Assembly (NCBI GenBank): GCA_022769485.1
Contig: JALEJU010000032.1
Location: 16,440-80,439 of the forward strand
Origin: Bacillota bacterium
GTDB lineage: Bacteria; Bacillota; Clostridia; Peptostreptococcales; Anaerovoracaceae
Length of the DNA stretch: 64,000 nt
Direction of reading: 5' to 3'
Each line of letters opens with the position of its first letter. Position 1 is the first letter of the stretch. The notes below the pieces were generated by a model, which was not told the DNA's origin, ran no database searches, and was given only the letters and a program-made list of their open reading frames with translations. A program made the translations under genes and the position numbers. This document shows, one piece after another, positions 1 through 64,000 of the stretch.

Positions 1-309
1 TCCATGAGCGCTTTGGAAGGGCTGAAAATCAGCCCTTGGTATTATTTAAAGATAAAGTTAAGCCACGGAATCCTGGCTTCTTTTATTGCTTTTCTCCTGG
101 TTTATGTCCGGATAAGGCTGCTGCCTTCGGAAACAGGCATGGTTTTTGCACCCGTGGGAAACGGCCAGGCGATTGAAGCCGGGGGGACATTGTCGGAGTT
201 CTTTTCAAATTTAGGATTTTTCTCTCAGATGTTCTTTTCTTCTCAGGCAGTTTTGGCGGTAAGCGCTTTGCTGGGGCTTGCCGTTCTTGTAGGGAAACGC
301 AGAAAATGA
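1..309 (+). CDS. possible 3' end of a CDS entering from upstream; hydrophobic C-terminus ending LVGKRRK
   Basis: The frame is open from base 1 to the stop at 307-309. The translation ends in a hydrophobic stretch followed by a basic tail. I recognise no family. Confidence 0.25.
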   Translation, partial: SMSALEGLKISPWYYLKIKLSHGILASFIAFLLVYVRIRLLPSETGMVFAPVGNGQAIEAGGTLSEFFSNLGFFSQMFFSSQAVLAVSALLGLAVLVGKRRK

Positions 310-352
310 TAAAATCATCGGTGAAAGAAACATTCGTATAAAGGAGAGCGGC

Positions 353-1612
353 ATGGAACCTATAGTTGGGATTGTTGCAGAGTACAATCCGTTTCATAAC
401 GGACATTTATATCAACTAAGGGAAGCCAAACGCAGAAGCGGTGCGGACTGCGCCGTGGCGGTCATGAGCGGGAACTTTGTTCAGAGAGGAGCGCCGGCGG
501 CTGCGGATAAATGGGAACGAGCCGCTTCCGCAGCAGCCTGCGGCGCAGATCTTGTTTTAGAACTGCCTTTTTTTTATGCCTGTAATAGTGCGGAGCTTTT
601 TGCCGAAGGCGGAATCGGAATTTTAAGGGGGCTTGGCTGCGTTACGCATCTGTCTTTCGGCTGCGAGACTCAATGCCCGGAACTTTTAAAAGCCGCCGCG
701 GATGTTCTGGCTGAAGAACCGGCGGCGTTTCGGCAGCAGCTGCGAGTTTTTTTGGATCGGGGGGAGTCGTACCCGAAAGCCCGATGGGAAGCGCTGCGGG
801 CTGTCTGCGGGCAGAAAACGGCCTCCGTTATTGAAAGCCCTAATAACATTTTGGCGGTAGAGTATTTAAAACAGTGCATTCGTCAGGGCTGGAACCCGGA
901 ATACGTTCCGGTTTTCCGCAAGGGCGCCTCTTACGATGAGAAGCAGCTGAGTGGCGAAACGGCCAGCGCCGCGGCGCTTCGGGAAAGCTACGATGGGTTT
1001 TGTGCGGAAGATCCCGATAAACGGGATGCAGGCGCATGGAAAAAAACGATTGAGAGGTTTTTGCCGGAAATTTCTTTGGACATGCTTCTGCAAAAAGGGG
1101 CTTCCAAACAAAAACTGGAAGAAGGATTGTATCCCGTTTTAATTTCCAAAATTCTTACTGCGGCTCCGGAGGAACTGGGGGAGCTTGTATCGGCTGGGGA
1201 AGGGCTGCAGAACCGCCTGAAAAAAGCGGCTTTGCGGGCGGAGTCGATAGAGGAGTTAGTGCAGCTTGTAAAATCCAAACGTTATACGGAAACCAGAATC
1301 CGGCGTTTCCTGATTCATATCGTGTTCGGTTTGACGCAGCATGCAGAAGGTCGACATTATGCCAGAGTGCTGGCGTTCAATGCAAAAGGAGCGGCGCTTC
1401 TGAGGAAAATAAAAAAAGAAGCGTGTGCGCAGATTCCCGTTTTGACCAATGTAAATAAGGAACTGGAAAAGAACAGTCCCGTTTATGAGAGCATAAAACT
1501 GGATTTTACGGCATCGGAAATCTACCATTTAATACGGGGCGAAGCTTTGTATTCCAATTCGGATTATGTACGGAAACCGATTTTTGCGGACGAAATTGTA
1601 AAATTTGCTTGA
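353..1612 (+). CDS. tmcAL: tRNA(Met) cytidine acetate ligase (TmcAL / YlbM, UPF0348 nucleotidyltransferase)
   Basis: The N-terminus is IVAEYNPFHNGHLYQL...VMSGNFVQRG, the HxGH-type nucleotidyltransferase signature of the YlbM/TmcAL family. An AAAGGAG RBS precedes the ATG. Confidence 0.8.
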   Translation: MEPIVGIVAEYNPFHNGHLYQLREAKRRSGADCAVAVMSGNFVQRGAPAAADKWERAASAAACGADLVLELPFFYACNSAELFAEGGIGILRGLGCVTHLSFGCETQCPELLKAAADVLAEEPAAFRQQLRVFLDRGESYPKARWEALRAVCGQKTASVIESPNNILAVEYLKQCIRQGWNPEYVPVFRKGASYDEKQLSGETASAAALRESYDGFCAEDPDKRDAGAWKKTIERFLPEISLDMLLQKGASKQKLEEGLYPVLISKILTAAPEELGELVSAGEGLQNRLKKAALRAESIEELVQLVKSKRYTETRIRRFLIHIVFGLTQHAEGRHYARVLAFNAKGAALLRKIKKEACAQIPVLTNVNKELEKNSPVYESIKLDFTASEIYHLIRGEALYSNSDYVRKPIFADEIVKFA

Positions 1613-1744
1613 ATTTTCAGAAGATAGATGATAGTATATAAGGTGGAAGGATGGACTAAGGGAAACCTTCCTGTGGTTCTTTTTGCGATCAAAACAGAGT
1701 ACAGCAAACAGAAATATTATGATAGTAATAAAAGGAGATTTGAA

Positions 1745-2941
1745 GTGAAGGTATTAGTCATCAATTGCGGCAGTTCTTCGTTGAAATACCGTATTTTAGA
1801 TATGAGAACCGAAGAACTTCTTGTAAAAGGATTAGTAGAGCGAATTGCTCTGCCCGGGTCTGTGATCATACAGGAAAAACAGGGAGACCGGACGGAACTC
1901 GACTTACCGTTACAGGATCATAAGGATGCCATCAGTCATGTATTAGGACTTTTGACGGACGAAGTACACGGCGTTCTGAAATCTTTGGATGAAATCAGCG
2001 CTGTGGGACATCGCATCGTACATGGCGGGGAGCATTACTCGGAAGCCGCTTATGTTACCGATGAAGTGATCGAAGCCATCGAGCAGTGCAAAGATATGGC
2101 GCCTCTGCACAATCATGCCCATGTGCTGGGAATTCGTGCGTGCCGGGATCTCATGCCGAACACGCCCATGGTATGCGTGTTCGATACCGCATTCCATCAG
2201 ACTATGCCGCCGGAATCTTATTTATATGCGATTCCGTATGAATTTTATGAAAAGTACAAGATCAGAAGATATGGATTCCACGGCACTTCCCATGGTTATG
2301 TATCCAAACGGGCGGCGGAAATCTTAGGGAAGGATTTGAAGGATCTGAAGATGATTACCTGTCATCTTGGTAACGGCGCCAGCCTGGCGGCGATTAAAGG
2401 CGGCAAGTGTTTTGACACCAGCATGGGTCTTACTCCTCTGGACGGCTTGGTTATGGGAACCCGTTCCGGCGTTTTGGATCCGGCGATTTTGACTTTCCTG
2501 GCGGAAAAAGAAAATATGAGCGCAGAGCAGGTTTTGAACATGCTGAATAAAAAATCCGGCATTTTGGGTCTGTCCGGCATTTCCAGTGACTTCCGGGATG
2601 TGGAAGCAGCGGCGAAGGAAGGAAACGAACGAGCGCATCAGGCGCTGGACGTCTATGTTCACAGGGTAAAAGCATACATAGGTTCTTATGCTGCTGAGAT
2701 GAACGGTTTGGATGTTCTGGTATTTACAGCCGGCGTGGGCGAAAACGACAGATGGATCCGGAGCCGCATCTGCGAAAATATGGATTTCCTTGGAATCGAA
2801 CTGGATCCTGAAAAAAATCAGGTGCAGGGCGAAGAGGCGATTATCAGCACGGAGGCTTCCAGAGTAAAGATTATGGTACTTCCTACCCACGAGGAATTGG
2901 TCATTGCGAGAAGCACAAAAGAAATTGTGGAGAAGCTCTAA
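1745..2941 (+). CDS. ackA: acetate kinase
   Basis: The product starts VKVLVINCGSSSLKY and contains RYGFHGTSH and the C-terminal THEEL motif. I chose GTG 1745 because an AAAGGAGA RBS sits just upstream. The ORF-track start at 1628 adds a non-homologous extension. Confidence 0.95.
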   Translation: MKVLVINCGSSSLKYRILDMRTEELLVKGLVERIALPGSVIIQEKQGDRTELDLPLQDHKDAISHVLGLLTDEVHGVLKSLDEISAVGHRIVHGGEHYSEAAYVTDEVIEAIEQCKDMAPLHNHAHVLGIRACRDLMPNTPMVCVFDTAFHQTMPPESYLYAIPYEFYEKYKIRRYGFHGTSHGYVSKRAAEILGKDLKDLKMITCHLGNGASLAAIKGGKCFDTSMGLTPLDGLVMGTRSGVLDPAILTFLAEKENMSAEQVLNMLNKKSGILGLSGISSDFRDVEAAAKEGNERAHQALDVYVHRVKAYIGSYAAEMNGLDVLVFTAGVGENDRWIRSRICENMDFLGIELDPEKNQVQGEEAIISTEASRVKIMVLPTHEELVIARSTKEIVEKL

Positions 2942-2981
2942 CCATATACAAAATATAGGCTGTAAGAATTGGGAAAACCCA

Positions 2982-3010
2982 TTGACAAGGACATTTTTCT
3001 AATATATAAT
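2982..3010 (+). promoter_or_regulatory. sigma-A type promoter for rpmF
   Basis: TTGACA (2982-2987), a 17-nt spacer, then TATAAT (3005-3010). Both hexamers match the consensus exactly. Confidence 0.6.
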
Positions 3011-3078
3011 ACTCTACGTTCGTATGCAAAGAAACGTATTGAAATGCGATCGATTCAGGCATAAAGGAGGTGTAAACA

Positions 3079-3261
3079 ATGGCAGTTCCTAAGAGGAAAA
3101 CATCCAAAGCGAGAAGAGATAAGAGAAGATCACCGAACATGAAGATGAGTGCACCTGCGCTGTCTATCTGTCCTCAGTGTCACGAACCCAAGCTCCCTCA
3201 TAGAGTATGCCCGAATTGCAATTACTACAACGGTAAGGAAGTTGTTGCAGCGGAGGCTTAA
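3079..3261 (+). CDS. rpmF: 50S ribosomal protein L32
   Basis: [18 protein letters not shown] followed by CPQC...CPNC zinc-ribbon cysteines. An AAGGAGG RBS is present. Confidence 0.95.
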
Positions 3262-3264
3262 TCC

Positions 3265-3393
3265 ATGGAAATGTTTAACCAAGGCTTTGTGCTTTTCATC
3301 ATAGCCGTGGTTCTCACAATCCTGGTTTCGATTCAGATAACTCTGAATAAAATACTGAGAGCCTTGAATGAAATAAAATCTCGCAGAGAGTAA
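3265..3393 (+). CDS. unannotated 42-aa single-pass membrane peptide (MEMFNQGFVLFIIAVVLTILVSIQITLNKILRALNEIKSRRE)
   Basis: ATG 3265 lies 8 nt after a GGAGG (3252-3256) inside the end of rpmF. The peptide has one clear hydrophobic helix plus a basic tail, and a terminator follows directly. It falls below the ORF-track length cutoff. Confidence 0.4.
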   Translation: MEMFNQGFVLFIIAVVLTILVSIQITLNKILRALNEIKSRRE

Positions 3394-3397
3394 TCGA

Positions 3398-3434
3398 AGA
3401 ATCGTCTCGACGGAGGCGGTTCTTTTATTTTTTA
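3398..3434 (+). terminator. intrinsic terminator after rpmF and the small ORF
   Basis: Stem AGAATCG (3398-3404) pairs with CGGTTCT (3417-3423), followed by TTTTATTTTTT. Confidence 0.6.
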
Positions 3435-3537
3435 TTGTTTCTGAAAACATGCCGGTGTATAATAATAGAAATGTGTATGTGGATGCCTTTCGGCTGTCCC
3501 AAGCAGTGATTTGAGAAGCAACGGGAGAATAAAGGGT

Positions 3538-4404
3538 ATGAAATTAACGCAGTTATTCAAAGAAAAAACGGAAACATTATCATTTGAAGTATTTCCTCCC
3601 AAAGACGGAAAAAATTATGATTCGGTAAAATCGGCAACAGAAGAGATCGCGAAATTGAACCCGCATTATATGAGCGTGACTTACGGCGCGGGCGGCGGTA
3701 CCGGAGAATATACGGTAGAAATATCCCGGAATCTCCAGGAAAATTTCGGCGTGATATCTTTAGCGCATTTAACCTGTGTAAATTCCAAACGGGAAGTGGT
3801 CTGGGAACGGCTGCGGCAGCTTCGGGAAGCGGGCATTGAAAATATTTTAGCCCTGCGGGGTGATTTGCTTCCGGATGCGGCGGATCCAAGTGAATGGGAT
3901 TACCACTATGCGTCGGAACTGGTTTCCGAGATCCGGGAGTTCGGCGGTTTCTGCATCGGCGGCGCCTGCTACCCGGAAGGGCATGTTGAGTCGGAACATT
4001 CTAAAGATGACATCCGTCATTTAAAAGAAAAGGTGGACGCAGGCTGTCAGTTCCTTACCACTCAAATGTTCTTTGATAATAACATCTTGTATAATTTTTT
4101 ATACAGAATCCGCGAGGCGGGAATTACGGTTCCTGTGGTGGCGGGGATTATGCCCGTAACCGGCGCAAATCAAATCAAACGGATTTGCCAGTTATCCGGG
4201 ACGTATCTGCCCCAGCGGTTTAAAGCTATCGTGGATCGGTTCGGGTCGGAGCCTGCAGCTATGAAACAGGCGGGAATTGCTTACGCCACGGAGCAGATTA
4301 TAGATCTTCTGGCCAATGGGGTAAATCACATCCATATATATTCCATGAACAAGCCGGAAGTTGCGGAGCAGGTGCAGAAAAACCTGTCGGAAATTATTCG
4401 GTAA
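3538..4404 (+). CDS. metF: 5,10-methylenetetrahydrofolate reductase
   Basis: SFEVFPPK, MSVTYGAGG, LALRGD and TQMFFD motifs are typical of MetF. The start is placed at ATG 3538. Confidence 0.9.
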   Translation: MKLTQLFKEKTETLSFEVFPPKDGKNYDSVKSATEEIAKLNPHYMSVTYGAGGGTGEYTVEISRNLQENFGVISLAHLTCVNSKREVVWERLRQLREAGIENILALRGDLLPDAADPSEWDYHYASELVSEIREFGGFCIGGACYPEGHVESEHSKDDIRHLKEKVDAGCQFLTTQMFFDNNILYNFLYRIREAGITVPVVAGIMPVTGANQIKRICQLSGTYLPQRFKAIVDRFGSEPAAMKQAGIAYATEQIIDLLANGVNHIHIYSMNKPEVAEQVQKNLSEIIR

Positions 4405-4431
4405 AATAAAAGGAAATGCAAAAAGGATAAA

Positions 4432-5139
4432 ATGAGCACACCTGTTATTAAAATAAACCAAATGGAACCGGAAGCGGTAGAGATTCCGACGGAAGAGGTT
4501 CTGCGTTATCTGGGCTGCAGAGCGGGAACCCTTCAGAAAGAAGAATCCGTGGACTCTCTGAAAAAACTGGTTTCCGGGGGGATTGCGCTTTTGAAGCCCA
4601 GCCTTTCTTATAAAGCGTGTTATCTGCAAAGCCCTGTCTCTTTTTCCGAAAACGGAATTGTACGGATCGGAGGATTGGAGCTGAAAAGCAGGGGACTTTT
4701 CTGTCGGCTGGAAGGGTGTCGGGAAGCGGTTCTTTTTGCGGCGACCATCGGCGTTCAGGCAGAGCGTCTCATGCAGCGTGAAGCAAAGCTGCATCCTGCG
4801 ATGGGAATGATTTTGGATGCGGTCGGTTCTGCCGCCGTTGAAGCGTATTGTGATAGATTGGAAGAGGTTCTGCGAAGAACGGCAGAACCTGCGGGGTGGT
4901 ATCTGCGGGAGCGGTACAGTCCCGGATACGGTGATTTGTCCCTTGCGGTGCAGAATGAATTTTTACAGATTTTGGACGCGTTTCGGAAAATCGGAATCGG
5001 TTTGACCGACAGGCGGATGATGGTGCCGTCCAAATCGGTTACGGCTATTATCGGACTGAGCCGAACAAAAGAAATTGAAACGAAAAAAACCGGGTGCGCG
5101 GGTTGCGGCAATGTTGGCTGCGCATATCGAAAGGAATAA
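4432..5139 (+). CDS. stand-alone methionine synthase reactivation (AdoMet-binding) domain protein with a Cys-rich tail
   Basis: RYSPGYGD matches the RxxxGY AdoMet-binding motif of the MetH activation domain. The gene sits between metF and a metH that lacks this domain. The C-terminus is CAGCGNVGCAY. Confidence 0.75.
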   Translation: MSTPVIKINQMEPEAVEIPTEEVLRYLGCRAGTLQKEESVDSLKKLVSGGIALLKPSLSYKACYLQSPVSFSENGIVRIGGLELKSRGLFCRLEGCREAVLFAATIGVQAERLMQREAKLHPAMGMILDAVGSAAVEAYCDRLEEVLRRTAEPAGWYLRERYSPGYGDLSLAVQNEFLQILDAFRKIGIGLTDRRMMVPSKSVTAIIGLSRTKEIETKKTGCAGCGNVGCAYRKE

Positions 5140-5150
5140 CGGAGAAGAGT

Positions 5151-7616
5151 ATGAATATATTGGAAAAGGTTCGGCAGGGGTTTGTGTATTTTGACGGCGG
5201 GATGGGTACCCTTCTGCAGGAAAAAGGGTTGAGAGCGGGAGAAATCCCGGAATATTGGAATGTTACCCATCCCGAAATTATTCAGGAAATCCACGAAATG
5301 TATTTGCAGGCGGGAGCCGATATTGTAACCACCTGTACCTTCGGCGCAAATCCGCTGAAATTAAAAGAAGCCGGAAGTGAAATTTCCTTGCGGCAAATTA
5401 TAGAAGCGGCGGTGGGAAACGCGAAAAAGGCAGTGGAAACTGCGGGAAAAGGATATGTGGCTCTGGACATCGGACCTTCCGGAAAACTGATGAAGCCTTT
5501 GGGCGATTTGGAATTTGAAGAAGCGGTTTCCGCTTTCGGGGAGGCGGTGCGGATCGGAGCGGCGGCAGGAGCTGACTTGATTGCCATTGAGACTATGGCG
5601 GACACTTACGAGTTAAAAGCGGCTGTACTGGCAGCGAAAGAAAATTGCGATCTGCCGGTATTTGCAACGGTGACATTTGACCGGCAGAGCCGCATGCTCA
5701 CCGGCGCGGATCCGGAAGCCGCAGTGGCTCTTTTAGAAGGGCTGCGGGTGGACGCTCTGGGTGTTAACTGCGGATTGGGGCCGTCCATGATGAAAAGTAT
5801 TGTAGAGGAATTGACGAAATACAGTTCGCTGCCGGTAATTGTAAATCCAAACGCCGGGCTGCCTCAAATTGTGGACGGTCGTACGACCTTTGCGGTAACC
5901 CCGGAGGAATTTGCCCGGGAAATGCAGGAACTGGCGGAAGCAGGTGCGCGTATTTTAGGCGGTTGCTGCGGTACCGCGCCGGAACATATTCGCTGTATGA
6001 CCGAGCGGCTGAAGAAGATGGAAGCTGTGCCTGTAACGCCGAAAAATCGCACGGTGGTTTCTTCGTATACCCATGCGGTGACTTTCGGGGCACATCCCAG
6101 GCTGATCGGAGAGCGAATCAATCCCACCGGAAAATCGCGGCTGAAGCAGGCTCTGCGGGAACGGGATTTCGGATATATTCTGCGGGAGGGAATCGCCCAG
6201 CAGGAGGGCGGCGTGGATTTACTGGATGTGAATGCCGGACTGCCGGAAATCGACGAAACGGAAATGCTGGGCAGCATCGTAGAAGAACTGCAGGGAGTTT
6301 TGGATCTGCCGCTGCAGATCGATACGGCGGACAGCAGAGCCATGGAACGGGCTATGCGGCTGTACAACGGAAAGCCCTTGGTAAATTCCGTAAACGGAAA
6401 GCAGGAGAGCATGGACGCGGTGTTTCCTTTGGTGCAGAAATACGGCGGCGTTGTAATCGGTTTAACTTTGGATGAGGACGGAATCCCGCCCCTGGCAGAA
6501 GGGCGGTACGCTGTTGCGGAAAAAATCTATCGGGAAGCGGAAAAATACGGGATCGGCCGCAATGATATTATTATAGACCCGCTGGCGCTGACCATCAGCG
6601 CGGAATCCTCCGCAGCGGTTGAAACGTTAAAAGCTGTGCGGCTGATTAAGAACGCAGGCGGCCTGAGCAGTTTAGGCGTCTCCAATGTATCTTTCGGATT
6701 GCCCTGCCGTGACGCAGTCAACGCTACTTTTTTTGCTTTGGCATTGGAGGCGGGACTCAGTGCTGCTATTATGAACCCGAAATCCACGGCTATGCAGAAA
6801 GCATATCGCAGTTATTGCGCGCTGGCGGGACTGGACGCACAATGTGCGGAATACATTTCTTATGCGGAAGGCTGGCAGGCAGAGGCCGCTGCCTCCGCCG
6901 CAGCAGGAGGCGTCTCCGTTTCGGGTAAAGCCGATAATGAGGTGAAAGGAAGCGCGGCCGGGAATCTTTCAGATGACGGAAAAAGCGAAGGGTGCGCGGA
7001 GGAAAAGCCTTTGATGCAGGCGGTTGTACGGGGACTGCGGGATCAGGCCGCGGCGGAAGCCCGCCGGCTGGCGGAGGAAGACCCTCTGGTTTTAATTCAG
7101 GAACAGATTGTTCCGGCTTTAAATATACAGGGAAAGGGTTTTGAACAGGGAACTGTATTTTTACCGCAGCTGCTTATGAGCGCGGAAGCTGCGGGCGCTG
7201 CGTTTGACATTTTAAAAGAACGAATGGAAAAGCAGGACGAAACCATCCACGAAGGCATAGTCGTTTTGGCTACTGTAAAAGGGGACATTCACGACATCGG
7301 AAAGAACATCGTAAAGGTGCTTTTGGAAAACTACGGATTCCGGGTTTTGGATCTGGGCAAGGATGTGGCTCCGGAGCGGATTCTGGAAGCGGCGCTGGAA
7401 AACAACGCACCGCTGGTAGGGCTTTCCGCGTTGATGACCACTACCGTTCCCGCCATGGAAGAGACGATCCGGCTTTTGAGGAAAGAGGCGCCCGGATGCC
7501 GGGTTGTGGTAGGCGGCGCCGTATTAAATCAGGAGTATGCGGATCAAATGGGAGCAGACTGCTATTCTCCCGACGCAATGGAAACCGTGCGGTATGCGGA
7601 AGCGGTTTTGGGGTAG
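5151..7616 (+). CDS. metH: cobalamin-dependent methionine synthase (Hcy, pterin and B12-binding modules; no reactivation domain)
   Basis: It has an N-terminal homocysteine S-methyltransferase module (GGCCGT), a pterin-binding module, and the DxHxxG cobalamin motif (GDIHDIGKN). The start is placed at ATG 5151 (MNILEK). Confidence 0.9.
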   Translation: MNILEKVRQGFVYFDGGMGTLLQEKGLRAGEIPEYWNVTHPEIIQEIHEMYLQAGADIVTTCTFGANPLKLKEAGSEISLRQIIEAAVGNAKKAVETAGKGYVALDIGPSGKLMKPLGDLEFEEAVSAFGEAVRIGAAAGADLIAIETMADTYELKAAVLAAKENCDLPVFATVTFDRQSRMLTGADPEAAVALLEGLRVDALGVNCGLGPSMMKSIVEELTKYSSLPVIVNPNAGLPQIVDGRTTFAVTPEEFAREMQELAEAGARILGGCCGTAPEHIRCMTERLKKMEAVPVTPKNRTVVSSYTHAVTFGAHPRLIGERINPTGKSRLKQALRERDFGYILREGIAQQEGGVDLLDVNAGLPEIDETEMLGSIVEELQGVLDLPLQIDTADSRAMERAMRLYNGKPLVNSVNGKQESMDAVFPLVQKYGGVVIGLTLDEDGIPPLAEGRYAVAEKIYREAEKYGIGRNDIIIDPLALTISAESSAAVETLKAVRLIKNAGGLSSLGVSNVSFGLPCRDAVNATFFALALEAGLSAAIMNPKSTAMQKAYRSYCALAGLDAQCAEYISYAEGWQAEAAASAAAGGVSVSGKADNEVKGSAAGNLSDDGKSEGCAEEKPLMQAVVRGLRDQAAAEARRLAEEDPLVLIQEQIVPALNIQGKGFEQGTVFLPQLLMSAEAAGAAFDILKERMEKQDETIHEGIVVLATVKGDIHDIGKNIVKVLLENYGFRVLDLGKDVAPERILEAALENNAPLVGLSALMTTTVPAMEETIRLLRKEAPGCRVVVGGAVLNQEYADQMGADCYSPDAMETVRYAEAVLG

Positions 7617-7657
7617 AGCACCGCGTTAGATAAAGCCGGTATTACAGAAAACAGTAA

Positions 7658-7698
7658 GCAGCCGCAGAACTATCCGAAAAGATAGTTTCTGCGGCTGC
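7658..7698. terminator. bidirectional terminator between convergent metH and the ABC permease gene
   Basis: GCAGCCGCAGAAC (7658-7670) pairs with GTTTCTGCGGCTGC (7685-7698), with T or A runs on either side. Confidence 0.7.
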
Positions 7699-7775
7699 TT
7701 TGCGCTCCAAATCCGAAGATTACGGAATTCGGAGAACTTGAAGGAGATCCCCAAGCTCCTTTTTTCACTGTTCTT

Positions 7776-9818
7776 TTACAGTCCTAAAAAGTCCGGCATG
7801 GCGTCGAAGTAAACGTCATAGCATTCCTGCCCATCATAGGTGTTTTCTTCCTTGTAATATTCTGAGGAAGGCTCAGGCTGGCGTGCTTTTGAATACAGGC
7901 GAATGATATAATATTCATCTTTCGTGGGGAAAGATTGGCCTTGCTCTAAGATCTGCTGTATTTTTGCAGATTCGGTGATTTCGGCAAGTGTTTTTTCCGA
8001 CGAAATACCGTCTTTATCCTGCATTAGACGGATGACCTCCGCATAATCAAAATCTGCTGCTGTGACATTTATCTGTTCCCAATACCCTTTTTCTTTGAGC
8101 CAGTTGATTGTCTTTGTGCAGTATTTTGTTAACGATGCGTTGGTAGAGGAATTGGTATTGGTTTCTTTCAAATCCTCCTTGGTATAATAATCGACTGAAA
8201 TCTCACAGACGGGAAGAACCGCACCTGTCAGCTGTTCAAAGGTCATGTTTTTATAATCTTCGTTCAGACAGTCGATAAATTCCTTCACCTCTGCGGAATC
8301 CCGTATCTCAAGGGAAGAACCTACGCAGGGGAAAAGCGTAACGGAATCCAGTTTCTGCGCTTTTGTACTGACATAGAAGGACGTGACGCATTTGTATTCC
8401 TTGGATTCCATAATTTCTTTCAGCATGGGATGCCCGGCAAGAAATTCATAGCTGATCTGGGGATACGATCGGCGCATGTCAAACGGGCTGCATTTGTAAA
8501 TTAAATTCACATAGAAAGCGAAGTGATCGCCGCTGTTCTCAAACAGTTCTTTGTTCGCTGTGATAGACCGGTGGAATTCCGCCAGTCGTTTTATATTTTC
8601 GGGATCTTCCAGAGAGAAAGAATTGCCGTCGTTCCAAAAACTTCCGAAATTCGTCAGAAAAGAAGCGGAAGCAACCTTGTCGCTGTTGGGAACCCGTTTT
8701 TCGTAGCCGATGATATCCAAATTCAAAGCCAGGAAGAACAGCAGGGCAGCCAAACAGAACAGCAGAAAGCTCTTCAGGTTTTTCTTGTTAAAAATACGGG
8801 CGCTCTTCTTTACGATGATTAAACCGATGGCAAAGAAGAGAATTGCGCCGGCGGCAAAACCGAAATACATCAGCAGATTGGGCAGTTCCTCGGAATCGCT
8901 GTGCAGATACCCGAAGTAAAAGCCCAGCATGGTCATTCCCAAAAATGCGACCAGCCAGCAGACTACGGGTTCAAGAAAGCGGAACGCAATGGAATCTGCA
9001 GCGTGCTCCAATTTTCTCTTGTGGTAGAATACGGAAGAGACTGCCAGAATAATTAATCCCAGTACGAAAATGAGCCCGCCGTAAAACAGCCAATTTCCTT
9101 GGTCGGCAGCACTTCTTACAATGGGGCACAGATCTACCGTCAGCTCCCAGGAATCCCGAGTATCGTATCCGTAGAGATAGATGTCCGCATAGCAGGATCC
9201 CAGCAGATACAGCGCCGGTACAATAAAGCTTAAGCCGAAGGAGGCGAGAATCTGCATTACGGTATTTCCCGTCAAAATTCCGGCTAAAACGGACAGGGCA
9301 TAGGTAAAGAAGATCACCGCCAGGCTTACGCCCATCCAGTGCAGAATGGCTTCCGTCGTAAACACGTTCAGATCCGAATAATCGCCGATTGAACCGAAAT
9401 GAGACCATTCCGGATAAACGGGTTTATGGATTGCCAGCAGAATCAGGCCGGTCAGAAGAACCGGTATCACGCTCAGGGTTAAACCCGAAATCACATTGCT
9501 GTTAAAAAGCTTTGCGCGGGTAAAAGGCATAGCGTGCAGCGCCGTAGAGGAGCTGGTGGTCTGCAGGTAGCGGAACACATAGGCTGCGCATGCAATGGGA
9601 AGCGTTACGTTGGCGATAACGAAAAACGGCTGCTGGTTTTGCAGGCACAGGGATATGTAGCTGAACATCGGGTTCAGATCCCGGTATGTCATTAAAATGG
9701 GAAGTACACCGGACAGGAAATAGGTCAGGAATCCAAGAAGAGGAATGACCCAGAAACGCCTCATATTTTCTTTTATGAGCGTGCCGGAAACACTAAAATA
9801 AGATGTTTTTGATTTCAC
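7776..9818 (-). CDS. ABC-2-type transporter permease with a large C-terminal extracytoplasmic domain
   Basis: The first ~390 aa contain many hydrophobic helices, followed by a ~290-aa soluble tail. The gene lies downstream of, and overlaps, an ABC ATPase gene. I prefer GTG 9818 as the start because GGGAGGTGG precedes it, but ATG 9839 is also possible. Confidence 0.65.
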   Translation of the reverse strand: MKSKTSYFSVSGTLIKENMRRFWVIPLLGFLTYFLSGVLPILMTYRDLNPMFSYISLCLQNQQPFFVIANVTLPIACAAYVFRYLQTTSSSTALHAMPFTRAKLFNSNVISGLTLSVIPVLLTGLILLAIHKPVYPEWSHFGSIGDYSDLNVFTTEAILHWMGVSLAVIFFTYALSVLAGILTGNTVMQILASFGLSFIVPALYLLGSCYADIYLYGYDTRDSWELTVDLCPIVRSAADQGNWLFYGGLIFVLGLIILAVSSVFYHKRKLEHAADSIAFRFLEPVVCWLVAFLGMTMLGFYFGYLHSDSEELPNLLMYFGFAAGAILFFAIGLIIVKKSARIFNKKNLKSFLLFCLAALLFFLALNLDIIGYEKRVPNSDKVASASFLTNFGSFWNDGNSFSLEDPENIKRLAEFHRSITANKELFENSGDHFAFYVNLIYKCSPFDMRRSYPQISYEFLAGHPMLKEIMESKEYKCVTSFYVSTKAQKLDSVTLFPCVGSSLEIRDSAEVKEFIDCLNEDYKNMTFEQLTGAVLPVCEISVDYYTKEDLKETNTNSSTNASLTKYCTKTINWLKEKGYWEQINVTAADFDYAEVIRLMQDKDGISSEKTLAEITESAKIQQILEQGQSFPTKDEYYIIRLYSKARQPEPSSEYYKEENTYDGQECYDVYFDAMPDFLGL

Positions 9819-10689
9819 TGTTTCCACCTCCCAGTTCATAAATAAAAATTTCTTCCAAAGACAAGGGGAGCAGATCCAAAACCACAGGGTGATTTGCTTC
9901 TAAAATTCTGCTTACATCGTCTTTCGGATTTCTTACAATCAGCAAATCCACGGAGCCCCGGGATTCCTTGTGCAGGATATTCAGCCCTTCATAGGGATTT
10001 TCGACAGTGTCGCCGAAAACCACCTGAATTTTGTGAATATCCGATTTCAATTCATCCAGATCCCGTTCGATAATCATTTTGCCGTGGTCGAGGATGCCGA
10101 TAGAGTCGCAGATGCCTTCCATTTCTTTTAGGTTATGAGAAGAAACTAAGACGGTCATCTCCCGGTCTGCGACGTCTTCTACGATGAATTTCCATACCAA
10201 CTTTCTGACGATAGGATCCAACCCGTCAATGGGTTCGTCCAGAATCAGATAGTCCGGATTCGCAGACATGGTTAAAATAAACGCCGCCTGTTTCTGCATT
10301 CCCTTGGACAGACGAGACAGTTTTCTTTTAGGATCCAGCTCAAAAAGCTGGAGTAGATGCTCAAATCGTTCCTGGCTCCATGCAGGATAGAGCGAACTGT
10401 AAAATTTTGAAAACTCTCTCAGGTTGTAAGAACCGAAGAAGTACAGATCATCGGGAATAAACCCGGTGCGCTGCTTTAATCTCAAATTGTTATAAACAGG
10501 TTCCTCTTCCACTGTTATACTTCCTGAATCCGGGCGGTAAACGCCGGTAATGTGCTTTAATATGGTGGTTTTCCCCGAACCGTTGGTTCCGACCAGCCCG
10601 TAGATGGAGCCTTTCCGGACATTCAAATTCAAGTTGGACAGGGCGGTAAAGCCGTCGAAGGTTTTCGTTACATCGAGAACTTGAATCAT
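9793..10689 (-). CDS. ABC transporter ATP-binding protein
   Basis: Walker A GTNGSGKTT, the LSKGMQ signature and Walker B LILDEP are all present. Confidence 0.9.
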   Translation of the reverse strand: MIQVLDVTKTFDGFTALSNLNLNVRKGSIYGLVGTNGSGKTTILKHITGVYRPDSGSITVEEEPVYNNLRLKQRTGFIPDDLYFFGSYNLREFSKFYSSLYPAWSQERFEHLLQLFELDPKRKLSRLSKGMQKQAAFILTMSANPDYLILDEPIDGLDPIVRKLVWKFIVEDVADREMTVLVSSHNLKEMEGICDSIGILDHGKMIIERDLDELKSDIHKIQVVFGDTVENPYEGLNILHKESRGSVDLLIVRNPKDDVSRILEANHPVVLDLLPLSLEEIFIYELGGGNSEIKNILF

Positions 10690-11069
10690 ATAGTATAACC
10701 CCCTTCTTGCATAAGTTCCTGTATCAGCTTTTGAACGTCGTCTGTGGACAGCCCCAGATAACGAAGTTCGCGAAGCTCGCGGCCGATGGTTTCTTTCGAT
10801 TCCCGAAGCTTTTCTTCATCAAATTTGCGGTGCTCCCGGGGTGCTACGAAAGAACCCAGCCCGGATACGGAATAAAGATATCCCTGGCGTTCCAGTTCCC
10901 GATAAGCCTTTTGCACCGTGTTTGGGTTTACGGTCAGCGTTCGGGAAAGTTCCCTTACCGAAGGAAGTTTTTCTTCAGGAGCCAGAATACCGCTGATAAT
11001 GAATTCTTTTATGTTGTCGATTACCTGTTCGTAAATTGATTTGCGGCTTTTTAAATCAAGCTGAAACAT
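10686..11069 (-). CDS. GntR-family (YtrA-like) transcriptional regulator
   Basis: A short 127-aa protein with the GntR winged-helix motif (LPSVRELSRTLTVNPNTVQKAY). It overlaps the ABC ATPase gene by 4 nt. Confidence 0.9.
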   Translation of the reverse strand: MFQLDLKSRKSIYEQVIDNIKEFIISGILAPEEKLPSVRELSRTLTVNPNTVQKAYRELERQGYLYSVSGLGSFVAPREHRKFDEEKLRESKETIGRELRELRYLGLSTDDVQKLIQELMQEGGYTI

Positions 11070-11224
11070 AAAATCCCTCCTTTCGGACTAAGTGTACTAT
11101 GCGACACAGTACAATGTCAACGGCTTTTGTGAAAAAACACTGAGGAAAAATTGCAAAAGAGAAGGGGAATATGATAAAATAATAAATCAGTGCAGGGTCA
11201 ATATAAACGGAGGAGGAAAAACGG

Positions 11225-12232
11225 ATGAATGAAAACGCAGAAGTAAGAGAAGAAGTTTTTTATGAAAAGAAAAAAGGCCGGAAAAATACCGGACTGATGA
11301 TATTCCTGATCGTATTGGCCGTTTTTTTCGGATTTGTTTTTATTATGGCAGCTTTTAGTGAGAACGGCGCAAATTCCGCAAATTCTCCTTATATTGCAGT
11401 AATGCATGTGGAAGGCGTTATACAGTCGGATAACACGGGGTATTTCGGTGAATCGGAGGGATATCAGCACCAATGGACTCTGGAACAAATTGACGAACTT
11501 ATGTGGGACGATATGAACAAAGGCATCTTTCTGTTTCTGAATACTCCCGGCGGCGGTGTTTACGAAAGCGATGAACTGTATTTAAAGCTGAAGGAATATA
11601 AGGAAGAAACCGGTCGGCCGGTTTATGCTTATATGGGTTCTATGGCGGCTTCCGGCGGTTATTATATTTCGGCTGCGGCAGATAAAATCGCGGCTAACAG
11701 GAACTGCTGGACCGGTTCTATCGGCGTGACATTGGGAACTGTATATGATATTTCAGGTTTTTTAGAGCGCTACGGCATAACCGCGAAAACCATCACTTCC
11801 GGAGCAAACAAATCCATGGGCAGCTTTACAGAGCCTATGACGGAACAGCAGCAGCAGATTTACCGGTCTCTGGTAGACGAAGCGTATCTGCAGTTTGTTT
11901 CCATCGTAGCAGAGGGTCGGAATATGGAGGCTGAACGGGTAAAGCAGCTGGCGGACGGGCGGATTTATACGGCAAATCAGGCAAAGAACTTAGGTCTTGT
12001 AGACGAAGTGATGACCATGGACGAAGCCAAGGATGACATGCGGAAGCTTTACGGTCTGCAGGACGCTGAATTTCTGGATTTTGAATATGAGGATACTTCC
12101 GTACTGGGAAGCTTATTTGCAAAGCTCAGCTTACCGCAGCCGGAGGTGAAAGGCGATGTGTCCGCGGTTCTTTCTTTCGTACAAAATCAGCCGGATATGC
12201 CGATTAGTTATAAATGCGAGGTATTAAACTGA
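11225..12232 (+). CDS. sppA: signal peptide peptidase SppA (36K type)
   Basis: An N-terminal TM segment, then LNTPGGGV and [12 protein letters not shown], the ClpP/crotonase-like serine peptidase S49 motifs. Confidence 0.85.
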
Positions 12233-13560
12233 TGAGCAAACCCATTTTGGCCGTTGTAGGACGGCCTAACGTAGGAAAATCCACTTTTTTTAATAAGGTT
12301 ATAGGGCGCCGGGTATCCATTGTAGAGGATACCCCGGGGGTAACCCGGGATCGAATTTATGCGGAGGCGGAGTGGTGCGGCCGAAGCTTTATTATGATCG
12401 ATACGGGGGGCATCGAACCGGCTTCGGAAGATATTATCCTGTCACAGATGCGTGCCCAGGCGGAAATTGCTATGGAAACAGCGGATGTGATTCTGTTTCT
12501 TGTAGACGGGAAAGACGGAATTACCAATGCGGACAGAGAAGTGGCATCTATGCTGATGCGGACGGGGAAGCCCGTTGTTCTGGGCGTGAATAAGGTAGAT
12601 TCCTCGAAGCTTCCGGATGACTTTTACGATTTTTACGAATTGGGGCTGGGAGAACCCATTCCTCTTTCGGCGGCCAATATGCTTGGGATCGGTGACGTGC
12701 TGGAATTGATTTCGGATCATTTTCCGGAAGAAAACAGCGGGGATGAGGATGACGACCGGGTCAAAATTGCGGTAATCGGGAAACCGAATGTGGGAAAATC
12801 TTCGCTGGTCAATGCGCTTTTGGGTGAGAACAGGGTCATCGTCAGCAACATTGCGGGGACGACAAGAGATTCCATCGACTCTCCCTTTGTCTGGAACGGC
12901 GAAGAATATATTTTGATCGATACCGCCGGTATCCGCAGAAAGAGCAAGGTTACGGGCGATATAGAGAGGTATAGTGTTATTCGTGCGATCAGCGCTATCG
13001 AACGCTGTGATGTATGTCTTTTGATGATCGACGCTTCGGAGGGGATCACGGAACAGGATAAAAAAATTGCCGGGGTGGCGCATGAAGAAGGAAAAGGGCT
13101 GATCGTGGTAGTGAACAAGTGGGATCTGATCGAGAAGGAAACAAACACCATGAACGAGTTCCGGAAGAAGATCCAGCAGGAGCTGCCCTTTATGACATAC
13201 GCGCCTTCGCTGTTTATTTCCGTTGCGGAAAACCAGCGGGTTTCCCGGGTGATGGAACTGGCCAAATACGTTTCGGAAATGCGGGCTATGCGTGTGCCTA
13301 CGGGACAGCTGAACAGCTTGATTATCGATGCGCAGATGATGAAACAGCCGCCTTCGGACAAGGGCAAGCGCCTGAAGATTTATTATGTAACACAGGTGGG
13401 CGTAAAGCCTCCTCTGTTCTCGTTCCAGGTCAATAAGCGGGAACTGATGCATTTTTCCTATGCGCGTTACCTGGAAAACAAGATCAGAGAAAGTTATGGA
13501 TTCGAGGGTACGTCCATTAAGTTCGTATTCCGCGAAAAGGGGGAGAAGGAAGATGTCTGA
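12232..13560 (+). CDS. der: ribosome-associated GTPase Der (EngA)
   Basis: Two tandem GTPase domains (GRPNVGKST and GKPNVGKSS) plus a KH-like C-terminus. The ATG overlaps the sppA stop as ATGA. Confidence 0.95.
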
Positions 13561-14167
13561 TTCCGTTTTAAATATGGCGCTTGCTTTAATAATCGCGTAT
13601 TTCTTAGGGAATATTTCACCGGCTATTCTCATCGGGAAATCCATGGGAGTAGACATTCGGAAAGAGGGCAGCGGAAACGCGGGAACTACTAACGTCCTGC
13701 GGGTGTTAGGAAAAAAAGCCGCCGCGGCTACTCTGGTGATCGATATCCTGAAAGGAGTAGCCGCTGTGCTCATCGGCCGTGCCCTGGGGGGAGGCAGTGC
13801 GCTGCTAAGCCCCGATACACTGGCTTTGCTGTGCGGCTATGCGGTAATTTTAGGGCATGTATGGCCTGTGGTTTTTCGATTTCGCGGAGGAAAGGGAGTG
13901 GCCACGGGCGCCGGGGTGCTGTTTGCTTTTGACTGGCGCATCGGCCTGGTTTGCCTTCTTGTGGCAATTCTCGGGTTTGTTCTTGCGAAAAGGGTGTCCG
14001 TGGGGGCTTTGATGGCGGCGGTGATTTTGGTTCCGGCGGCATTTTATTTCCAGCCCGGCTATGAGCTGTTTTTCCTCCCCATTTCCCTGGTGGTTATCTT
14101 TATGCACAGAAGTAATATCCGCAGGCTGATAAACGGAACGGAACCGAAAATAAGCTTTAAAAAATAA
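13553..14167 (+). CDS. plsY: glycerol-3-phosphate acyltransferase PlsY
   Basis: [18 protein letters not shown] and RGGKGVAT motifs in a polytopic membrane protein. The start at 13553 overlaps the der stop. Confidence 0.9.
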
Positions 14168-14213
14168 AAATGATTGTAGTGCGGCGGCTTGAAAAGTGCC
14201 GAAGGAGAATGTT

Positions 14214-15224
14214 ATGGAACAGAAAATCGCGGTTTTAGGTGCGGGAAGCTGGGGGACGGCTCTGGCTATCTGTCTTTCGGAAAACGGGCATTCGGTTAAG
14301 ATGTGGGACATCAACCCGGAGCATTTGCAGGAACTGAAGGAAAAAAGGGAAAACGTACGTTATTTGCCGGGAATTGCTTTCGGAGAAAAGCTGGCCTTGG
14401 CAGACAGCCCGGAGGAAGCCGTCCGCGGCGCGGATATGGTTTTATTTTCCGTGCCCGCGCAGCATTTCCGCAGTGCGCTGGAAGGGGTAATTCCTTATCT
14501 TACGGATTCCATGGTGCTGGTTAATGTGGCCAAGGGGATTGAACAGAAATCTCTGATGAGGATCTCGGAGATCGTAAAGGAGAAGCTGCCGGAGGCGAAA
14601 TTCGCAGTGCTTTCCGGGCCTTCTCACGCGGAGGAAGTGGGCAGGAAAATACCTACCACTGTGGTAGCGGCTTCGGAAGATTTAGCGCTGGCAGAATATG
14701 TACAGGATGTATTCATGTGTGACTGGTTTCGGGTATACACCAACACGGATGTGGTCGGCGTAGAGCTGGGCGGCGCATTGAAAAATATTATCGCTTTGGG
14801 TGCGGGAATCTCCGACGGCATGGGCTATGGGGATAACACAAAGGCGGCTATGATGACCCGGGGAATTGCCGAAATGACCCGTTTGGGCACTGCCATGGGA
14901 GCGGATATCTCCACCTTTGCGGGGCTTTCGGGAATCGGCGACTTGATCGTTACCTGCTGCAGTATGCACAGCCGAAACCGCCGGTGCGGTATTTTGATCG
15001 GCCAAGGGGTAAAGCCTTCCGAAGCAACAAAGCAGGTGGGTATGGTAGTAGAGGGGATGTTCACTACGGAGGCGGCTTATCAGCTGGCTTCCAGGCTGGG
15101 CGTGGAAATGCCGATTACAGAGAGCATTTACAATACTATCAATGATAAAATCGACGCCCGGGAGGCTGTGCGTGCCTTGATGACCCGCCAGAAAAAACAC
15201 GAGACAAAAGCACAGGAGCAGTAA
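14214..15224 (+). CDS. gpsA: NAD(P)H-dependent glycerol-3-phosphate dehydrogenase
   Basis: IAVLGAGSWGTALA Rossmann motif plus LKNIIALGAG. An AAGGAGA RBS lies before ATG 14214. Confidence 0.95.
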   Translation: MEQKIAVLGAGSWGTALAICLSENGHSVKMWDINPEHLQELKEKRENVRYLPGIAFGEKLALADSPEEAVRGADMVLFSVPAQHFRSALEGVIPYLTDSMVLVNVAKGIEQKSLMRISEIVKEKLPEAKFAVLSGPSHAEEVGRKIPTTVVAASEDLALAEYVQDVFMCDWFRVYTNTDVVGVELGGALKNIIALGAGISDGMGYGDNTKAAMMTRGIAEMTRLGTAMGADISTFAGLSGIGDLIVTCCSMHSRNRRCGILIGQGVKPSEATKQVGMVVEGMFTTEAAYQLASRLGVEMPITESIYNTINDKIDAREAVRALMTRQKKHETKAQEQ

Positions 15225-15227
15225 AAA

Positions 15228-16562
15228 ATGGAAAAAACCTTTCATATTCAGACCTTCGGATGCCAGATGAACGAGCGGGATTCCGAAACGCTGGCAGGAA
15301 TGCTGATACAAAAAGGGTATACGGAAACCCCGGTGCGGGCGCAGGCGGATATTATTATCGTCAACACCTGCAGTGTGCGGGACAATGCGGATAAGCGTTT
15401 TTTCGGCACGTTGGGGCAGATTAAGAAAATCAAGGAGCAAAATCCGGAACTGATTACAGCCGTATGCGGGTGCATGATGCAGCAGCAGCACATTGTGGAC
15501 ACGGTAAAAAGCAAATATCCTTGGGTGGATTTGGTGTTCGGTACGCATAATATCCATGAATTTCCCCGCCTTTTGGAAAACATAGAAAATGAGAAAAAAA
15601 AGCTGGTGGCCGTTTGGGAAGACGGCGGCGAAATTGTGGAAGGCCTGCCTTCGGAACGCAGATATCCTTTTAAATCATTTGTGAATATCATGTACGGCTG
15701 CAACAATTTCTGCACTTACTGCATCGTTCCTTATACAAGAGGGCGGGAACGCAGCCGCAAGCCCTCGGAAATCCGAAAGGAAGCAGAGGCGCTGGTAAAA
15801 GACGGCGTGAAAGAGATTACTCTCCTGGGGCAGAATGTGAATTCCTATCGGGGCAGTGAAGATGCCGATTCCGATTCTTATATGGATTTTTCCGATTTGC
15901 TTCGCATGTTAAACGGGATTCCGGGGTTGGAGAGGATTCGTTTTATGACGTCCCACCCTAAGGATCTTTCGGAACGCCTGATTCAGGCTTACGGAGATTG
16001 TGAAAAACTTTGCCGCCACATTCATCTGCCGGTGCAGTCCGGCAGCAGTCGGATTTTAAAAGAAATGAATCGCCGTTACGGCAAAGAAGAATATCTGGAT
16101 CTTGTAAGACGGCTGCGTGAGGCAGTGCCGGATATCGCCATTACTACGGATATTATCGTGGGGTTTCCCGGGGAGACCGAAGAGGATTTTTCAGAAACTC
16201 TGGATTTGGTCAAAAAGGCAGGCTTTGATTCGGCTTTTACATTCCTGTATTCCATTCGGAAAGGAACCCCTGCAGCGGAATATGAAAATCAGATTCCGGA
16301 GGAAATAAAACACGAGCGGTTTAATCGCTTAGTGGACGCGGTCAATGAAATTTCGGCATCGAAGAATAGAGAAATGGTAGGGAAGGTTGCAGATGTGCTG
16401 GCGGAGGGACAGAGCAAGAACGACCCGACCATTAACACCGGAAGAACCAGCGGGCACAAGCTGGTGAATTTCAAAGGGAAGCCGGGGATTACGGGACAGA
16501 TTGTTAAGGTAAAGATTACCGGAAGCAATACGTTCAGCTTGGTTGGAGAACAAGAGGAATAG
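15228..16562 (+). CDS. miaB: tRNA-2-methylthio-N6-dimethylallyladenosine synthase (radical SAM methylthiotransferase)
   Basis: FHIQTFGCQMN at the N-terminus, the CNNFCTYC radical SAM motif, and a C-terminal TRAM domain. Confidence 0.9.
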   Translation: MEKTFHIQTFGCQMNERDSETLAGMLIQKGYTETPVRAQADIIIVNTCSVRDNADKRFFGTLGQIKKIKEQNPELITAVCGCMMQQQHIVDTVKSKYPWVDLVFGTHNIHEFPRLLENIENEKKKLVAVWEDGGEIVEGLPSERRYPFKSFVNIMYGCNNFCTYCIVPYTRGRERSRKPSEIRKEAEALVKDGVKEITLLGQNVNSYRGSEDADSDSYMDFSDLLRMLNGIPGLERIRFMTSHPKDLSERLIQAYGDCEKLCRHIHLPVQSGSSRILKEMNRRYGKEEYLDLVRRLREAVPDIAITTDIIVGFPGETEEDFSETLDLVKKAGFDSAFTFLYSIRKGTPAAEYENQIPEEIKHERFNRLVDAVNEISASKNREMVGKVADVLAEGQSKNDPTINTGRTSGHKLVNFKGKPGITGQIVKVKITGSNTFSLVGEQEE

Positions 16563-16712
16563 ATTTTAATATTTTGAAATACAGCGTTCTGCGGCTGCGA
16601 AATCAAAGCTGCGGGCGCTTTTTCTTTGCGTTTGTCTTTTTCTTCTTGTCATAATTCGGACGGCTCGTTCATATTCATGTACAAATATTTGAGGGATTCG
16701 GAGGAAAAAGAT

Positions 16713-18194
16713 ATGGCAACGGGAACAAATATCTATCAAGATATTGCAGCACGGACGGCGGGCAATATTTATATGGGGATTGTAGGGCCGGTTCGCACGG
16801 GAAAATCCACATTTATCAAGCGTTTTATGGATCTTCTGGTTTTGCCGAATGTGGCCGATGCCTACGAAAAAGAGCGAGTGCAGGATGAATTGCCCCAGAG
16901 CGGCAGCGGAAGAACGATTATGACCACAGAACCGAAGTTTATTCCTGCGGAAGCGGTTTCTTTGAATTTGCCGGGAAATCTGCATTTAAAGGTCAGATTG
17001 GTAGACTGCGTGGGGTATATGGTCAAAAGCGCCATGGGGCACATGGAAAACGGACAGTCGCGTATGGTTCATACTCCATGGAAAGAAGAAGCTATGTCTT
17101 TTGAAGAAGCAGCAGAGTACGGGACGCGGAAAGTGATTAACGACCATTCTACGGTTGGGATTGTAGTCACCACAGACGGAAGCATCGGTGATTTTGCCAG
17201 AGAGGATTATCTGGAAGCAGAAAAGCGTGTGGTTGAAGAATTGTCAAAACAGGGAAAACCTTTTGTAGTGGTTTTGAATTCAGCTGTGCCGGAAAGCCCC
17301 CGGACGGCGGCATTGGCAGCGGAAATGGAAGAAACTTACGGAGTGCCGGTGGAAGCGGTAAACTGTGCGATGATGAATACCGCGCAGCTGGAACGTATTT
17401 TAACCCGCGTATTAACCCAGTTCCCGGCTATGGAAATCGGGTTCTGCCTTCCGGGATTTATTGAAGGACTTCCCAATAAACATCGGATCAAGAGCGGCAT
17501 TTTAGAAAGTATTCGCTGCTTCTGCGGCGATTTTGAAACCGTTCGGGATGTGGAAAATGCCGTTTCTCTGCTGGCGGACGGAGCGGTAATACAGTCGGCA
17601 AAAATCGAATCTGTAGATTTAGGAAAGGGATCTGTTCGTGTGGTTATGGAGCCTGTATCCGGTCTGTTTTACCAGGTTATCGGTGAAATTATGGATTGCG
17701 AAATTCAGGATGACAGCTCCTTCTTTGCCCTTCTGAAGGATTGTGCCGGAGCAAAACGGTCTTATGACAAGCTGGCTGCGGCCTTAGAGCAAGTAGAGGA
17801 GGAGGGTTACGGCATCGTGCAGCCGGAGCTGACGGATATGGTATTGGAAGAACCGGAAATTTTCAAACAGGGAAGCAAGTTCGGGGTTCGTTTGAGAGCA
17901 CAGGCGCCGTCTCTGCACATTATAAAAACCAGCGTCAGCACAGAAGTGGCTCCTGTTGTAGGCAGCGAACGGCAGAGTGAAGATCTGATCGAATATCTGC
18001 TTTCGGAGTTTGAAAGCGATCCGGCTAAAATCTGGGATACTAATATTTTCGGAAAATCTTTGCAGGAAATGGTGACAGAGCAGATGGAAAACAAATTGGC
18101 CAATGTGCCTCATCACATTCGAAGCAAGCTTCGGAATTCGCTGCAGAAAATTTCCGATGAAGGAAAGGAATATCTGATCTGCGTAGTTTTATAA
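16713..18194 (+). CDS. spoIVA: stage IV sporulation protein A
   Basis: The product is collinear with Bacillus SpoIVA as I remember it: IYQDIAARTAGNIYMGIVGPVRTGKSTFIKRFM, TIMTTEPKF, RLVDCVGY, and the C-terminal LICVVL. Confidence 0.95.
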   Translation: MATGTNIYQDIAARTAGNIYMGIVGPVRTGKSTFIKRFMDLLVLPNVADAYEKERVQDELPQSGSGRTIMTTEPKFIPAEAVSLNLPGNLHLKVRLVDCVGYMVKSAMGHMENGQSRMVHTPWKEEAMSFEEAAEYGTRKVINDHSTVGIVVTTDGSIGDFAREDYLEAEKRVVEELSKQGKPFVVVLNSAVPESPRTAALAAEMEETYGVPVEAVNCAMMNTAQLERILTRVLTQFPAMEIGFCLPGFIEGLPNKHRIKSGILESIRCFCGDFETVRDVENAVSLLADGAVIQSAKIESVDLGKGSVRVVMEPVSGLFYQVIGEIMDCEIQDDSSFFALLKDCAGAKRSYDKLAAALEQVEEEGYGIVQPELTDMVLEEPEIFKQGSKFGVRLRAQAPSLHIIKTSVSTEVAPVVGSERQSEDLIEYLLSEFESDPAKIWDTNIFGKSLQEMVTEQMENKLANVPHHIRSKLRNSLQKISDEGKEYLICVVL

Positions 18195-18378
18195 ATCAGA
18201 AATTCCGAAAAAACAAATGGCTGCGGAGCAAACCGTATGGGGCGCTTTGCGGCCTTTATTTTTTTTTATTTTCATAAATATTACAAATCAAATTTCATAT
18301 TTACAACGTCTATAAAAAAGAAGATAATTGATAAAAAATATTGTGAAAGCAAGTAAAAATCTTGAGGGGGGGAAAATT

Positions 18379-19302
18379 ATGAAACAATGGAGTAAATTAA
18401 TCGTATTTGTTATGGTTTTGCTGCTGAGCGTATTTGCGGTTTCCGGGTGCGGGGACAGAGAGAAAGCAGAGGATCCGTCTGTGCAGGAAGAAAAAGGGGA
18501 AAGTCTGCACTTTTCGCCGGAGGAATATCCGAAAGTTGACGGGTCTACTGCTACGATTCCGTTTTCAGAGGCCGTTGCGGCAGCTGTGATGGATCTTCCC
18601 ATCGAGGAAGCCCGGCAGTATATTGTGCATAATACAACGCACAATGCATATGTGAATTTAATTAACGGAGACTGTGATATTATCTTTGTATCTCCGCCGT
18701 CGGAAGAAGAATTGCAGCTGGCGGCAGATTCCGGTGTGGAGCTGGATGTAATTCCTATGCTGCGGGGCGGTTTTGTATTCTTTGTCAACGAAGATAACCC
18801 GGTAGAAAATGTGAAATTCCAGGATATTGTAGATATTTATTCCGGGAAGATAACCAATTGGAAACAGCTTGGCGGAGAAAACAAGAAAATTATCGCTTAT
18901 CAGCGGCAGGAAAACTCCGGAAGCCAGACCGGTATGCTGAAGCTGGTTATGAAAGATACGCCTATGATGGAAGCGCCCAGAGAGCAGATGATTGGAGATA
19001 TGGGGACTATTATCGATGCCGTAGCGCTGTATGATAATGATGCTTCCGCTATCGGATACTCATACTATTATTATGTAAAAAATATGTGGGGAGATGAGCA
19101 TATTAAGCTGTTGGCCGTAGACGGAATCGCTCCCAGCGATGAAACTATCGGGAACGGTACATATCCCATCGTATCTACCACTTATATGGTTCTCAGAAAA
19201 GATGAGCCAAAGGACAGCAATGCCAGAAAGCTGGCGGATTGGATTTTGAGCGATGAAGGTCAAAGCGTTGCCGAGGAGGCCGGATATGTGCGGCTGCAGT
19301 AG
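18379..19302 (+). CDS. PstS-family (PBP-like) substrate-binding lipoprotein; no pstCAB genes nearby
   Basis: Lipobox AVSGC, then GSTATIPF and the QRQENSGSQ pattern typical of phosphate-binding-protein-like domains. No cognate permease or ATPase gene lies within several kb. Confidence 0.7.
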   Translation: MKQWSKLIVFVMVLLLSVFAVSGCGDREKAEDPSVQEEKGESLHFSPEEYPKVDGSTATIPFSEAVAAAVMDLPIEEARQYIVHNTTHNAYVNLINGDCDIIFVSPPSEEELQLAADSGVELDVIPMLRGGFVFFVNEDNPVENVKFQDIVDIYSGKITNWKQLGGENKKIIAYQRQENSGSQTGMLKLVMKDTPMMEAPREQMIGDMGTIIDAVALYDNDASAIGYSYYYYVKNMWGDEHIKLLAVDGIAPSDETIGNGTYPIVSTTYMVLRKDEPKDSNARKLADWILSDEGQSVAEEAGYVRLQ

Positions 19303-20902
19303 GCGAACCGCCGGCCGGCGCGCGGGGGCTCTGCTTTTAGCAGCGGCTTTGATTCCTGCTTTGCTGACCGGATGCGGCAAACCGGAAGAAAAACCGGGTA
19401 CGTTAGATCCGCTGATGGAAAATCAGTTAAAAACGGAGCCTTTGTCGTATTTTTGTTTCAATCCCATTGAAGTTGAGGAATACACTGTAAAGTTAGAAAA
19501 TTTTACAGAGGAAGGGAATATTATTGATTCGGATAAAATAGCCGTTAATCATAAATCTGTGCGCATAGAAGGCTTGAAAAACGAGGCTGTACAGAAAAAA
19601 ATCAATAAAACCATACAGGATACCTGCAAGGAGCTGGCAGAACGGAATGTGGCTCCGTACCGGGGTGTGAAAAAAGCGATCGGCAGCTGGCCTTTAAAGA
19701 TGGACGAAATTACCGTTTATGCCGGCGCAAACTTTAATAATATTTTGAGTATTTATTTTCAACGCTGCATGAGCTTTGAAGATCCGGAGGAAACAAACAC
19801 CGATGATTGGACGTATCACGAGATGATCAGTATACTGGATCAGTGCTGTTTAAATCTTGATTTGAACACGGGAGAGCAGTTCTCTTTGAAGGATGTATTT
19901 GCGGACGGATTTGATTATCTGGAATTTTTGAATAACCGTGTGGCGGAGGCGGCTGCTTTGAGCTTTGCGGAAGATGAAGTTTACAGCCCGTCCGGTTCTC
20001 TAAAGTTGGCGGCGCCGTTTACAGGACTGAAAGAAGATCAGAAATTTTATATCCAATCCGGAGGTCAGTTGGTTTTGGTTCTGGATTATGATACTCCCGA
20101 ATTTGTTCTGGAGTGGTACAATCCGAATACCGTTCCCGTATTTTATGATGATTGTCAGGGGAACATGGTGTTGCCCCAGCGTTTCTGGAGCAGGGATTCC
20201 GATTTATTTGTATCGAAGGAAGAGCCGGTATACTTTTTCCCGATTTCGGATCAGTCCATAGATGTTCTGATCAGTGATACGGGGGAAGATGCGGATGGGC
20301 TGTTGAGCTACGGCAGATATTTCAGCTGTGATGTAAAAACACCGGAAGTGCTGAGGGATGTTCTTTTAAAAGGTTCTGAAATGGATCCCCAGAGGCTGCG
20401 GAAGCTGAAAGAGGAATGCCTCGCAGCCGGCAGTCCGGGAGACGGAGCAAATGCCGGATATTACAGCTTGTACGGATATGCGGATGTGGTCGACCGGTAT
20501 TGCAGCCTTGCAAATGATGAATATTGCTATGTGTACAGGACGGATGCAACTTCCCAGTGCGTACAGTATGCCTGTTATGATCTTTACAGTATGCGGCGGC
20601 TTGGTTTATCGGACATTTTCAAAGACGGCTTTGATTACAGAGAAATCCTGACAGAAGCGTATTTAAAGCAATTAGAAGAGGCGGAAGTGGAAAACGCGGG
20701 AGAATCCCAGCCGATAACCGGCATGAGTAAAGAGGAACTCAAGGCATATCTGTTGGATCATTCCGAAGATTGGGAGCAGAATTTCCAAATTGATACCGGC
20801 GGGGTGAATGTAATGTTCTTTTCGGAAAGCGACAGCGGTGTGCGTTCCACATATCTTTCCTTCGAAGATATTGGCTGCAGCAATTTGAAGTTGTTCGAAT
20901 AA
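19286..20902 (+). CDS. lipoprotein with two tandem related modules (RsiV/DUF3298-like)
   Basis: Lipobox LLTGC. Two related modules each carry the motif [KS]D[VI]F.DGFDY.E.L (KDVFADGFDYLEFL and SDIFKDGFDYREIL). The start overlaps the preceding gene by 17 nt, and GAGGAGG lies upstream. Confidence 0.6.
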   Translation: MCGCSRRTAGRRAGALLLAAALIPALLTGCGKPEEKPGTLDPLMENQLKTEPLSYFCFNPIEVEEYTVKLENFTEEGNIIDSDKIAVNHKSVRIEGLKNEAVQKKINKTIQDTCKELAERNVAPYRGVKKAIGSWPLKMDEITVYAGANFNNILSIYFQRCMSFEDPEETNTDDWTYHEMISILDQCCLNLDLNTGEQFSLKDVFADGFDYLEFLNNRVAEAAALSFAEDEVYSPSGSLKLAAPFTGLKEDQKFYIQSGGQLVLVLDYDTPEFVLEWYNPNTVPVFYDDCQGNMVLPQRFWSRDSDLFVSKEEPVYFFPISDQSIDVLISDTGEDADGLLSYGRYFSCDVKTPEVLRDVLLKGSEMDPQRLRKLKEECLAAGSPGDGANAGYYSLYGYADVVDRYCSLANDEYCYVYRTDATSQCVQYACYDLYSMRRLGLSDIFKDGFDYREILTEAYLKQLEEAEVENAGESQPITGMSKEELKAYLLDHSEDWEQNFQIDTGGVNVMFFSESDSGVRSTYLSFEDIGCSNLKLFE

Positions 20903-21100
20903 TCCGTTGTTTACAGCAGACGATTGCTGAAATTCAGATAACAAGCTCCTCATAGGGCAGGCGGCCGGAAAAGGCTGCGAAGCTGCGTCTGCGGGGAGTC
21001 TTGTTATATTGAAAAAAACGTAACGGGAAACGACGGAAATCGTTGCTGTTTTAAGTATAAAAATCGCAAAAAAGGAAAGCATACCTTTGGGGTGATTTTT

Positions 21101-21538
21101 ATGATCGGTGTAATTATGAGTGCGATTGCGGGAGCTGCTATGAGCTTTCAGGGAGTTATCAATACGCGCTTAAGTGATAAAATCGGACTGTATGAATCCA
21201 ATGCATTCGTGCAGGGAACTGCTTTCCTATTGGGACTGATAGCCTGTTGGATGTTGGGAAAGGGAGACTTTTCGGGAATTCGGCAGGTTCCCTGGATCTA
21301 TTGGACCGGCGGCGTTCTCGGTCTTATTATTACAATTACGGTTATGCTGGGAATCGGAAATCTGAGTCCCACATACGCCATTTCTATTATTCTGATTACG
21401 CAGCTTCTGGTTGCAGCCATTATCGACGCATTCGGCTTGTTGGGATCGGAAAAAGTTCCTTTTGTCTGGACTAAATGGCTGGGGCTGGCGCTTATGATTG
21501 CAGGAGTGTTAGCGTTTAAATGGGAAACGAAAGGATAG
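21101..21538 (+). CDS. DMT-superfamily membrane protein (DUF606 / YdcZ-like)
   Basis: About 145 aa with four to five hydrophobic helices and the QGVINTRL motif typical of the DUF606 family. The start is uncertain: 21092, 21101 or 21116. Confidence 0.65.
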   Translation: MIGVIMSAIAGAAMSFQGVINTRLSDKIGLYESNAFVQGTAFLLGLIACWMLGKGDFSGIRQVPWIYWTGGVLGLIITITVMLGIGNLSPTYAISIILITQLLVAAIIDAFGLLGSEKVPFVWTKWLGLALMIAGVLAFKWETKG

Positions 21539-21540
21539 AA

Positions 21541-21577
21541 AGCAGGAGCATTTTGCGGAAATGCTCCTGCTTTCTTT
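21541..21577 (+). terminator. intrinsic terminator
   Basis: AGCAGGAGCAT (21541-21551) pairs with ATGCTCCTGCT (21561-21571), followed by TTCTTT. Confidence 0.7.
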
Positions 21578-21658
21578 GTGCTATAATGGAAGCAGGCAGA
21601 GAATTTTATTTGTTGAACTTACAGGTGAATAAAGACGGAAAAGGAAGGTTTTGCGGAA

Positions 21659-22057
21659 ATGAAGAAACATTGCAAAGGATTGGGGCATATTGCGATTTAT
21701 ACGAAAGATATAGGGCAGAGTATTGCTTTTTATGAAAAGATAGGCGGGAAATTGCACAAAAGCGAGACGCTTTCTGTCCCCGAGGGAGAAAAAAGGCTGG
21801 CATTGGTGGAATTCGCAGGGATTTTGCTGGAGTTCATTCAGCCGCCGATTACGGAGACCTGGGAGGAAGGAGTTATTTCACATTTTGCGGTCTATGTGGA
21901 TGATGTAGATGCTGCGGTCGAAGAATTGAAAACTGTCGGAGTAGATACGTTTATCGGAATGGAAAAGAAGGTGCTCCCGCATTTATTCGGCGGTCTGGAA
22001 AACCGCTTTTTTACCGGTCCGTCCGGAGAAAAAATTGAACTTTTAAAGATGTTGTAA
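21659..22057 (+). CDS. VOC-family (glyoxalase/bleomycin-resistance fold) protein
   Basis: 132 aa with LGHIAIYTKDI...HFAVYVDD, the paired beta-alpha-beta-beta-beta pattern of glyoxalase I-like proteins. Confidence 0.8.
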   Translation: MKKHCKGLGHIAIYTKDIGQSIAFYEKIGGKLHKSETLSVPEGEKRLALVEFAGILLEFIQPPITETWEEGVISHFAVYVDDVDAAVEELKTVGVDTFIGMEKKVLPHLFGGLENRFFTGPSGEKIELLKML

Positions 22058-22062
22058 AAGAA

Positions 22063-22100
22063 AAGAGAGGTTGGTTTACAGGTAAACCAACCTCTCTTTT
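22063..22100. terminator. bidirectional terminator between convergent VOC and cls genes
   Basis: A 16-bp perfect stem: AAGAGAGGTTGGTTTA pairs with TAAACCAACCTCTCTT, flanked by A and T runs. Confidence 0.8.
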
Positions 22101-23570
22101 TTAAAGAAGATCGGATAGGAGTCGGGAAACCGACTCTTTAAATTTAATCAGAGCAGAACGTTTTTTGTATTCGGATTTGGTAAGCTCTTTGCAAGAAGCC
22201 ATATCAGATTCAAAAATAGATTCCAGTTTGTAGACCTCGCTTTCATCATACAGGAACGCGTTGGCTTCGAAATTCAGCTTAAAGCTTCGGATATCGAAGT
22301 TGGAAGAACCTACCGAAGCCACTTCTCCGTCTACGCATACGGTTTTAGCATGCAGGAAACCGTCTTCGTAAATAAAGATACGGGCGCCGTCGTTTAAAAG
22401 TTCTCCCACATAGGATAGTGTGGCCCAGTAAACGAACATATGATCCGGCATGCAGGGGATCATAATGCGTACGTCAACACCGGAATAAACTGCAGTTCGC
22501 AAGGCTTCGATAAGGCTTACATCCGGAACGAAATAGGGGGTTTGGATGTAGATGTTTTTCTTTGCGGAAGTGATCATTTTCAGGAAGCTTTGCTTGATCT
22601 GTGTCTTTTCCGAATCGGGACCGGAAGAAACGATTTGAATACCTGTAGAGCCCATGGGGCAGACTTCGCCGTAATATACGGAGGGAAGAAGCAGATCTTC
22701 TCCGGACGCAAAGCGCCAGTCCAGCAGAAAACGGGCGTTGATATCCTGTACGGCGCTTCCCATTAAACGAAGATGCGTATCCCGCCAGTTTCCGAACTTC
22801 TTGCTTTTCCCTAAGTATTCGTTTCCCACATTATAGCCGCCGATGTATCCGATTTGTCCGTCGATGACTACAATTTTACGGTGATTCCGATAGTTCAATT
22901 TAAGGTTCACATATTTTAAAAATTTGATGCGGGGCGGGAAAAAGTAAGCGAATTTTCCGCCTGCCCGGCGAAGCTGCAGAAGCATGGAATCGCGAATCTG
23001 CCGGCTTCCCATAGCGTCGATAAGAAAACGCACTTCTACCCCTTCCTTTGCTTTTTCTGTTAAAGCATGGATCAACGCACGGCCTAATGCGTCGTTTTTT
23101 ACAATGAAATACATGATGTTGATAGATTTCTTTGCCTCGCGAATATCCTTTAACAGAGATTCAAATTTATGAGAACCGTTGGTAAAAACGGTAACCATGT
23201 TGTTCTGGGTATAAAACGCGTCATCGTACGACTGGTTCAGCAGGATCATATCCTGCCATTTCTTCGCGGCCTCGTTGGAAAAAGAAAATTCTTTTCGGCG
23301 GATCGCACTGCTCTGTTCCTGCAAAGCGGAATCCAGTATGGTATGTTCGTAATTTGTCAGCCGGAAAATACGCTGGCGGTAGATATTCTGGGATAAAAAA
23401 ATGTAGAGCAGAATGCCTATGCCGGGAACCATGAACAGAATTAAAAGCCAGGCCAGCGCTGCCGAAGGATTTTTCCGCTCAATAAAGATGATCGTTAAGG
23501 CAATTAAGAAACTGATCGCATATAAAATTACGAAAAAATTGGATAAGGTAAAATGATTTGCTACAGACAT
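22101..23570 (-). CDS. cls: cardiolipin synthase
   Basis: Two N-terminal TM helices and two phospholipase-D HKD motifs (NHRKIVVIDG and LHAKTVCVDG). Confidence 0.9.
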   Translation of the reverse strand: MSVANHFTLSNFFVILYAISFLIALTIIFIERKNPSAALAWLLILFMVPGIGILLYIFLSQNIYRQRIFRLTNYEHTILDSALQEQSSAIRRKEFSFSNEAAKKWQDMILLNQSYDDAFYTQNNMVTVFTNGSHKFESLLKDIREAKKSINIMYFIVKNDALGRALIHALTEKAKEGVEVRFLIDAMGSRQIRDSMLLQLRRAGGKFAYFFPPRIKFLKYVNLKLNYRNHRKIVVIDGQIGYIGGYNVGNEYLGKSKKFGNWRDTHLRLMGSAVQDINARFLLDWRFASGEDLLLPSVYYGEVCPMGSTGIQIVSSGPDSEKTQIKQSFLKMITSAKKNIYIQTPYFVPDVSLIEALRTAVYSGVDVRIMIPCMPDHMFVYWATLSYVGELLNDGARIFIYEDGFLHAKTVCVDGEVASVGSSNFDIRSFKLNFEANAFLYDESEVYKLESIFESDMASCKELTKSEYKKRSALIKFKESVSRLLSDLL

Positions 23571-23618
23571 TTCAAAAACCTCAAAAAATACGCCCTTTTA
23601 AAAAAGGGCGCACATCAT

Positions 23619-23945
23619 TTAGAGTAAAGAATTTATGATCTCTTCGCATTCAGGCTGAGCCAAAGCGCCGGTTACTCTCTTGGAAAGTTCCCCGTTTTTC
23701 AGGAAAAACAGAGTGGGAATACTCAGCACCTTGTTGCTGACAGCTAATTTTCGATGCGCGTCAATATCGATCTTACAGATTTTAACCCGGTCGCCGTATT
23801 TTTCCGCTAATGCTTCCATTACCGGACTTAAAGCCTGGCAAGGGCCGCACCAGTCGGCGTAAAAATCGATTACAACCGGTACGCTGCACTGATTTACTTC
23901 TTCTTCGTACGTTTCAGGTGTCAAATAGACAATTTTATCAGACAT
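23619..23945 (-). CDS. trxA: thioredoxin
   Basis: 108 aa with the WCGPC active site. Confidence 0.9.
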   Translation of the reverse strand: MSDKIVYLTPETYEEEVNQCSVPVVIDFYADWCGPCQALSPVMEALAEKYGDRVKICKIDIDAHRKLAVSNKVLSIPTLFFLKNGELSKRVTGALAQPECEEIINSLL

Positions 23946-24087
23946 GTAAAAAATTCCTCCTAAATCAATGGATTACTAATATTTTTTCGGTGGAAATTGT
24001 ATCTAATATGCATATCTCCAAACTATTTAATAAATAGTTTACCATAAATTTAGAAGTTAATCACCCTATTTTTGCGCTTTTCATACT

Positions 24088-24657
24088 TTATTCTTTACAG
24101 GAAGGAATGCAGAGTTGCGTTCCGATGCGCAGATTGTACGGGTTTAAAGAAGGGTTAGCTCTCATCAGGGCATCCAATGTGATTCGGTACTGTTTTGCGA
24201 TCATGTACAAGGTATCGCCTGCGGCTACAATATGGGTATCCGCACATTCCATGGGATAAGGCGGGCGGGGAACCGTATTCTGAGGCTTGTCAGAAACGGG
24301 AGGCATCGGACAGGTTTCCCGATGTACCGGCATTTGCTGATTCGAAGCATTCGGTGTTTCCTGAGCGCGGGGCTCAGGGGAAGGCATTTCCGCAGAGGAA
24401 GAATCCGCGGGATCGGGATCGTTTCTTGGCATTTCCCCGGGCTGGAAAGGAATGCAGATTTTCTGTCCGATTTTCAGATTATAAGGATTTAAGACCCGAT
24501 TGGCCTGCATAAGCAGCGATACGGGAATGTCATAGTGTTGCGCAATCATGTACAGAGTATCTCCGGCTTCAACCACATAAATATCCTTACAGGGGAACGG
24601 ATTGGGTCTCTGCACGGGAATACCGGGAGTGCAGCAAGATGTAAGTGTTTCAGACAT
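24088..24657 (-). CDS. protein with two LysM domains and a Pro-rich linker (SafA-like spore-coat candidate)
   Basis: Two LysM repeats (YVVEAGDTLYMIAQHYDIPVSLLMQANR and HIVAAGDTLYMIAKQYRITLDALMRANP). The internal ATG at 24657 is preceded by AAGAGGTGA. The longer ORF-track version overlaps the divergent M50 gene. Confidence 0.75.
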   Translation of the reverse strand: MSETLTSCCTPGIPVQRPNPFPCKDIYVVEAGDTLYMIAQHYDIPVSLLMQANRVLNPYNLKIGQKICIPFQPGEMPRNDPDPADSSSAEMPSPEPRAQETPNASNQQMPVHRETCPMPPVSDKPQNTVPRPPYPMECADTHIVAAGDTLYMIAKQYRITLDALMRANPSLNPYNLRIGTQLCIPSCKE

Positions 24658-24795
24658 AATATCAATCACCTCTTTAATGGAACTACTTGCAGCGGTTTCG
24701 GAAAGATGAGAATTTACCGCTTTTCCTTCAATATATTTGCAGGAAAGAAGAAATGTGATAGAATACGGAAAAGAAAGAAGAAAGGAATCAATGTC

Positions 24796-25512
24796 TTGAA
24801 ACGTTTTTTTCAAAACCCATTGGCGATTATTCTGATTTTGTTTATGACCTATACTGCCGTGTTCAGCGGGCGCTATGACGGCCCGATGGATTGGCTGATC
24901 AGTACGCTGCTTTTTCTGCCGGGAATTCTGATCGGACTGTCGTTCCATGAATTCGGTCACGCTTTTGTTGCCTGGAAATGCGGGGATGATACGCCCCGGC
25001 TGCAGGGGAGGGTGACTACAAATCCCATTGCCCATATTGATCCCATCGGGTTTATCGCACTTTTGTTTATTGGATTCGGCTGGGGAAAACCGGTAATGGT
25101 CAATCCGAATAATTTCAAAAAAATGCGCAGAGACGAGCTCCTGGTGGATTTGGCCGGCGTTACGATGAATTTAATCCTTGCCGTTGCCTTTACCGGAATC
25201 TGGCGTTTACTGGCGCAGTTTTTCCCGGAGTTTCTGGCGAGCTCTATGGGAAGTATTGTAAACGAAATTGTTTTCAATGTGGTTTATATCAATATCGTTC
25301 TGATGGTTTTCAATCTGCTGCCGGTACCTCCGTTAGACGGTTTTAATGTGGTTACTGAGATTTTCAACCTTCGGAATACTTCTCTGTATTATACGATTTA
25401 CAACAACGGATTTTTGATCCTGATGCTTTTGATTTTGTTTGATATAACAGACCGCATTCTTACCCCTGCGGTAATCTGGTGTTTTGATACGCTGGTTATG
25501 CTTTTCTTTTAG
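24796..25512 (+). CDS. M50-family (site-2 protease-like) membrane metalloprotease
   Basis: HEFGHA zinc motif, NLLPVPPLDG motif, and multiple TM helices. The TTG start at 24796 (with an AGAAAGGAA RBS) is my choice. The upstream part of the ORF is antisense to the LysM gene. Confidence 0.7.
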   Translation: MKRFFQNPLAIILILFMTYTAVFSGRYDGPMDWLISTLLFLPGILIGLSFHEFGHAFVAWKCGDDTPRLQGRVTTNPIAHIDPIGFIALLFIGFGWGKPVMVNPNNFKKMRRDELLVDLAGVTMNLILAVAFTGIWRLLAQFFPEFLASSMGSIVNEIVFNVVYINIVLMVFNLLPVPPLDGFNVVTEIFNLRNTSLYYTIYNNGFLILMLLILFDITDRILTPAVIWCFDTLVMLFF

Positions 25513-25537
25513 TTGTTGTTTTAGGAAATAAAATAAA

Positions 25538-25564
25538 TTAGCACTCTTATAATGAGAGTGCTAA
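25538..25564 (+). promoter_or_regulatory. CIRCE operator (HrcA binding site) upstream of clpB
   Basis: TTAGCACTC-N9-GAGTGCTAA matches the CIRCE consensus inverted repeat exactly. It lies about 100 nt upstream of the clpB start. Confidence 0.85.
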
Positions 25565-25663
25565 TTTTTATGTTTATAAAAGGGAAAAGGTGGTATAAAT
25601 CATACGTAAACAGCGAAGATAAAAGAAAGCGCTGTGAAAAGGGTCAGGAAAGGAGTTTGGACT

Positions 25664-28246
25664 ATGAACTTTGAGAAATATACACAAAAGGCACAGGGCG
25701 CCGTTTTGGATTGTCAGAATATAGCTGTTCGTGAAGGAAATCAGCAAGTGGATGGAGAGCATCTCCATCTGGCGCTGTTGGAGCAGGAAGACGGCTTGAT
25801 TCCCAAGCTGCTGGAAAATATGGGAATAAACCGCGCGGCTTTTCAATCGGAAGTGGCGGATGAAATTGCGAAGCTCCCGAAAGTACAAGGAGGAAATGAT
25901 TCCATTTACAGCTCTGCACGGCTGAGCCGCATTTTCATGAACGCGGAAAAGATCGCAGGGGATTTTAAAGACGAATACGTCAGCGTAGAACATTTATATT
26001 TGGCTTTAATCGAAGAAAAAGCCACGCCCTCGGCAAAAATTTTTAAGCGGCACGGCATAAGCAAGGAAGCGTTTTTACAGGCTTTAAGCAAGGTGCGGGG
26101 AAATCAGAGGGTAACCGGCGATAATCCGGAGGACAACTACGACGCTTTAAATAAATACGGGAGAGATCTGGTAGAAGCGGCAAGACAGGGGAAATTGGAT
26201 CCGGTTATCGGAAGGGACAGCGAAATTCGGCATACGATTCAGATTCTGTCCAGAAGAACGAAAAATAATCCGGTTCTCATCGGAGAGCCGGGCGTAGGCA
26301 AGACGGCAGTGGTAGAGGGACTGGCACAGAGAATTTTAAACGGGGACGTGCCGGAAGGCTTGAAAGATAAAACCATCTACGCACTGGATATGGGCGCATT
26401 GATTGCAGGTGCGAAGTTCCGCGGAGAATTTGAAGAACGTTTGAAAGCAGTCTTGAATGAAATCGAAAAATCCGAGGGACGGATTCTGCTTTTCATTGAC
26501 GAGATCCACAATATTGTAGGCGCAGGGCGGACAGAGGGCTCTATGGACGCTGGGAATCTCTTGAAACCGAAACTGGCCAGAGGAGAACTGCACTGCATCG
26601 GCGCGACTACTTTGGACGAGTATCGGAAATACATCGAGAAAGACGCGGCGCTGGAACGTCGTTTCCAAAAAGTTCTGGTAGATCAGCCTACGGTAGAAGA
26701 TACGATATCCATTTTGAGGGGCTTAAAAGAACGCTTTGAAATTCATCATGGCGTGCGGATTACAGACAATGCGCTGATCGCCTGCGCGGTGCTGTCCGAC
26801 CGGTATATCAGCGACCGTTTTCTTCCGGATAAGGCCATTGACTTGATGGACGAAGCGGCCTCTATGATCCGTACGGAGATCGACTCCATGCCTGCAGAAC
26901 TGGATGAATGCGCGCGGAAAATTATGCAGCTGGAAATCGAAAAACAGGCGCTGGGAAAGGAAGCGGATTCTGCTTCCAAGGTGAGACTGGAAAATATCGA
27001 AAAGGAATTGTCACAGCTGAAAGAAAAGAATTCCAATATGCGGGCACAATGGGAAAACGAAAAGAAAGGCATTACGGAATTAAAAGCCGCGAAGCAGGAA
27101 ATCGAGGATGTTAAACTGCAGATTGAGGAAGCGGAACGGGCGTATAATCTGGAAAAACTGGCGGAGCTGAAGTACGGAAAGCTTCCGGAATTGGAACGCA
27201 AGGTAGAGGAAGAGAAAGCGAAGGTAGAGCAGAGCCAGGAAAACCGCCTGTTGAAGGAAGAAGTGGACGAAGAAGAAATTGCGGAAGTAGTTTCCAAGTG
27301 GACGGGTATTCCGGTCAGTAAGCTGGTTGAGGGCGAGCGGGAAAAACTGCTGCGTTTGGGCGAAGAACTGCATAAGCGGGTAATCGGTCAGGATGAAGCG
27401 GTAAAGGCCGTAGCCGAGGCTGTTTTAAGAGCCAGAGCCGGCTTAAAGGACGAGAACCGACCCATCGGCTCCTTTATCTTCTTAGGACCTACGGGGGTAG
27501 GTAAAACCGAATTGGCGAAAGCGTTGTCAGAAGCGCTGTTTGACAGCGAAAAGAATATGATTCGAATCGACATGTCGGAATATATGGAAAAGCATTCTGT
27601 TTCCAGACTGGTGGGAGCGCCTCCGGGATATGTAGGGTATGACGAAGGCGGTCAGCTGACGGAAGCGGTACGGCGCAGACCTTACAGTGTAATCCTGTTC
27701 GATGAAATCGAAAAAGCTCATCCGGACGTATTCAATATTCTGCTGCAGTTGCTGGATGACGGACGGCTGACAGATAATCAGGGACGAACCGTTGATTTTA
27801 AAAATACCATCGTTATTATGACTTCCAACTTAGGAAGCGCATATTTGACGGAAAATATTTCTGCCGACGGCAAAATTTCCGAAGATGTAAAAGAAAAGGT
27901 TACTGAAGAGATGAAACGGAATTTCCGCCCGGAATTCATTAACCGAATCGACGATATTGTAGTATTTGCGCCCTTGACTGAAGATCAGATTAAGCAGATT
28001 ATCGACCTGGCGGCGGAGCAGATTCGGGCAAGACTGGAAGACAAAGGCATGAGCCTGGTTATCACCGATGCGGCCAAAACGCTGATTGCAGAGGAATCTT
28101 ACTCGCCGGCATATGGCGCAAGGCCTGTAAAACGGTATCTGCAAAAGCATTTGGAGACGGCCATTGCGGAAAAGATCATCCGGGGCGAAGTCAAAGAAGG
28201 AGGCGTTATTACCGTAGATGCCAAAGACGGCGAGTTGGTTGTATAA
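25664..28246 (+). CDS. clpB: ATP-dependent chaperone ClpB
   Basis: A Clp N-domain, two AAA+ modules (GEPGVGKT and GPTGVGKT), and a long coiled-coil middle domain. The start is at ATG 25664, after AGGAAAGGAG. Confidence 0.95.
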
Positions 28247-28273
28247 CATAAAAAATTTATGATCTTTCTGTGT

Positions 28274-28303
28274 AAGGGGGGCGGCAGGAGCCGCCCCCTT
28301 TCC
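28274..28303 (+). terminator. GC-rich hairpin after clpB
   Basis: AAGGGGGGCGGC pairs with GCCGCCCCCTT around an AGGA loop. The T-tract is weak. Confidence 0.55.
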
Positions 28304-28455
28304 AATGTGATTGTTTCCGTTTTCTTAAAAAAGCTGTTCTGCTTTTCCGAGGATTGCAATCGGAGGCGGAATCGGATAAAATAAAGGCGAAAGGAATTAT
28401 TTTGGAATTCCGGCGGTATTTCAAGCCGGGTGGAGCACAAATGGAGGTTTATTTT

Positions 28456-29190
28456 ATGGAATCCCATATTATTGTTACAGAAAGCGCCTCGAATCTTCGA
28501 TCCTTAGGGAGAAGATCGCTGGCGGGGAACTGGAAAGCAGCAGCGCTGATTTCGTTTTTGCTATTATTATTGGCGGCAGGCCCGCAGGTTCTTCTTTTTT
28601 ATCTGTTTGGTGAAAATCCGACAATGGAGTCGCTGAGCAATTTCTATTTGCTCTTGGTATATGGACCTTTGTACCTGGGATATGCAGGGTTTATCCGGTG
28701 TTTGGTTCGCCGGCAGGAAGCCCGTGTGGGGCAGCTGTTTGACGGCTTTGAAATGTTTTTAAAAGCCTTTTCGCTGTATTTCATGATGATTTTATTTACG
28801 ACATTATGGACTTTCCTGTTGGTGATTCCCGGCATTATCGCATCGTACCGGTATTCGCTGGCGTTTTATCTGCTCCTGGACGATCCGGAAATGGGCGTTA
28901 TGGATGCTATCCGAAAAAGCAAGGATCTCATGTACGGGAACAAATGGAAGCTGTTTTGTCTGGATTTGTCCTTTATCGGCTGGAGCTTTCTTGCGGTGCT
29001 TACCTGCGGAATCGGATTTATCTGGGTTCTTCCTTACATGGAAACAAGTCGGTTTTCCTTCTATGAAATCATCGTTGGAAATTTAAAAATCCGACATGAA
29101 TATGTGGAAACGGAGGAGGCTTATGAACAGCCTGACAGCAGATCCGATGAAAGCGAAGAGCCGAAGTCGGAAGCGGACGAAATAAAATAA
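28456..29190 (+). CDS. DUF975-family membrane protein
   Basis: The N-terminal LGRRSLAGNWKAA pattern, four to five TM helices, and an acidic C-terminal tail fit DUF975. ATG 28456 is preceded by GGAGG. Confidence 0.65.
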   Translation: MESHIIVTESASNLRSLGRRSLAGNWKAAALISFLLLLLAAGPQVLLFYLFGENPTMESLSNFYLLLVYGPLYLGYAGFIRCLVRRQEARVGQLFDGFEMFLKAFSLYFMMILFTTLWTFLLVIPGIIASYRYSLAFYLLLDDPEMGVMDAIRKSKDLMYGNKWKLFCLDLSFIGWSFLAVLTCGIGFIWVLPYMETSRFSFYEIIVGNLKIRHEYVETEEAYEQPDSRSDESEEPKSEADEIK

Positions 29191-29294
29191 ACGTGCATGG
29201 TTTATAAAACAAACGGAGAAAATGCTGAGTGTTTTCAAACAAAACTTAATTACATTCGGTATTGTAATGGAGCTTTACAGACATCAATCGAAGA

Positions 29295-29663
29295 TTGGTG
29301 TCTGTTTTTCTTTGCATCCTCACATATGCTTATGAAACCGTTGGTAAAATTGATGGTGTTAAGGTATTACAGAAACTTGATAAAAGGGCAAGTGCGGGAC
29401 TGCCCGAAGAAGCTCATTCAAGTTCCGCTTACATACTGTTAAATAAAGACGGGGTCTTCCGTATGTATCGAGAATATGACGATAACCACTACCTTCGTTT
29501 TGAGATTGCATATCATCCCGAAAAGAACATCGATCCTTCTCGCAAACCCGTTTTGCACATTCACGAATACAAACCGGATAATTTTTCCGATAGAATTGCA
29601 AGGCCACTGACAAAGCAGGAATACGAGAAATACAAAAAATATTTTAAGGGGCTGACACGATGA
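29295..29663 (+). CDS. hypothetical protein, possibly a 5'-truncated remnant
   Basis: The ORF sits in a low-GC islet. It has only a TTG start, no convincing RBS, and an out-of-frame ORF (29197-29442) overlaps its 5' end. Its stop overlaps the next ATG as ATGA. Confidence 0.35.
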   Translation: MVSVFLCILTYAYETVGKIDGVKVLQKLDKRASAGLPEEAHSSSAYILLNKDGVFRMYREYDDNHYLRFEIAYHPEKNIDPSRKPVLHIHEYKPDNFSDRIARPLTKQEYEKYKKYFKGLTR

Positions 29664-29953
29664 CAGGTATGAGCATTAGCGAATTTATGGACAAAATATA
29701 TTACGGTGACGAAATCGAGTTTAAGATCGGCGACACGACATATTTTGTTCAAGGCAATCAAGATGGCGGCAAATTTTATTTGACCGTTGATTATTGGAAT
29801 GCCACAGACGGTTCCGAGCCGAAACACGATTATCTGCTCTCTTTTGAATGTGATAGTGCAGATGAGCGTATTCAGAAATTCGAGGAGGCAAATATTTTTG
29901 ACGGCAAAAATATTTATGAAATCGAATCTGCTATTGAAGTGGTATTCGGATAA
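29660..29953 (+). CDS. hypothetical 97-aa acidic protein
   Basis: It is translationally coupled to the previous ORF through an ATGA overlap, and a terminator hairpin follows (CGGCAG...CTGCCG then TTTTT, about 29962-29995). Confidence 0.5.
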   Translation: MTGMSISEFMDKIYYGDEIEFKIGDTTYFVQGNQDGGKFYLTVDYWNATDGSEPKHDYLLSFECDSADERIQKFEEANIFDGKNIYEIESAIEVVFG

Positions 29954-30150
29954 AACTCTCACGGCAGGGGTTTGTTCTCTGCCGCGGTTTTTCTATTATG
30001 CGGAATTATCGTAAACGATACCTCCGGAACAGAAAACCAAGTCTGCTTGCGGAAATTTAATCGCCGGAGACGACTTTCTTATAGTGCAGAATTCCTTTTT
30101 CGGCGCATAGAATAGATGAGCCAGAAAAAAATAGAAAAAGGAGGATGCTT

Positions 30151-31260
30151 ATGAGCGGAATGGAACGGCACCTGTTTCCGGGAAACAACACGCCGTCAGG
30201 CTTTTTTTCTTATTACGAATATATTTTAAACCAGGATGAAGGGCAGAAAATCTACTGTTTGAAGGGCGGTCCTGGCGTAGGAAAATCCACTTTGATCGGT
30301 AGAATCGGAAAACGGTTTCTTGAACAGGGAGAAGATGTAGATTTTTTCCATTGTTCCGCAGATCGGAATTCATTGGATGCGATCCTGCTGAAAAAGCGAA
30401 ATATAGCCGTATTGGACGGCACATCGCCTCATGTAATAGATCCGGTGAACCCGGGAGCGGTGGATACCATTGTCAATCTGGGAGATTGCTGGAATGAACA
30501 CGGGATTCGGGCAAACCGCCACCGGATTATAGAGAGTCATAAGCGATGCTCTTCGCTGTTTTCAGGAGCATATCATTACCTGGCGGCAGCAGAACAGCTT
30601 TACGATAATCTGCGGGAAATCTATTCTTTCCGCATAAAACCGGAAGAGTATACAAAATTGGCGGCGGGGTGGATTGGAAAAGAGCTTGCGCATAAACAGA
30701 TTGCTTCACGGCGAGGAGCAACTAAGAAGTTTTTTGCTTGTGCAGTCACACCGCAGGGAATCGTAAGCGAACTTTCTTCTCTCCTAAATTGTGTGAAGAA
30801 AGTGTACCGTATCGAAACCTGTGTGGGTCTGGAGCCGGAGAGAATATTGAAACCGTTTGCTGAAAGCGCTTTAAATCGGGGATTTGATCTGGAATTGTAC
30901 TACTCTCCGTTGAAACCGGAAACAGGGCTGGAACACATTATTTGTCCGGAATTGGGTCTTGCCCTTATAACGGATTCCGATTTGCAGCATTGGAGTGGTG
31001 CGGAAGACGGAAGAAAACAGGAAATAATTACGGTAAATCTATGCGAAAAAGCGGGAACTGTGATTTCAGGAGCATTAGCGGAACTGGAGCGGGACAGCAG
31101 GGAACGCTTTTATCCGCTGTTGGATCAGGCGGTATACTGCTTGTCTAAGGCGAAAGAAGAGCATGACCGCCTTGAGAGTTATTATATTCCACATATTGAT
31201 TTTGACAAAGTCAGAAACCTTGAAAAGCAGATTACAGAAGAAATTTCCGAGATGGGGTAA
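30151..31260 (+). CDS. P-loop ATPase of the uncharacterised PRK06851-like family
   Basis: FPGNNTPSGFFSYYEYIL followed by Walker A GGPGVGKST. GGAGG lies 6 nt before ATG 30151. The family assignment is from memory. Confidence 0.65.
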   Translation: MSGMERHLFPGNNTPSGFFSYYEYILNQDEGQKIYCLKGGPGVGKSTLIGRIGKRFLEQGEDVDFFHCSADRNSLDAILLKKRNIAVLDGTSPHVIDPVNPGAVDTIVNLGDCWNEHGIRANRHRIIESHKRCSSLFSGAYHYLAAAEQLYDNLREIYSFRIKPEEYTKLAAGWIGKELAHKQIASRRGATKKFFACAVTPQGIVSELSSLLNCVKKVYRIETCVGLEPERILKPFAESALNRGFDLELYYSPLKPETGLEHIICPELGLALITDSDLQHWSGAEDGRKQEIITVNLCEKAGTVISGALAELERDSRERFYPLLDQAVYCLSKAKEEHDRLESYYIPHIDFDKVRNLEKQITEEISEMG

Positions 31261-31287
31261 AACTGACAGAAAAGAACTTTGGCAATC

Positions 31288-31316
31288 TTGCTATCCTGCC
31301 GTAAAACGGATATAAT
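31288..31316 (+). promoter_or_regulatory. sigma-A type promoter for the racemase/ligase operon
   Basis: TTGCTA, a 17-nt spacer, then TATAAT (31311-31316). Confidence 0.55.
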
Positions 31317-31363
31317 GGAAAAACGCAGAATATTTTGGTTACATGTGACGGAGAACCGCATTT

Positions 31364-32470
31364 ATGCAGGAAAATCAATTGCAGAAGCAGTATCCGCGTT
31401 TGGTTGTGGATCTGAAAAAATTGAGACATAATATTGACGAAATTGTCGATCGCTGCGCCGGCTGCGGGATCGCTGCAACCGGCGTGGTAAAGGGATTTAA
31501 CGGGCTTCCGGAAATTTTGAGCGTATATAAGGATTGCGGCACCCTGGGCATTGCGTCCTCCCGGCTGGAACACCTGGAGCAGGCCGGAAAGCTGGGACTG
31601 AAAGGGCCGTTTCTCAGTATCAGAATTCCCATGCTGTCCGAAATCCCCGATCTGGTTCGTATTGCCGATTGGAGCTTAGAAAGCGAGCGTATCGTTTTAG
31701 AAGCAATCGAAGATGAATGCCGCAGACAGAAGCGGCGGCATGGTGCGATCCTCATGGTGGATTTGGGGGATCTTCGGGAAGGGTTTTGGAATAAAGAGGA
31801 ACTGCTGGCTTTGGCCGAGGAAACAGAGCGGAAGTTTGAATGGATCGATTTAATCGGAATCGGTACAAACTTGAATTGTTACGGTTCTATTGCGCCTACG
31901 GCGGAAAACCTGCAGCAGCTGGTGGATTTGGCGCGGCAAGTAGAAATTCGTATCGGAAGAAAACTGCAGATTGTCTCCGGAGGAAGCACGACTTCGCTTC
32001 CCCTGGTATACAAAGGGGCAATGCCGCGGGGAATAAACCATCTTCGAATTGGAGAAGCCATGCAGACCGCTGCGGATTTGGAGGCGTTCTGGGGAGTTTC
32101 TACACCGGAGCTGCACAAAGATGTTTTTACATTGCAGGCGGAAATCGTGGAATTAAAGGACAAGCCATCGTATCCGGTAGGTGAAATCCGTGTAGACGGA
32201 TTCGGAAAGACAGAATCAAAATATGTGGATCGGGGGATTCGGCGGCGGGCTATTGCAGCTGTCGGGCGGTTGGATTTTTCCTTCTGCAGCCAGCTTCTTC
32301 CGGTAAATTCAGGAATTGAAGTTCTGGGTGCTTCCAGTGACCATCTCATTCTGGATGTGGAGGAAGCCAAAAATGAAATCAAAATGGGCTCTATCGTAGA
32401 GTTTCGTATGTACTACGGGCCGATGCTCTATTTGACCAATTCGGGATACATATCATTGGTTTATAAATAG
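31364..32470 (+). CDS. alanine-racemase-fold PLP enzyme (ornithine/lysine racemase-like, YhfX-like)
   Basis: N-terminal TIM-barrel pattern with the candidate PLP lysine in TGVVKGFNG, then a C-terminal beta domain. The size and layout resemble the ornithine/lysine racemase group rather than Alr. Confidence 0.7.
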   Translation: MQENQLQKQYPRLVVDLKKLRHNIDEIVDRCAGCGIAATGVVKGFNGLPEILSVYKDCGTLGIASSRLEHLEQAGKLGLKGPFLSIRIPMLSEIPDLVRIADWSLESERIVLEAIEDECRRQKRRHGAILMVDLGDLREGFWNKEELLALAEETERKFEWIDLIGIGTNLNCYGSIAPTAENLQQLVDLARQVEIRIGRKLQIVSGGSTTSLPLVYKGAMPRGINHLRIGEAMQTAADLEAFWGVSTPELHKDVFTLQAEIVELKDKPSYPVGEIRVDGFGKTESKYVDRGIRRRAIAAVGRLDFSFCSQLLPVNSGIEVLGASSDHLILDVEEAKNEIKMGSIVEFRMYYGPMLYLTNSGYISLVYK

Positions 32471-32499
32471 GTTGCGGCAGATAAAAGGGAGGCGTAAAA

Positions 32500-33708
32500 A
32501 TGGGAGAAAAAAAGGCGTTTGTTCCTCTTCTCTTTGCAGGGGATATCAATGTATACAGTTTAGCCAGAGCGTTTCATGAAGCATATGGAATAAAACCGTA
32601 TGCTTACGGAAAATATCAGACAGGCCCCTGTTGGGAAAGTAAAATTATGCACTACCGGGCGAACCCCAGAGCGGACGAAAAAGATACTTTTATCCGGCTG
32701 GTTTCGGAATTTGCCAGAGAGCATGAAAAGATACAGGTTCTGCTTATGGGCTGCGGGGACAGCTATGTACAGCTGATCAGCGAAAACCGGGAGCATTTCC
32801 CGGAGAATGTAGTAGTGCCTTATATTCCTGCCGATATGATGAACGATCTGATTCATAAAGAAAAGTTTTACGCTTTGTGTGAAAAAGTAGGGGTGGATTA
32901 CCCGGACACCTTTGTGCACCGCAAAGAAATGGGGCACGATTTTACGCTTCCCTTCGGTGGGCCGTTTATCATAAAGCCGTCCAACGGAATCGAGTATTGG
33001 AGGCATCCGTATCCTACGCAGAAGAAGGTGTATAAGGAAGATACTATCGACGATGTAAAACGGGTTCTGGACGACATTTACGGCGCCGGTTACGAAGACA
33101 GCGTGATCATTCAAAATTTTATTCCCGGTGACGATACTTACATGCGGGTTTTGACCAATTATTCGGACAAGCACGGAAAGGTAAAACTCATGTGCTTAGG
33201 GCATGTACTTCTGGAAGAGCATACCCCTCACGGATTGGGGAACCACGCGGTTATCCTTACGGAAGCAAACGAGGAACTGCAGGAGCGGTATAAAACGCTT
33301 CTGGAGGAAATGGGATATGTAGGCTTTTCCAATTTCGATATTAAATACGACCAGCGGGACGGAAAATACAAGGCGTTTGAAATCAACACCCGGCAGGGTC
33401 GAAGCAACTTCTATGTAACCGGCGCCGGCGCAAACATTGCGGAATATGTGGTAAAAGACTGGATTTACGATGAACCGTTAAATTTTCGGGCAGTCAACCA
33501 GGAATCTCTCTGGCTGGTTGTCCCCAAAGGAGTCGCATTCCGATATATCAAGCCGAAGAAGTATCAGGAACGCATGAAACAGCAGATCCGGCTGGGAAAT
33601 GTGGTGAATCCTCTGTACTATGGCCCGGACAATGGCTTAAAGCGTCGTTTGAGGTTATTTAAATCGCAGATAGGGCATTACGTTAAGTTTAAGAAGTACC
33701 TGAAATAG
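32500..33708 (+). CDS. ATP-grasp carboxylate-amine ligase, D-aspartate ligase (Aslfm)-like
   Basis: ATP-grasp motifs (IIKPSNG, IIQNFIPGDD, FEINTRQGRS). The layout matches my recollection of Enterococcus faecium D-aspartate ligase, and an aspartate racemase gene lies adjacent. Confidence 0.65.
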   Translation: MGEKKAFVPLLFAGDINVYSLARAFHEAYGIKPYAYGKYQTGPCWESKIMHYRANPRADEKDTFIRLVSEFAREHEKIQVLLMGCGDSYVQLISENREHFPENVVVPYIPADMMNDLIHKEKFYALCEKVGVDYPDTFVHRKEMGHDFTLPFGGPFIIKPSNGIEYWRHPYPTQKKVYKEDTIDDVKRVLDDIYGAGYEDSVIIQNFIPGDDTYMRVLTNYSDKHGKVKLMCLGHVLLEEHTPHGLGNHAVILTEANEELQERYKTLLEEMGYVGFSNFDIKYDQRDGKYKAFEINTRQGRSNFYVTGAGANIAEYVVKDWIYDEPLNFRAVNQESLWLVVPKGVAFRYIKPKKYQERMKQQIRLGNVVNPLYYGPDNGLKRRLRLFKSQIGHYVKFKKYLK

Positions 33709-33720
33709 GGAGGATTGGAT

Positions 33721-34431
33721 ATGTGGGAAAGGAACGATAAGGTTTTAGGTGTAATCGGCGGAATGGGGCCTTTGGCGACGCAGCTTTTTTACCGGCAGGT
33801 AATTGACAGGACTGTGGCTTGTCGGGATCAGGATCATATCGACATGATTCTTTTAAACCACGCTACTATGCCGGATCGAACGGCGGCCATTCTCAGCGGA
33901 AAAACGGAAGAGTTGTTCGCACTGCTGCTGACCGATGCAAAAAAGCTGGAAGCTCTGGGAGCCGTGGCCATCGCTATCCCCTGCAATACATCCCATTATT
34001 TTGTGCCCCGGCTGCAGGAGCAGCTGTCCATTCCCATTATTCACATGATTCGGGAGGCTGCGAAAGAAGTGGCATCCCGGGGGAAAGCGGAGCGTGTGGG
34101 AATTCTGGCTACAGACGGGACGATTCAAAGCGGAATGTACCAAAAAGCCTGCCGGGAGGCGGGGTTAACGCCTGTGGTTCCCACCAGAGAAAAACAGGCG
34201 TTGGTAATGAAGATCATTTATGACGGTGTAAAAAACGGCGGGACTATCGATTATAACGACTTTATTGCTGTCGAGGGAGATCTGGCGGCGCAGGGCTGTC
34301 AGGCGGCGATTCTGGCCTGTACGGAATTGTCGTGCTTTAAGGAAATGTATCATTTGCCGAATTATTATGTGGACGCAATGGAAGTTTTAGCAGTTCGTTC
34401 CATCGAGGCATGCGGAAAGAGAGTGAAGTAG
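33721..34431 (+). CDS. aspartate racemase (Asp/Glu/hydantoin racemase family)
   Basis: GVIGGMGPLAT, with the two catalytic cysteine regions IPCNTSH and LACTELS. GGGAGGA lies before ATG 33721. Confidence 0.85.
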   Translation: MWERNDKVLGVIGGMGPLATQLFYRQVIDRTVACRDQDHIDMILLNHATMPDRTAAILSGKTEELFALLLTDAKKLEALGAVAIAIPCNTSHYFVPRLQEQLSIPIIHMIREAAKEVASRGKAERVGILATDGTIQSGMYQKACREAGLTPVVPTREKQALVMKIIYDGVKNGGTIDYNDFIAVEGDLAAQGCQAAILACTELSCFKEMYHLPNYYVDAMEVLAVRSIEACGKRVK

Positions 34432-34436
34432 AGAAT

Positions 34437-35942
34437 ATGAAACTGAAGAAATATATTGATATGCTGGAGCGGGAAGATTTGCTGCGGGAAACGTCTTCCT
34501 GCGGGAAATGCGTAGAACAGGAAGTGGAATATCTTTCCTTTGATTCAAAGGACATGAGAGAAAACGGCCTTTTTGTCTGCAAGGGAGCGCATTTTAAACC
34601 GGAATACTTACAGGAAGCTTTAAACAGAGGCGCTTTCTGCTATTTAGCAGAGCAAGCCGTCCCCATAGAAGGAAACGTTCCTTTTGTATTGGTAACGGAT
34701 ATTCGGAAAGCTATGGCTCTTTTGGCAAATGCGTATTATAAAGAGGCGTGGAGAGAACTGAAAACCATCGGCATTACGGGAACAAAGGGAAAATCAACAA
34801 CGACGTATTATGTACGTTCGATTTTAGACAGTTATCTGGAATCCCAGGGAAAGCCAAAAAGTGCGGTTATCTCCGGAATTGACGTGTACGACGGCGTGAT
34901 CTGCGAGGAATCACATTTAACCACACCGGAGGCGATAGCCCTGCACCGGCATTTTCGCAATGCGGTGGATTCGGGGATTTCTTATGTGGAAATGGAGGTT
35001 TCCAGCCAGGCTCTCCGATATTACAGAACCTTGGGAATTCAATATGATGTGGGCTGTTTCCTGAATATCGGAACCGACCATATCAGCCCGATTGAGCATA
35101 AAGACTTCGATGATTATTTTGACGCCAAGCTGACACTGATGAAGCAGTGCAGGACGGCCTGCGTAAATCTCAATGCGGATCATTGTCAGGAGGTCTGCGA
35201 TACAGCCAGGGAACATGCGGATCTTTCCACATTCGGAACGGACGAGCGGGCGGATTACTATGCTCACCATATTGTGAAAACGGAGCGGGGAATCGCTTTT
35301 TCTGTGCGTATGGCTGCGAAAAACAGGAAACCGGAGCGAAATGAGAATTTTACGCTCAGTATGCCGGGGTTGTTCAATGTGGATAATGCGTTGGCCGCTA
35401 TCAGCATTTGCGATGCGCTGGATGTTCCCGTGCAGTATATGAAAGAGGGACTGGAAAAGGCCGCTGTTCCGGGGAGGATGGAAGTGTTCCGGGGGGGAGC
35501 GGGTTCTCCTACTGTAATCGTGGATTACGCCCATAACCGTATGAGCTTCGAAAAGTTGTTTACATCGGCGATTCGGGAATATCCGGACAAGAAAATTATA
35601 TCCATTTACGGCTGTCCTGGTAAAAAAGCGCAGGCAAGGCGTAAAGAGCTGGCTGAAATTGCCGGTCGCTATGCGGCAGTGGTTTATGTAACGGAGGAAG
35701 ACGCGGGGGAGGAACCTGTGGAATCCATCTGCAGGGAAATTGCAGCTAACCTGAGAGGGCTGCCCTGCCGCTGTGAGATCATCACGGATCGGGGAGAGGC
35801 CATCCGCAAAGCCATTGAAGAAAGCGGCGAGGATACGTTGATTCTTGTGACCGGAAAGGGGAGGGAAACACGGCAGAAGCGCGGTGTGGAGTACATCGAC
35901 TGTCCTTCCGATGTAGAGTATGTAGAACGTTATTTAAAATAG
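34437..35942 (+). CDS. murE: MurE-like UDP-N-acetylmuramoyl-tripeptide synthetase without the DNPR (meso-DAP) motif
   Basis: Mur-ligase P-loop GITGTKGKSTT, and DYAHN. At the position of the E. coli DNPR motif the sequence reads EDAG (35697-35708). Confidence 0.8.
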   Translation: MKLKKYIDMLEREDLLRETSSCGKCVEQEVEYLSFDSKDMRENGLFVCKGAHFKPEYLQEALNRGAFCYLAEQAVPIEGNVPFVLVTDIRKAMALLANAYYKEAWRELKTIGITGTKGKSTTTYYVRSILDSYLESQGKPKSAVISGIDVYDGVICEESHLTTPEAIALHRHFRNAVDSGISYVEMEVSSQALRYYRTLGIQYDVGCFLNIGTDHISPIEHKDFDDYFDAKLTLMKQCRTACVNLNADHCQEVCDTAREHADLSTFGTDERADYYAHHIVKTERGIAFSVRMAAKNRKPERNENFTLSMPGLFNVDNALAAISICDALDVPVQYMKEGLEKAAVPGRMEVFRGGAGSPTVIVDYAHNRMSFEKLFTSAIREYPDKKIISIYGCPGKKAQARRKELAEIAGRYAAVVYVTEEDAGEEPVESICREIAANLRGLPCRCEIITDRGEAIRKAIEESGEDTLILVTGKGRETRQKRGVEYIDCPSDVEYVERYLK

Positions 35943-36005
35943 GGGTTAAAGGGGAGGTCCTCCGAACCCATCGGAAAGCCTTTCTGTTTTTAGCAAGAGG
36001 GAGAA

Positions 36006-37781
36006 ATGAAAAAAAGGGGAATTTTCGCGGTTTGCGCCGCTTTAGCGGTTCTGGTGCCGACGGTTTTGGGAGGCTTTGCCGTAAATGCGTTTGCGGCGGA
36101 TAACGATAAAGGGGATCGATTAAGGGGCGTATGGGTAGCTACGGTTTACCGATTGGATTATCCGAAAACCGCAAGTACAGACGAAGCGGTTTTAAAACGG
36201 CAGGCTGACGAAATTCTGGACGGAGCCGCTTCTATGGGATTGAACGCGGTATTTTTTCAGGTTCGGCCCGGCTCGGATGCTTTTTACGATTCAAAGATTT
36301 ACCCTTGGAGTCAATATTTGACAGGAACGCAGGGAACTGCGCCGGAAAACGGCTTTGATCCGTTGGAATATTGGACAGAAGGCGCTCATGCCAGAGGAAT
36401 GGAACTGCATGCCTGGATCAATCCTTATCGAATTACGAAAAACGGAGATTCTGAGTATGCGTCTCTGGCGGAGGAAAATCCGGCAAAGCAGCACCCGGAC
36501 TATGTAATCCGCAGCACGGACGGGAATTATTATTATGATCCGGCCGTGCCGGAAGTGCGGGATTTGGTGGTAGAAGGGGCTTTGGAAATCGTAAATCATT
36601 ACGACGTGGACGGAATCCATTTAGATGATTACTTCTATCCTTCTCAGGACTTTCCGGATGACGAATCGTTTGCCTGTTACGGAGAAGGGTTTGCGGATAA
36701 AGGCGACTGGCGCAGAGAAAACGTAAATCTCTTAATAAAGGATCTGGATCGGCAGCTTCACGCGGCAGACCCGAATCTGTCTTTCGGAGTAAGCCCTTCG
36801 GGTATCTGGGCAAATAAAAGCACAAGACCGGAAGGAAGCGATACGAGGGGAAGTGAATCGTATAACAAGCAGTATGCGGATACCAGAGCCTGGGTCAAAG
36901 AAGGCTGGGTAGATTACATTGCTCCGCAGATTTACTGGAATATTGGATATTCTGTTGCGGATTACAAAATTCTGACGGAGTGGTGGAATGACGCTGTGGA
37001 CGGCACAGATACGGAGCTTTACATCGGCATGGCCGATTACCGCACGGTGGATGCGGCAGCCGAAAGCGCTTTTTACGGAACCGGGGAGATTAAACGGCAG
37101 CTTGATTTGAATCGTACATATGATAATGTTTCGGGAGAAATTCATTTCCGTTACGGCTCTCTGGTCAGCGGAGAGGGACTGGATCAAATGCTGGCTTCTT
37201 ATTATCGGTTCGAATCGGGAATTCGGTTTTCTGATCTTTCCGAAAGCAAGTGGGCGGAAGATTATATCTATAAACTGGCAGAACAAGGTATTGTCAACGG
37301 CATGGGCGAAAACCGCTTTGCTCCGGCTGCTTCCGTAAAACGAAGCGAGTATATTAAGATGCTCATGAATACCTTTGGATATGACAGTGATCCGTTTGTC
37401 TCCGGCAAGGCAGTGTATACGGATGTGCCGGATTCTTATTGGGGGTATCGCTGGATTGCCTGCGCAAAAGAGCAGGGAATTCTTGAAAACAGCGCGGCAT
37501 TTCGGCCGGAAGAGCCCATCACCCGCGAGGATATGGCGCTGTATTCATATCGGGCGATAAAAGGAACGGGGACGCTGCTTGGTTCCGGTTCAAAAGAAAT
37601 TGCTTTTGCGGATGAGAATGAAATTTCACCCGCGGCTGAAAACGCTGTGCGAATGTTAGTGGGAGCGGGTGTTTTAAACGGATATCCGGACGGAAGCTTC
37701 GGGGCGAAGAAAACCAGTACTCGGGCAGAAGCGTGCAAAGTAATCTGCGTTTTGCTGGATGCGTATAGCGAATCCCATTAG
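36006..37781 (+). CDS. secreted glycoside-hydrolase-like (GHL10/DUF187) protein with C-terminal SLH domains
   Basis: A signal peptide, then LRGVWVATV...LNAVFFQVRP...HAWINPYR, typical of GHL10. The C-terminal repeats FSDL..WAEDYIYKLAEQGIVNG, YTDVP..YWGYRWI and FADE..ISPAAENAV look like SLH domains. Confidence 0.75.
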   Translation: MKKRGIFAVCAALAVLVPTVLGGFAVNAFAADNDKGDRLRGVWVATVYRLDYPKTASTDEAVLKRQADEILDGAASMGLNAVFFQVRPGSDAFYDSKIYPWSQYLTGTQGTAPENGFDPLEYWTEGAHARGMELHAWINPYRITKNGDSEYASLAEENPAKQHPDYVIRSTDGNYYYDPAVPEVRDLVVEGALEIVNHYDVDGIHLDDYFYPSQDFPDDESFACYGEGFADKGDWRRENVNLLIKDLDRQLHAADPNLSFGVSPSGIWANKSTRPEGSDTRGSESYNKQYADTRAWVKEGWVDYIAPQIYWNIGYSVADYKILTEWWNDAVDGTDTELYIGMADYRTVDAAAESAFYGTGEIKRQLDLNRTYDNVSGEIHFRYGSLVSGEGLDQMLASYYRFESGIRFSDLSESKWAEDYIYKLAEQGIVNGMGENRFAPAASVKRSEYIKMLMNTFGYDSDPFVSGKAVYTDVPDSYWGYRWIACAKEQGILENSAAFRPEEPITREDMALYSYRAIKGTGTLLGSGSKEIAFADENEISPAAENAVRMLVGAGVLNGYPDGSFGAKKTSTRAEACKVICVLLDAYSESH

Positions 37782-37874
37782 AATATCAGCGCTGCGGAAA
37801 AGGTGCTCGCAGCAGAGGCTAAGTCGGAGCGCTTTTTCAGAGAATTGAAAAGAATAAGAATATGGTTTTAAAGT

Positions 37875-37907
37875 AAAACCCGTCACTTTTTAAAAGCGGC
37901 GGGTTTT
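37875..37907. terminator. bidirectional terminator between convergent genes
   Basis: AAAACCCG (37875-37882) pairs with CGGGTTTT (37900-37907). Confidence 0.65.
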
Positions 37908-37918
37908 ATGTTTAACAG

Positions 37919-40384
37919 TTATTTTTTGACTTCCAGGTTCAATTCCTTGATCGCGTCCTCACGCATTTTATATTTCAGAATTTTCCCTGCGGCGTTCATG
38001 GGGAAGCTGTCGGTAAAGGAAATATAGCGGGGAATCTTGTGCTTCGCCATATTTTGACGAACGTAATCCTTGATTTCCTCTTCCGTTGCTGTTTCGCCTT
38101 TTTTCAGAATAATGCAGGCCATGATTTCTTCTCCGTATCCGGGATCCGGTACGCCGATAACCTGAACATCTTCAACCTTTGGATGGGTATAAAGGAATTC
38201 TTCGATTTCCTTGGGATAGATATTTTCGCCGCCGCGGATGATCATATCTTTTAAACGTCCTGTAATTCGGAAATTTCCTTCCGGGGTTCTGCAGGCCAGA
38301 TCTCCTGTATGCAGCCAGCCTTTCTCATCGATGGCGGCTGCAGTTGCGCCGGGCATTTTGTAATATCCTTTCATGATATTATACCCTCGGGCTATAAATT
38401 CTCCGTTTTCGCCGTCCGGCATTTCCAGACCGGTTTCCGGATCCACAATTTTACATTCGATTTCCGGAAGGGGACGCCCTACGGTACTGACCCGTACATC
38501 AATAGGGTCGTCGGTACTGCTCATGGTGCAGCCCGGGGACGCTTCCGTCTGCCCGTAAACGATGGTTATTTCCTTCATATTCATCTTTTCCTGCACATCC
38601 TGCATAACGGAGATGGGGCAGGGGCTTCCGGCCATAATCCCGGTTCGCATATGAGAGAAGTCAACACTGTTGAAATCCTTATGCTGGAGCATGGCGATAA
38701 ACATGGTCGGAACACCGTGGAAGCAGGTAATCCGTTCCTGATTGATACAGGTTAAAGCCGGCTTCGGCGAGAAATACGGCAACGGGGACAGCATAGCGCT
38801 GTGGGTCATAGCCGCGGTCATAGCCAGTACCATGCCGAAGCAGTGGAACATGGGAACCTGAATCATCATGCGATCCGCAGTAGATAAATCCATCCGGTCG
38901 CCAATGCATTTTCCGTTGTTGACTACGTTCCTGTGGGTCAGCATAACCCCTTTGGGGAAACCGGTGGTTCCGGAGGTATACTGCATATTGCATACGTCGT
39001 CCGGATGAACCTGAGCGGCTCTGCGCCATACTTCTTCCACGGGAACTTTCTGCCCAAAAGCCAGCGCCTCTTCCCAGGTGAGACAGCCTTTCTGTTTGGA
39101 AGAAACCGTAATAATGCGGCGAAGGAAGGGCAGGCGGCTGCAGTGCAGCGGCGCGTTGGAGTCGGCGGTTTCCAATTCCGGACAAAGCTCTTTAATGGCG
39201 CCGATATAGTCGGAATCCCTCCAGCCGTCTATCATGATCAGAACACGGGTATCCGATTGGCGAAGCAAGTATTCGGCTTCCCGGATTTTATATGCCGTAT
39301 TCATAGTAACTAATACCGCGCCCAATTTTACAGTAGCCCAGAAAGCGATATACCACTGAGGAACATTGGTAGCCCAAACAGCCACATGATCGCCTGCTTT
39401 TACGCCCAAAGCAATCAAAGAACGGGCAAACTGATCTACATCTTCCCGGAATTCTGCGTAAGTTCTGGTGTAATCCAGCGTGGTGTAACGGAAAGCGTAT
39501 TGATCCGGGAATTCTTCCACAAGACGGTCGAGAACCTGGGGGAACGTCAGAGAGATCAATTTATCTTTGGGCCAGATGAACCAGCCGTCGCCACGCTTAT
39601 TTTCGCAGAGGCGGCCTGCTTTTTTGTCTTTGCCCAGATACGTATTCATGTAATTTACATAATGGGGACAGATGATCTCCGGGTCGTTAAGCCCCATATT
39701 GTCTTTCTCCGGCCAGATCAGGGAAAGAAAGCCGCTGTAGCCGATGGAGTTAAGCGCACTGATCATATCGGCGAGGGGCAGCTCGCCGTCGCCGATGAGG
39801 CAGTCGTGCTTTTCACTTCCATGCCGGAAATCCCGGACATGAACGTGCTTAATATAAGCGCCCAGGTTTTTTACGGTTTCTTCCGCGCTTTCTCCTTTTA
39901 AATAAGGACCGCGGAGATTCCAGAGCGCCCCCAGCCAGTCGCTGGCGAATCGATCCAGAAGAGCGCTTAATTTGGATGTATCCGCATAAAGTCCGCGGGT
40001 TTCCATAAGCAGGATGGTATCTTCTTCCTCTGCAATGGGAATCAATTTTTCCAAAGCTTTAATGATTTCTTCTTCCTGCTGTCCCTCCTGCTTCGGAGCC
40101 GGAAGATGGACGTAAGGAATCTGCAGAGCGCCCGCCAGCATAACCGCAGATGCGGCGTCTTTAAAGTCAACAGCCGAGAGGCAGGGGACAGAGAGTTCCA
40201 TCTGATTCAGTTTTCGAATCAGGTTCTGGCTGTCCGCAATGGCGTAGGGACCTGTTAAGTAACGTTCTTTTGCGGCTTCCTGAAAGAGCAGTTCCACACC
40301 GGAAAAACCCATTTCTTTTGCCAGAGAAAAGTGTTCGGACCAGGAGTAACCGGGCCATCCATGATTTGAGTAACAGAGCTTCAT
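37919..40384 (-). CDS. fusion protein: xylose-isomerase-like TIM barrel (N, ~250 aa) plus AMP-forming acyl-CoA synthetase (C, ~560 aa)
   Basis: The N-terminal GFSGVEL...HVHVRD pattern fits sugar-phosphate isomerase/epimerase-like TIM barrels. The C-terminal part has YTSGTTGFPKGVMLTH, GYGQTE-like QTEASP, TGDL and the final KILK of the ANL superfamily. It is one continuous ORF. Confidence 0.8.
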   Translation of the reverse strand: MKLCYSNHGWPGYSWSEHFSLAKEMGFSGVELLFQEAAKERYLTGPYAIADSQNLIRKLNQMELSVPCLSAVDFKDAASAVMLAGALQIPYVHLPAPKQEGQQEEEIIKALEKLIPIAEEEDTILLMETRGLYADTSKLSALLDRFASDWLGALWNLRGPYLKGESAEETVKNLGAYIKHVHVRDFRHGSEKHDCLIGDGELPLADMISALNSIGYSGFLSLIWPEKDNMGLNDPEIICPHYVNYMNTYLGKDKKAGRLCENKRGDGWFIWPKDKLISLTFPQVLDRLVEEFPDQYAFRYTTLDYTRTYAEFREDVDQFARSLIALGVKAGDHVAVWATNVPQWYIAFWATVKLGAVLVTMNTAYKIREAEYLLRQSDTRVLIMIDGWRDSDYIGAIKELCPELETADSNAPLHCSRLPFLRRIITVSSKQKGCLTWEEALAFGQKVPVEEVWRRAAQVHPDDVCNMQYTSGTTGFPKGVMLTHRNVVNNGKCIGDRMDLSTADRMMIQVPMFHCFGMVLAMTAAMTHSAMLSPLPYFSPKPALTCINQERITCFHGVPTMFIAMLQHKDFNSVDFSHMRTGIMAGSPCPISVMQDVQEKMNMKEITIVYGQTEASPGCTMSSTDDPIDVRVSTVGRPLPEIECKIVDPETGLEMPDGENGEFIARGYNIMKGYYKMPGATAAAIDEKGWLHTGDLACRTPEGNFRITGRLKDMIIRGGENIYPKEIEEFLYTHPKVEDVQVIGVPDPGYGEEIMACIILKKGETATEEEIKDYVRQNMAKHKIPRYISFTDSFPMNAAGKILKYKMREDAIKELNLEVKK

Positions 40385-41820
40385 GATTCTTTTTCCTCAT
40401 ACACAATTTTGTTGACGGCGTTCAAATACGCGTTGATGCTGGCGCCTATAATATCAGTAGAGAGCCCGTGGCCGGAGTACAGTTTTCCATTGTGACGGAG
40501 CTTAACCAGCGCGTCGCCCATGGCTTCCCTGCCTTCGGTGACTGCCTGAATCTGGAAATCGTCCAGTTCGAAATGACGACCCAAAAGCTGTTCGATGGTA
40601 AGGAAGGCCGCGTCGATGGGGCCGTCCCCGGTGGAAACGGTTTGGCGTACTTCATCTTCCCGGTTAATTCTCACCTTTATGCAGGCGGTAGCCGCGATAG
40701 AATTCCCGCTGTTGATCACATAATGAACCAACTGGTAAGTAGGGGAAACCTGTTGGGTGCTCTCTGCGATGATCGCTTCCAGATCCCGATTATCCACTTT
40801 TTTCTTGGATGCCAGACGGTGGAATTGTCGGTAAACCTGCTCCAGATCCTTTTCTTCCAGATCGTATCCAAGCTTTTCCACCCTCCGGCGGATTACCAGC
40901 AGATCCGAATCCACGGTCAACTCTTCTTTTGCCAGGTTATCTTCTGTTTCGGGAGAACCCACCGTATGAGAAAACACGGATTTTCCGGTACGATTCATGC
41001 CCATCAGCCGTTCAATCTGCTTGCAGCTTCTTTGCAGGCCGGTAGCGTTTACTTCAAAACAGATACCCAGAGCGTCTTCCCGAACCCGAAGGGTATGGAT
41101 GAGCTCTTCTAAAGATAATGCGTTTCCGATCCCGCCGCAGGTTGTTTTTAAATGGGTGATTCCTGCGGAAACCGCGGACAGGGCGTTGGCAGTTGCCAGT
41201 CCCAGCTCATCTTTGCATTGGAAAGCCAGAGTAATATCGCTGCATTCCGGAACTTCTTTCCGCAGCTGAGATATCAGGTTCGTAATTTCCTGGGGGAGTA
41301 TTTCCCCGGCAGAGTCGCATAATGTTACGGTTTTTACTCCGCTTTTAATTGCTGCGGCTACTGCCTTATGCAGAAATTCACTTTCGCTTCTGGTAGCGTC
41401 TTCAGCAGAAAATTCCACGTCGGGGCAAAGGGAAACGCAGTAAGCGGACAGCTCTTCAATGCGTTCCAGCATAGCGGCCGGTTTTGTGTGGTGAACGTAT
41501 TCCATCTGAATTGCGGAAGTGGGAACAACCAGGTTGATTCTCGGATGTGCCGCTCCGGACAGCGCTTTCCAGGCTTTGTCGATGGCATCCCGATCCAGTC
41601 CTACCGGAACACAGAGTACGGAATTTTTTAAAAAACCGGCTATGGTGCGCACCGTAATGGTTCCCACCTGTTCGTCTTTAAGGAATCCGGTTTCGATCAC
41701 ATCCACATGAAGTTTTTCTAAAATCTTTGCAATTTCAATCTGTTCTTTAAAGCTCAAGCCGGAAGCAGAATCCAATTCTCTTTCCCGCAGAGTAATATCG
41801 GTAATACGAATTTTTTGCAC
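40381..41820 (-). CDS. 2-isopropylmalate synthase paralog with degenerate metal-binding residues and a retained LeuA-type C-terminal domain
   Basis: HMGL-like barrel (EFSAEDATR, DSAG) plus a LeuA_dimer-like C-terminus. The DTTLRDGEQ motif reads DITLRERE, and the HxHND motif reads QCKDE (41200-41220). It overlaps the downstream gene as ATGA. Confidence 0.75.
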   Translation of the reverse strand: MQKIRITDITLRERELDSASGLSFKEQIEIAKILEKLHVDVIETGFLKDEQVGTITVRTIAGFLKNSVLCVPVGLDRDAIDKAWKALSGAAHPRINLVVPTSAIQMEYVHHTKPAAMLERIEELSAYCVSLCPDVEFSAEDATRSESEFLHKAVAAAIKSGVKTVTLCDSAGEILPQEITNLISQLRKEVPECSDITLAFQCKDELGLATANALSAVSAGITHLKTTCGGIGNALSLEELIHTLRVREDALGICFEVNATGLQRSCKQIERLMGMNRTGKSVFSHTVGSPETEDNLAKEELTVDSDLLVIRRRVEKLGYDLEEKDLEQVYRQFHRLASKKKVDNRDLEAIIAESTQQVSPTYQLVHYVINSGNSIAATACIKVRINREDEVRQTVSTGDGPIDAAFLTIEQLLGRHFELDDFQIQAVTEGREAMGDALVKLRHNGKLYSGHGLSTDIIGASINAYLNAVNKIVYEEKES

Positions 41821-41836
41821 CGGGTAATCCTCCTTT

Positions 41837-42913
41837 TTATACGGTTACGGTCCATCCCATTTCATCTTTTACTGCGCCGGTCTGAATTCCGTAAAGCGTG
41901 TCATAAAGCTTCTGGGAAACAGGGCCGACTTCTCCTTCTCCGATTTCCAGTGACTGGCCTTTGTACACCAATCTGCCGATGGGGGAGATTACCGCAGCGG
42001 TTCCCGTCGCAAATACTTCCTGCAGCCGTCCTTCTTTTGCAGCTGTAAAAAGATCTTCCATAGAGAGACGTTCTTCCTTGACCGTATAACCCCAGTTTCT
42101 CAGGAGCTGCAGAACGGAATTTCTGGTAATGCCGGGTAAAATAGTGCCTGTCAAGGGAGCGGTGATGATCTCGTTATCGATCATAAAAAACGCATTGGAG
42201 GTTCCGATTTCTTCTACATATTTCTTTTCGATGGCATCCAGCCAGAGAACCTGCTCACAGCCGTTGGCATGGGCTTTCTCCTGCGCTTTCAGAGCACCCG
42301 CGTAGTTTCCGCCTACTTTTGCGTAGCCGGTTCCGCCGGGAACGGATCGAACGTATTCGTCTTCCACGAAAATGCTGTTGGCTACCAGACCGCCGTTGCT
42401 GCTTTCATAATAAGAGCCTACGGGGCTGAGAATGATCACAAAGAGATAGTGGTTGGAGGGTCTTACGCCTAAAAACGCCTCATCGCCGATGATAAAGGGG
42501 CGAATATAGAGAGCGGTTCCGGGCTGATCCGGAATCCAGTCCCGTTCCACATCTACCAGGGCCTTGATACAAGCGACATAAAGATCTTCATCCATCTGCG
42601 GCATGCACATGCGGTCGTTTGTGGCGTTGGTACGCTTTGCATTCATATCCGGACGGAACAGAAGAACTTTACCTTCCGCAGTTTTATATGCTTTCAGCCC
42701 TTCGAACATCTCTTGACCGTAATGGAAAACCACTGCGGCAGGATCCATCTGCAGGGGACCGTAAGGAACGATGCGGCCGTCATGCCAGCCTTTTTCTGTA
42801 TCATAATCCATCAGGAACATATGGTCGGTGAAAATTTTACCGAAACCAAGGGACTTCGGATCCGGTTTTTCTTTCGGAGTATCAGTGAGTGTTTTTTTGA
42901 ATTCGTAATTCAT
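41837..42913 (-). CDS. ilvE: branched-chain amino acid aminotransferase
   Basis: 358 aa, fold-type IV PLP enzyme pattern (FEGLKAY, GGTGYAKVGGNYA, GITR), as in long-form IlvE. Confidence 0.9.
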   Translation of the reverse strand: MNYEFKKTLTDTPKEKPDPKSLGFGKIFTDHMFLMDYDTEKGWHDGRIVPYGPLQMDPAAVVFHYGQEMFEGLKAYKTAEGKVLLFRPDMNAKRTNATNDRMCMPQMDEDLYVACIKALVDVERDWIPDQPGTALYIRPFIIGDEAFLGVRPSNHYLFVIILSPVGSYYESSNGGLVANSIFVEDEYVRSVPGGTGYAKVGGNYAGALKAQEKAHANGCEQVLWLDAIEKKYVEEIGTSNAFFMIDNEIITAPLTGTILPGITRNSVLQLLRNWGYTVKEERLSMEDLFTAAKEGRLQEVFATGTAAVISPIGRLVYKGQSLEIGEGEVGPVSQKLYDTLYGIQTGAVKDEMGWTVTV

Positions 42914-42929
42914 TTTTTACCTCCATTAT

Positions 42930-43463
42930 CTATTCACATTTGAATGCTTTGATCGCTCTGCGGTTCAAATCAAGGTGCTTTGCTTTCTTTCCGGAGAAGA
43001 CTTTCTGCAGGACGTATTCGATGGCTTCTTCCGATAAAATTTTGGTAGCGGATAAAATGGCTCCGAACATAACCATGTTGGCCGCCTTCGTATTTCCCAG
43101 TTCGTTTGCCAGTTCGCTGCAGGGAACTTTATAGATGGAAATATCTGACCGGATGGGTTCTGTCTGAACCAGAGACTGGTTGATAAACAGATTTCCGCCG
43201 GGTTTAACCAAGCGTTCAAAGCTTTGCAGAGACGGTTGATTCATAGCGATCACGGTGTCTGCCTCGTAAATCATGGGGCAGTTGATTTTTTCATCGGATA
43301 CGATTACGGTGCAGTTGGCCGTGCCTCCCCGCATCTCGGGACCGTAGGAAGGCATAAAGGTAACTTCTTTGTTATCATACATACCGCCGTATGCCAGCAT
43401 TTGTCCCATAAGCAGGATGCCCTGGCCGCCGGCACCGGCGAAAAAGAATTTATTCGTACTCAT
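42930..43463 (-). CDS. 2-oxoacid:ferredoxin oxidoreductase, gamma subunit
   Basis: FAGAGGQGILLMG and SYGPEMRGG motifs. Confidence 0.85.
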   Translation of the reverse strand: MSTNKFFFAGAGGQGILLMGQMLAYGGMYDNKEVTFMPSYGPEMRGGTANCTVIVSDEKINCPMIYEADTVIAMNQPSLQSFERLVKPGGNLFINQSLVQTEPIRSDISIYKVPCSELANELGNTKAANMVMFGAILSATKILSEEAIEYVLQKVFSGKKAKHLDLNRRAIKAFKCE

Positions 43464-43464
43464 A

Positions 43465-44208
43465 TTAGTCCTCCTCCGGTGTTCTGAAATTGCCTAACGG
43501 ATAATAAGGAATCATTTCATCTCTCATCCACTGTAAAGCGTCTGCGGGTGTTTTGCCCCAGTTGGTCGGACAGGAAGAAAGGAATTCCACAAATGTAAAG
43601 CCCAAACCTTTTTCCTGAATTTCCAGCGCTTTCATAACGGCCTTTTTGGCTTGCCGAACGTGAGCGGGGGTATCCAGAGAAACCCGTTCTACGAATACCG
43701 CACCTTCCAGCGTGGCGATCAGCTCGGATACGCGGATGGGAGCGCCAGCCTGTTCTTTTGTGCGTCCGTTGACGGAAGTGGTAGAGCGCTGTCCCAGCAG
43801 GGTGGTGGGAGCCATCTGGCCGCCGGTCATACCGTAGATACAGTTGTTGATAAAAAATGTAGTAAAGTGTTCGCCTCTTGCTGCGGCGTGGATGATTTCC
43901 GCCATACCGATGGAAGCCAGGTCGCCGTCGCCCTGGTATGTGAAAACGATGCGGTCAGGCTGTGCCCGGCGGATGCCGCTGGCAACAGCGGGAGCTCTGC
44001 CGTGAGCCGCTTCGCACATATCTATATTCATAAATTGATGAGCCAGTACACTGCATCCGATTGGTGCAACGCCGATGGTGTCGCCTAATTTTCCTTTTTC
44101 CTCAAGACATTCCATAATCAGGCGATGGGCAATGCCGTGGGTGCAGCCGGGGCAGTAACTTGTGGAAACGGGAAGCATTCCCTTTGTATAAGTAAATACC
44201 GGTTTCAT
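43465..44208 (-). CDS. 2-oxoacid:ferredoxin oxidoreductase, beta (TPP-binding) subunit
   Basis: CPGCTHG, GDGD and NNCIYGMTGGQ motifs. Confidence 0.9.
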   Translation of the reverse strand: MKPVFTYTKGMLPVSTSYCPGCTHGIAHRLIMECLEEKGKLGDTIGVAPIGCSVLAHQFMNIDMCEAAHGRAPAVASGIRRAQPDRIVFTYQGDGDLASIGMAEIIHAAARGEHFTTFFINNCIYGMTGGQMAPTTLLGQRSTTSVNGRTKEQAGAPIRVSELIATLEGAVFVERVSLDTPAHVRQAKKAVMKALEIQEKGLGFTFVEFLSSCPTNWGKTPADALQWMRDEMIPYYPLGNFRTPEED

Positions 44209-45284
44209 TTTAATCCCTCCAAAATCTTCTTCGCTTTTTCTGCAACTTCCAGGGAAGTGGGAATGATGCCGCCGGTTCTGTGAATCAGTTCAACCGGGAA
44301 TCGTCCGCACACGCCCATTTTTACGTCCTGGAGCATCTGTCCCATAGATAATTCCGCTGAAATGACGACTTTCGTTTTGCTTTCAATCCGGTCAAATGCT
44401 TCGTACGGGAAGGGCCACAGAGAAATGGGACGGATCATGCCTGCTTTGATTCCTTCTTTTGCTAAGAGCTCTATAACCTCGTGAATCAGACGAGCCATGG
44501 TTCCAAAGGCAGTGAATACGATGTCCGCATCTTCTAAGCCGATGCATTCGTAACGAACCAGTTCTTTTTCAGCTTGTGCATACTTTTCATACAGCTTTTC
44601 CACATGAACTTCCAGGTCTTCCGGTTTTAAACGGAGGGATTTTACCACGCTGCGGTTTTCTTTGTAGCCGCTGCCGCTGGCCGCCCAGGGTTTTACTTTG
44701 GGAACATCGCCGGGGAGAAGGGGGGCTTTGGGTTCGGGAAGAACGACAGGCTCCATCATCTGTCCCATAATACCGTCGGCGAGAATCATAACAGGGTTTC
44801 TCCAATAGTCTGCCATAGAGGGTGCTTCGTAGAGAATATCCACGGCTTCCTGGATTGTGGAAGGCGCGAAAACCGGAATCCGGTAGTCGCCGTTTCCGCC
44901 GCCTCTGGTAACCTGAAAATAGTCTGCTTGTCCGGGCTGGATGCCGCCGATTCCCGGACCGCAGCGGGATACGTTCAAAAGTACCGCCGGAACTTCTGCG
45001 GAAGCCAGAAAGCTCATTCCTTCCTGCATGAGGGCAATACCGGGAGAGGAAGAGGAAATAAAACAGCTTCCTCCTGCGGCTCCGCAGCCGTAGGCCATAT
45101 TGATTGCTCCCAGTTCACTTTCCGCTTGCAGGAACGTTCCGCCTCTTTCGGCCAGTTCCCTGGACATATATTCGGGAATTTCACTCTGAGGGGTAATCGG
45201 GTAGCCGAAATAATAACGGCAGCCGCCTCGGATGACTGCTTCTGCGAAAGCTTCGTTTCCTTTCATTAATACCTTTTCTGCCAT
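44205..45284 (-). CDS. 2-oxoacid:ferredoxin oxidoreductase, alpha subunit
   Basis: GNEAFAEAVIRGGCRYYFGYPITPQSEI is the typical N-terminus. It overlaps the beta-subunit gene by 4 nt. Confidence 0.9.
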   Translation of the reverse strand: MAEKVLMKGNEAFAEAVIRGGCRYYFGYPITPQSEIPEYMSRELAERGGTFLQAESELGAINMAYGCGAAGGSCFISSSSPGIALMQEGMSFLASAEVPAVLLNVSRCGPGIGGIQPGQADYFQVTRGGGNGDYRIPVFAPSTIQEAVDILYEAPSMADYWRNPVMILADGIMGQMMEPVVLPEPKAPLLPGDVPKVKPWAASGSGYKENRSVVKSLRLKPEDLEVHVEKLYEKYAQAEKELVRYECIGLEDADIVFTAFGTMARLIHEVIELLAKEGIKAGMIRPISLWPFPYEAFDRIESKTKVVISAELSMGQMLQDVKMGVCGRFPVELIHRTGGIIPTSLEVAEKAKKILEGLK

Positions 45285-45502
45285 TATGCTTCCTCCTCAA
45301 AAATTTCAATCGCGCCATCGGGGCACATTACAGCGCAGCTGGTGCAGCCGACGCATTCTTCCTGCCGCTCCACAGACGCGGGGAAATATCCTTTGCCGTT
45401 AACGTGGGAACCCATGACGATCAGGTCTTTGGGGCAAACTGTTTTGCACAGTTCACAGCCTTTGCATTTGTCCGCATCAATGCGAACCACATATTTTGCC
45501 AT
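45284..45502 (-). CDS. 2-oxoacid:ferredoxin oxidoreductase, delta (2x[4Fe-4S] ferredoxin) subunit
   Basis: Two cysteine clusters, CKGCELCKTVCP and CVGCTSCAVMCP. ATG 45502 is preceded by AAAGGAG. It overlaps the alpha-subunit gene start. Confidence 0.85.
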   Translation of the reverse strand: MAKYVVRIDADKCKGCELCKTVCPKDLIVMGSHVNGKGYFPASVERQEECVGCTSCAVMCPDGAIEIFEEEA

Positions 45503-45559
45503 TAGTGATGCTCCTTTCAAATCGTAACAATAGTTCTATATTAATTGAATTTAATCTGC

Positions 45560-46282
45560 TTATTTGTCCAGCCATTCCGGGCGCATATATAATTGAAGCG
45601 GAAAAATCAATGTGTCCAAAAATTCCAGCTCCTGCGCAGAGACCAGAGGTTCCGGAAACGTATCACAGATAATGGGTTTTCCGGTTTTTTCGGAAAGCGC
45701 TTTGCAGAGTTCATGTCCTTTTTTTATATCCTCCGCTGTGGTTTCCCGAAGCAGGTGTGTATTGTTGATCAGACCTTTTACCTCTGTTTCCAGTTCTGTT
45801 TCGATGGCGTACAGGTGTTTTAAAGCACCGTTTAAATTTCTGGTTTCCGGGCGGTTTCGGTTAATGACGGTCAGAAGGATGGATTCTTCTGTTTGAAAAT
45901 ACTTTCGAAATTGCTTCAGTACCCGAGCGCCGCTGTCGTTTCCGCCGATATCCAGAATCGCGCAGCAGTCGGGATTTTCTAAAGGCGTCCGGATGGATGC
46001 GGACAGAGCGGGAAGCTCTGCTGTGATTTCTCCCCGGTACGCACTTCCGAATACCTGAATCCCGCTGGCCTCCAGAATTTCCGTACGTTCCCGGGAGCGG
46101 AAATAAGGATTTGCAACGTCTAAGTCTACTAAAGAGACTTCCTTAAAAGGACAGTGCATTTCATCGTTTTTTAATGCCAGAGCCAGATTGACCGCAAACT
46201 CTGTTTTTCCGCTACCGTAATGTCCGGTTATGACAATAATTCTCTTTTTCGTGTCAAAGAGATAGGGCATAGGCTGTTTCAT
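45560..46282 (-). CDS. P-loop NTPase (MinD/ParA/CooC-like), first gene of the oxidoreductase operon
   Basis: Walker A ITGHYGSGKTEF, followed by DLD and DIGGND patterns. I recognise no specific family. Confidence 0.6.
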   Translation of the reverse strand: MKQPMPYLFDTKKRIIVITGHYGSGKTEFAVNLALALKNDEMHCPFKEVSLVDLDVANPYFRSRERTEILEASGIQVFGSAYRGEITAELPALSASIRTPLENPDCCAILDIGGNDSGARVLKQFRKYFQTEESILLTVINRNRPETRNLNGALKHLYAIETELETEVKGLINNTHLLRETTAEDIKKGHELCKALSEKTGKPIICDTFPEPLVSAQELEFLDTLIFPLQLYMRPEWLDK

Positions 46283-46325
46283 AAAATATCCTTTCAGCGC
46301 GGCTCAAATTTCTCTCACCGTTCAT

Positions 46326-46360
46326 TTATAAAAGAAACCCCGCTCACTAAGAACGGGGTT
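46326..46360 (-). terminator. intrinsic terminator / candidate attenuator between the leader ORF and the operon
   Basis: On the minus strand, AACCCCG pairs with CGGGGTT around an 11-nt loop and is followed by TCTTTTAT. It ends about 45 nt before the first operon ATG, and I see no promoter in between. Confidence 0.55.
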
Positions 46361-46383
46361 GTGCTTACAACTATGATTATAAA

Positions 46384-46536
46384 CTAACAATTGCCTATTC
46401 TCAGTGTACCTGTGTTTTCATCAGATTTAGCTGCCAGCAGAATGCTAAGCAACAGAACCAGACCCAGCAATACAACGATTGCAGGGCTAATCAGCAGATC
46501 CAGGTTGTTGAGAACATGCATATAAGTTTTCATCAT
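46384..46536 (-). CDS. unannotated 50-codon ORF rich in Leu/Ile/Val (MMKTYMHVLNNLDLLISPAIVVLLGLVLLLSILLAAKSDENTGTLRIGNC); leader-peptide candidate
   Basis: The ORF runs from ATG 46536 to TAG 46384-46386, downstream of a minus-strand promoter and upstream of the terminator. By my count 22 of its 50 residues are L, I or V. The RBS is weak. Confidence 0.4.
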   Translation of the reverse strand: MMKTYMHVLNNLDLLISPAIVVLLGLVLLLSILLAAKSDENTGTLRIGNC

Positions 46537-46606
46537 TTTAATCTCAATTTCCTTTTCGTACGGTAAACAGCCTCCTTCTCAGCGGCTGCATAATTATCAC
46601 GCAAGT

Positions 46607-46634
46607 AGAATACCAAGAAAATTTAAGGTTGTCA
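46607..46634 (-). promoter_or_regulatory. candidate sigma-A promoter for the minus-strand leader and operon
   Basis: On the minus strand: TTGACA (46634-46629), a 16-nt spacer, then TATTCT (46612-46607). Confidence 0.5.
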
Positions 46635-46675
46635 AGTAGATTGTTGAAGGAAACAAAAAAATATAAAAAAAATTG

Positions 46676-46704
46676 CTTGACAGTACAAAAAAACGGTGTT
46701 AGTA
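46676..46704 (+). promoter_or_regulatory. candidate sigma-A promoter for the T-box leader
   Basis: TTGACA (46676-46681), a 17-nt spacer, then TAGTAT (46699-46704). Confidence 0.55.
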
Positions 46705-46711
46705 TGGGTGC

Positions 46712-46990
46712 GTAACTTAATAGAAACAAAGGCTGTGACGAAGACGGTTGAATTTTTTCGTTTCCAGAGAGTCGGCGGGCGCTGTGAGCCGATAATGAGA
46801 AAATTCGGGAACCTATCCCTTCCGAGCCGGGAGCCCGAACTCGCAGGAAAGTAGACGCTCTCCGTAATCGCTGCGTAAAAGCGAAAGGCTTGATAGAGCC
46901 TGTGAGGTGGTATGCTTTGCATGCAATTTGAGTGGTACCGCGGATTGTCAGATTCGTCTCAAAGAAAAAAATTCTTTGGGGCGTTTTTTT
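46712..46990 (+). promoter_or_regulatory. T-box riboswitch leader (Stem I, AGTA box, F-box-like element, T-box core, terminator)
   Basis: GA/K-turn motif (GUGA at 46734-46737 with GA at 46824-46825). AG bulge AGAGAG at 46766-46771 with a distal loop ending GUGA. AGTA at 46850-46853 and CCGTAATCG at 46862-46870. T-box core AATTTGAGTGGTACCGCGG at 46925-46943. A 12-bp terminator spans 46955-46983, followed by seven T. Confidence 0.85.
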
Positions 46991-47014
46991 ATGGCCCCGG
47001 AAAAGAGGTAAAAG

Positions 47015-49282
47015 ATGCAGCAGACAAATGAAATAAGTATGTTACGCGACGTAGCGGCCAGAATCCAGGAACTGAGAGAAATCTCCGGATATACCGCAGA
47101 GGAGATGGCGCAGAAAACCGATGTGAGCGCAGAGCAGTACAAAAGTTATGAAAGCGGAAATGTGGATATTCCGTTTACCTTTATTCATAAGTGCGCGCTT
47201 TGCTTCGGGGTGGAAATTTCCGACTTGATGGAAGGAACCAGCGCTCATTTAACATCTTATACGGTTACGAGAAAGGGAGCAGGTCAGATTACCGCCAGGG
47301 AAGAGGGAATTGAAATTCGAAATCTGGCTACCATGTTCCATAAAAAGATAGCGGAGCCGTATTGGGTAAAATATGAATATTCCGTTGAGCAGCAGTCGAA
47401 GCCCATTCATTTAACGACGCACAAAGGGCAGGAATTTGACTTTGTCCTGAGCGGACAATTAAAAGTGCAGGTAGGCACTCATACGGAAATCCTGTCCGAG
47501 GGCGACAGCATCTACTACGACAGCGCTACGCCTCACGGCATGATCGCTGTAGGCGGAGAAGACTGCGTGTTCTGCGCGGTGGTTCTTTCCGGCGAAGAAA
47601 ACGAAGAAAATCAGATGGGTGAAACAATCGTAGCGGCAAAGCAGACGGAGCATCTGATTTATGAAAACTTTATCCTGCCTCTCGAAGATGAAAACGGCGC
47701 ATTGCAGTCCATCGGGTTCCACAATGAAGATAAATTTAATTTTGCGTTTGACGTTGTAGATGAGCTGGCAAAGAAAAAGCCCAATAAGCTGGCCATGATC
47801 CATCTGGATAAGAACAAGAAGGAACGAAGATTTACTTTTGACGAAATCAGAAAGGCGTCTAACCGTACGGCAAACTATTTTAAGTCCATGGGGATTCAAC
47901 GAGGTGACTGCGTTATGCTGGTCTTAAAACGGCATTATCAGTTCTGGTTTGCCATATTGGCACTTCATAAGATCGGAGCGATTGCGGTGCCTGCGCCCAA
48001 CCAGCTTTTAACAAAGGATTTTGAATACCGTTTCCAATCGGCCGGAATCAAAGCCATCGTCTGCACGGCGGACGGCCAGACGGCGGAGTGCATAGACGAA
48101 GCGCAGCTTACATCTCCCAGCCTTGAATTGAAAGTCATGGTGGGCGGAAATCGACCCGGATGGCGGAACTTTGACGAAGAGTATCTGATGTACAGCGGAA
48201 AATTCGACAGAAGTGAGGACTGTCCCTGCGGCGACGATCCCATGGTTATGTTCTTCAGCTCCGGCACCACGGGTTATCCGAAGATGGCACAGCATAGCTA
48301 TAAATATCCGTTGGGACATTTCGTTACGGCGAAATACTGGCATTGCGTGGATCCCCACGGGCTGCACCTGACCATTTCCGATACAGGCTGGGGAAAATCT
48401 CTTTGGGGCAAGCTGTACGGGCAGTGGATGTGCGAAGCGGCAATTTTCGTGTATGACTTTGATCGCTTTGATGCCAACGATATCCTGCCGCTGTTCAAGC
48501 AGTATAAGATAACAACATTCTGCGCGCCGCCTACTATGTACCGCTTTATGATCAAAGAAGATCTGTCCCGGTTTGACCTGTCCAGTATCCGGCATGCCAC
48601 TACGGCAGGCGAGGCGCTGAATCCGGAAGTATATCATCAATTTAAAAAGGCGACGGGACTTTCTGTTATGGAAGGATTCGGTCAGACGGAAACCACTTTG
48701 CTGATCGGCAATCTGGTCGGCGATACGCCGAAAATCGGTTCCATGGGAAAAGCAAATCCGCTGTTTGATGTAGAGCTTATGACTTCTGACGGAAAACTGG
48801 CCGAAGTGGGAGAAACGGGCGAGATTGTAGTTCGGACGAAGGAAAATCTGCCTGTGGGTATTTTCCTGGGATACTACAGGGATGAGGAAAAGACGAGAGC
48901 ATCCTGGCATGATGGCTATTATCATACGGGAGATACGGCCTGGAAAGACGAGGACGGTTATTTCTGGTATGTAGGCCGGGTAGACGATTTGATCAAATCC
49001 TCCGGATACCGGATCGGGCCCTTCGAAATCGAAAGCGTTATCATGGAGCTTCCTTATGTGTTGGAATGCGGCGTATCGGCTGCCCCGGATGAGATCAGAG
49101 GGCAGGTCGTAAAGGCCAGCATCGTCTTGGTAAAAGGCAAGGAAGGTACGGAAGAATTAAAGAAAGAAATCCAAAACTATGTAAAGAAACGGACGGCCCC
49201 GTATAAGTATCCCAGAATCGTTGTGTTCAGGGACGAGCTGCCTAAGACGATCAGTGGAAAAATCCAGAGAAACAAATTATAA
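47015..49282 (+). CDS. fusion protein: XRE-type HTH plus cupin plus AMP-forming (medium-chain-like) acyl-CoA synthetase
   Basis: N-terminal HTH (ISGYTAEEMAQKTDVSAEQYKSYESG). A cupin (GQEFDFVLSGQLKVQVG...YYDSATPHG). Then ANL motifs (FFSSGTTGYPK, GFGQTE, YHTGD, and SGKIQR at the end). Confidence 0.8.
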   Translation: MQQTNEISMLRDVAARIQELREISGYTAEEMAQKTDVSAEQYKSYESGNVDIPFTFIHKCALCFGVEISDLMEGTSAHLTSYTVTRKGAGQITAREEGIEIRNLATMFHKKIAEPYWVKYEYSVEQQSKPIHLTTHKGQEFDFVLSGQLKVQVGTHTEILSEGDSIYYDSATPHGMIAVGGEDCVFCAVVLSGEENEENQMGETIVAAKQTEHLIYENFILPLEDENGALQSIGFHNEDKFNFAFDVVDELAKKKPNKLAMIHLDKNKKERRFTFDEIRKASNRTANYFKSMGIQRGDCVMLVLKRHYQFWFAILALHKIGAIAVPAPNQLLTKDFEYRFQSAGIKAIVCTADGQTAECIDEAQLTSPSLELKVMVGGNRPGWRNFDEEYLMYSGKFDRSEDCPCGDDPMVMFFSSGTTGYPKMAQHSYKYPLGHFVTAKYWHCVDPHGLHLTISDTGWGKSLWGKLYGQWMCEAAIFVYDFDRFDANDILPLFKQYKITTFCAPPTMYRFMIKEDLSRFDLSSIRHATTAGEALNPEVYHQFKKATGLSVMEGFGQTETTLLIGNLVGDTPKIGSMGKANPLFDVELMTSDGKLAEVGETGEIVVRTKENLPVGIFLGYYRDEEKTRASWHDGYYHTGDTAWKDEDGYFWYVGRVDDLIKSSGYRIGPFEIESVIMELPYVLECGVSAAPDEIRGQVVKASIVLVKGKEGTEELKKEIQNYVKKRTAPYKYPRIVVFRDELPKTISGKIQRNKL

Positions 49283-49312
49283 AGTAAAAAAGTCTGATTT
49301 CAGCAGAACGGG

Positions 49313-49338
49313 AACGGCGGAATCTTTCCGCCGTTTTT
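49313..49338 (+). terminator. intrinsic terminator separating the T-box-controlled gene from metY
   Basis: AACGGCGGAA pairs with TTCCGCCGTT around a 3-nt loop and runs into TTTTT. Confidence 0.8.
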
Positions 49339-49416
49339 CCTTCTGCTGTCATGGCTTTTCTCTTGTATATATGCTATTATAAAAGAACAATGTATGTTGC
49401 AGAAAGGGTAAAATTT

Positions 49417-50694
49417 ATGGAAAGACAGAAAATAGAAACGATTTGCATACAGGAAGGATATAAGCCGGGGAACGGTGAACCGAGAATTCTTCCCATTTAT
49501 CAGAGTACAACCTATAAATATGATTCTGCGGATCATTTAGGCAAGCTGTTTGATTTGGAAGTGCCGGGACATATGTATACGAGAATTTCCAATCCTACGG
49601 TGGAATATGTGGAGCAGAAAATCGCCGCGCTGGAAGGCGGGGTGGGCGCTATGTGCACCTCTTCCGGTCAGGCGGCCAATCTCGTGGCCGTTATGAATAT
49701 TGCCGGCTGCGGTGATAACATCATTTCGCTGTCTTCCATTTACGGAGGAACAATAAACCTGTTTGCGGTAACTATGAAACGTTTCGGAATCGACGTTCGC
49801 TTTGTGAATCCGGACATGACGGATGAAGAGATTGAGCCGTTTTTTGATGAGAATACAAAGGCTGTTTTCGGGGAAACCATTGCAAATCCGGCGCTGAAAG
49901 TATTGGATATCGAGCGTTATGCAAACTTAGCGCACAAACATAATGTTCCTCTTTTGGTGGACAACACATTCGCCACTCCGGTTTTGTGCAGACCTTTTGA
50001 ATTCGGTGCGGATATCGTGATTCATTCTACTACAAAATATATGGACGGGCATGCCAGCGTAGTGGGCGGCGCAGTCGTTGACAGCGGTAATTTTGACTGG
50101 GAAGCAGCGGGCGGTTTTCCGGGGCTGACGGAACCGGACGAATCGTATCACGGTGTGGTTTATACAAGAGATTTCGGAAAAGCCGCTTATATCAGCAAGG
50201 CGCGCTGTCAGCTTATGCGGGATTTGGGCACAACACCTCAGCCCATCGCTGCTTTTATTTTAAATCAGGGACTGGAAACATTGGCACTGCGGATGGAACG
50301 CCATTGTGAAAACGCTATGCAGGTTGCGGAGTATCTGGAGAAGCATGAAAAGATTTCCTGGGTAAATTATCCGAAACTGCCCGGCTCCGACCAATATGAA
50401 CTGGCGGAAAAATATCTGCCCAAAGGCGCCTGCGGCGTAATTTCTTTCGGCGTAAAAGGCGGAAGAGAGGCAGCGGTAAAGTTTATGGACTCTCTGAAGC
50501 TTGCGCAGATTGTGGTGCACGTTGCGGACGCAAGAACCAGCGTGCTGCATCCGGCCAGCACCACACACCGCCAATTAACGGATGAGCAGCTGAAGGATGC
50601 CGGAATCGGCGCAGATCTGGTTCGTCTGTCCGTGGGGATCGAACATATTTCAGATATACTTGCGGATTTAGAACAGGCTCTGAACCAATTGTAG
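49417..50694 (+). CDS. metY: O-acetylhomoserine sulfhydrylase (aminocarboxypropyltransferase)
   Basis: Cys/Met-metabolism PLP enzyme with the PLP lysine in [10 protein letters not shown]. Its length and N-terminus (ETICIQEGY) are typical of MetY. The start is at ATG 49417. Confidence 0.85.
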
Positions 50695-50728
50695 TTTTTA
50701 TCGTAAAAGAGAAAGAGGGGGCTTAACT

Positions 50729-51643
50729 GTGCCGATTAAAATTCCCAGCGGACTTCCCGCAGAAGCCACGCTGAAACAAGAGAAAATTTTTGTTATGGAC
50801 GAAGCCAGAGCGCTGTCTCAGGATATTCGTCCTTTGCGCATTGCGGTTCTGAATCTCATGCCTACAAAAATTGCCACGGAAACACAAATTGCCAGGCTGA
50901 TCGGCAATACGCCGCTGCAGTTGGAACTGGAGCTGATTTATACCCAAAGCCATCAGGCGAAAAACATTCCTCTGGAACATTTGCTGGCGTTCTACAAAAC
51001 GTTTGATGAGATAAAGGATCAAAAGTTCGACGGCTTGATTATCACAGGGGCGCCGGTGGAAAAATTGGAATTTGAAGATGTGGATTACTGGCCGGAACTC
51101 TGTGAAATTATGGAATGGTCGAAAACTCATGTGTTCAGTACCTTCCATATCTGCTGGGGCGCACAGGCGGGAATGTATTATCATTTCGGCATTCACAAAT
51201 ATTTGTTGGATGAAAAGCTGTTCGGAGTCTATCCCCATGAAGTGGAAGCGCAGAATGCTGTATTATTCCGCGGCTTTGATGATACGTTTATGGTTCCTCA
51301 GTCGCGGCATACAACCGTGAAACGGGAAGAGATTGAAGCTGTTTCGGATTTGTGGATTTTGGCGTCTTCAAAGGAAGCAGGGGTTTATGCGGTAGCTTCG
51401 CCCCGTTACAAGCAGGTGTTTATTACCGGGCACTCCGAATATGACAGAGAGACACTGGAGAAGGAGTATCTGAGGGATAAAAAAGCGGGACTTCCTATTT
51501 CTGTTCCCGTAAATTATTATCCCAATGATGATGATACGCAAAGACCGATTATGAGCTGGAAAGGGCACGCGCATCTGCTGTATTCCAATTGGCTGAACTA
51601 CGTTTATCAGGAAACACCTTACAATTTGGATGAAATCCAATAG
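50729..51643 (+). CDS. metA: homoserine O-acyltransferase (MetA family)
   Basis: [11 protein letters not shown]...[10 protein letters not shown]...[10 protein letters not shown]...HICWGAQA are hallmark MetA motifs. The start codon is GTG. Confidence 0.9.
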
Positions 51644-51724
51644 AGGAGAAGGATCTCTTGTGTTTCCGAATCGTTTGCAGCGGGGAAGCACAGGCGTCGG
51701 GATTGAAATTACGGAGAAGGATGA

Positions 51725-52207
51725 ATGGAGCAGATTTGGGATTCCCTATTGCATTTCGGTGCCGAACCGGCGCTGGTAATCGTTTCGATGATTCCTTTCA
51801 TCGAACTGCGGGGCGGAATTATTTTAGGGGCGGCGCTGGGCGTAAACTGGGCGTTGACCTTAGTTCTCTGTACGCTGGGGAATATTATTCCTGTTCCGTT
51901 TTTGATCGTATTCGGCCGTTATGTAATGGAACTGCTGGAACGAACAAAGCTATTTGGTCGCTGGGTGCGTGGCTATAAAAGACGGTTAATGGGAAAATCC
52001 GGAACGATTCAAAAATACGGCCCCTGGGGTCTGGTTCTTTTCGTAGGAATTCCGCTTCCGGGAACCGGTGCGTGGTCGGGAGCTCTTCTGGCAGTTCTCT
52101 TAGGGCTGCGGATGAAAGCGGCTGTACCGGCCATCTTGTTGGGGGTTCTACTTGGGGGCGCTGTTATGACGCTGGGAACTCAGGGGATTATCGGCATCTT
52201 TCAGTAA
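51725..52207 (+). CDS. small multidrug-export-like membrane protein (COG2426 family)
   Basis: 160 aa with SMIPFIELRGGI and GIPLPGTGAWSGA motifs, characteristic of this family as I recall it. Confidence 0.65.
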   Translation: MEQIWDSLLHFGAEPALVIVSMIPFIELRGGIILGAALGVNWALTLVLCTLGNIIPVPFLIVFGRYVMELLERTKLFGRWVRGYKRRLMGKSGTIQKYGPWGLVLFVGIPLPGTGAWSGALLAVLLGLRMKAAVPAILLGVLLGGAVMTLGTQGIIGIFQ

Positions 52208-52256
52208 AACTGATTGTTTATTGACAACCGAACGGAATTCTGAGAAAATTTTACAC

Positions 52257-52298
52257 GGTGAGTTCGAAACCATCCTCACCTAAAACAAAACTAAGGAG
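52257..52298 (+). promoter_or_regulatory. preQ1-I riboswitch in front of queT
   Basis: GGTGAG-TTCGAAACCAT-CCTCACC followed by TAAAACAAAACTAAGGAG. This aligns with the Bacillus queC preQ1-I aptamer (AGAGGTTCTAGCTACACCCTCTATAAAAAACTAAGG), including the A-rich tail that runs into the SD. A TTGACA-17-GAAAAT promoter lies at 52221-52249. Confidence 0.75.
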
Positions 52299-52304
52299 AA
52301 AAAA

Positions 52305-52790
52305 ATGAAGAATAACAGGAGTGTATATCTGTGCAGAGCGGCCATGACGGCAGTTCTGTATGTGATCTTGACTTATGTGTCTGCGGAGTTCGGATTGGCG
52401 TCCGGCGCTGTACAAGTCCGGCTTTCTGAGGCCTTATGCGTTCTTCCTGTCTTTATGCCGGCAGCAGTTCCGGGATTGGCTGTCGGTTGTTTTTTTGCCA
52501 ACTTGATGACAGGATGCGTAATTTTCGATGTAATTTTCGGTACATTGGCTACTTTATTAGGGGCGATGGGAACCTATGTGCTGCGGAACCGACCGGTCTT
52601 ATTTTTACTGCCGCCGATTTTATCCAATATGATTATTATACCCTTTGTTCTGCGCTATGCGTATCACCTGGGAGATGCTCACTGGTATCTGGTTGCCACA
52701 ATCGGAGCAGGAGAATTTATTTCGGCAGGAATTTTAGGATATTGCCTCTACAGAGCACTAAATCCGCATAGAAATCAAATATTCAAATAG
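52305..52790 (+). CDS. queT: queuosine-precursor transporter QueT
   Basis: 161-aa polytopic membrane protein whose size and pattern fit QueT (COG4708). It is preceded by a preQ1 riboswitch. Confidence 0.8.
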   Translation: MKNNRSVYLCRAAMTAVLYVILTYVSAEFGLASGAVQVRLSEALCVLPVFMPAAVPGLAVGCFFANLMTGCVIFDVIFGTLATLLGAMGTYVLRNRPVLFLLPPILSNMIIIPFVLRYAYHLGDAHWYLVATIGAGEFISAGILGYCLYRALNPHRNQIFK

Positions 52791-52852
52791 AATGGAGTAA
52801 AATCGCAGCTTTTTCGCTTTTGTTTTTATAAATTATATCAGAGGTGTAGTTC

Positions 52853-54268
52853 ATGAGCCTTCAGGACATAAAAAAATCCAAATGGAGTGTATTTGTAATT
52901 ACCAGTATGGCAAATCTGGGCGCTGCATTTGCGATTAACAGCCTGAATCTGGCGCTTCCGTTTCTCAGGGAGGAGTTTTGTGCCTCCCAGGCAGAAGTCA
53001 GCTGGCTTGCGCTGGTTTACGCTCTTCTGCCGTGCTGCTGTCTGCTGTTTTTCGGCCGGCTGGCGGATATTTACGGCTATAAGAGACAGTATTTATTAGG
53101 GTTTGGATTTTTTTCTGCGGCATCCATATTGGCTCCTCTTTTATCCCACAGCCTTTCGGTTTTGATCTTTTTCCGAGCTCTTCAAGGAATCGGCTACAGT
53201 ATGTTGATTTCCATTACCCAGGCTACCATTTACCGAACATTTCCGCCTGACGAATGCGGCAGGGCATTGGGAGTCAATACCGTTTTTGTTTCCGTGGGAT
53301 TTGTATCGGGTCCTTGTATCGGCGGTTTTCTGCTGGAATATTTCGGGTGGCATGCTATCTTTTATTTCAGCGCTGTTTTTACTGTTTTAGGCTTTTTCGG
53401 AGCCTGGTTTGTTCTTGAAAACGATTCCGGGGGAAAAGAGGGGGCTGTGTCTTTAGATTTAGCCGGCAGTATTGTTTTTATGGCGGCAACGGGGCTTTTC
53501 GCCGTCAGTCTGAATTCCGTCGGTTCTGCGGAAAGCTATGGGCGTTTGCTTATACAGCTTGGTATTTCCGCATTGCTGTTCCTCCTTTTTGTAAAAATTG
53601 AAAAACGAGCCAAATATCCGCTTTTGCCGTTGGAACTGTTCCGGAACAAAGCATTTACGTTAGCGGGATGCGCCAGCGGTCTTTCTTATTTAACGCAGCA
53701 GCTGACGACTTATTTGTTTCCGTTTTTTCTGGCGGACGTTCTGCTTTTTTCCGCCAAACATGCCGGCAGCATTATGTTAACCGCGCCTTTGCTTATGATG
53801 CTTATGGCGCCGGTGGGCGGAGCGCTGATTGATAAAAAGGGAACGGTGCTTCCGGCTGTGATCGGACTCTCCATGATGGGAGCGGCCTGTATCGGTATCA
53901 GTTTTTTTACGGAATCTGTCTCTATTTGGCTTGTTATTTTTGTATTGATGCTGGTGGGTGCAGGAAATGCATTTAGTTCCTGCGCTATCAATACCACAAT
54001 TTTGCAATCCGCAGACCGCAGTATGTCCGGCGTTGCTTCAGGCGCCTTGGGAACCACGAGAAACATCGGAAATACAATGGGAATCGCTTTTGGCAGCGCA
54101 ATGCTGGAACTGCTGCAGAATCATTACTCCGCCGGTTTATCCATGGCTGAAGCGCATTTGAAGGCGCAGCAGATTATATTTTTGTTCGGAGCCGGATTTG
54201 CGGCAGCGGGGATTTTGCTGTTTTTGAAATTGTCTGTTTCCGGGGAGAGCAATCGAGACGCAAAATAG
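52853..54268 (+). CDS. MFS transporter (DHA2/EmrB-like, about 14 TM segments)
   Basis: 471 aa, about 14 hydrophobic segments, and MFS motif A-like GRLADIYGYKR. Confidence 0.85.
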   Translation: MSLQDIKKSKWSVFVITSMANLGAAFAINSLNLALPFLREEFCASQAEVSWLALVYALLPCCCLLFFGRLADIYGYKRQYLLGFGFFSAASILAPLLSHSLSVLIFFRALQGIGYSMLISITQATIYRTFPPDECGRALGVNTVFVSVGFVSGPCIGGFLLEYFGWHAIFYFSAVFTVLGFFGAWFVLENDSGGKEGAVSLDLAGSIVFMAATGLFAVSLNSVGSAESYGRLLIQLGISALLFLLFVKIEKRAKYPLLPLELFRNKAFTLAGCASGLSYLTQQLTTYLFPFFLADVLLFSAKHAGSIMLTAPLLMMLMAPVGGALIDKKGTVLPAVIGLSMMGAACIGISFFTESVSIWLVIFVLMLVGAGNAFSSCAINTTILQSADRSMSGVASGALGTTRNIGNTMGIAFGSAMLELLQNHYSAGLSMAEAHLKAQQIIFLFGAGFAAAGILLFLKLSVSGESNRDAK

Positions 54269-54418
54269 GACGTCTGCTTTTAAAAGCAAACGTCCCGGCC
54301 CCCTCTGAAACAGTTGAACGGCAGAAAGCGGATTATCTGAGTTAAAGTTTTTGTTTTTTATTTAAACTTTAGATTAGTGGGGTATAAATAAGGATAGAAA
54401 GGAGTTAAGGAGGTTAAA

Positions 54419-55015
54419 ATGAAAGTATTTTTTTCAAAATCAAAGAAAGCTGTTTTGCTTTTGTGTATGGTGATGCTTCTTGTCTTCGGAGCCGCTTGCG
54501 GCGGCCAGGATGAAAACGGCGGCAATGGGCAGAATCAGACACCCGGCACTTCATCAAACCAGACGATCAGTTTGGATAAGGCAAAAGAGCTGGCTCTGAA
54601 GGATGCGGGGATAAATAGTTCGGAGGTGACTTTCGTCAAAGAAGAACTTGAGAAGGACAAGCAGGTTCCTTCGTATGAGCTGGAATTTTACAATGATTCC
54701 GCAGAGTATGAGTATGATGTTCATGCAGGAACAGGCGAAATCTTAGAGAGCAGTGTTGAATATATTGCCGCAAAATCCCAAAACGGCCGGACTGCGGGTC
54801 AGAACGTCATCACCTTAGACCAGGCAAAAGAGATTGCGTTGAAGCATTGCGGGGCTGCTGCTGCGGATGTAACTTTTACCGAAACGAAACTGGATCAGGA
54901 AGAGAATGTCTACGAAATAGAATTCTATAAGGGCGAAGCCGGATATGAATACGAAATCAACGCGGCCGGCGGTGATATCAGGGGAGTCTGCAAGAGGCTA
55001 AAAGCGCATATGTAA
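54419..55015 (+). CDS. lipoprotein with two PepSY domains
   Basis: Lipobox GAACG. Two repeats follow, of the form LD.AKE.ALK..G......VTF...EL.......YE.EFY....EYEY...A.TGEI. Confidence 0.8.
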   Translation: MKVFFSKSKKAVLLLCMVMLLVFGAACGGQDENGGNGQNQTPGTSSNQTISLDKAKELALKDAGINSSEVTFVKEELEKDKQVPSYELEFYNDSAEYEYDVHAGTGEILESSVEYIAAKSQNGRTAGQNVITLDQAKEIALKHCGAAAADVTFTETKLDQEENVYEIEFYKGEAGYEYEINAAGGDIRGVCKRLKAHM

Positions 55016-55070
55016 TTAAAATCTTGCGGTTTGAAAAGCAGAAAATTGATATGCGTGCGGCCTTCGAATA

Positions 55071-55120
55071 ACAACAGCTGCGGGAAACGAATTCTTTATT
55101 TTCCGCAGTCGTTGTTTTTT
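55071..55120 (+). terminator. intrinsic terminator after the PepSY gene
   Basis: A long imperfect hairpin, ACAACAGCTGCGGGAAA pairing with TTTTCCGCAGTCGTTGT, followed by TTTTT. Confidence 0.7.
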
Positions 55121-55322
55121 ACTGCGGCTGTTTTTTGGAGAAGACGGTAATTTATAAATTTTCTGCTGAAATATTTTTGTATTAGGATTGACAAATCATA
55201 CATTTTTGTGTAAGGATAAGATATAAGCAATAGTTAAAGTTCCTGACAAAAAGTTTCTTATAGTAGATTCTGACTGAAAGGATAGCGCAAATAAACCGGC
55301 ATATAAAGTATGCTTTGTGCGG

Positions 55323-55350
55323 CTGTACCTTTCGCAGGTACAGTTTTTTT
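55323..55350 (+). terminator. intrinsic terminator closing a ~125-nt unit upstream of hydG
   Basis: CTGTACCT pairs with AGGTACAG around a TTCGC loop, followed by seven T. Confidence 0.75.
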
Positions 55351-55474
55351 ATTGTAGCGCGGTACTTTGCGGGGAACAGCAATAACGGTATAAAAGGCTA
55401 CGGAACCGCTTCCGGAAGCGACGATATAATCAGATCTCTGAAGGAAAGGGCATCCTGACCGTAAGAAAGGAAGT

Positions 55475-56929
55475 ATGAAAATGGCAGTTTATAATCCCAA
55501 ATCGAGAAAAGCAGAGGAATTTATCAATGATGCTGAAATTCTTGAAACCATTCGTTACGCGGAAGAAAACAAGAACAACATTCCGCTGATTGACAGCATT
55601 TTGGAAAAAGCGCGTCCTAAAAAGACCCCGGACGGCATGCACTGCGCAGGGTTGACACATCGGGAAGCATCTGTGCTTCTGGCTTGTGACATTCCGGAAA
55701 AAGTGAAAGAAATGTACGAATTGGCGGAAGAAATCAAGCTTGCGTTTTATGGAAACCGCATCGTTATGTTTGCGCCGCTGTATCTTTCCAATTATTGCGT
55801 AAACGGCTGTGTATACTGTCCGTACCATTTGAAAAATAAGCACATTGCCCGGAAAAAGCTGACCCAGGAGGAAGTGCGCCAGGAAGTCATCGCGCTTCAG
55901 GATATGGGACACAAGCGTCTGGCCATAGAAGCGGGGGAAGATCCGGTTAATAATCCCATCGAGTATATATTGGAGTGCATCAAAACAATATACAGCATTA
56001 AACACAAAAACGGAGCCATCCGCCGGGTCAATGTAAATATTGCGGCAACTACCGTGGAAAATTACCGCAAACTGCGTGATGCAGGAATCGGCACTTACAT
56101 CCTCTTCCAGGAGACATATCATAAAAAGAGTTATTTAGAGCTGCATCCTACGGGTCCCAAGCATGATTATGATTATCATACAGAAGCTATGGATCGGGCT
56201 ATGGACGGCGGAATCGATGACGTTGGTCTTGGCGTTCTGTTTGGATTGGAGCTTTATAAATATGAATTTGCCGGACTCCTTATGCATGCGGAGCACCTGG
56301 AAGCCGTTCACGGCGTAGGCCCGCACACCATCAGCGTTCCTCGGGTTAAACGCGCGGATGACATCGATCCGGAAATGTTCGATAACGGGTTAAGCGATGA
56401 ACTTTTTGAAAAAATTATCGCCTGCATTCGGATTGCCGTACCGTATACCGGAATGATCATATCCACAAGAGAAAGTCAGGCTGTTCGCGAAAAAGCGTTA
56501 TCCCTGGGCATTTCTCAAATCAGCGGAGCATCCAGAACATCGGTAGGGGGTTATACAGAGGAAGAACGACCCCATGATTCCGAGCAATTCGATGTTTCAG
56601 ACCAGCGTACACTGGATGAAGTTGTAAACTGGCTGATGAAGCTGGGATATATTCCTTCGTTCTGTACGGCGTGCTACCGGGAAGGACGAACCGGCGACCG
56701 GTTTATGAGCCTGTGCAAAAACGGCCAGATTCTGAACTGCTGTCATCCCAATGCGCTGATGACGCTGACAGAGTATTTGACCGATTACGCAAGCGAGGAG
56801 ACGAAAAAGATCGGTTTTGATTTAATTGAAGACGAACTGAAAAAGATTCCAAAGGAAAAAGTTCGGAAAATAGCGGAAGAAAACGTAAAAGATATTAAGG
56901 AATCCAATCGGAGAGACTTTAGATTCTGA
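55475..56929 (+). CDS. hydG: [FeFe]-hydrogenase maturase HydG (radical SAM tyrosine lyase)
   Basis: CVNGCVYC radical SAM motif, plus the C-terminal CX2CX22C auxiliary-cluster motif (CTAC, then 22 residues, then C). Confidence 0.9.
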   Translation: MKMAVYNPKSRKAEEFINDAEILETIRYAEENKNNIPLIDSILEKARPKKTPDGMHCAGLTHREASVLLACDIPEKVKEMYELAEEIKLAFYGNRIVMFAPLYLSNYCVNGCVYCPYHLKNKHIARKKLTQEEVRQEVIALQDMGHKRLAIEAGEDPVNNPIEYILECIKTIYSIKHKNGAIRRVNVNIAATTVENYRKLRDAGIGTYILFQETYHKKSYLELHPTGPKHDYDYHTEAMDRAMDGGIDDVGLGVLFGLELYKYEFAGLLMHAEHLEAVHGVGPHTISVPRVKRADDIDPEMFDNGLSDELFEKIIACIRIAVPYTGMIISTRESQAVREKALSLGISQISGASRTSVGGYTEEERPHDSEQFDVSDQRTLDEVVNWLMKLGYIPSFCTACYREGRTGDRFMSLCKNGQILNCCHPNALMTLTEYLTDYASEETKKIGFDLIEDELKKIPKEKVRKIAEENVKDIKESNRRDFRF

Positions 56930-56967
56930 TAAAATTTCTTAAGGAGAAGAATGCGTTTTATACGGCA

Positions 56968-56995
56968 GCCGGTCAGCCTAAGCTGACCGGCTTTT
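56968..56995 (+). terminator. intrinsic terminator after hydG
   Basis: GCCGGTCAGC pairs with GCTGACCGGC around a CTAA loop, followed by TTTT. Confidence 0.8.
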
Positions 56996-57049
56996 CGTAC
57001 GGAAAATTCCGGGTTTGACGCTTTTGATCCGGGCGATGGAACCCTAAAT

Positions 57050-57973
57050 TTACTTTTTTACCGCTAAGCAATAATTTACATTGTCAAAGGCTCGCATGGG
57101 ACGGTTCGGATTGACTTTGTTATATGCCGAAAAGTATTGCTGTGTAATCTGCTGCGGCGTCAGGTGTTCGTAAATCAGAAAGCCCGATTCTTCCAGCAAT
57201 CTTTCGAGCTGCGTATAAGACCAGCAGGACTGCATGGCTTCTTCCGCCCCGGCTGCCAGCAGAATCTGTTTTTTTACCCGGGAGCCGGCGTTCTCGTTAT
57301 AACTGCTTTCATCGGGATAGTCGAAAACGAGAGAACTGCCTTTCGGGAGAAGGGGCGTCAGTGAGGTAAGCAGGGAATGAACCGTGTTTTGATTCAGATA
57401 ATAGAGTATTCCTAAAAGGCTGCAAAAGCTGATTTTCCGTTTATCAAAAGCATCGCAGACTGTCAACGGATGAATCCGGTTTTCTTCTTCAAAATCAGCT
57501 GCGATGAAATGAACATTTTCCGGAATGGATATTCCCGCTTCTGACAGCCGCCGGCTTTTATCCTGCGCGCTTATAGGGTGGTCAATTTCAAAAATTCTCA
57601 AATTGGATGCCCATGCCGGCTGCCGATAGGCGAATGTATCCAGACCCGCTGCAAAAATCAGGTATTGAGAAGCGCCTGCGGCTACAGCGTTTTTCAAAGC
57701 ACTTTCCGCAAATGCCGATCTTCCCAGGGGAGAAGGGGACAGCTGGTTGTTCACGATCCAACGCAGCGCTTCCTCCGGGGTTCCGGAGAAAGCGGGATTA
57801 AAAAAGCTTATGCCCTGAGACATGTGATGGCAAATCTGCCGGTATTCTTCCGGGCGGAACAGCAGCTTTGCCACAGGATCGCTGAATATTTTGACTTGAG
57901 CCGTCTCGAAATGATAAGCTCTGGAGAATGCGCTGATCAGCGCTGTCATACTTTTTTCTTTCATATTCATCAT
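57050..57973 (-). CDS. class I SAM-dependent methyltransferase (LCMT / TIGR00027-like O-methyltransferase family)
   Basis: The N-terminus is TALISAFSRAYH...DPVAKLL, with GLDTFAYR and EIDHP motifs. The start could be any of three ATGs at 57964-57973. Confidence 0.75.
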   Translation of the reverse strand: MMNMKEKSMTALISAFSRAYHFETAQVKIFSDPVAKLLFRPEEYRQICHHMSQGISFFNPAFSGTPEEALRWIVNNQLSPSPLGRSAFAESALKNAVAAGASQYLIFAAGLDTFAYRQPAWASNLRIFEIDHPISAQDKSRRLSEAGISIPENVHFIAADFEEENRIHPLTVCDAFDKRKISFCSLLGILYYLNQNTVHSLLTSLTPLLPKGSSLVFDYPDESSYNENAGSRVKKQILLAAGAEEAMQSCWSYTQLERLLEESGFLIYEHLTPQQITQQYFSAYNKVNPNRPMRAFDNVNYCLAVKK

Positions 57974-58053
57974 ACCTCCGTATACTTAATACACGGAAAG
58001 TAAGAACGGTACAAGGCTTGAAATTTTACTGAAAATGTGGTAATATGAATATG

Positions 58054-58091
58054 AAAAAGACAGGAAATTTTTTTTATTTTCCTGTCTTTTT
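58054..58091. terminator. hairpin terminator downstream of bcp
   Basis: AAAAAGACAGGAAA pairs with TTTCCTGTCTTTTT as a perfect stem, with symmetric A and T runs. Confidence 0.7.
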
Positions 58092-58134
58092 CTATTTGAT
58101 TCAGGTAAATGCGTATCTGCCCGTCTGCCGGCGG

Positions 58135-58593
58135 TTACTGCGCCAGATATTCCAGAATTTCGGCAGCGTTTTTATCCGGTTTCACTTTACTCCAGATTTT
58201 TTCGATCATACCTTGTTCGTCGATGAGAAATGTGGTTCTGACCGTCCCCATAGTCGTTTTTCCGCATTGTGTTTTTTCCTGCCAGACTCCGTATGCTTCC
58301 AGGGCGGTGTGCTCAGGGTCTGCCAGAAGAATAAAGGGAAGTTCATGCTTGTCCGCGAATTTTTTATGGGACGCCGCAGTATCTTTGCTGATACCGATAA
58401 TCTCCACGCCTTGATCTTTATATGTGCCGTAAGCATCCGCAAAAGCGCAGGCCTGTTTCGTACAGCCGGAAGTATTGTCCTTGGAATAAAAATATACTAC
58501 GACTTTTTTTCCTGTAAAATCAGACAGAGACACTGCGTTTCCGTCTTTGTCCGGCAATGTGAATTCCGGTGCTTTCATTCCGATTTCCAGCAT
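58135..58593 (-). CDS. bcp: thiol peroxidase Bcp (peroxiredoxin)
   Basis: KAPEFTLPD...VVVYFYSKDNTSGCTKQA contains the peroxidatic Cys motif. Confidence 0.9.
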   Translation of the reverse strand: MLEIGMKAPEFTLPDKDGNAVSLSDFTGKKVVVYFYSKDNTSGCTKQACAFADAYGTYKDQGVEIIGISKDTAASHKKFADKHELPFILLADPEHTALEAYGVWQEKTQCGKTTMGTVRTTFLIDEQGMIEKIWSKVKPDKNAAEILEYLAQ

Positions 58594-58721
58594 AATAGAT
58601 TTCTCCTTTCGTGTATAGGGATTTGTTTAATCATATGGTCTCACAATATGTATGGAATTATTATAATCTGCGGGCAGCAGAAAAACAAGCCGAACGGCAG
58701 GGGAGCCGTTTCTGTTTTCCT

Positions 58722-60017
58722 TTAACGCAGAATAGCTATGCTTTGCCGCAGGCTGGGATCTGCCATGCGCGTGATGATGGCGGAGGCCTCCGTGCGGGAA
58801 ATGGTGGAATCCGGCAGAAATGCGCCCTGTGCATTGGAACCGGTAAGAATTCCGGCTCGGTAAAGACGGTAGACCGCGTCCGCGTAAGAAGCGGACGCAG
58901 AAACGTCGGGAATGGCGTTTGCGGAAATCGTATTGATCTGCATCAAAGCTTCTTCGGGAAGAGCGTTTGCGAAGATTTCCGCAAACTGCTCCCGGGAAGC
59001 GGCTTTGTTATAATCTTTGTATTTTCGCGGGAGAATGTCATTGTCCCATGCGTAATTCACATAAACCTGATACCATTCGTCGTCGGTCTGCACGAAGCTC
59101 TCGATTCCTGTGTAATAAATGCTGTGCAGACGGCAGGCCATGGCGATGGCTTCCGCAAGGGTGACGGTGCCGGCGGCGTTGAAGCAGGTGCTGCTGGAGC
59201 CTTTCATCAGCGCCAGATTATAGGCTGTGGTCACATTGTCGTAATACCATGCGGAGGGGGCGATATCTTCGAATTGACCGTAGTATTTATTGACCGTGAT
59301 AAAATTGTGCAGCCCGGCTCTCTGTTGTTTTTTTTCGCTTTCAGAGCCGCTTTCATCTGCCGCGAACGTATCGAGGTTGACTGCGGTATTGGCGTCGTAC
59401 AGCCAGATGTCATATCCGGAGTAGTAGTCGGAAAAAGCTTCGTATGTCCAGTAATCCAAAGTTATGCAGGGGTTGTTGTCGCCCCGGTAGCTGAAACTGT
59501 AAAAACCGGAATCGTCGCAGGAAATAAAGGTTACGGAATGTTTTCCGTCTACCCGGAGATGATCGCCGGCCTGACCGTATGTAAGAAGCAGCTGCCGGAG
59601 CGCTTCGGGCGTAAGGGCGCTTTTTCCGGTTATACTGCCCTCTGTTCCGTAGACAACATTGCTGACATAATAGCAATAGGAGCAGCAGCCCTTGGAGCCG
59701 CGGATATTTGCCGCATAGGTTCCGTCCGATACGGAGGTTACATACTCTCCGGAATTGGGGTAGGGATATTCTCCGCCGTTTACAGCGGAAAAATCAGATG
59801 TGAATATATAGTGCTGAATGTATGACTTTACGGTTTCCGCATCGGTGTCCGTTCCGCTGAAGCTCTGCTGATCGATGGCGTCCATCATATCGTCGATGCG
59901 GGGATCCGATGTATCGCATATGGTCGCGCTTGCCGCTTCTGCGTCAATTGCGGTGTATGCTGCCAAAGCAGATACCATGCATGCGGCCAGCAGTAAAGAA
60001 ACAAGTCTTTTTTTCAT
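58722..60017 (-). CDS. secreted protein with C-terminal SLH domains
   Basis: A signal peptide, an uncharacterised N-terminal region, then SLH-like repeats (FEDIAPSAWYYDNVTTAYNLALMKG, and IPDVSASASYADAVYRLYRAGILTG). Confidence 0.7.
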   Translation of the reverse strand: MKKRLVSLLLAACMVSALAAYTAIDAEAASATICDTSDPRIDDMMDAIDQQSFSGTDTDAETVKSYIQHYIFTSDFSAVNGGEYPYPNSGEYVTSVSDGTYAANIRGSKGCCSYCYYVSNVVYGTEGSITGKSALTPEALRQLLLTYGQAGDHLRVDGKHSVTFISCDDSGFYSFSYRGDNNPCITLDYWTYEAFSDYYSGYDIWLYDANTAVNLDTFAADESGSESEKKQQRAGLHNFITVNKYYGQFEDIAPSAWYYDNVTTAYNLALMKGSSSTCFNAAGTVTLAEAIAMACRLHSIYYTGIESFVQTDDEWYQVYVNYAWDNDILPRKYKDYNKAASREQFAEIFANALPEEALMQINTISANAIPDVSASASYADAVYRLYRAGILTGSNAQGAFLPDSTISRTEASAIITRMADPSLRQSIAILR

Positions 60018-60209
60018 GGAGAGCGCTCCTTTTCATTTCACAAGATTTTGTTTTATTCAAGGCATGGTAGAGTATATACTAAAAATCGATATACGGCAAG
60101 AAGGCTCCTCCGGATTCCGTATGGAAAAAGCCCTGTTTTCTTTTTAACTGCAAATTAGGATACCCTTTGTAGGCGTATATTTTCCCTTTCAATTTCCAAT
60201 CATTCCCGC

Positions 60210-60238
60210 TTGACTCTTTTATCGTATACATTTATAAT
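60210..60238 (+). promoter_or_regulatory. near-consensus sigma-A promoter driving the structured leader and tRNA-Ser
   Basis: TTGACT (60210-60215), a 17-nt spacer, then TATAAT (60233-60238). Confidence 0.7.
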
Positions 60239-60254
60239 ATTAAGGCATACTTTT

Positions 60255-60352
60255 GGAGATGTGCCGGAGCGGTAGCAACGAGCCGCCTTTGAAATCCATG
60301 GACGATGCGGCGGGGCGTCCCCGTGAAATCGTACGATTTCAGCGATATCTCC
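60255..60352 (+). ncRNA. cloverleaf-like tRNA-related element (not a canonical tRNA) within a ~210-nt leader
   Basis: An 8-bp closing stem, GGAGATGT pairing with ATATCTCC. A Ser-type D-arm-like GCCGGAGCGGTAGCAAC. A CCGCC/GGCGG stem encloses a 21-nt loop that starts TTTGAAA. The T-arm position is occupied by the perfect 18-nt palindrome TGAAATCGTACGATTTCA. There is no TTCRA loop and no CCA. Confidence 0.4.
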
Positions 60353-60466
60353 GGTTTGAAAGACTGAATATCAGTGAGTTCAGCCCTGTGGCTCCGCCGG
60401 GAAATTTCGGAAACGACGGTTGTTTATTTCCGGAGAGCGGCGGGAAATCAAGGCTTGAACATAGAT

Positions 60467-60554
60467 GGAGAGATGTCAGAGTGGTCGATCGTGCGGCACT
60501 CGAAATGCCGTGCCCTTTACCGGGCCCCGGGTTCGAATCCCGGTCTCTCCGCCA
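60467..60554 (+). tRNA. tRNA-Ser (anticodon CGA), CCA encoded
   Basis: Acceptor stem GGAGAGA/TCTCTCC. Anticodon stem CGGCA/TGCCG with loop CTCGAAA. A long variable arm. T-arm CCGGG-TTCGAAT-CCCGG. Discriminator G followed by CCA. Confidence 0.9.
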
Positions 60555-60556
60555 CA

Positions 60557-60594
60557 AAGCCCTTGAAAACGTTGAGTTTTCAAGGGCTTTTTTT
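60557..60594 (+). terminator. intrinsic terminator after tRNA-Ser
   Basis: AAGCCCTTGAAAA pairs with TTTTCAAGGGCTT, followed by TTTTT. Confidence 0.85.
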
Positions 60595-60731
60595 ATGCCC
60601 ATTTTGAAAGGACAAATAACAATGAGCTTTTTCAGTGGTTTATTCCGCTCAAGATATTCTTCACTGCACATTTGCTGGCGCTATGCATATATATTCAAAA
60701 CTTATCCCAAGGGTACTTTACAGGAGGAACA

Positions 60732-60950
60732 ATGAACGATATCAAGATACGCCCTGCTATGGACAAACCCAAGATCCTGAACCGGGATTCTGTCCCCAAG
60801 GAAGCGGGCAGCATCTGGTATTCTATCCGAATGACACCCATGTGGGGATCGTCGTCGGTTGGGATGAAAGCGGCAATATCCTCATCGTCCATTGTGCCAG
60901 CGGCTATAACACGGAAGCAGTTCATATCTCTCTTGCGATTGTTCTGTTGA
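60732..60950 (+). pseudogene. degraded remnant: a short N-terminal ORF piece joined out of frame to an NlpC/P60-like C-terminal fragment
   Basis: A good RBS (CAGGAGGA) precedes ATG 60732, which encodes MNDIKIRPAMDKPKILNRDSVPKEAG. In another frame, HLVFYPNDTHVGIVVGWDESGNILIVHCASGYN (about 60815-60910) resembles the His-containing C-terminus of NlpC/P60 peptidases common on conjugative elements. No intact ORF spans both pieces. Confidence 0.5.
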
Positions 60951-61079
60951 TTATGTATAATTTTCTTAATCAGACTTGTCGAGTCGAAGCCAAGGACTCA
61001 CCAAAACGAGAAGTCTGCGGCTTATTTCTTGCTTATGGGACATAAGCGGCTGACGCGAGATCAGAAAGGTAGTTCCGTA

Positions 61080-61337
61080 ATGAAGAAAAAAATACAATAC
61101 AACTGGATAGGAAGTATTCTGGTATTTCTGCTCGCCGTCATATGTGTGTTTTTCGTGGTACTGAAAAGCAACCAGGCATTTCTGTCCAAGCCGCCGCTCC
61201 AGATTTTTACCGGAGAATACAGTCGGGATGGAGAGACATGGTATCCGCTGGATGACAATGCCGATTTGGACGCGCTGGATGGAGACCTGTTCCTGCGGGG
61301 ACATCTCAGTTATGACAGCATTGCCGGGAGGACTTAA
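61080..61337 (+). CDS. 85-aa N-terminally anchored protein, possibly the detached N-terminal piece of the adjacent sensor kinase
   Basis: One TM helix, then about 55 extracytoplasmic residues. The stop lies 1 nt before the kinase ATG. A TTGCGA-17-TATAAT promoter lies at 60933-60961. Confidence 0.5.
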   Translation: MKKKIQYNWIGSILVFLLAVICVFFVVLKSNQAFLSKPPLQIFTGEYSRDGETWYPLDDNADLDALDGDLFLRGHLSYDSIAGRT

Positions 61338-61338
61338 T

Positions 61339-62649
61339 ATGCTCAGAATCAATACGATGATGGAACCCAACGTATGCCTGCTGCTCTTTGCGGCGGCGGT
61401 CACACTGTTCCTGCTGTCCGGTGCGTTGATGGACCGCACCCGGGAGAGGGCTTTTATGAAATTTTTTATTGCCCTGCTCATTGCAGCGATTTTTATGCTG
61501 CTGGGGGAGGCCGGACTGTGGTTTTTCAACGGAACGCCACAATATATCCCCATCTTGAAGCTATGCGCCTTTCTGTCCTTTGGCTGCGGTATAGCTGTGA
61601 ATGCGTTATTTGGCTACTGCTTGGTAGGGTATGTGCGGGAACGGGAAAAAGTTTCGTGGAAGTACGCCCACATCATTGCGGGAATCTGCGGCTCTTTTGG
61701 CCTGTTGGTAGTGATCTCCCTTTTCAACGGAATGCTGTTCGGTTTTGATGCCAACGGTATGTATACCGATGGCCCGTGGTACATCATTGTAGAGGTGGTA
61801 GACTTTGGTACGCTGATTTTGGAACTGCTGATGGTGGCATCCTATCGCGCAATTCTTTCCTTGAAGGGAATGCTGTCCCTGCTCACCTTTGGTATTTTGC
61901 CATTGCTGTCCATGTTAGTCCTGCCTTACTGGAATCCAACACCAATGTATATGGCTACCACGCTGTCACTGATCCTGATCCATAATCTGTTCCATGGAGA
62001 GCTGACTCGACAGTTGGCCGAGAAAGAGATACAGCTGGCCGACAGCCGCATCGCTATCACCCTCAGCCAGCTGCAGCCCCATTTTATCTATAATGTGCTC
62101 AATTCTATCTACCATCTTTGCGCACGGGATCCCAAGCTGGCCCAGGAGGCGGTTGACAAGTTCTCGGACTACCTGCGCAACAACATGAAATCCATCGAGC
62201 AGAAGGAGCCGATCCCCTTTGAAGAGGAGTATCAGCATATCCAGACCTACCTCTCCCTGGAAAAGATCCGCTTCAGAACGCTGGAGATCATCTACGATAT
62301 TGACATTGTCAACTTTATGCTGCCGCCTCTGACGGTGCAGCCGCTGGTGGAAAACGCCGTGAAGCATGGGGTGACCAAAAAGCGGGGCGGCGGAACCGTC
62401 ACCATCTCCACCCGGGAGACGGAGAATGCGTACCTTGTCATGGTCATTGATACCGGGATCGGCTTTGACCCCGAGCGGTATTCGGAGGACGGCAAGGTGC
62501 ATATCGGCATCCGCAATGTGCGGGAGCGGCTGCAAAACATGGTAAGCGGGACCCTTTCCATCACCAGCTCCCCCGGTAATGGAACCACGGCCGTGATCAC
62601 GATCCCAAAAAAGGAGGCGGACGGACATGAAAATCATCGCATTGGATGA
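61339..62649 (+). CDS. LytS/YehU-type sensor histidine kinase (multi-TM N-terminus, His_kinase and HATPase_c domains)
   Basis: Six to seven TM helices, then LSQLQPHFIYNVLNSI (the H-box of the LytS-type family), VENAVKHG and DTGIGF. GGGAGGA lies before ATG 61339. Confidence 0.85.
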   Translation: MLRINTMMEPNVCLLLFAAAVTLFLLSGALMDRTRERAFMKFFIALLIAAIFMLLGEAGLWFFNGTPQYIPILKLCAFLSFGCGIAVNALFGYCLVGYVREREKVSWKYAHIIAGICGSFGLLVVISLFNGMLFGFDANGMYTDGPWYIIVEVVDFGTLILELLMVASYRAILSLKGMLSLLTFGILPLLSMLVLPYWNPTPMYMATTLSLILIHNLFHGELTRQLAEKEIQLADSRIAITLSQLQPHFIYNVLNSIYHLCARDPKLAQEAVDKFSDYLRNNMKSIEQKEPIPFEEEYQHIQTYLSLEKIRFRTLEIIYDIDIVNFMLPPLTVQPLVENAVKHGVTKKRGGGTVTISTRETENAYLVMVIDTGIGFDPERYSEDGKVHIGIRNVRERLQNMVSGTLSITSSPGNGTTAVITIPKKEADGHENHRIG

Positions 62650-63397
62650 CGAGGAACTGGCTCTGGAGGGGCTGATGGATGCAATCCGGGCGTGTGCGCC
62701 GCATGCGGAGCTCCACGGCTTTTCCTACGCCGAGGATGTGTTGGAGTTCATCGAAGCTCACCCCTGTGACGTGGTCTTTCTGGATGTGGAGATGGCCGGT
62801 CTCAATGGCGTGGAGCTGGCGGAGCAGCTCAAGCTGCGCAATCCGGACGTGAACATCATCTTTGCCACCGGCTTTTCCCGCTACCAGGGCAGCGCCTTTG
62901 ACCTCCACGCCAGCGGCTATCTGATGAAGCCCATCACAGTGGAAAAGGTGAAGAAGGAGCTGGCCAATCTGCGCCGCCCGGTACCGGAAGAGAAGCGCAT
63001 GCAGGTGTGGTGTTTCGGGAATTTCGAGGTCTGGCTGGACGGAGCGCCCCTGAAGTTCAAATATAGCAAAACAAAGGAACTACTGGCCTATCTGGTCGAC
63101 CGGAAGGGCGCCCTTTGTACCAATGGCGAGATCATCGCAACGCTGTTCGGTGACGACAATCATGAGGCTTATCTGCGCAGTCTCCGGAAGGATCTGCTGG
63201 ACACGCTGGAAGCGGCAGGCTGTGCAGATGTCATCACCCAGCAGCGGAGCAGATTGGGCATCGTGCCCCAGGCCATCCGCTGCGATTACTACGACTGGTG
63301 CGCCGGCAAACGGATGGGAAACCCCTATCTGGGGGAATACATGGCGCAGTACAGCTGGAGCGAATATACCAACGCGGCACTGCAGCAGATGACTTGA
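62627..63397 (+). CDS. response regulator: receiver plus C-terminal winged-helix (SARP/BTAD-like) output domain
   Basis: The receiver has DVVFLDVEMAG and GYLMKP. The output has FGNFEVWLDGAPLKFKYSKTKELLAYLV. It overlaps the kinase gene by 23 nt. Confidence 0.8.
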   Translation: MKIIALDDEELALEGLMDAIRACAPHAELHGFSYAEDVLEFIEAHPCDVVFLDVEMAGLNGVELAEQLKLRNPDVNIIFATGFSRYQGSAFDLHASGYLMKPITVEKVKKELANLRRPVPEEKRMQVWCFGNFEVWLDGAPLKFKYSKTKELLAYLVDRKGALCTNGEIIATLFGDDNHEAYLRSLRKDLLDTLEAAGCADVITQQRSRLGIVPQAIRCDYYDWCAGKRMGNPYLGEYMAQYSWSEYTNAALQQMT

Positions 63398-63526
63398 AAA
63401 GCAGAACAGAACGGGGCAGGAAGCTTTTTGATTTCCTGCCCTGTTTTTTTGTCTGTGTGCAACGGTTCTGCAACGGTCGGATTGGTAAAATTACAACGTA
63501 AATATCTTGGGATGGGAAGTGATGCG

Positions 63527-63904
63527 ATGACATTTGTGGCAGTGGATCAAAACCGGGAAAGGCTTGCGGAGCTGACGAGGCTGCTTCTGGAGGCCTTTCC
63601 GGGCAGCGTGATCTACCAGCATACCAACCCGCTGAAAGCGCCGAAGGATGTGCGCGGCAACCGCGTGGACGCGGTTTTCGCGCAGCTTGACCCGGAGGAT
63701 CCGGCCGGTGCGGCGCTGCCCCACATGCTCCACCTGGAAAAGGCAGATCTGCCGGTGTTTCTCCTGACCGATGCTGAGGCAGGAGGCAGACCGAGCCCTG
63801 CGGCGGACTGTCTTGCCCGACCGCTCTCGGCAGAACTGCTGCGGGAGAGACTGAGCGGGGTCCTGCAGCCTGACATGTCCGGACTGCAGCAGGCCTGTGT
63901 ATGA
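63527..63904 (+). CDS. stand-alone degenerate receiver-like domain protein
   Basis: About 125 aa with a receiver-like layout (FVAVDQN...DAVFAQLD...VFLLTD...ARPLSAELL). The start could be 63512 or 63527. High local GC makes ORF evidence weaker. Confidence 0.45.
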   Translation: MTFVAVDQNRERLAELTRLLLEAFPGSVIYQHTNPLKAPKDVRGNRVDAVFAQLDPEDPAGAALPHMLHLEKADLPVFLLTDAEAGGRPSPAADCLARPLSAELLRERLSGVLQPDMSGLQQACV

Positions 63905-63952
63905 AGAACATTTCCATGATCTGATAACGAGCAAAATAAGGAGGAATGAATA

Positions 63953-64000
63953 TGAAACGAAAAAGAGCAAGTAAGGCGCTGAGTCTGCTGCTGACGCTGT
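63953..64000 (+). CDS. 5' end of a secreted or membrane protein gene running off the window
   Basis: AAGGAGGA lies 6 nt before ATG 63953. MKRKRASKALSLLLTL looks like a signal peptide. Confidence 0.4.

Follow-up and report, generated by a model that had tools for sequence, protein, structure and literature searches.

A MurE paralog encoded beside a predicted D-aspartate ligase suggests a second peptidoglycan chemotype in an Anaerovoracaceae-like genome

What kind of peptidoglycan would be built by a cassette that combines two racemases, an ATP-grasp ligase and a MurE-like enzyme? The cassette lies in a 64,000-nucleotide stretch of DNA (the window) from a 1.49 Mb Anaerovoracaceae-like genome that carries Spo0A and SpoIVA. 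A preliminary description of the window proposed four genes – encoding a PLP racemase, an ATP-grasp enzyme, an aspartate racemase and a MurE-like ligase – and all four open reading frames were found where it placed them, on the plus strand, intact and tightly packed. We refer to the MurE-like protein as MurE2. The features of the locus are:

28354-29190, plus strand: DUF975 membrane protein, conserved upstream neighbor (PF06161, 135 bits)
30145-31260, plus strand: PRK06851-family P-loop ATPase, conserved upstream neighbor (NF005320, 290 bits, below cut-off)
31288-31316, plus strand: promoter-like site TTGCTA-17-TATAAT ahead of the first gene, matching a sigma-70-like consensus at 10/12 positions
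31364-32470, plus strand: Orr-like fold-type III PLP racemase, 368 aa, Ala_racemase_N fold
32500-33708, plus strand: ATP-grasp ligase (predicted D-aspartate ligase), 402 aa
33715-34431, plus strand: PLP-independent Asp/Glu racemase of the two-cysteine type, 238 aa
34410-35942, plus strand: MurE2, a MurE paralog, 510 aa, TIGR01085 match
35697-35708, plus strand: EDAG replacing DNPR, within the family motif TEEDxGEE (HMMER alignment)

The Orr-like racemase and ATP-grasp genes are separated by 29 nt and the ATP-grasp and Asp racemase genes by 6 nt. As called, the Asp racemase and MurE2 frames overlap by 22 nt; starts at ATG 33721 (racemase) and ATG 34437 (MurE2) are more likely. A single promoter had been proposed ahead of the cassette. 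The consensus match at 31288-31316 is present, but such matches are common in the region (11 observed versus 7.0 +/- 2.6 in shuffles), so we treat the site as a consensus match only. A search 3' of MurE2 revealed no convincing terminator, and a gene with GHL10 and SLH domains begins at 36006, 63 nt past MurE2.

We observed that MurE2 is, on sequence evidence, a true MurE-family enzyme, in keeping with its initial description as a MurE-like ligase. It scores 303.5 bits against TIGR01085 (cut-off 257.3), covering model positions 2-470 of 472, and matches the Mur-ligase domain models PF08245 and PF02875. HMMER aligns it with solved MurE structures from residue 38-42 to about 494, the second-best solved match being Thermotoga maritima MurE (PDB 4BUB, 1.9e-47), and the N-terminal UDP-binding domain is retained. 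In a phylogenetic tree, MurE2 belongs to a clade separate from canonical MurE with support of 100/100.

Other identities for MurE2 were rejected: it reaches 66-67 bits against the FolC model TIGR01499 (cut-off 163), 98 bits against the cyanophycin synthetase model TIGR02068 (cut-off 850) and 30 bits against the MurT model (cut-off 800), and it is not a CapB-type enzyme. These scores bear on whether the cassette product is peptidoglycan at all, as opposed to a cyanophycin-like or other D-amino-acid peptide. Cyanophycin synthetase joins ATP-grasp and Mur-ligase modules and is weakly matched by MurE2, and two racemases could supply a D-amino-acid polymer. Nevertheless, MurE2 keeps the UDP-binding domain and passes the murE cut-off while falling far under the other three; neither cyanophycin synthetase nor glutathione synthetase is among the top 50 structural neighbors of the ATP-grasp model described below; and a MurE2-type enzyme is the sole MurE in many complete genomes, which largely refutes a non-peptidoglycan product. 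We regard such a product as highly improbable.

We reasoned that the active site of MurE2 could indicate which amino acid it adds at residue 3 of the stem peptide. The Asn and Arg of the DNPR motif bind the distal carboxylate of DAP. MurE2 was described as carrying EDAG instead, and we found this motif at exactly 35697-35708, aligned by HMMER with DNPR of solved MurEs and with DDPR of Thermotoga. The surrounding TEEDxGEE, kept in almost every MurE2 whose gene is linked to the ATP-grasp gene, stands where DAP-type MurE has TSDNPRxE; the carboxylate-binding Asn and Arg are therefore lost and the site is strongly acidic. Two further motifs, GCPGxKAxxRR and GKGRETRQKR, take the place of GCGGDRDxxKR and GKGHE. 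All DAP-ligase equivalog models fall below cut-off on MurE2, and the best equivalog model is PRK14022, an L-Lys ligase (344 bits, below its 536-bit cut-off). An acidic pocket has been described for the Lys/Orn-accepting MurE of Staphylococcus aureus (Ruane et al., PMC3829189). The equivalent of S. aureus Glu-460 is apparently retained in MurE2 (GKGRE), and EDAG differs from the DNPA type. Judged by these motifs and profile scores, MurE2 is not a DAP-type enzyme.

For its predicted substrate, we give L-ornithine about even odds and L-lysine a somewhat less than even chance. Hints of ornithine come from the Orr-family racemase within the operon, from MurE2::ArgB fusions in two genomes (the ArgB part scoring 239 bits on TIGR00761) and from an Aminipila locus in which the downstream genes encode an ornithine carbamoyltransferase and an amino-acid-kinase-family protein that is probably a carbamate kinase.

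No family model in Pfam or NCBIfam profile searches matched the ATP-grasp protein, which carries the motifs IIQNFIPGDD (33106-33135) and FEINTRQGRS (33376-33405). Its AlphaFold model (pLDDT 90.1, pTM 0.88) has an ATP-grasp fold, and its top PDB neighbors are all ATP-grasp enzymes: the L-amino-acid ligase 3VOT, biotin carboxylase, PurK and PylC. A solved structure for a D-aspartate ligase was sought among structural references and none was found; homologs of the protein are labelled ‘D-aspartate ligase’ by the JGI pipeline. The neighboring Asp racemase matches PF01177 (138.8 bits), TIGR00035 (213.5 bits, cut-off 93.1) and the Pyrococcus Asp racemase (PDB 1JFL, 1e-44), and contains both catalytic Cys motifs (PCNTSH and ACTELS). 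It also passes the cysteate racemase (CuyB) model NF052483, with 207 bits against a cut-off of 190. The proposed pairing of these two enzymes is reinforced by conserved gene adjacency and by natural ATP-grasp::Asp/Glu-racemase fusions (P0249 and P0273). Adjacency, fusions, JGI names and co-occurrence with MurE together suggest that the ATP-grasp enzyme uses the product of the Asp racemase, and we predict that it is an Asl-like D-aspartate ligase with the side-chain amine of residue 3 as acceptor. Enzymes of this class (EC 6.3.1.12) transfer D-Asp, activated at its beta-carboxyl, to UDP-MurNAc-pentapeptide.

To place the cassette in a broader context, we compared 80 related loci and surveyed co-occurrence across 151 family genomes. 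The ATP-grasp gene adjoins MurE2 in 66 of the 80 loci and an Asp racemase is adjacent in 54 (about 20 cassettes are without one), while the Orr-like racemase is found in only ~12. The invariant core is thus the ATP-grasp and MurE2 pair, usually with an Asp racemase, to which the Orr-like gene has been added in one subclade; the four genes described at the outset are not the conserved unit. Nor is the cassette confined to this genome; it is widespread in the family. An ATP-grasp ortholog is carried by 62 of the 151 genomes, and none of these 62 has canonical MurE alone. A MurE2-type enzyme is the sole TIGR01085 match in 38 of these 62 genomes, many of them at least 95% complete, and can therefore be a cell’s only residue-3 ligase. 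Among the MurE2-only genomes listed, MurE2 lies within ~2.3 kb of the ATP-grasp gene in most. The PRK06851-family ATPase is upstream of the cassette in 37/80 loci and also adjoins MurE2-type genes in genomes without the ATP-grasp gene, and in most related loci, those with a MurE2-type gene only among them, the DUF975 gene is adjacent or nearby. Because MurE2 is a MurE-family enzyme, the ATP-grasp and Asp racemase genes are coupled, and the ATP-grasp gene does not occur with DAP-type MurE alone, we predict a stem peptide that lacks DAP and bears D-Asp as a side branch.

A check for a second murE identified a canonical DNPR copy in the dcw cluster (G000:C11:24598-26007, 484.8 bits) that is intact and followed by murF, mraY and murD. 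Naively, its dcw position would suggest a housekeeping copy, against a spore-only role.

Across the 151 genomes, the distribution of the two MurE types follows that of SpoIVA. SpoIVA is present in 30 of the 33 genomes with both types and in only 1 of the 71 with a MurE2-type enzyme alone, a genome that is 63% complete; loss of canonical MurE thus coincides with loss of SpoIVA in 70 of 71 cases. Cultured relatives carrying both MurE types include Sinanaerobacter chloroacetimidivorans, Bacilliculturomica massiliensis and Clostridium paraputrificum. Within the ATP-grasp-ortholog genomes, SpoIVA splits 21/0 versus 2/38 (Fisher p = 2e-14), a correlation that rests on this one marker and ignores kinship among genomes. 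Within-genus contrasts in g8, g10, g21 and g24 all run in the same direction. In several SpoIVA-positive genomes, the sole remaining DNPR MurE is N-terminally truncated. The non-DAP wall originally predicted for this organism therefore needs amendment: the non-DAP stem with a D-Asp branch is supported, but an intact DNPR MurE tied to sporulation is kept, so we now predict that a single organism makes peptidoglycan of two chemotypes.

We propose, with a probability of roughly 60%, that the cassette is a vegetative-wall module for Lys/Orn-D-Asp peptidoglycan and that the DAP-type MurE is retained for spore peptidoglycan. MurE2 would place L-Orn or L-Lys at residue 3, and the genome’s single MurF would add D-Ala-D-Ala. 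The aspartate racemase would make D-Asp, which the ATP-grasp ligase would join to residue 3 through its free side-chain amine. A cross-bridge of the A4 type (Lys/Orn-D-Asp) would result, like those of Enterococcus faecium and Lactococcus lactis, while the dcw DNPR MurE would still make meso-DAP precursors for the spore cortex and/or germ cell wall. In the weakest step of this scheme, the Orr-like racemase – a clade-specific addition – would most probably supply or balance D/L-Orn or D/L-Lys. If correct, the proposal implies that a vegetative/spore split between MurEs recurs across a family of gut and rumen anaerobes.

The same distribution can be read differently: the DAP-type MurE might build the normal wall here, with the cassette being accessory or conditional (serving, for example, stress remodelling or defense against lysozyme, phage or bacteriocins) or a remnant in the course of being lost or fixed. 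The canonical murE is, after all, intact and in the dcw cluster, and since DAP-only and MurE2-only states both occur in the family, a two-MurE genome could be transitional. We consider this quite unlikely, as a MurE2-type enzyme that is the sole MurE in 38 relatives must be able to carry all wall synthesis, simple drift is inadequate to explain why the canonical copy is lost with SpoIVA in 70 of 71 cases and in four within-genus contrasts, and the four cassette frames are intact and tightly packed.

The role of the first gene is less clear-cut than that of the other three. Its description as an ornithine/lysine racemase type holds for fold and family (PF01168, 66 bits; Orr model NF040742, 351.6 bits), but the second score is below the 480-bit cut-off and the gene has no oraSE context. 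From these matches it probably encodes a racemase of a basic amino acid, Orn or Lys. The protein falls in a cassette-linked clade (54-58% identity) distinct from the catabolic Orr that adjoins OraE, and the genome has no other Orr-family gene. Searches of the same genome for D-ornithine aminomutase (PF09043) and lysine aminomutase found neither; as a positive control, PF09043 matches 13/16 relatives, in which the OraE-like match has a different Orr paralog 3-5 kb away. A sole Orr-family gene in a genome with no Orn/Lys aminomutase excludes a catabolic role in the known pathway, and we rejected the catabolic Orr identity on these grounds together with the sub-threshold score and the lack of oraSE nearby.

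A general Orn/Lys racemase of amino-acid metabolism with no connection to the wall, leaving a real unit of three genes, is a doubtful though credible account of this gene. It would fit the restriction of the Orr-like gene to ~12/80 cassettes forming a nearly monophyletic subclade, and the frequency of the Orr family, which is found in 120/151 genomes and often in several copies. It fits poorly with a gene that shares the strand of the ligase gene, ends 29 nt short of it and follows the only promoter-like site. Nor does it fit well with the conservation of this gene position in all subclade members across several genera, or with a genome that has no aminomutase pathway for using D-Orn or D-Lys.

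Alternatively, and in extension of the vegetative-wall proposal, the Orr-like racemase could make D-Orn or D-Lys for incorporation into the wall by MurE2 or the ATP-grasp ligase, giving stems with a D-diamino acid besides or in place of the L-form. Such an arrangement has a precedent in T. maritima, which has a Lys/Orn racemase and a D-Lys-adding MurE (PMC9790342, PMC3829189), and would suit a racemase gene that is first in the operon and the sole Orr-family gene of a genome without Orn/Lys aminomutases. The structural neighbors of the ATP-grasp model also include PylC, which couples D-ornithine to the side-chain amine of a lysine, but its score does not exceed those of generic ATP-grasp enzymes. 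Moreover, MurE2 pocket motifs do not differ between cassettes that have the racemase and those that lack it, an Asp racemase is kept in every cassette with the Orr-like gene, and genomes of the family, with the cassette or without it, commonly encode Orr-family paralogs (44-53% identity) at other loci. We therefore view incorporation of a D-diamino acid as unlikely.

Several characterized systems resemble parts of the vegetative-wall module that we favor. T. maritima likewise pairs a basic-amino-acid racemase with a non-DAP MurE, which adds L-Lys and D-Lys (PDB 4BUB); its MurE has DDPR rather than EDAG, its genome has a sub-threshold NF040742 match, and it lacks the D-Asp ligase of the cassette. 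The Thermotoga MurE and racemase genes are not known to share an operon. The Orr of Acetoanaerobium sticklandii (NF040742) catalyzes the first step of oxidative ornithine fermentation. The cassette racemase shares its fold and family, matches the model over its full length and has the PLP lysine in a VVKGF context, but differs in its score, in not lying beside oraSE and in the absence of an aminomutase from the genome; the family’s catabolic Orr is a different paralog (38-41% identity) beside OraE.

Aslfm/Racfm of E. faecium and AslA/RacD of L. lactis act with an L-Lys-adding MurE to give A4-alpha, L-Lys-D-Asp peptidoglycan. The same three activities are predicted here – a non-DAP MurE, a PLP-independent Asp racemase and an ATP-grasp D-Asp ligase – and, as in those systems, the racemase and ligase genes are neighbors, the likeness being one of predicted activity and gene adjacency. 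In contrast to the enterococcal and lactococcal enzymes, MurE2 forms a separate clade, has TEEDxGEE instead of a DNPA/DDPN-type motif and scores below the PRK14022 cut-off. Here, moreover, ligase, Asp racemase and MurE2 share one operon, there is an additional PLP racemase, Orn may take the place of Lys as substrate, and the host also keeps a DAP-type MurE.

That last feature recalls Lysinibacillus sphaericus, in which work from the Tipper laboratory (1969-1976) reportedly found a Lys-D-Asp vegetative wall, a meso-DAP cortex and a sporulation-induced DAP-adding enzyme. Both cases involve two residue-3 ligases and two chemotypes, with the DAP type tied to sporulation – demonstrated biochemically in L. 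sphaericus, a member of the Bacilli, and inferred here from genomes of Clostridia (Anaerovoracaceae), where MurE/SpoIVA co-distribution implies it. Further differences are that the DAP ligase here is the dcw-cluster copy and that, in some relatives, the DAP ligase is missing its N-terminal domain.

The four genes that the preliminary description had grouped as a cassette are all present, as tightly spaced forward-strand ORFs:

31288-31316, +: promoter-like TTGCTA-17-TATAAT consensus match
31364-32470, +: Orr-like fold-type III PLP enzyme; full-length NF040742 match, 351.6 bits (below the 480-bit cut-off)
32500-33708, +: ATP-grasp ligase; AlphaFold model (pLDDT 90) of a three-domain ATP-grasp enzyme
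33715-34431, +: two-cysteine aspartate racemase; TIGR00035, 213 bits; Pyrococcus 1JFL, 1e-44
34410-35942, +: Mur ligase (MurE2); 303.5 bits (above the murE cut-off of 257.3)
35697-35708, +: EDAG, aligned onto the DNPR of solved MurE structures

The ATP-grasp enzyme and aspartate racemase proposed as second and third genes are both borne out, and the first gene matches the Orr-type model throughout, albeit with a score under its cut-off. The proposed promoter sequence exists, but this region contains many comparable matches. MurE2 can be aligned with solved MurE structures from its N-terminal domain through its C-terminal end, and the EDAG said to replace DNPR lies exactly where it had been placed. 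The aspartate racemase also scores above the NCBIfam equivalog cut-off for the cysteate racemase CuyB (207 vs 190 bits); the model may be over-inclusive, or the racemase may accept the sulfonate analogue of aspartate. Starting 63 nt past MurE2, a gene at 36006-37781 encodes a protein that resembles GHL10 (YngK-like) glycoside hydrolases and carries a signal peptide and SLH domains. No clear terminator was seen in the intervening gap and the two genes may be co-transcribed; the GHL10 gene is not conserved as a neighbour in relatives.

The window genome (1.49 Mb, 42 contigs, estimated to be complete) has a second, canonical murE in its dcw cluster, at C11:24598-26007 (485 bits; motif SDNPRNE), flanked by a PBP gene and murF-mraY-murD. 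MurE2 is therefore a paralog and not the sole ligase for residue 3 of the stem peptide. The non-DAP, D-amino-acid-bridged wall originally predicted for this organism holds in its general direction, but the host retains a DAP ligase. Alr, Ddl, MurI, DapB, ArgB, a Spo0A box, and SpoIVA are also encoded; PROSITE-style scans of the genome for DapA, DapF, and LysA gave no match, with patterns strict enough that absence is not implied. The organism carries sporulation genes, and SpoIVA lies within the window itself (16725-18191; 658 bits on TIGR02836), ~13 kb upstream of the cassette.

MurE2 and canonical MurE sequences form separate clades with 100/100 support. Nearly all ATP-grasp-linked MurE2s have TEEDxGEE where canonical enzymes have TSDNPRxE, GCPGxKAxxRR in place of GCGGDRDxxKR, and GKGRETRQKR in place of GKGHE. 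DNPR binds the DAP carboxylate through its Asn and Arg, and Lys or Orn is favoured by an acidic pocket (Ruane et al., PMC3829189). The MurE2 pocket site lacks this Asn and Arg and is strongly acidic. Judged by tree and motifs, MurE2 is a distinct MurE clade, predicted to be functional.

We identified the nearest homologs of both ligases in Anaerovoracaceae (former Family XIII), including Anaerovorax, Aminipila, Sinanaerobacter, Bacilliculturomica, Zhenpiania, and Clostridium aminobutyricum. Among 80 related loci, MurE2 follows the ATP-grasp gene in 66, with most of the remainder cut by a contig end, and the aspartate racemase gene lies between them in 54. Only ~12 loci have the Orr-like gene ahead of this core, and together they are almost monophyletic. 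The conserved unit is thus not the supposed four genes but a core of two or three, a chemotype module spread across the family, and the Orr-like gene is a lineage-specific add-on. Clostridium paraputrificum NCTC11833, a member of Clostridium sensu stricto (locus L081), encodes the ATP-grasp/aspartate racemase/MurE2 core together with a canonical DNPR MurE. Its MurE2 branches from within the Anaerovoracaceae sequences, pointing to horizontal acquisition. Both MurE types likewise occur in the cultured relatives Sinanaerobacter chloroacetimidivorans and Bacilliculturomica massiliensis, and MurE2 coexists with a truncated DNPR MurE (described below) in Anaerovorax odorimutans and Clostridium aminobutyricum.

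Upstream of the cassette, related loci often encode a membrane protein of the DUF975 family and a PRK06851 ATPase. These genes (28354-29190 and, for the P-loop ATPase, 30145-31260 in the window) adjoin MurE2-type genes even where the ATP-grasp and racemase genes are missing, which may reflect mere synteny or a so far overlooked functional tie to wall synthesis. The pepF, rluD, and 4-hydroxybutyrate genes (abfD/abfT/4hbD) found downstream in relatives represent family-level synteny and were rejected as cassette partners.

To relate these genes to sporulation, ten named genomes and the window's own were scored for SpoIVA; it was present in 11/11, making that comparison uninformative. The question was resolved with a family sample of 151 genomes scored for MurE types, the ATP-grasp ortholog, and SpoIVA. 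The ortholog is carried by 62 genomes, with a MurE2-type ligase as the sole MurE in 38 and alongside a canonical one in 21; in none of the 62 is the canonical MurE the only one. From this co-occurrence, the ATP-grasp ligase is predicted to be strictly dependent on a non-DAP MurE. SpoIVA is encoded by 30/33 sampled genomes with both ligases and by 1/71 with the MurE2 type only, that one being 63% complete. For the genomes with the ATP-grasp ortholog, the comparison gave 21/0 vs 2/38 (Fisher p = 2e-14, with genomes as independent points and SpoIVA as a single marker). Both exceptions come from fragmented assemblies containing additional low-scoring pieces; in one of the two, that piece is probably a canonical copy interrupted by the contig boundary. 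Genera g8, g10, g21, and g24 of the sample each hold both states, and canonical MurE and SpoIVA covary every time.

The simplest reading of this distribution is that MurE2 would build the vegetative wall and the DAP ligase would serve spores, being retained only while spores are made. The reverse roles are excluded, since genomes that do not sporulate and have the MurE2 type alone still require a vegetative wall. Canonical-only genomes encode SpoIVA in just 9/37 cases; a DAP MurE acting as sole ligase therefore needs no sporulation.

Some sporulating relatives have an N-terminally short canonical DNPR MurE of 392-405 amino acids that starts at the P-loop and lacks the N-terminal (UDP-binding) domain. 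We observed it in the dcw clusters of Anaerovorax odorimutans, Clostridium aminobutyricum, and Zhenpiania hominis (L093, L094, and L095), where the proteins are monophyletic and the ORFs intact, and in four further genomes (G052, G062, G078, and G111); similar matches in G084 and G089 contain stop codons. The gene lies upstream of murF, with no remnant 5' of it. All copies are in SpoIVA-positive genomes, and the near-complete assemblies among these also have MurE2 and the ATP-grasp gene; neither was seen in G078 and G089, which are 67-73% complete. The truncated enzyme looks functional rather than decayed. Separately, the canonical murE of Anaerovorax sp. IOR16 (L106/L107, G007:C11:166340-167732) is in two pieces with a frameshift between them, a sign of either pseudogenization or misassembly.

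The ATP-grasp ligase matches no Pfam or NCBIfam model and has no sequence relative in the PDB; the solved structures nearest to its AlphaFold model are an L-amino-acid ligase, biotin carboxylases, PurK, and PylC. Two natural proteins (P0249 and P0273) fuse the ATP-grasp enzyme to an Asp/Glu racemase, and many homologs bear the JGI pipeline name 'D-aspartate ligase'. Because racemase adjacency, these fusions, and the reliance on a non-DAP MurE all fit, we regard the enzyme as a putative D-aspartate ligase that would couple D-Asp to the free amino group in the side chain of Lys or Orn. The same addition is predicted as for Aslfm, the likeness here coming from gene context and homolog names; Aslfm was shown to be a D-aspartate ligase by Bellais et al. 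(2006), as cited in PMC13631041. Cluster look-ups for 20 distant ATP-grasp representatives returned metagenome entries only, and a search seeded by a Coriobacteriia homolog found environmental MAGs, then Anaerovoracaceae again. Three distant relatives (P0289, P0342, and P0325; 31-34% identity) have an N-terminally fused DegT-type sugar aminotransferase domain, and P0325 additionally has a C-terminal FemAB/GNAT domain. The wider ATP-grasp family probably decorates amino sugars too.

Several observations bear on whether residue 3 is lysine or ornithine. Two genomes encode in-frame MurE2::ArgB fusions of 800-809 amino acids (L085:9997-12396 and L079:4883-7309), to which the C. paraputrificum MurE2 is adjacent in the tree. 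Their acetylglutamate kinase part scores 239 bits on TIGR00761 (cut-off 151), linking wall synthesis to ornithine biosynthesis. An Aminipila locus encodes an ornithine carbamoyltransferase and an amino-acid-kinase-family protein, probably a carbamate kinase, downstream of the cassette. Together with the Orr-family racemase in the operon, the fusions and the carbamoyltransferase hint at ornithine.

Two other roles for the Orr-like gene, the only Orr-family gene in the window genome, were ruled out. Catabolic Orr in this family is a separate paralog (38-41% identity to the window protein), and in relatives its gene lies within a few kilobases of one encoding an OraE-like aminomutase. No such aminomutase was found in the window genome or in three relatives with the cassette copy only (G108, G023, and G025), which excludes the known role in ornithine/lysine fermentation. 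Nor is the gene a stand-in for alanine racemase, as contig C42 encodes a canonical Alr bearing the motif VVKADAYGHG.

The Orr-like gene keeps its operon position across several genera; MurE2 pocket motifs are alike in cassettes with and without it, and Orr-family paralogs (44-53% identity) are also common elsewhere in family genomes. There is precedent for a basic-amino-acid racemase feeding MurE with a D-isomer: in Thermotoga maritima, the D-Lys supplied by a Lys/Orn racemase is accepted by MurE (PMC9790342, PMC3829189). It seems improbable to us that the two MurEs make a DAP peptidoglycan for the spore and a vegetative one carrying Orr-like-derived D-ornithine or D-lysine in its stem or bridge plus D-Asp. 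If so, the vegetative wall would be a chemotype outside the Schleifer-Kandler scheme, and the truncated DNPR MurE would be a ligase specific to spores that dispenses with the UDP-binding domain.

Residue 3 may vary further within the family. In another 32 sampled genomes, just one MurE2-type gene is present, without a close ortholog of the ATP-grasp gene, and most retrieved loci of this kind are the same DUF975/PRK06851 locus. Their ligases (L109-L124) have at least six motifs at the DNPR position – TAEDPGTE, TELDPGME, TEQDIGTD, TERDPGKE, TSDDPAEE, and VPNNPAEE – and an altered GKGHE motif as well. This variety suggests many distinct residue-3 specificities inside one family, which would have diversified its residue-3 chemistry repeatedly. 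At one of these loci, an 815-amino-acid MurE-like protein (L118:3986-6433, -) has a ~300-residue N-terminal extension without a Pfam match, and a divergent Orr-like racemase (L118:7693-8847, +; 34% identity to the window's) is encoded 1.3 kb away.

Residue 3 sets the mode of wall cross-linking, the range of lytic enzymes, phage endolysins, and antibiotics to which the wall is susceptible, and the host sensor of wall fragments, NOD1 (for DAP) or NOD2. To our knowledge, the wall chemistry of Anaerovoracaceae, anaerobes common in the gut, rumen, and mouth, has hardly been studied; we found no published report in the open literature for Anaerovorax, Aminipila, Mogibacterium, or Family XIII. Their genomes indicate repeated switches of wall chemotype, for which the MurE2 motif TEEDxGEE, the Asl-like ligase, and the DNPR MurE provide genome-level markers. 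The strict retention of the DAP ligase with sporulation suggests that the spore cortex stays chemically bound to DAP after the vegetative wall has changed – an idea reportedly based so far on 1970s biochemistry in one Bacillus relative, and now testable in cultured Clostridia.

The system as a whole resembles the known Lys/Orn-D-Asp pathway, via an uncharacterised MurE clade. Lysinibacillus sphaericus is said to combine a Lys-D-Asp wall with a DAP cortex and to induce its DAP-adding enzyme at sporulation – the same two-chemotype arrangement, shown biochemically there and read here from genomes alone.

Follow-up and report, generated by a model that had tools for sequence, protein, structure and literature searches.

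A conserved gene cluster of Clostridia that probably rebuilds branched-chain amino acids from branched short-chain acids

The window analysed here, a stretch of 64,000 nucleotides from a member of the Anaerovoracaceae (contig JALEJU010000032.1), contains a block of eight minus-strand genes at positions 37919-46282. All eight open reading frames of the packed block described in the original prediction were found with the tight junctions described, and Pfam domains matched the predicted gene content: a P-loop NTPase, four oxidoreductase subunits, an aminotransferase, an isopropylmalate synthase (IPMS)-like protein and a fusion of a TIM barrel with a ligase. The first gene encodes a divergent P-loop NTPase of the SIMIBI class (45560-46282, 240 aa), with a weak match to CbiA/ParA and the Walker A motif GHYGSGKT. 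It is followed by the genes for the delta subunit (45284-45520, 78 aa, two Fer4 domains), the VorB-type alpha subunit (44205-45284, 359 aa, POR_N and PFOR_II), the thiamine diphosphate-binding beta subunit (43465-44208, 247 aa, TPP_enzyme_C) and the gamma subunit (42930-43463, 177 aa, Pfam POR, E 8.5e-39) of a 2-oxoacid:ferredoxin oxidoreductase. The last three genes encode a type II branched-chain amino acid aminotransferase, IlvE (41837-42913, 358 aa, Aminotran_4), a pseudo-isopropylmalate synthase, here called dIPMS (40381-41820, 479 aa, HMGL-like and LeuA_dimer), and a fusion of a xylose-isomerase-like TIM barrel with an AMP-forming acyl-CoA synthetase, here called TIM-ACS (37919-40384, 821 aa, AP_endonuc_2, AMP-binding and AMP-binding_C). 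Neighboring genes overlap by 1 nt at 45284 and by 4 nt each at 44205-44208 and 40381-40384, the beta and gamma genes are 1 nt apart, and the remaining gaps are 16, 16 and 39 nt. The operon is closed by a terminator hairpin on the same strand (37875-37907, fold z-score -4.2).

The region upstream of the operon was predicted to contain a single promoter-like site, but two are present on the minus strand, at 46635-46607 and 46404-46376. The former (TTGACA, a 17-nt spacer, TATTCT and a TG extension) is a consensus match only, and such sites carry little weight because the number of matches across the region, 12, is not above the 10.0 +/- 3.2 obtained in shuffled sequences. In a small minus-strand ORF of 50 aa (46384-46536), 21 residues are Leu, Ile or Val and one segment is hydrophobic; its product is a candidate leader peptide or, alternatively, a small peptide of the membrane. 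Small ORFs that are similarly hydrophobic and have good ribosome-binding sites are located at the equivalent position in the related loci L005 and L006. An intrinsic-terminator hairpin with a T-rich tail (46336-46360, minus strand; 10 bp, of which 6 are G-C pairs) is placed 54 nt ahead of the P-loop gene, and its hairpin and loop are kept in the same two loci. The predicted Leu/Ile/Val-rich ORF and terminator are present, but a role as an attenuator is not supported: a search for antiterminator pairing in the leader of the window found no alternative pairing. The Rfam scan identified no T-box in front of the eight-gene operon of the window.

A T-box was predicted ahead of a second acyl-CoA synthetase on the other side, and this was confirmed by a match to RF00230 at 46726-46964 on the plus strand (E 3.9e-19, 87.3 bits), with an isoleucine specifier, AUC, at 46815-46817 and a terminator at 46955-46983. 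The default Rfam scan missed this leader because its score is just under the gathering score of 93. The gene downstream (47015-49282, plus strand) encodes a protein with helix-turn-helix (HTH), cupin and Macs/MbcS-type short branched-chain acyl-CoA synthetase domains, as identified with Pfam, and is followed by a terminator-like hairpin read from the sequence (49313-49335, plus strand). The ligase aligns end to end with Macs from M. acetivorans (PDB 3ETC; 637 bits, E 2.5e-190). Its best NCBIfam model is MbcS, but it is not an MbcS equivalog since it scores 434 against a cut-off of 850. Macs uses 2-methylbutyrate (PMC10455477), while MbcS from S. aureus activates 2-methylbutyrate and isobutyrate, and isovalerate poorly (PMC10026030). 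For this second ligase, the preference of its relatives for 2-methylbutyrate or isobutyrate agrees with the short branched acids originally predicted as substrates. A neighbor-joining tree separated 23 Ile-linked from 11 Val-linked HTH-cupin-ligases without exception, and the clade of the ligase in the window, the Ile clade, agrees with the codon of its T-box. The sole clade-specific position in the N-domain of the ligase is G460 in the Ile type and alanine in the Val type (motif TGW[G/A]K). The window protein has G460 in its pocket. Alanine is likewise found at this position in a ligase behind a Val T-box without the HTH-cupin part. These features suggest that the protein encoded at 47015-49282 is a 2-methylbutyrate ligase.

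The alpha subunit of the oxidoreductase matches the NCBIfam model NF005507 (VorB) with 465 bits, above the curated cut-off of 399, and is far under the cut-offs of the models for 2-oxoglutarate (KOR), pyruvate (POR) and indolepyruvate (IOR) enzymes. It falls in VorB and not among the 2-oxoglutarate or pyruvate enzymes, in line with the original prediction. The name VorB is the label of a subfamily and does not imply the direction of the reaction. The beta, gamma and delta subunits score below every NCBIfam cut-off. The delta subunit contains two CxxCxxCxxxCP motifs, as in a ferredoxin with two [4Fe-4S] clusters, and the beta subunit contains a GDGD...NN motif and CxxC cysteines. IlvE exceeds the cut-offs of both NF009897 (487 against 307) and TIGR01123 (398 against 250). 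IlvE has joined the cluster more than once, in the loci L001, L003 and L008 as a non-orthologous form with 34-38% identity. The P-loop protein belongs to a family of more than 5300 cluster representatives, always adjoins this oxidoreductase and has a conserved context in the relatives. A Foldseek search with its AF2 model retrieved only the generic SRP/Get3/NifH/MinD fold, with a TM of about 0.5.

The IPMS-like protein was described as dead-looking, and this was borne out residue by residue: RDGEQ is replaced by RERELD, HxH by QxK, and the catalytic histidine of SGIH is absent. All three metal ligands (the aspartate of RDGEQ and both histidines of HxH) and the catalytic histidine are lost across the family, while Arg12, which binds the substrate, and the EDATRS motif are retained. 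The protein scores under all LeuA equivalog cut-offs in NCBIfam. Its AF2 model superposes on the IPMS structure 3EWB with a TM of 0.95 at 1.4 A, and also on full-length LeuA from M. tuberculosis. The LeuA_dimer domain matches nearly the full length of its Pfam profile (E 7.7e-34), and 45 of 140 positions in the regulatory domain are invariant, compared to 30 of 290 in the barrel. The allosteric domain of LeuA is the best-conserved part of the protein. We tentatively propose that dIPMS might have no catalytic function and instead act as a partner that senses leucine and holds back the isovalerate ligase, although we regard this role as somewhat doubtful. The best model for its partner, TIM-ACS, is PRK12583 (693 against a cut-off of 832), and profile comparison revealed no characterised close relative of the ligase. 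The Glu/Asp/His/Asp/Glu set of the TIM barrel is kept in most family members (D156 in 57/69, E223 in 61/69 and D185 in 69/69). However, the first glutamate is replaced by lysine in 17/69, the clade of the window has lost three positions, and the window copy has a degenerate metal site. A site kept in most of the family and lost in the window does not fit a role that is purely catalytic, nor one that is purely structural. The Leu T-box of TIM-ACS, the one indication of its substrate, suggests that it is the isovalerate-activating ligase.

As expected from the original prediction, the genes stay together in Oscillospirales and other Clostridia, and all eight occur in the same order in Sporobacter termitidis as well as in two complete genomes. 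dIPMS was found in at least 587 species genomes and is followed by TIM-ACS in all 77 loci with room for the gene. The oxidoreductase is present in 35 of 83 dIPMS loci, and in 28 loci dIPMS and TIM-ACS form part of one operon with the oxidoreductase and IlvE genes. In 11 loci that extend for 8 kb or more on both sides of dIPMS, no oxidoreductase was found nearby, and the pair stands alone behind a Leu T-box.

In most relatives, a T-box precedes each ligase gene, and its specifier, Leu, Ile or Val, corresponds to the amino acid of the respective branch. All 35 parsed T-boxes before dIPMS contain Leu codons (CUC or CUG), while those before the HTH-cupin-ligase genes contain AUC (Ile) in 27 leaders and GUA or GUC (Val) in 10. 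The alignment to the Rfam covariance model placed matching triplets at the specifier position in all three L038 leaders, the window and L005, and leaders of the relatives exceed the Rfam threshold with 120 and 116 bits. A Val T-box also precedes the oxidoreductase and IlvE genes in the L038-type and L042 loci, while the lineages L009, L015 and L018 lack T-boxes altogether. T-boxes activate expression in response to uncharged cognate tRNA, that is, when the amino acid is scarce. Control by amino acid starvation, as originally proposed, is supported by the Leu, Ile and Val T-boxes in front of the same genes in the relatives and by the T-box of the Ile ligase in the window.

From these genes, we infer that the cluster probably enables an anaerobic Clostridium of the gut or rumen to resynthesise leucine, isoleucine and valine from branched short-chain acids in its environment. 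An AMP-forming ligase would convert the acid to its CoA thioester, the four-subunit VorB-type oxidoreductase would form the 2-oxoacid by reductive carboxylation with reduced ferredoxin, and IlvE would transaminate it to the amino acid. Judging from the sequence features above, flux is likely to run in this direction, with a single oxidoreductase acting on all three acyl-CoAs; it and IlvE would be common to the three branches, and the ligases, with their predicted substrates, branch-specific. The dIPMS and TIM-ACS pair would serve the leucine branch (isovalerate), the divergently transcribed HTH-cupin-ligase at 47015-49282 the isoleucine branch (2-methylbutyrate), and a sister clade of the latter, absent from the window, the valine branch (isobutyrate). 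The weak activity of MbcS on isovalerate would explain the different ligase family in the leucine branch. Expression would answer a shortage of the end product, with the T-box in the window placed only on the Ile ligase. The reading agrees with the route first predicted for this locus, and is supported by the VorB-type alpha subunit, the conserved cluster, the T-boxes of all three specificities and the kinship of the ligases.

The ligases could instead turn salvaged branched acids into acyl-CoA starters of fatty-acid synthesis for branched-chain membrane lipids, with the oxidoreductase and IlvE running oxidatively, in place of a branched-chain ketoacid dehydrogenase, to yield the same starters from amino acids. 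The HTH-cupin-ligase resembles MbcS and Macs, and MbcS feeds FabH in S. aureus (PMC10026030). Acyl-CoAs could also serve lipid and amino acid purposes alike, and T-box control of the ligases alone is compatible with this explanation, since a shortage of isoleucine or valine would cut the primer supply. However, the Val T-box in front of the oxidoreductase and IlvE genes in the L038-type and L042 loci argues against it, because the induction of valine breakdown in a valine shortage makes no sense. A protein of the leucine branch is moreover organised around the domain that mediates leucine feedback in LeuA, and IlvE was recruited repeatedly, also in its non-orthologous form, which makes a role in primer supply unlikely.

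The T-boxes also argue against a catabolic, Stickland-type role, in which IlvE and the oxidoreductase would degrade leucine, isoleucine and valine to acyl-CoAs and the ligases would run in reverse to conserve energy. In favor of this role, enzymes of this oxidoreductase superfamily can work in both directions, many of those characterised act in catabolism, and AMP-forming ligases are reversible in principle. However, induction by uncharged tRNA fits biosynthesis, the cluster contains no phosphotransacylase/kinase, CoA-transferase or ADP-forming synthetase, and the match of the alpha subunit to NF006232, the model for catabolic VOR enzymes of archaea, is weak (67 bits against a cut-off of 646). 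We consider this role highly improbable. Another explanation is that dIPMS and TIM-ACS have acquired new catalytic residues in one or both barrels and, rather than forming a regulated isovalerate ligase, perform a chemistry of their own in a novel leucine-related pathway that is only loosely tied to the oxidoreductase. The xylose-isomerase-like residues kept in most TIM-ACS proteins, the Arg12 and EDATRS motif of dIPMS and the 11 long-flank loci with the pair alone behind a Leu T-box are in its favor. This is nevertheless quite unlikely given the family-wide loss of the metal ligands and catalytic histidine in dIPMS, the loosely constrained metal site of the TIM barrel and the 28 loci with the pair within the oxidoreductase/IlvE operon. 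Biosynthesis from branched acids is the reading that we retain.

The components differ from known systems in several respects. dIPMS shares the two-domain architecture and fold of LeuA, but lacks its metal ligands and catalytic histidine across the family and is always paired with an acyl-CoA ligase rather than with leuBCD. Genuine leuA is placed under a Leu T-box in other bacteria (PMC2494555). The ligase part of the protein encoded at 47015-49282 is similar to MbcS and Macs (3ETC) over its full length, but carries an N-terminal HTH and cupin module, is controlled by Ile or Val T-boxes in its family, and adjoins the oxidoreductase rather than lipid-synthesis genes. As in enzyme/repressors of the BirA type, an adenylate-forming enzyme is fused to an HTH domain, and by this analogy the protein could couple catalysis with the control of transcription. 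The HTH domain here is of the XRE type and is joined by a cupin, and a search for its operator did not find one. The leaders are as canonical as those of the T-box regulons in Firmicutes (AGAGA motif, specifier loop, T-box core and terminator). However, those regulons comprise aminoacyl-tRNA synthetases, biosynthesis and transport, while here the T-boxes precede genes for acyl-CoA ligases, for a pseudoenzyme and for a ferredoxin oxidoreductase, none of which is among the targets in the two open comparative T-box studies consulted.

In line with the original claim that no dedicated regulated operon had been defined for this route, a literature search found no paper describing the system. To our knowledge, only labelling studies, which began in the 1960s, have revealed the pathway from branched acids to amino acids. 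Allison and co-workers reportedly used labelling to demonstrate that rumen and gut anaerobes carboxylate branched acids reductively. The cluster provides a gene-level handle on this pathway, with parts that are controlled in the relatives by Leu-, Ile- and Val-specific tRNA-sensing RNA switches. An anabolic 2-oxoisovalerate:ferredoxin oxidoreductase (VOR) is said to have been described in methanogens by Tersteegen et al. in 1997. The chemistry proposed here is the same as in that enzyme and in the rumen route, from acyl-CoA, CO2 and reduced ferredoxin to the 2-oxoacid and its transamination. We know of no description of a P-loop partner, of clustering with IlvE and ligases, or of T-box control for the methanogen enzymes or the rumen isolates. 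The enzyme studied here differs from the methanogen VOR: it is bacterial, consists of four subunits and has the P-loop NTPase as an obligatory partner, and its genes are clustered with those for IlvE and dedicated ligases under T-box control.

The eight genes of the operon are all encoded on the minus strand, at the positions given in the original prediction. In the order of transcription, they code for a P-loop protein (45560-46282) with a weak CbiA/ParA match in Pfam and NCBIfam, the delta (45284-45520; two-cluster ferredoxin), alpha (44205-45284; POR_N and PFOR_II domains), beta (43465-44208; TPP-binding domain) and gamma (42930-43463; POR domain in Pfam) subunits of an oxidoreductase, a type II IlvE (41837-42913; NF009897, 487 bits against a cut-off of 307), the LeuA-like protein dIPMS (40381-41820; HMGL-like and LeuA_dimer domains), and TIM-ACS, a fusion of a TIM barrel with a ligase (37919-40384; AP_endonuc_2, AMP-binding and AMP-binding_C domains). 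The gene junctions were also as predicted, with adjacent genes sharing 1 nt at 45284 and 4 nt each at 44205-44208 and 40381-40384, and a gap of 1 nt between the beta and gamma genes. The remaining intergenic gaps are 16, 16 and 39 nt long, and a hairpin at 37907-37875 on the minus strand closes the transcription unit.

The rest of the window is an ordinary chromosome of a spore-forming Firmicute, encoding SpoIVA, Der, GpsA, ClpB and SLH-domain proteins, and the tRNA gene at 60467-60551 on the plus strand is its sole Rfam match at the gathering threshold. The products of a run of plus-strand genes at 31364-35942 are an alanine-racemase-like protein, one that matches nothing in Pfam, an Asp/Glu racemase and a member of the Mur ligase family; the run may be a cluster for a D-amino-acid peptide or for cell-wall modification. 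Divergent from the operon lies a second ligase gene (47015-49282, plus strand), here called the HTH-cupin-ligase. It is followed at 49351-51643 on the same strand by genes for O-acetylhomoserine sulfhydrylase and homoserine O-acetyltransferase (MetA, acetyl type), for which neither a SAM riboswitch nor a Met T-box was detected. Co-transcription of these metY and metA genes with the ligase gene was rejected, as a hairpin at 49313-49335 stands between them.

The original prediction called for profile searches and phylogenetic placement of the oxidoreductase among the characterized enzymes, and the profiles place it, as far as the libraries allow, with VorB. The alpha subunit scores above the curated cut-off of the NCBIfam model NF005507, "3-methyl-2-oxobutanoate dehydrogenase subunit VorB" (465.3 bits against 399), and far below those for KOR (NF007206; 195 against 579), PorA (90 against 550) and IOR (57 against 651), and it also falls far short of the cut-off of the NCBIfam model for the archaeal catabolic VOR. 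Its nearest solved relative is the alpha subunit of a Pyrococcus 2-ketoacid:ferredoxin oxidoreductase (1YD7). The beta subunit contains the GDGD...NN motif for thiamine diphosphate and CxxC cysteines, and the delta subunit has two CxxCxxCxxxCP motifs for [4Fe-4S] clusters, while the beta, gamma and delta subunits all score below every NCBIfam cut-off. Judged from its sequence, the enzyme is a four-subunit 2-oxoacid:ferredoxin oxidoreductase of the VorB subfamily, for which both the branched-chain activity and the direction of the reaction are predicted. IlvE passes two equivalog models (NF009897, 486.7 bits against 307; TIGR01123, 398.3 against 250). The gene for the P-loop protein is always located before the delta-subunit gene, including at loci that lack dIPMS. 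The protein is a divergent SIMIBI NTPase with generic structural neighbors; since a broad alignment reveals no invariant cysteine and the fold match is to SIMIBI proteins in general, it was rejected as a NifH-like ATP-driven electron donor or a Mrp-type Fe-S carrier.

The dIPMS protein has the architecture and fold of isopropylmalate synthase (IPMS), with an HMGL-like barrel followed by a LeuA_dimer domain in Pfam, and it scores below all LeuA equivalog cut-offs (at best 368.9 against 532 and 337.8 against 598.7). Alignment with the solved IPMS structures shows that TLRDGEQ is replaced by TLRERELD, HxHxDxG by QCKDELG, and the segment with the catalytic histidine, SHESGIH, by SHTVGSP. The ligands of the divalent metal, which are the aspartic acid of RDGEQ and both histidines of HxH, are thus absent together with the catalytic histidine. 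These losses are universal among the 18 family members aligned, which are 50-70% identical, and bear out the description of the protein as a dead-looking IPMS. Conservation among these 18 proteins is highest in the C-terminal LeuA_dimer domain, with 45 invariant positions out of 140, compared with 30 out of 290 in the barrel. In a Foldseek comparison, the AlphaFold model of dIPMS (mean pLDDT 80) superimposes on the IPMS barrel of Listeria (3EWB) with a TM-score of 0.95 and an rmsd of 1.4 Å, and it aligns over its full length, about 540 columns, with LeuA of M. tuberculosis, including the leucine-bound form. A PDB sequence search with the regulatory domain alone gave no match. Taken together, the lost metal ligands and histidine, the conserved LeuA_dimer domain and the IPMS-like model indicate that selection has preserved the fold and the allosteric domain, whereas the Claisen chemistry has been lost. 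The family is thus a clean example of how a biosynthetic enzyme can become a conserved pseudoenzyme in which the allosteric domain alone is kept.

AMP-forming acyl-CoA synthetases were recognized by both AMP domains, an SGTTGxPKG motif and a C-terminal catalytic lysine. TIM-ACS contains AMP-binding and AMP-binding_C domains in Pfam, with the motifs YTSGTTGFPKGV and AAGKILK, and the HTH-cupin-ligase contains the same two domains with SSGTTGYPKM and SGKI. The best model for TIM-ACS is PRK12583 (693 bits; cut-off 832). Its TIM domain has, in most of the family, a Glu/Asp/His/Asp/Glu set that is typical of metal-dependent barrels of that kind, of which the first glutamic acid is replaced by lysine in 17 of 69 proteins. 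In the window, the domain (39560-40384, minus strand) carries Asn156, Gly159 and Ile223 at positions that are Asp, His and Glu, respectively, in most of the family, so that the putative metal site is degraded in this lineage and kept in most others. Searching for homologues with just the TIM domain yielded three matches, and one apparent stand-alone copy of the domain was rejected because it came from a frameshifted long-read assembly.

The HTH-cupin-ligase is a 755-aa fusion of HTH, cupin and AMP-binding domains, and its ligase part aligns end to end with Macs of M. acetivorans (PDB 3ETC; 637 bits), of which 2-methylbutyrate is a substrate (PMC10455477). Its best NCBIfam model is MbcS of S. 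aureus, with a score under the cut-off (NF047394; 433.9 against 850), so by sequence it is a relative of MbcS and no equivalog. MbcS is selective for 2-methylbutyrate and isobutyrate and handles isovalerate poorly (PMC10026030). This selectivity fits a proposed division of labor in which the alpha-branched acids would be activated by Macs/MbcS-type ligases, and the beta-branched isovalerate by a ligase of another family. A neighbor-joining tree of 34 full-length HTH-cupin-ligases separates an Ile clade of 23 proteins from a Val clade of 11, with zero exceptions. The sole position in the N-domain of the ligase that separates these clades is residue 460 in the motif TGW[G/A]K, which is glycine in the Ile-type proteins and Macs and alanine in the Val-type proteins; the alanine is also found in a ligase behind a Val T-box that lacks the HTH-cupin part. 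Position 460 presumably aligns with Val310 in the acyl pocket of acetyl-CoA synthetase, and a smaller side chain would be expected at this position for the larger acid.

In a pattern scan that covered each species with one genome, at least 587 genomes had a relative of dIPMS. Among the matches listed, most carriers are gut and rumen Oscillospirales (Acutalibacteraceae, Oscillospiraceae, Faecousia, Sporobacter, Papillibacter and Pelethousia). In a tblastn survey of 83 loci, TIM-ACS directly follows dIPMS in all 77 loci with room for it. The genes for the P-loop protein and the oxidoreductase are present in 35 of the 83 loci, located upstream on the same strand as in the window (8 loci), downstream on the same strand (20) or on the opposite strand (7); they are absent from 11 loci with long flanks, and the other 37 are too short to tell. 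The original prediction had hinged on the eight-gene arrangement being shared by other genomes, and the full order is also found in two complete genomes and in that of Sporobacter termitidis DSM 10068. IlvE is present in most loci and absent from a relative of the window operon with 70% identity. The IlvE proteins of three loci in the Sporobacter group (L001, L003 and L008) are 341 aa long and 34-38% identical to that of the window, compared with 57-68% in most other loci, and look like a non-orthologous replacement inside the same cluster. Five contigs with dIPMS and TIM-ACS (L052, L053, L076, L045 and L025) are labelled as Bacteroidales/Salinivirgaceae, Abditibacteriota or Synergistaceae MAGs, which could be due to mis-binning or horizontal transfer.

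The T-box anticipated before the second acyl-CoA synthetase was found at 46726-46964 on the plus strand with a permissive scan (Rfam RF00230; E 3.9e-19). The match is full-length and scores 87.3 bits against the gathering threshold of 93, and it was missed by the default Rfam scan. The element has the specifier codon AUC at 46815-46817, the T-box core sequence AGUGGUACCGCG at 46931 and a terminator at 46955-46983. T-boxes at the other loci were located by their core sequence, and the triplet at the specifier position was read. Among the parsed leaders, those in front of dIPMS have the leucine codons CUC (25 leaders) or CUG (10), and seven further leaders that the script did not parse read CUC by eye. 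Those in front of the HTH-cupin-ligase have the isoleucine codon AUC (27 leaders, the window included) or the valine codons GUA or GUC (10 leaders). Three leaders at a single locus, L038, have CUG, AUC and GUC at the specifier position in covariance-model alignments, and two of them score above the RF00230 threshold (120.3 and 115.9 bits). The T-box codons and the split in the ligase tree thus define two orthologous groups of ligases, each tied to one amino acid. At L042 and the loci of the L038 type, a Val T-box and ligase are directly followed by the genes for the P-loop protein, the oxidoreductase and IlvE. No T-box was present at L009, L015 and L018, and some lineages have no recognizable leader.

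L005 and L006, the loci nearest to the window, have a Val (GUC) T-box directly downstream of TIM-ACS (at about 14191 and 14169, respectively, plus strand), which in L006 precedes a 547-aa Macs-type ligase with no HTH-cupin module. The corresponding position in the window is occupied by a convergent gene for an SLH-domain glycosidase, and the window has no Val-branch ligase. At two other loci (L069, about 6732; L027, about 8564; both minus strand), a T-box precedes a FadD-like acyl-CoA synthetase of 545 aa that is divergent from the dIPMS operon. The specifier is a threonine codon (ACG) in L069, and the leader in L027 was not parsed; this ligase might represent a further acid-salvage branch, for example from propionate to 2-oxobutyrate.

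The leader of the operon itself is less clear-cut. Only one promoter-like site had been noted upstream, at 46635-46607 on the minus strand, and there is a second at 46404-46376; such matches carry little weight, since they are no more frequent in the region than in shuffled sequence. The leader ORF (46536-46384, minus strand) contains 21 Leu, Ile or Val codons out of 50, and a 10-bp terminator at 46360-46336 begins 24 nt after its stop codon. A small ORF and a terminator recur at the two nearest loci. However, while the predicted Leu/Ile/Val-rich ORF and terminator are both present, the antiterminator needed for attenuation was not found when the leaders of the window, L005 and L006 were folded with and without the 3' arm of the terminator; with this arm removed, the 5' arm is unpaired or weakly paired in all three. 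Classical ilv/leu attenuation was rejected because no mutually exclusive antiterminator was found in these leaders. Upstream of the P-loop gene, Rfam has no family on the operon strand in the window and nothing in L001 or L005. Loci of the Sporobacter type contain a conserved structured element of about 140 nt at this site (L001:4654-4795, L003:5101-5241, L004:5192-5330 and L008:5142-5281), with a terminator at its end and its own promoter-like site flanking it. The exact 24-mer CCAATGGCATGAGGATGCCGCAGG is common to all four copies, and the predicted fold has multiple stems and an internal hairpin, for which the four sequences give no covariation support. The L001 copy matched no Rfam family in a permissive scan, and the element could be a new cis-regulatory RNA of the operon.

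T-box leaders induce their genes in response to uncharged cognate tRNA, as established for aminoacyl-tRNA synthetase genes and for genes of biosynthesis and transport. The presence of Leu, Ile and Val T-boxes before three acid-activating ligases, and in some genomes before the oxidoreductase and IlvE, points to an anabolic direction, in which the acid would be converted to its acyl-CoA, reductively carboxylated to the 2-oxoacid and transaminated to the amino acid. A catabolic role of the cluster is hard to reconcile with induction by uncharged Leu, Ile or Val tRNA. Activation of the acids as primers for lipid synthesis would explain the ligases, but it leaves the T-box control over the oxidoreductase and IlvE unaccounted for.

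Within the anabolic route, we propose that dIPMS could sense leucine and regulate the isovalerate ligase as its partner, because feedback is expected at the first, ATP-costly step, because the dIPMS gene is translationally coupled to that of the ligase, and because the allosteric domain is the most conserved part of dIPMS. The HTH-cupin module may have the matching sensor role for isoleucine and valine and may regulate the operon transcribed divergently from its gene. Other than the T-box, the intergenic regions between the divergent genes in the window, L005, L006 and L088 share no palindrome or k-mer that could serve as its operator. Tentatively, and with more doubt than confidence, we suggest that these parts amount to a complete alternative route to Leu, Ile and Val, wired for feedback and widespread among the Oscillospirales of the gut and rumen. 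Each of its three branches would have a dedicated ligase, induced through its own T-box and equipped with its own end-product sensor; the Leu sensor would be the IPMS-derived pseudoenzyme, which binds leucine and shuts off the isovalerate ligase, and the Ile/Val sensor would be the HTH-cupin module, serving also as a transcription factor for the shared oxidoreductase operon. If true, such a pathway would be the genetic basis of the requirement for branched-chain volatile fatty acids in the fiber-degrading Firmicutes of the rumen.

The gene set can be recognized from sequence, and the regulatory RNAs name the amino acid of each branch. This would make it possible to correct the auxotrophies predicted for hundreds of uncultured Oscillospirales, to interpret cross-feeding on branched acids in the gut and rumen, and to address an old physiological question by direct knockout, labelling and enzyme tests. 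Classical labelling studies have shown since the 1960s that isovalerate, 2-methylbutyrate and isobutyrate serve rumen and gut anaerobes as precursors of Leu, Ile and Val, and these acids are required by several fiber degraders. The chemistry is old, and an anabolic VOR is known from methanogens, while the genes for the route from branched acids to amino acids have so far been ill-defined. A study from 2020 described the reverse reaction in Prevotella as "not proven" (PMC7709123). A literature search, including full texts, retrieved no description of the bacterial genes of the operon, their T-box control, the pseudo-IPMS or the fusions.

Follow-up and report, generated by a model that had tools for sequence, protein, structure and literature searches.

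What has a protein built like 2-isopropylmalate synthase (IPMS, LeuA) been kept for once the residues that make such proteins enzymes are gone? The question is raised by a 64,000-nucleotide stretch of DNA from a Bacillota bacterium (GCA_022769485.1, JALEJU010000032.1:16440-80439), called the window here. A sequence-only reading of one of its genes had proposed either a pseudoenzyme or an enzyme with different chemistry. The features on which the answer depends are listed in Table 1.

Table 1. Features of the LeuA-like locus in the window
Feature	Coordinates	Strand	Basis or remark
LeuA-like pseudoenzyme	40381..41820	-	479 aa; HMGL-like barrel, degenerate linker, LeuA_dimer regulatory domain
Degenerate active-site helix D8-I-T-L-R12-E13-R14-E15-L16 (canonical DTTLRDGEQ)	41773..41799	-	structure alignment
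Former HxH metal motif (HCH(D/N)DLG), now Q201-C-K203-D-E-L-G	41200..41220	-	structure alignment
Residues 276-297, FSH remnant at the place of the HCS_D2 subdomain with catalytic His/Tyr	40930..40995	-	predicted disordered
LeuA-type regulatory (allosteric) domain, residues 341-479	40384..40800	-	Pfam and conservation
Partner protein, TIM-ligase fusion	37919..40384	-	821 aa; start codon overlaps LeuA-like stop (ATGA)
Xylose-isomerase-like TIM barrel of partner	39590-40384	-	domain of 821-aa fusion
AMP-forming acyl-CoA ligase of partner	37919-39589	-	domain of 821-aa fusion
Branched-chain amino acid aminotransferase IlvE	41837..42913	-	NF009897, 486.7 bits (cut-off 307)
2-oxoisovalerate:ferredoxin oxidoreductase (VOR) genes	42930..45520	-	four genes, VorC/VorA/VorB/VorD
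VorC	42930-43463	-	
VorA	43465-44208	-	
VorB	44205-45284	-	NF005507, 465 bits (cut-off 399)
VorD ferredoxin	45284-45520	-	
MinD/Mrp-like P-loop NTPase, first gene of the operon	45560..46282	-	profile match
Operon leader: 50-codon ORF (13 Leu, 4 Ile, 4 Val), terminator-like hairpin 24 nt further	46336..46536	-	
T-box leader of the divergent HTH-cupin-ligase gene, AUC (Ile) specifier	46726..46964	+	87.3 bits, just below the Rfam gathering score of 93; E = 9e-20
HTH(XRE)-cupin domain fused to MbcS-like short branched-chain acyl-CoA ligase	47015..49282	+	

Fold, family and lost catalytic apparatus

The LeuA-like ORF begins with GTG, 7 nt downstream of a GGAGG Shine-Dalgarno sequence, and its product is matched in Pfam by HMGL-like (PF00682; residues 3-248, 149.8 bits) and by LeuA_dimer (PF08502; residues 342-472, 116.9 bits, model positions 2-130 of 131), the latter bearing out the LeuA-type C-terminal domain of the sequence-only reading. 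True LeuAs score 302-324 bits against HMGL-like, compared with 150 here, and up to 126 against LeuA_dimer, compared with 117. The (beta/alpha)8 HMGL-like barrel of Claisen-condensing DRE-TIM metallolyases is present according to both Pfam and the AF2 model, in which it superposes intact on 3ewb (TM-score 0.94, 3ewb-normalised; rmsd 1.5 A), and structures of the DmpG/DmpF type are among the fold matches obtained by structure search. The top full-length NCBIfam match is the leuA_bact model, with scores that do not reach the LeuA equivalog cut-offs (368.9 against 532 for NF002086, 337.8 against 598.7 for TIGR00973).

At least 80 species-level genomes of gut and rumen anaerobes have an orthologue; the cluster is carried by rumen and gut Oscillospiraceae, Ruminococcus and their relatives, and full-length orthologues at 41-70% identity are present in 80 genomes and 120 protein clusters. 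As the degenerate pattern is common to the 120 database homologues and 80 genome loci, it is not a matter of chance, and the gene is under purifying selection rather than decaying.

Motifs were placed by aligning the protein to the solved LeuA/MAMS structures 3ewb, 3rmj and 6e1j, which put both degenerate motifs, DITLRERE for DTTLRDGEQ and QCKDE for HxHND, where they had been claimed to lie, with no shifted motif, while the landmarks EFSAEDATR (residues 136-144) and DSAG (169-172) are kept, as had also been noticed. The roles of residues in the active-site helix were taken from Arg89, Asp90 and Gln93 of MAMS, and the divalent-metal triad is formed by the Asp (or Glu) after the conserved Arg together with His-x-His on strand 7 (PMC11532901). 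Here the three ligand positions hold E13, Q201 and K203, the last two being the equivalents of H288 and H290, and L16 stands in place of Gln93. The claim that all three ligands have been replaced therefore stands for the two histidines; at the first motif, where the ligand is the Asp after the Arg, the change to Glu is conservative and not in itself a loss. Since homocitrate synthases use Glu at this very position, only the two His are unambiguously gone from the triad.

Post-barrel subdomain I (HCS_D2), which carries the general-base His and the stacking Tyr, is missing as well: a Pfam search found no HCS_D2 (PF22617) match in the LeuA-like protein, and three of four canonical LeuAs gave 70-95 bits, the fourth a partial match of 31.6 bits. 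Residues 276-308 do not align to residues 368-426 of 6e1j, residues 276-297 have pLDDT <50 in the AF2 model, the region consists mainly of gaps across homologues, and GIGERAGN of canonical LeuA is reduced to GIGNA. Compared with LeuA of Listeria (3ewb), Neisseria (3rmj) and M. tuberculosis (1sr9/3fig), the protein thus shares the barrel fold and the C-terminal LeuA_dimer allosteric domain but has no His-x-His, a degenerate RDGEQ helix and no HCS_D2, and is about 30 aa shorter.

Among 81 species-level orthologues the former metal positions vary freely (E/Q/A/K/L at 13, E/S/R/Q/H at 201, S/K/A/Q/G at 203), as does the equivalent of Glu227 (E/V/D). The window copy retains the equivalents of MAMS Arg89 and Glu227; the otherwise invariant Arg (Arg89 of MAMS, Arg80 of MtIPMS), R12 in this copy, is Lys in 26 of the 81, and the MAMS/IPMS mutants R89K, E227A/D and H388A/D/E/Q are inactive (PMC11532901). 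Positions 13-16, 140, 201 and 203 change freely, the surroundings of the old active site are the most variable region, and the active-site helix is modelled by AF2 with low confidence. Loss of catalysis is well supported. Across the same 81 sequences a dozen barrel positions show little or no variation, three of them occupied by family-specific residues: Q105 in place of a canonical H, C168 (in 72 of 81) in place of P, and K225 in place of E. Going by conservation, these twelve positions could mark a pocket for a ligand, or else a new active site, and not mere scaffold.

Constraint on the regulatory domain

The C-terminal LeuA allosteric (dimerisation) domain is near-canonical, with invariant helix-cap motifs G398-DGPIDA and G450-x-G452-x-S454-T455-D456. 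Pairwise identity averages 65% in this domain, 45% in the barrel and 26% in the linker, and the share of columns conserved at 90% or more falls from 35% to 16% and 0%. Purifying selection is concentrated on the regulatory domain, the best-conserved part of the family. Catalytic residues have thus been lost from a gene still under purifying selection, and of the two options in the sequence-only reading the pseudoenzyme is the one favoured by the free variation of the metal ligands, the deleted subdomain and the conserved regulatory domain.

An allosteric role of this domain in LeuA is documented (PMC9860122, PMC11057210, PMC13381585): in IPMS the leucine carboxylate is held between two such helix ends (PMC11057210), and the domain also functions as a stand-alone amino-acid sensor (PMC13381585). 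Conservation of the helix-cap motifs, taken with this known behaviour, leads us to predict that the LeuA-like protein binds the end product and alters the activity of its partner.

Partner ligase, neighbouring genes and leucine T-boxes

The ATGA coupling to the TIM-ligase gene that had been reported for the window is real (nt 40381-40384) and general. A TIM-ligase gene lies directly 3' of the LeuA-like gene in 76 of 80 genome loci, and in the other four no TIM match was found, the contig ending about 100-400 nt past the LeuA-like gene. The two ORFs overlap by 4 nt (-4) in 34 of 78 measured loci, a set that takes in three additional ones, and are separated by -4 to +15 nt in 67 of them. The LeuA-like gene is, then, obligately adjacent to a ligase gene. 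The ligase domain belongs to a PRK12583-like subfamily of ANL enzymes, and its nearest unfused relatives (45-52% identity) bear generic names only; the putative metal ligands of the fused TIM barrel are kept in most orthologues and lost in the window copy.

A ligase, a 2-oxoacid:ferredoxin oxidoreductase and a branched-chain amino acid (BCAA) aminotransferase are encoded together in the window operon, and the same set is found in about 25 of 80 loci; in 24 related loci the P-loop NTPase gene keeps its place 5' of the Vor genes. Besides the TIM-ligase, recurrent neighbours are limited to IlvE, VorDBAC, the P-loop protein, the HTH-cupin regulator and PFOR. None of leuB, leuC or leuD turns up repeatedly next to the gene in the 80 loci; its constant companion is the TIM-ligase fusion. 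Methionine-biosynthesis genes adjoin the cluster.

At least 35 related loci have a T-box motif 70-150 nt ahead of the LeuA-like gene, on its upstream side. All 11 T-boxes read by covariance-model alignment (cmscan) have a leucine specifier, CUC or CUG; with a motif heuristic 21 calls were uniquely Leu, four were ambiguous with a Leu option in each, ten T-boxes went unread and none was uniquely non-Leu. In several loci the leucine T-box precedes the order LeuA-like-TIM-ligase-IlvE-P-loop-Vor. The LeuA-like genes of these relatives belong to a leucine T-box regulon, and a link to leucine supply is well supported. The window operon, in which the LeuA-like copy is sixth, has no T-box on its own strand; its leader ORF and hairpin form a possible candidate attenuator. 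The T-boxes of nearby MbcS-like ligases are of the Ile or Val type, apart from one of the Leu type. A T-box leader switches its gene on in response to uncharged cognate tRNA, a sign of amino-acid shortage, and this fits synthesis and not degradation; the T-box logic is the one argument for the putative anabolic direction of flux.

Alternative roles and a proposed leucine sensor

It is extremely unlikely that the protein, though divergent, still works as a 2-isopropylmalate or related alkylmalate synthase in an operon for ordinary leucine synthesis, even if its best family matches are LeuA models, the window copy has kept R12, E140 and S170, homocitrate synthases can use Glu as a metal ligand, and the leucine T-box found upstream in relatives would suit a genuine leuA equally. 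Both His ligands and HCS_D2 are lost, Arg is replaced by Lys in a third of orthologues, the equivalent point mutants are inactive (PMC11532901), all scores fall far under the LeuA cut-offs, and leuB/C/D do not recur near the 80 loci. A catabolic cluster is very improbable too; BCAAs would here be fermented through IlvE and then VOR to acyl-CoA, with the ligase reversed or scavenging and the LeuA-like protein sensing excess leucine and activating it. Both IlvE and VOR can run in either direction, and clostridia use genes of these types for the oxidative fermentation of BCAAs; however, the T-box leaders respond to shortage, AMP-forming ligases normally run towards the thioester, and the adjoining methionine-biosynthesis genes also speak against this reading.

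The protein may instead be an enzyme with new chemistry, metal-free or at a different site, in which K225, C168 and Q105 with the retained R12, D141, R144 and D169 act, possibly in concert with the TIM barrel, on the acyl-CoA or acyl-adenylate that the fused ligase makes. The intact barrel, its dozen near-invariant positions and its family-specific residues are in keeping with this, and DRE-TIM barrels, including the DmpG/DmpF type found among the fold matches, are known to channel to CoA-dependent partners. We consider it unlikely all the same: the old active-site region is the most variable, its helix is poorly modelled, the acetyl-CoA/catalytic subdomain is deleted, the barrel is far less conserved than the regulatory domain, and ligase, VOR and IlvE already make a complete pathway with no need of an extra reaction. 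Distinctly unlikely, finally, is a purely structural protein, a scaffold or chaperone stabilising the TIM-ligase or a tether for a VOR/IlvE metabolon, devoid of sensing. Strict adjacency and translational coupling would agree with such a role, neither the LeuA-like barrel nor, in this organism, the fused TIM barrel looks catalytically active, and LeuA is natively a domain-swapped dimer (PMC9860122) that could dimerise the ligase, but conservation peaks in the ligand-binding motifs of the regulatory domain and not on the general surface, which is hard to explain if there is no ligand.

The reading we favour, and hold at about even confidence, is that the LeuA-like protein is a non-catalytic, leucine-sensing regulatory partner of the ligase that starts an isovalerate-to-leucine salvage route. 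A paralogue of bacterial IPMS stripped of metal binding and of the catalytic subdomain, with its allosteric domain kept in fully conserved form, would be made in fixed proportion to the TIM-ligase through translational coupling, and would most likely bind it as a regulatory subunit. The ligase would convert isovalerate to isovaleryl-CoA, VOR would form 2-oxoisocaproate from this by reductive carboxylation, IlvE would yield leucine by transamination, and bound leucine would throttle the ATP-consuming first step. The link to the ligase that is seen is a genetic one; we infer the physical complex, leucine binding, the direction of the effect on the ligase, and isovalerate as the substrate.

Such an arrangement has a parallel in HisZ: this inactive paralogue of HisRS acts as regulatory subunit of short-form ATP-phosphoribosyltransferase, on which it confers histidine feedback. 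Both are catalysis-stripped paralogues of enzymes that natively bind the pathway's amino acid, and both are encoded beside the first, ATP-consuming enzyme; the folds and partners are unrelated, and complex and feedback are demonstrated for HisZ, whereas those of the LeuA-like protein are putative. The acetohydroxyacid synthase small subunits IlvH and IlvN likewise are separate polypeptides providing a BCAA-binding allosteric site to a catalytic partner, and IlvH has served as a valine sensor (PMC13381585); they are, however, ACT-domain proteins not derived from enzymes, and their partner is a ThDP enzyme. The neighbouring HTH-cupin-ligase has as its best NCBIfam match MbcS of Staphylococcus aureus (PMC10026030, PMC11167679), at a score of 434 against an equivalog cut-off of 850. 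MbcS activates 2-methylbutyrate and isobutyrate (PMC10026030), the precursors expected for isoleucine and valine arms; the S. aureus enzyme, however, feeds fatty-acid synthesis and not amino-acid synthesis, has neither an HTH-cupin fusion nor a LeuA-like partner, and belongs to a different ANL subfamily from the TIM-fused ligase. Carboxylation of isovalerate is known biochemically from rumen bacteria (Allison et al. 1962, 1966, cited in PMC7356843), and the cluster encodes matching steps of acid activation, ferredoxin-dependent reductive carboxylation and transamination; this classical work consists of labelling and enzymology, for which no gene assignments were found, and a LeuA-derived component was no part of it. 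A literature search found no paper on the LeuA-like/TIM-ligase system.

Taken together, the leucine T-boxes of relatives and the IlvE/VOR neighbourhood place the pseudoenzyme in a concrete physiological context, in which the LeuA-like/ligase pair probably controls leucine synthesis from isovalerate in gut and rumen bacteria. The HTH-cupin-MbcS-like ligase of the window is proposed as the isoleucine arm of the same system. More tentatively, a LeuA-derived pseudoenzyme acting as allosteric leucine sensor of the TIM-ligase may represent the leucine arm of a three-armed, T-box-gated system, with HTH-cupin-fused MbcS-like ligases as the Ile and Val arms, by which gut and rumen anaerobes rebuild each BCAA from the matching volatile fatty acid via VOR and IlvE. 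If true, this would be the first gene-level account, feedback control included, of an isovalerate carboxylation pathway known since the 1960s.

Domain content and former active site of the LeuA-like protein

The LeuA-like protein is 479 residues long, its reading frame opening with a GTG start 7 bases after GGAGG. Pfam recognises in it an HMGL-like barrel (residues 3–248, 149.8 bits) and a LeuA_dimer domain (residues 342–472, 116.9 bits) and no HCS_D2, and its top NCBIfam matches are 2-isopropylmalate synthase (IPMS) models, all of which score far under their curated cut-offs (368.9 against 532, and 337.8 against 598.7). True LeuAs reach 302–324 bits for the HMGL-like barrel and up to 126.5 bits for LeuA_dimer, and HCS_D2 is found at 70–95 bits in three of the four canonical LeuAs tested, with a 31.6-bit partial match in the fourth. 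Compared with true LeuAs, the barrel signal is therefore halved and the regulatory domain near-canonical; Pfam scores stand in here for the per-domain conservation of true LeuAs, as most of those retrieved were truncated sequences or short forms from Lactobacillaceae. Many of these Lactobacillaceae "2-isopropylmalate synthases" (approximately 388 aa) consist of barrel and HCS_D2 without the regulatory domain, and are thus a mirror image of the LeuA-like protein, from which HCS_D2 is gone.

Residues were mapped by alignment to solved chains of LeuA and of MAMS, a related characterised enzyme (3ewb, 3rmj, 6e1j). The alignment bore out the motif changes proposed in the sequence-only reading, namely DTTLRDGEQ to DITLREREL and HCH(D/N)DLG to QCKDELG, as well as the EFSAEDATR and DSAG landmarks it had recognised. 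That reading also held an Asp and two His metal ligands to be lost, which is correct for both His residues, whereas the Asp has changed conservatively to E13; homocitrate synthases have Glu at the equivalent position. In MAMS, whose active site is shared by IPMS, the essential metal is bound by Asp90, His288 and His290, the 2-oxoacid is held by Arg89 and Thr257, CoA is bridged by Gln93 and His388, and the general base, His388, is stacked on Tyr399, itself positioned by Glu227; R89A/K/Q, E227A/D and H388A/D/E/Q mutants are inactive (PMC11532901). The segment of 6e1j containing His388 and Tyr399 (residues 368–426) lies opposite residues 276–308 of the LeuA-like protein, where there is no alignment.

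Catalytic positions of MAMS, their equivalents in the LeuA-like protein and residue counts among 81 orthologues
MAMS residue	LeuA-like protein	State	Residues in orthologues
Arg89	R12	kept	R48, K26
Asp90	E13	conservative change	E34, Q24, A5, K3, L3
Gln93	L16	lost	
Glu227	E140	kept	E23, V22, D18
Thr257	S170	conservative change	
His288	Q201	lost	E25, S17, R9, Q8, H6
His290	K203	lost	S51, K9, A6

In the AlphaFold2 model (mean pLDDT 85, with residues 276–297 disordered at pLDDT < 50) the LeuA fold is predicted to be intact, the barrel superposing on 3ewb with a target-normalised TM-score of 0.94 and an rmsd of 1.5 Å. Foldseek placed full-length M. tuberculosis LeuA structures among the top matches of the full model, and it is on this search that the link to MtLeuA rests, phmmer with the regulatory domain alone against the PDB giving chance matches only.

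Orthologue family and its conservation

The sequence-only reading had proposed a search for orthologues sharing the substitutions and a record of their neighbours; what was found is a conserved family in which the former catalytic positions vary and the neighbour is the TIM-ligase, a fusion of TIM barrel and acyl-CoA ligase. A word-indexed search yielded, besides one identical sequence, 120 full-length homologues (48–70% identity), all of which have PF00682 and PF08502 without HCS_D2. A scan of species-representative genomes gave 80 loci at 41–60% identity over the whole length, besides 518 further pattern matches, which may include true LeuAs. The hosts are mostly Oscillospiraceae, Acutalibacteraceae, Ruminococcus and Lachnospiraceae of the gut and rumen, with a few Bacteroidales, Holdemanella, Senegalimassilia and Peptococcaceae bins; Sporobacter termitidis DSM 10068 is a carrier available in culture. 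A decaying pseudogene was ruled out, the reading frame being intact and conserved across every genome examined.

Across 81 orthologues the old catalytic positions change freely, and the mean pairwise identity is 65% in the regulatory domain, 45% in the barrel and only 26% in the former subdomain I, with 35%, 16% and 0% of columns, respectively, conserved at ≥90%. Invariant or near-invariant barrel positions are D8, E43, S102, E107, Y108, E136, D141, R144, T166, C168, D169 and K225, and three family-specific swaps of canonical residues are H to Q105, P to C168 (72/81) and E to K225. In the regulatory domain the motifs G398-DGPIDA and G450-x-G452-x-S454-T455-D456 are invariant, and they lie at the N-termini of the two helices in the predicted model; in IPMS the leucine carboxylate is bound between two such helix ends (PMC11057210), and in CimA the LeuA regulatory domain acts as an autonomous amino-acid sensor (PMC13381585). 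The conservation pattern shows that selection now acts mainly on the allosteric domain of the LeuA-like protein.

Operon partners and T-box leaders

Features of the window operon and of the divergent genes beside it
Feature	Coordinates	Strand	Remarks
TIM-ligase fusion	40384-37919	-	821 aa; xylose-isomerase-like TIM barrel and AMP-forming acyl-CoA ligase
TIM domain of the fusion	39590-40384	-	
LeuA-like gene	41820-40381	-	sixth in operon
IlvE	42913-41837	-	over curated NCBIfam cut-off
VorB, VorA, VorC	45284-42930	-	VorB over curated NCBIfam cut-off
VorD ferredoxin	45520-45284	-	
P-loop NTPase	46282-45560	-	first operon gene; 240 aa
Terminator-like hairpin	46360-46336		GC-rich
Operon leader with ORF	46336-46536	-	50 codons; 13 Leu, 4 Ile, 4 Val
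T-box	46726-46964	+	AUC (Ile) specifier; 87 bits, just under Rfam gathering score
HTH-cupin-ligase	47015-49282	+	755 aa; HTH-XRE and cupin fused to MbcS-like acyl-CoA ligase
O-acetylhomoserine sulfhydrylase, homoserine O-acyltransferase	49351-51643	+	methionine synthesis

The ATGA coupling to the TIM-ligase claimed from sequence was confirmed, the 3' end of the LeuA-like gene overlapping the ATG of the next frame at 40381–40384. The TIM-ligase lies directly 3' of the LeuA-like gene in 76 of the 80 loci, and in the other four the contig ends approximately 100–400 nt past that gene, with no TIM match in the stretch. In 78 measured loci, which take in three fetched later than the 80-locus set, the distance from the LeuA-like stop to the TIM-ligase start is -4 in 34, -1 in 13 and between -4 and +15 in 67. 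Judged by gene order and these junctions, the two genes are co-inherited and apparently co-translated.

TIM and ligase share an ORF in 66 loci and are split in a single case, which looks like a frameshift. The TIM domain used as query on its own retrieved two fragments, both belonging to one frameshifted long-read contig. Within the fusion, mean pairwise identity is unusually high in the ligase domain (74%) as against 46% in the TIM domain. Exhaustive searching with the ligase domain brought up relatives without the fusion, at 45–52% identity and under generic names only, and solved relatives (fatty-acyl-, feruloyl- and malonyl-CoA synthetases) do not fix the substrate. Most orthologues keep xylose-isomerase-type ligands in the TIM domain (E/K128, D156, H158/H159, H182, E223); the window copy has N156, R158, G159 and I223, so that this barrel looks catalytically dead here, though retained.

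All-against-all clustering of ORFs around the loci identified as recurrent neighbours IlvE (27 loci), VorB/A/C of 2-oxoisovalerate:ferredoxin oxidoreductase (VOR; 22–25 loci), the P-loop protein directly upstream of the Vor genes (24 loci), an HTH-XRE and cupin regulator 3' of VorC (14 loci) and a PFOR-type oxidoreductase immediately after the ligase (6 loci). The gene order of the window operon is repeated in two complete genomes. The LeuA-like gene is thereby grouped with the enzymes that the conversion of a branched acyl-CoA to an amino acid requires; leuB, leuC and leuD were not among the recurrent neighbours, and canonical leuA is absent from the window and from 83 fetched loci. The P-loop protein is MinD/Mrp-like with weak family matches, and may serve VOR as a factor for Fe-S maturation or assembly. 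In the PFOR loci (L031, L051, L058, L059, L073 and L079; hosts including Bacteroidales, Roseburia, Eubacterium and Senegalimassilia bins) a single chain of approximately 1170 aa, at about 11950–15750, replaces the four-subunit VOR.

T-boxes activate the genes behind them in response to uncharged cognate tRNA. In at least 35 loci a T-box core, GGTGGTACCGCG, precedes the LeuA-like start by 70–150 nt. In Rfam covariance-model alignments of 11 leaders the specifier is CUC in ten and CUG in one, all leucine codons; a motif-plus-stem heuristic, whose calls agree with the cmscan alignments, read CTC or CTG in 21 leaders; four were ambiguous, each with a Leu option, ten gave no reading, and none was assigned uniquely to an amino acid other than Leu. 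A Leu T-box leader precedes the LeuA-like-TIM-ligase-IlvE-P-loop-Vor string in L025, L033, L036, L039 and L067, and in L065 it heads the whole ligase-P-loop-Vor-IlvE-LeuA-like-TIM-ligase string. From these leaders, leucine-tRNA starvation is predicted to induce the pair in the relatives, and the pair would therefore serve leucine supply. In L054 (3139–3390) a low-scoring T-box (68.5 bits) lies before P-loop/Vor; its specifier reads, with low confidence, as GAA in the model columns or, with a shift, as CUG.

No riboswitch or T-box was detected upstream of the window operon on the minus strand, the only intergenic T-box pointing the opposite way. The Leu-rich leader ORF stops 24 nt short of the hairpin, which lies about 50 nt before the first gene; a comparable LIV-rich upstream ORF was seen in L003 only among related loci, and folding of the window leader gave no clear antiterminator. 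ORF and hairpin may constitute attenuation replacing the T-box of the relatives, or the ORF may be a chance hydrophobic one, and control of the operon may lie with this leader ORF or with the divergent HTH-cupin protein.

That second ligase type, with its N-terminal HTH-cupin, is found in the window and in many related loci, and recalls BirA in joining a DNA-binding domain to an adenylate-forming enzyme. In NCBIfam it comes closest to MbcS (434 bits, under the 850 cut-off), which in S. aureus activates 2-methylbutyrate and isobutyrate (PMC10026030). Its genes carry Ile (AUC) T-boxes in the window, L074, L048 and L063 and Val (GUA or GUC) T-boxes in L001, L074, L048 and L054, with Ile-gated and Val-gated copies in tandem in L048 and L074. 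On this picture each branched-chain amino acid would have an acid-activating arm of its own, and the three would run in parallel into a common VOR and IlvE. In the window this ligase gene is followed by methionine-synthesis genes, which makes the stretch an amino-acid-biosynthesis neighbourhood.

Proposed role in leucine supply

The LeuA-like protein is very probably not an IPMS, and it is likely to work with the ligase in leucine supply. In the mechanism we propose, the ligase would activate isovalerate, VOR would carboxylate isovaleryl-CoA to 2-oxoisocaproate and IlvE would convert this to leucine, the isovalerate carboxylation route being that of rumen bacteria (Allison 1962, 1966, as cited in PMC7356843). 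The LeuA-like protein would bind the ligase, perhaps via the TIM barrel, and relay to the ATP-consuming first step, as feedback, whether its regulatory domain is occupied by leucine. Such an arrangement would mirror HisZ and also canonical LeuA, which catalyses the committed step specific to leucine and is subject to feedback inhibition via that same domain (PMC9860122). The chances of this sensor-subunit mechanism being right as a whole are about even.

Among other explanations, a new catalytic activity using K225, C168 and Q105 is unlikely, for although the invariant barrel residues are real, the protein varies most around the old active site and there is no missing reaction to fill. It is also rather improbable that the protein is a pure scaffold, which would leave the top conservation of the ligand-binding motifs unexplained. 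A catabolic role of the cluster, being at odds with the T-box logic, is highly improbable, and least credible of all is a working but divergent LeuA, against which stand the lost residues, the scores and the lack of leuBCD.

Pseudoenzyme regulatory subunits are of an already known kind, yet no description seems to exist of this LeuA-derived case, of its partner or of its setting: a full-text literature search found no paper on an IPMS pseudoenzyme, the TIM-ligase fusion or this T-box-gated cluster, nor a gene assignment for the isovalerate activation step or its control. To our knowledge no pseudoenzyme was known in the DRE-TIM/LeuA family, in which the LeuA-like protein would be the first; it would add a clear case to the enzyme paralogues that have been turned into sensors, with only the allosteric domain of LeuA in working order.

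Many fibre-degrading rumen and gut bacteria require branched-chain volatile fatty acids. The labelling that showed the conversion of isovalerate into leucine is sixty years old, and the locus provides a testable gene set for this pathway. PGAP withholds the LeuA name from such proteins, a homologue being annotated as [quoted passage not shown], whereas other sources (JGI/IMG and a Sporobacter termitidis record) label the same proteins 2-isopropylmalate synthase. Such labels may therefore lead reconstructions from gut and rumen MAGs to assume, wrongly, that an organism makes leucine de novo when it may instead depend on isovalerate cross-feeding.
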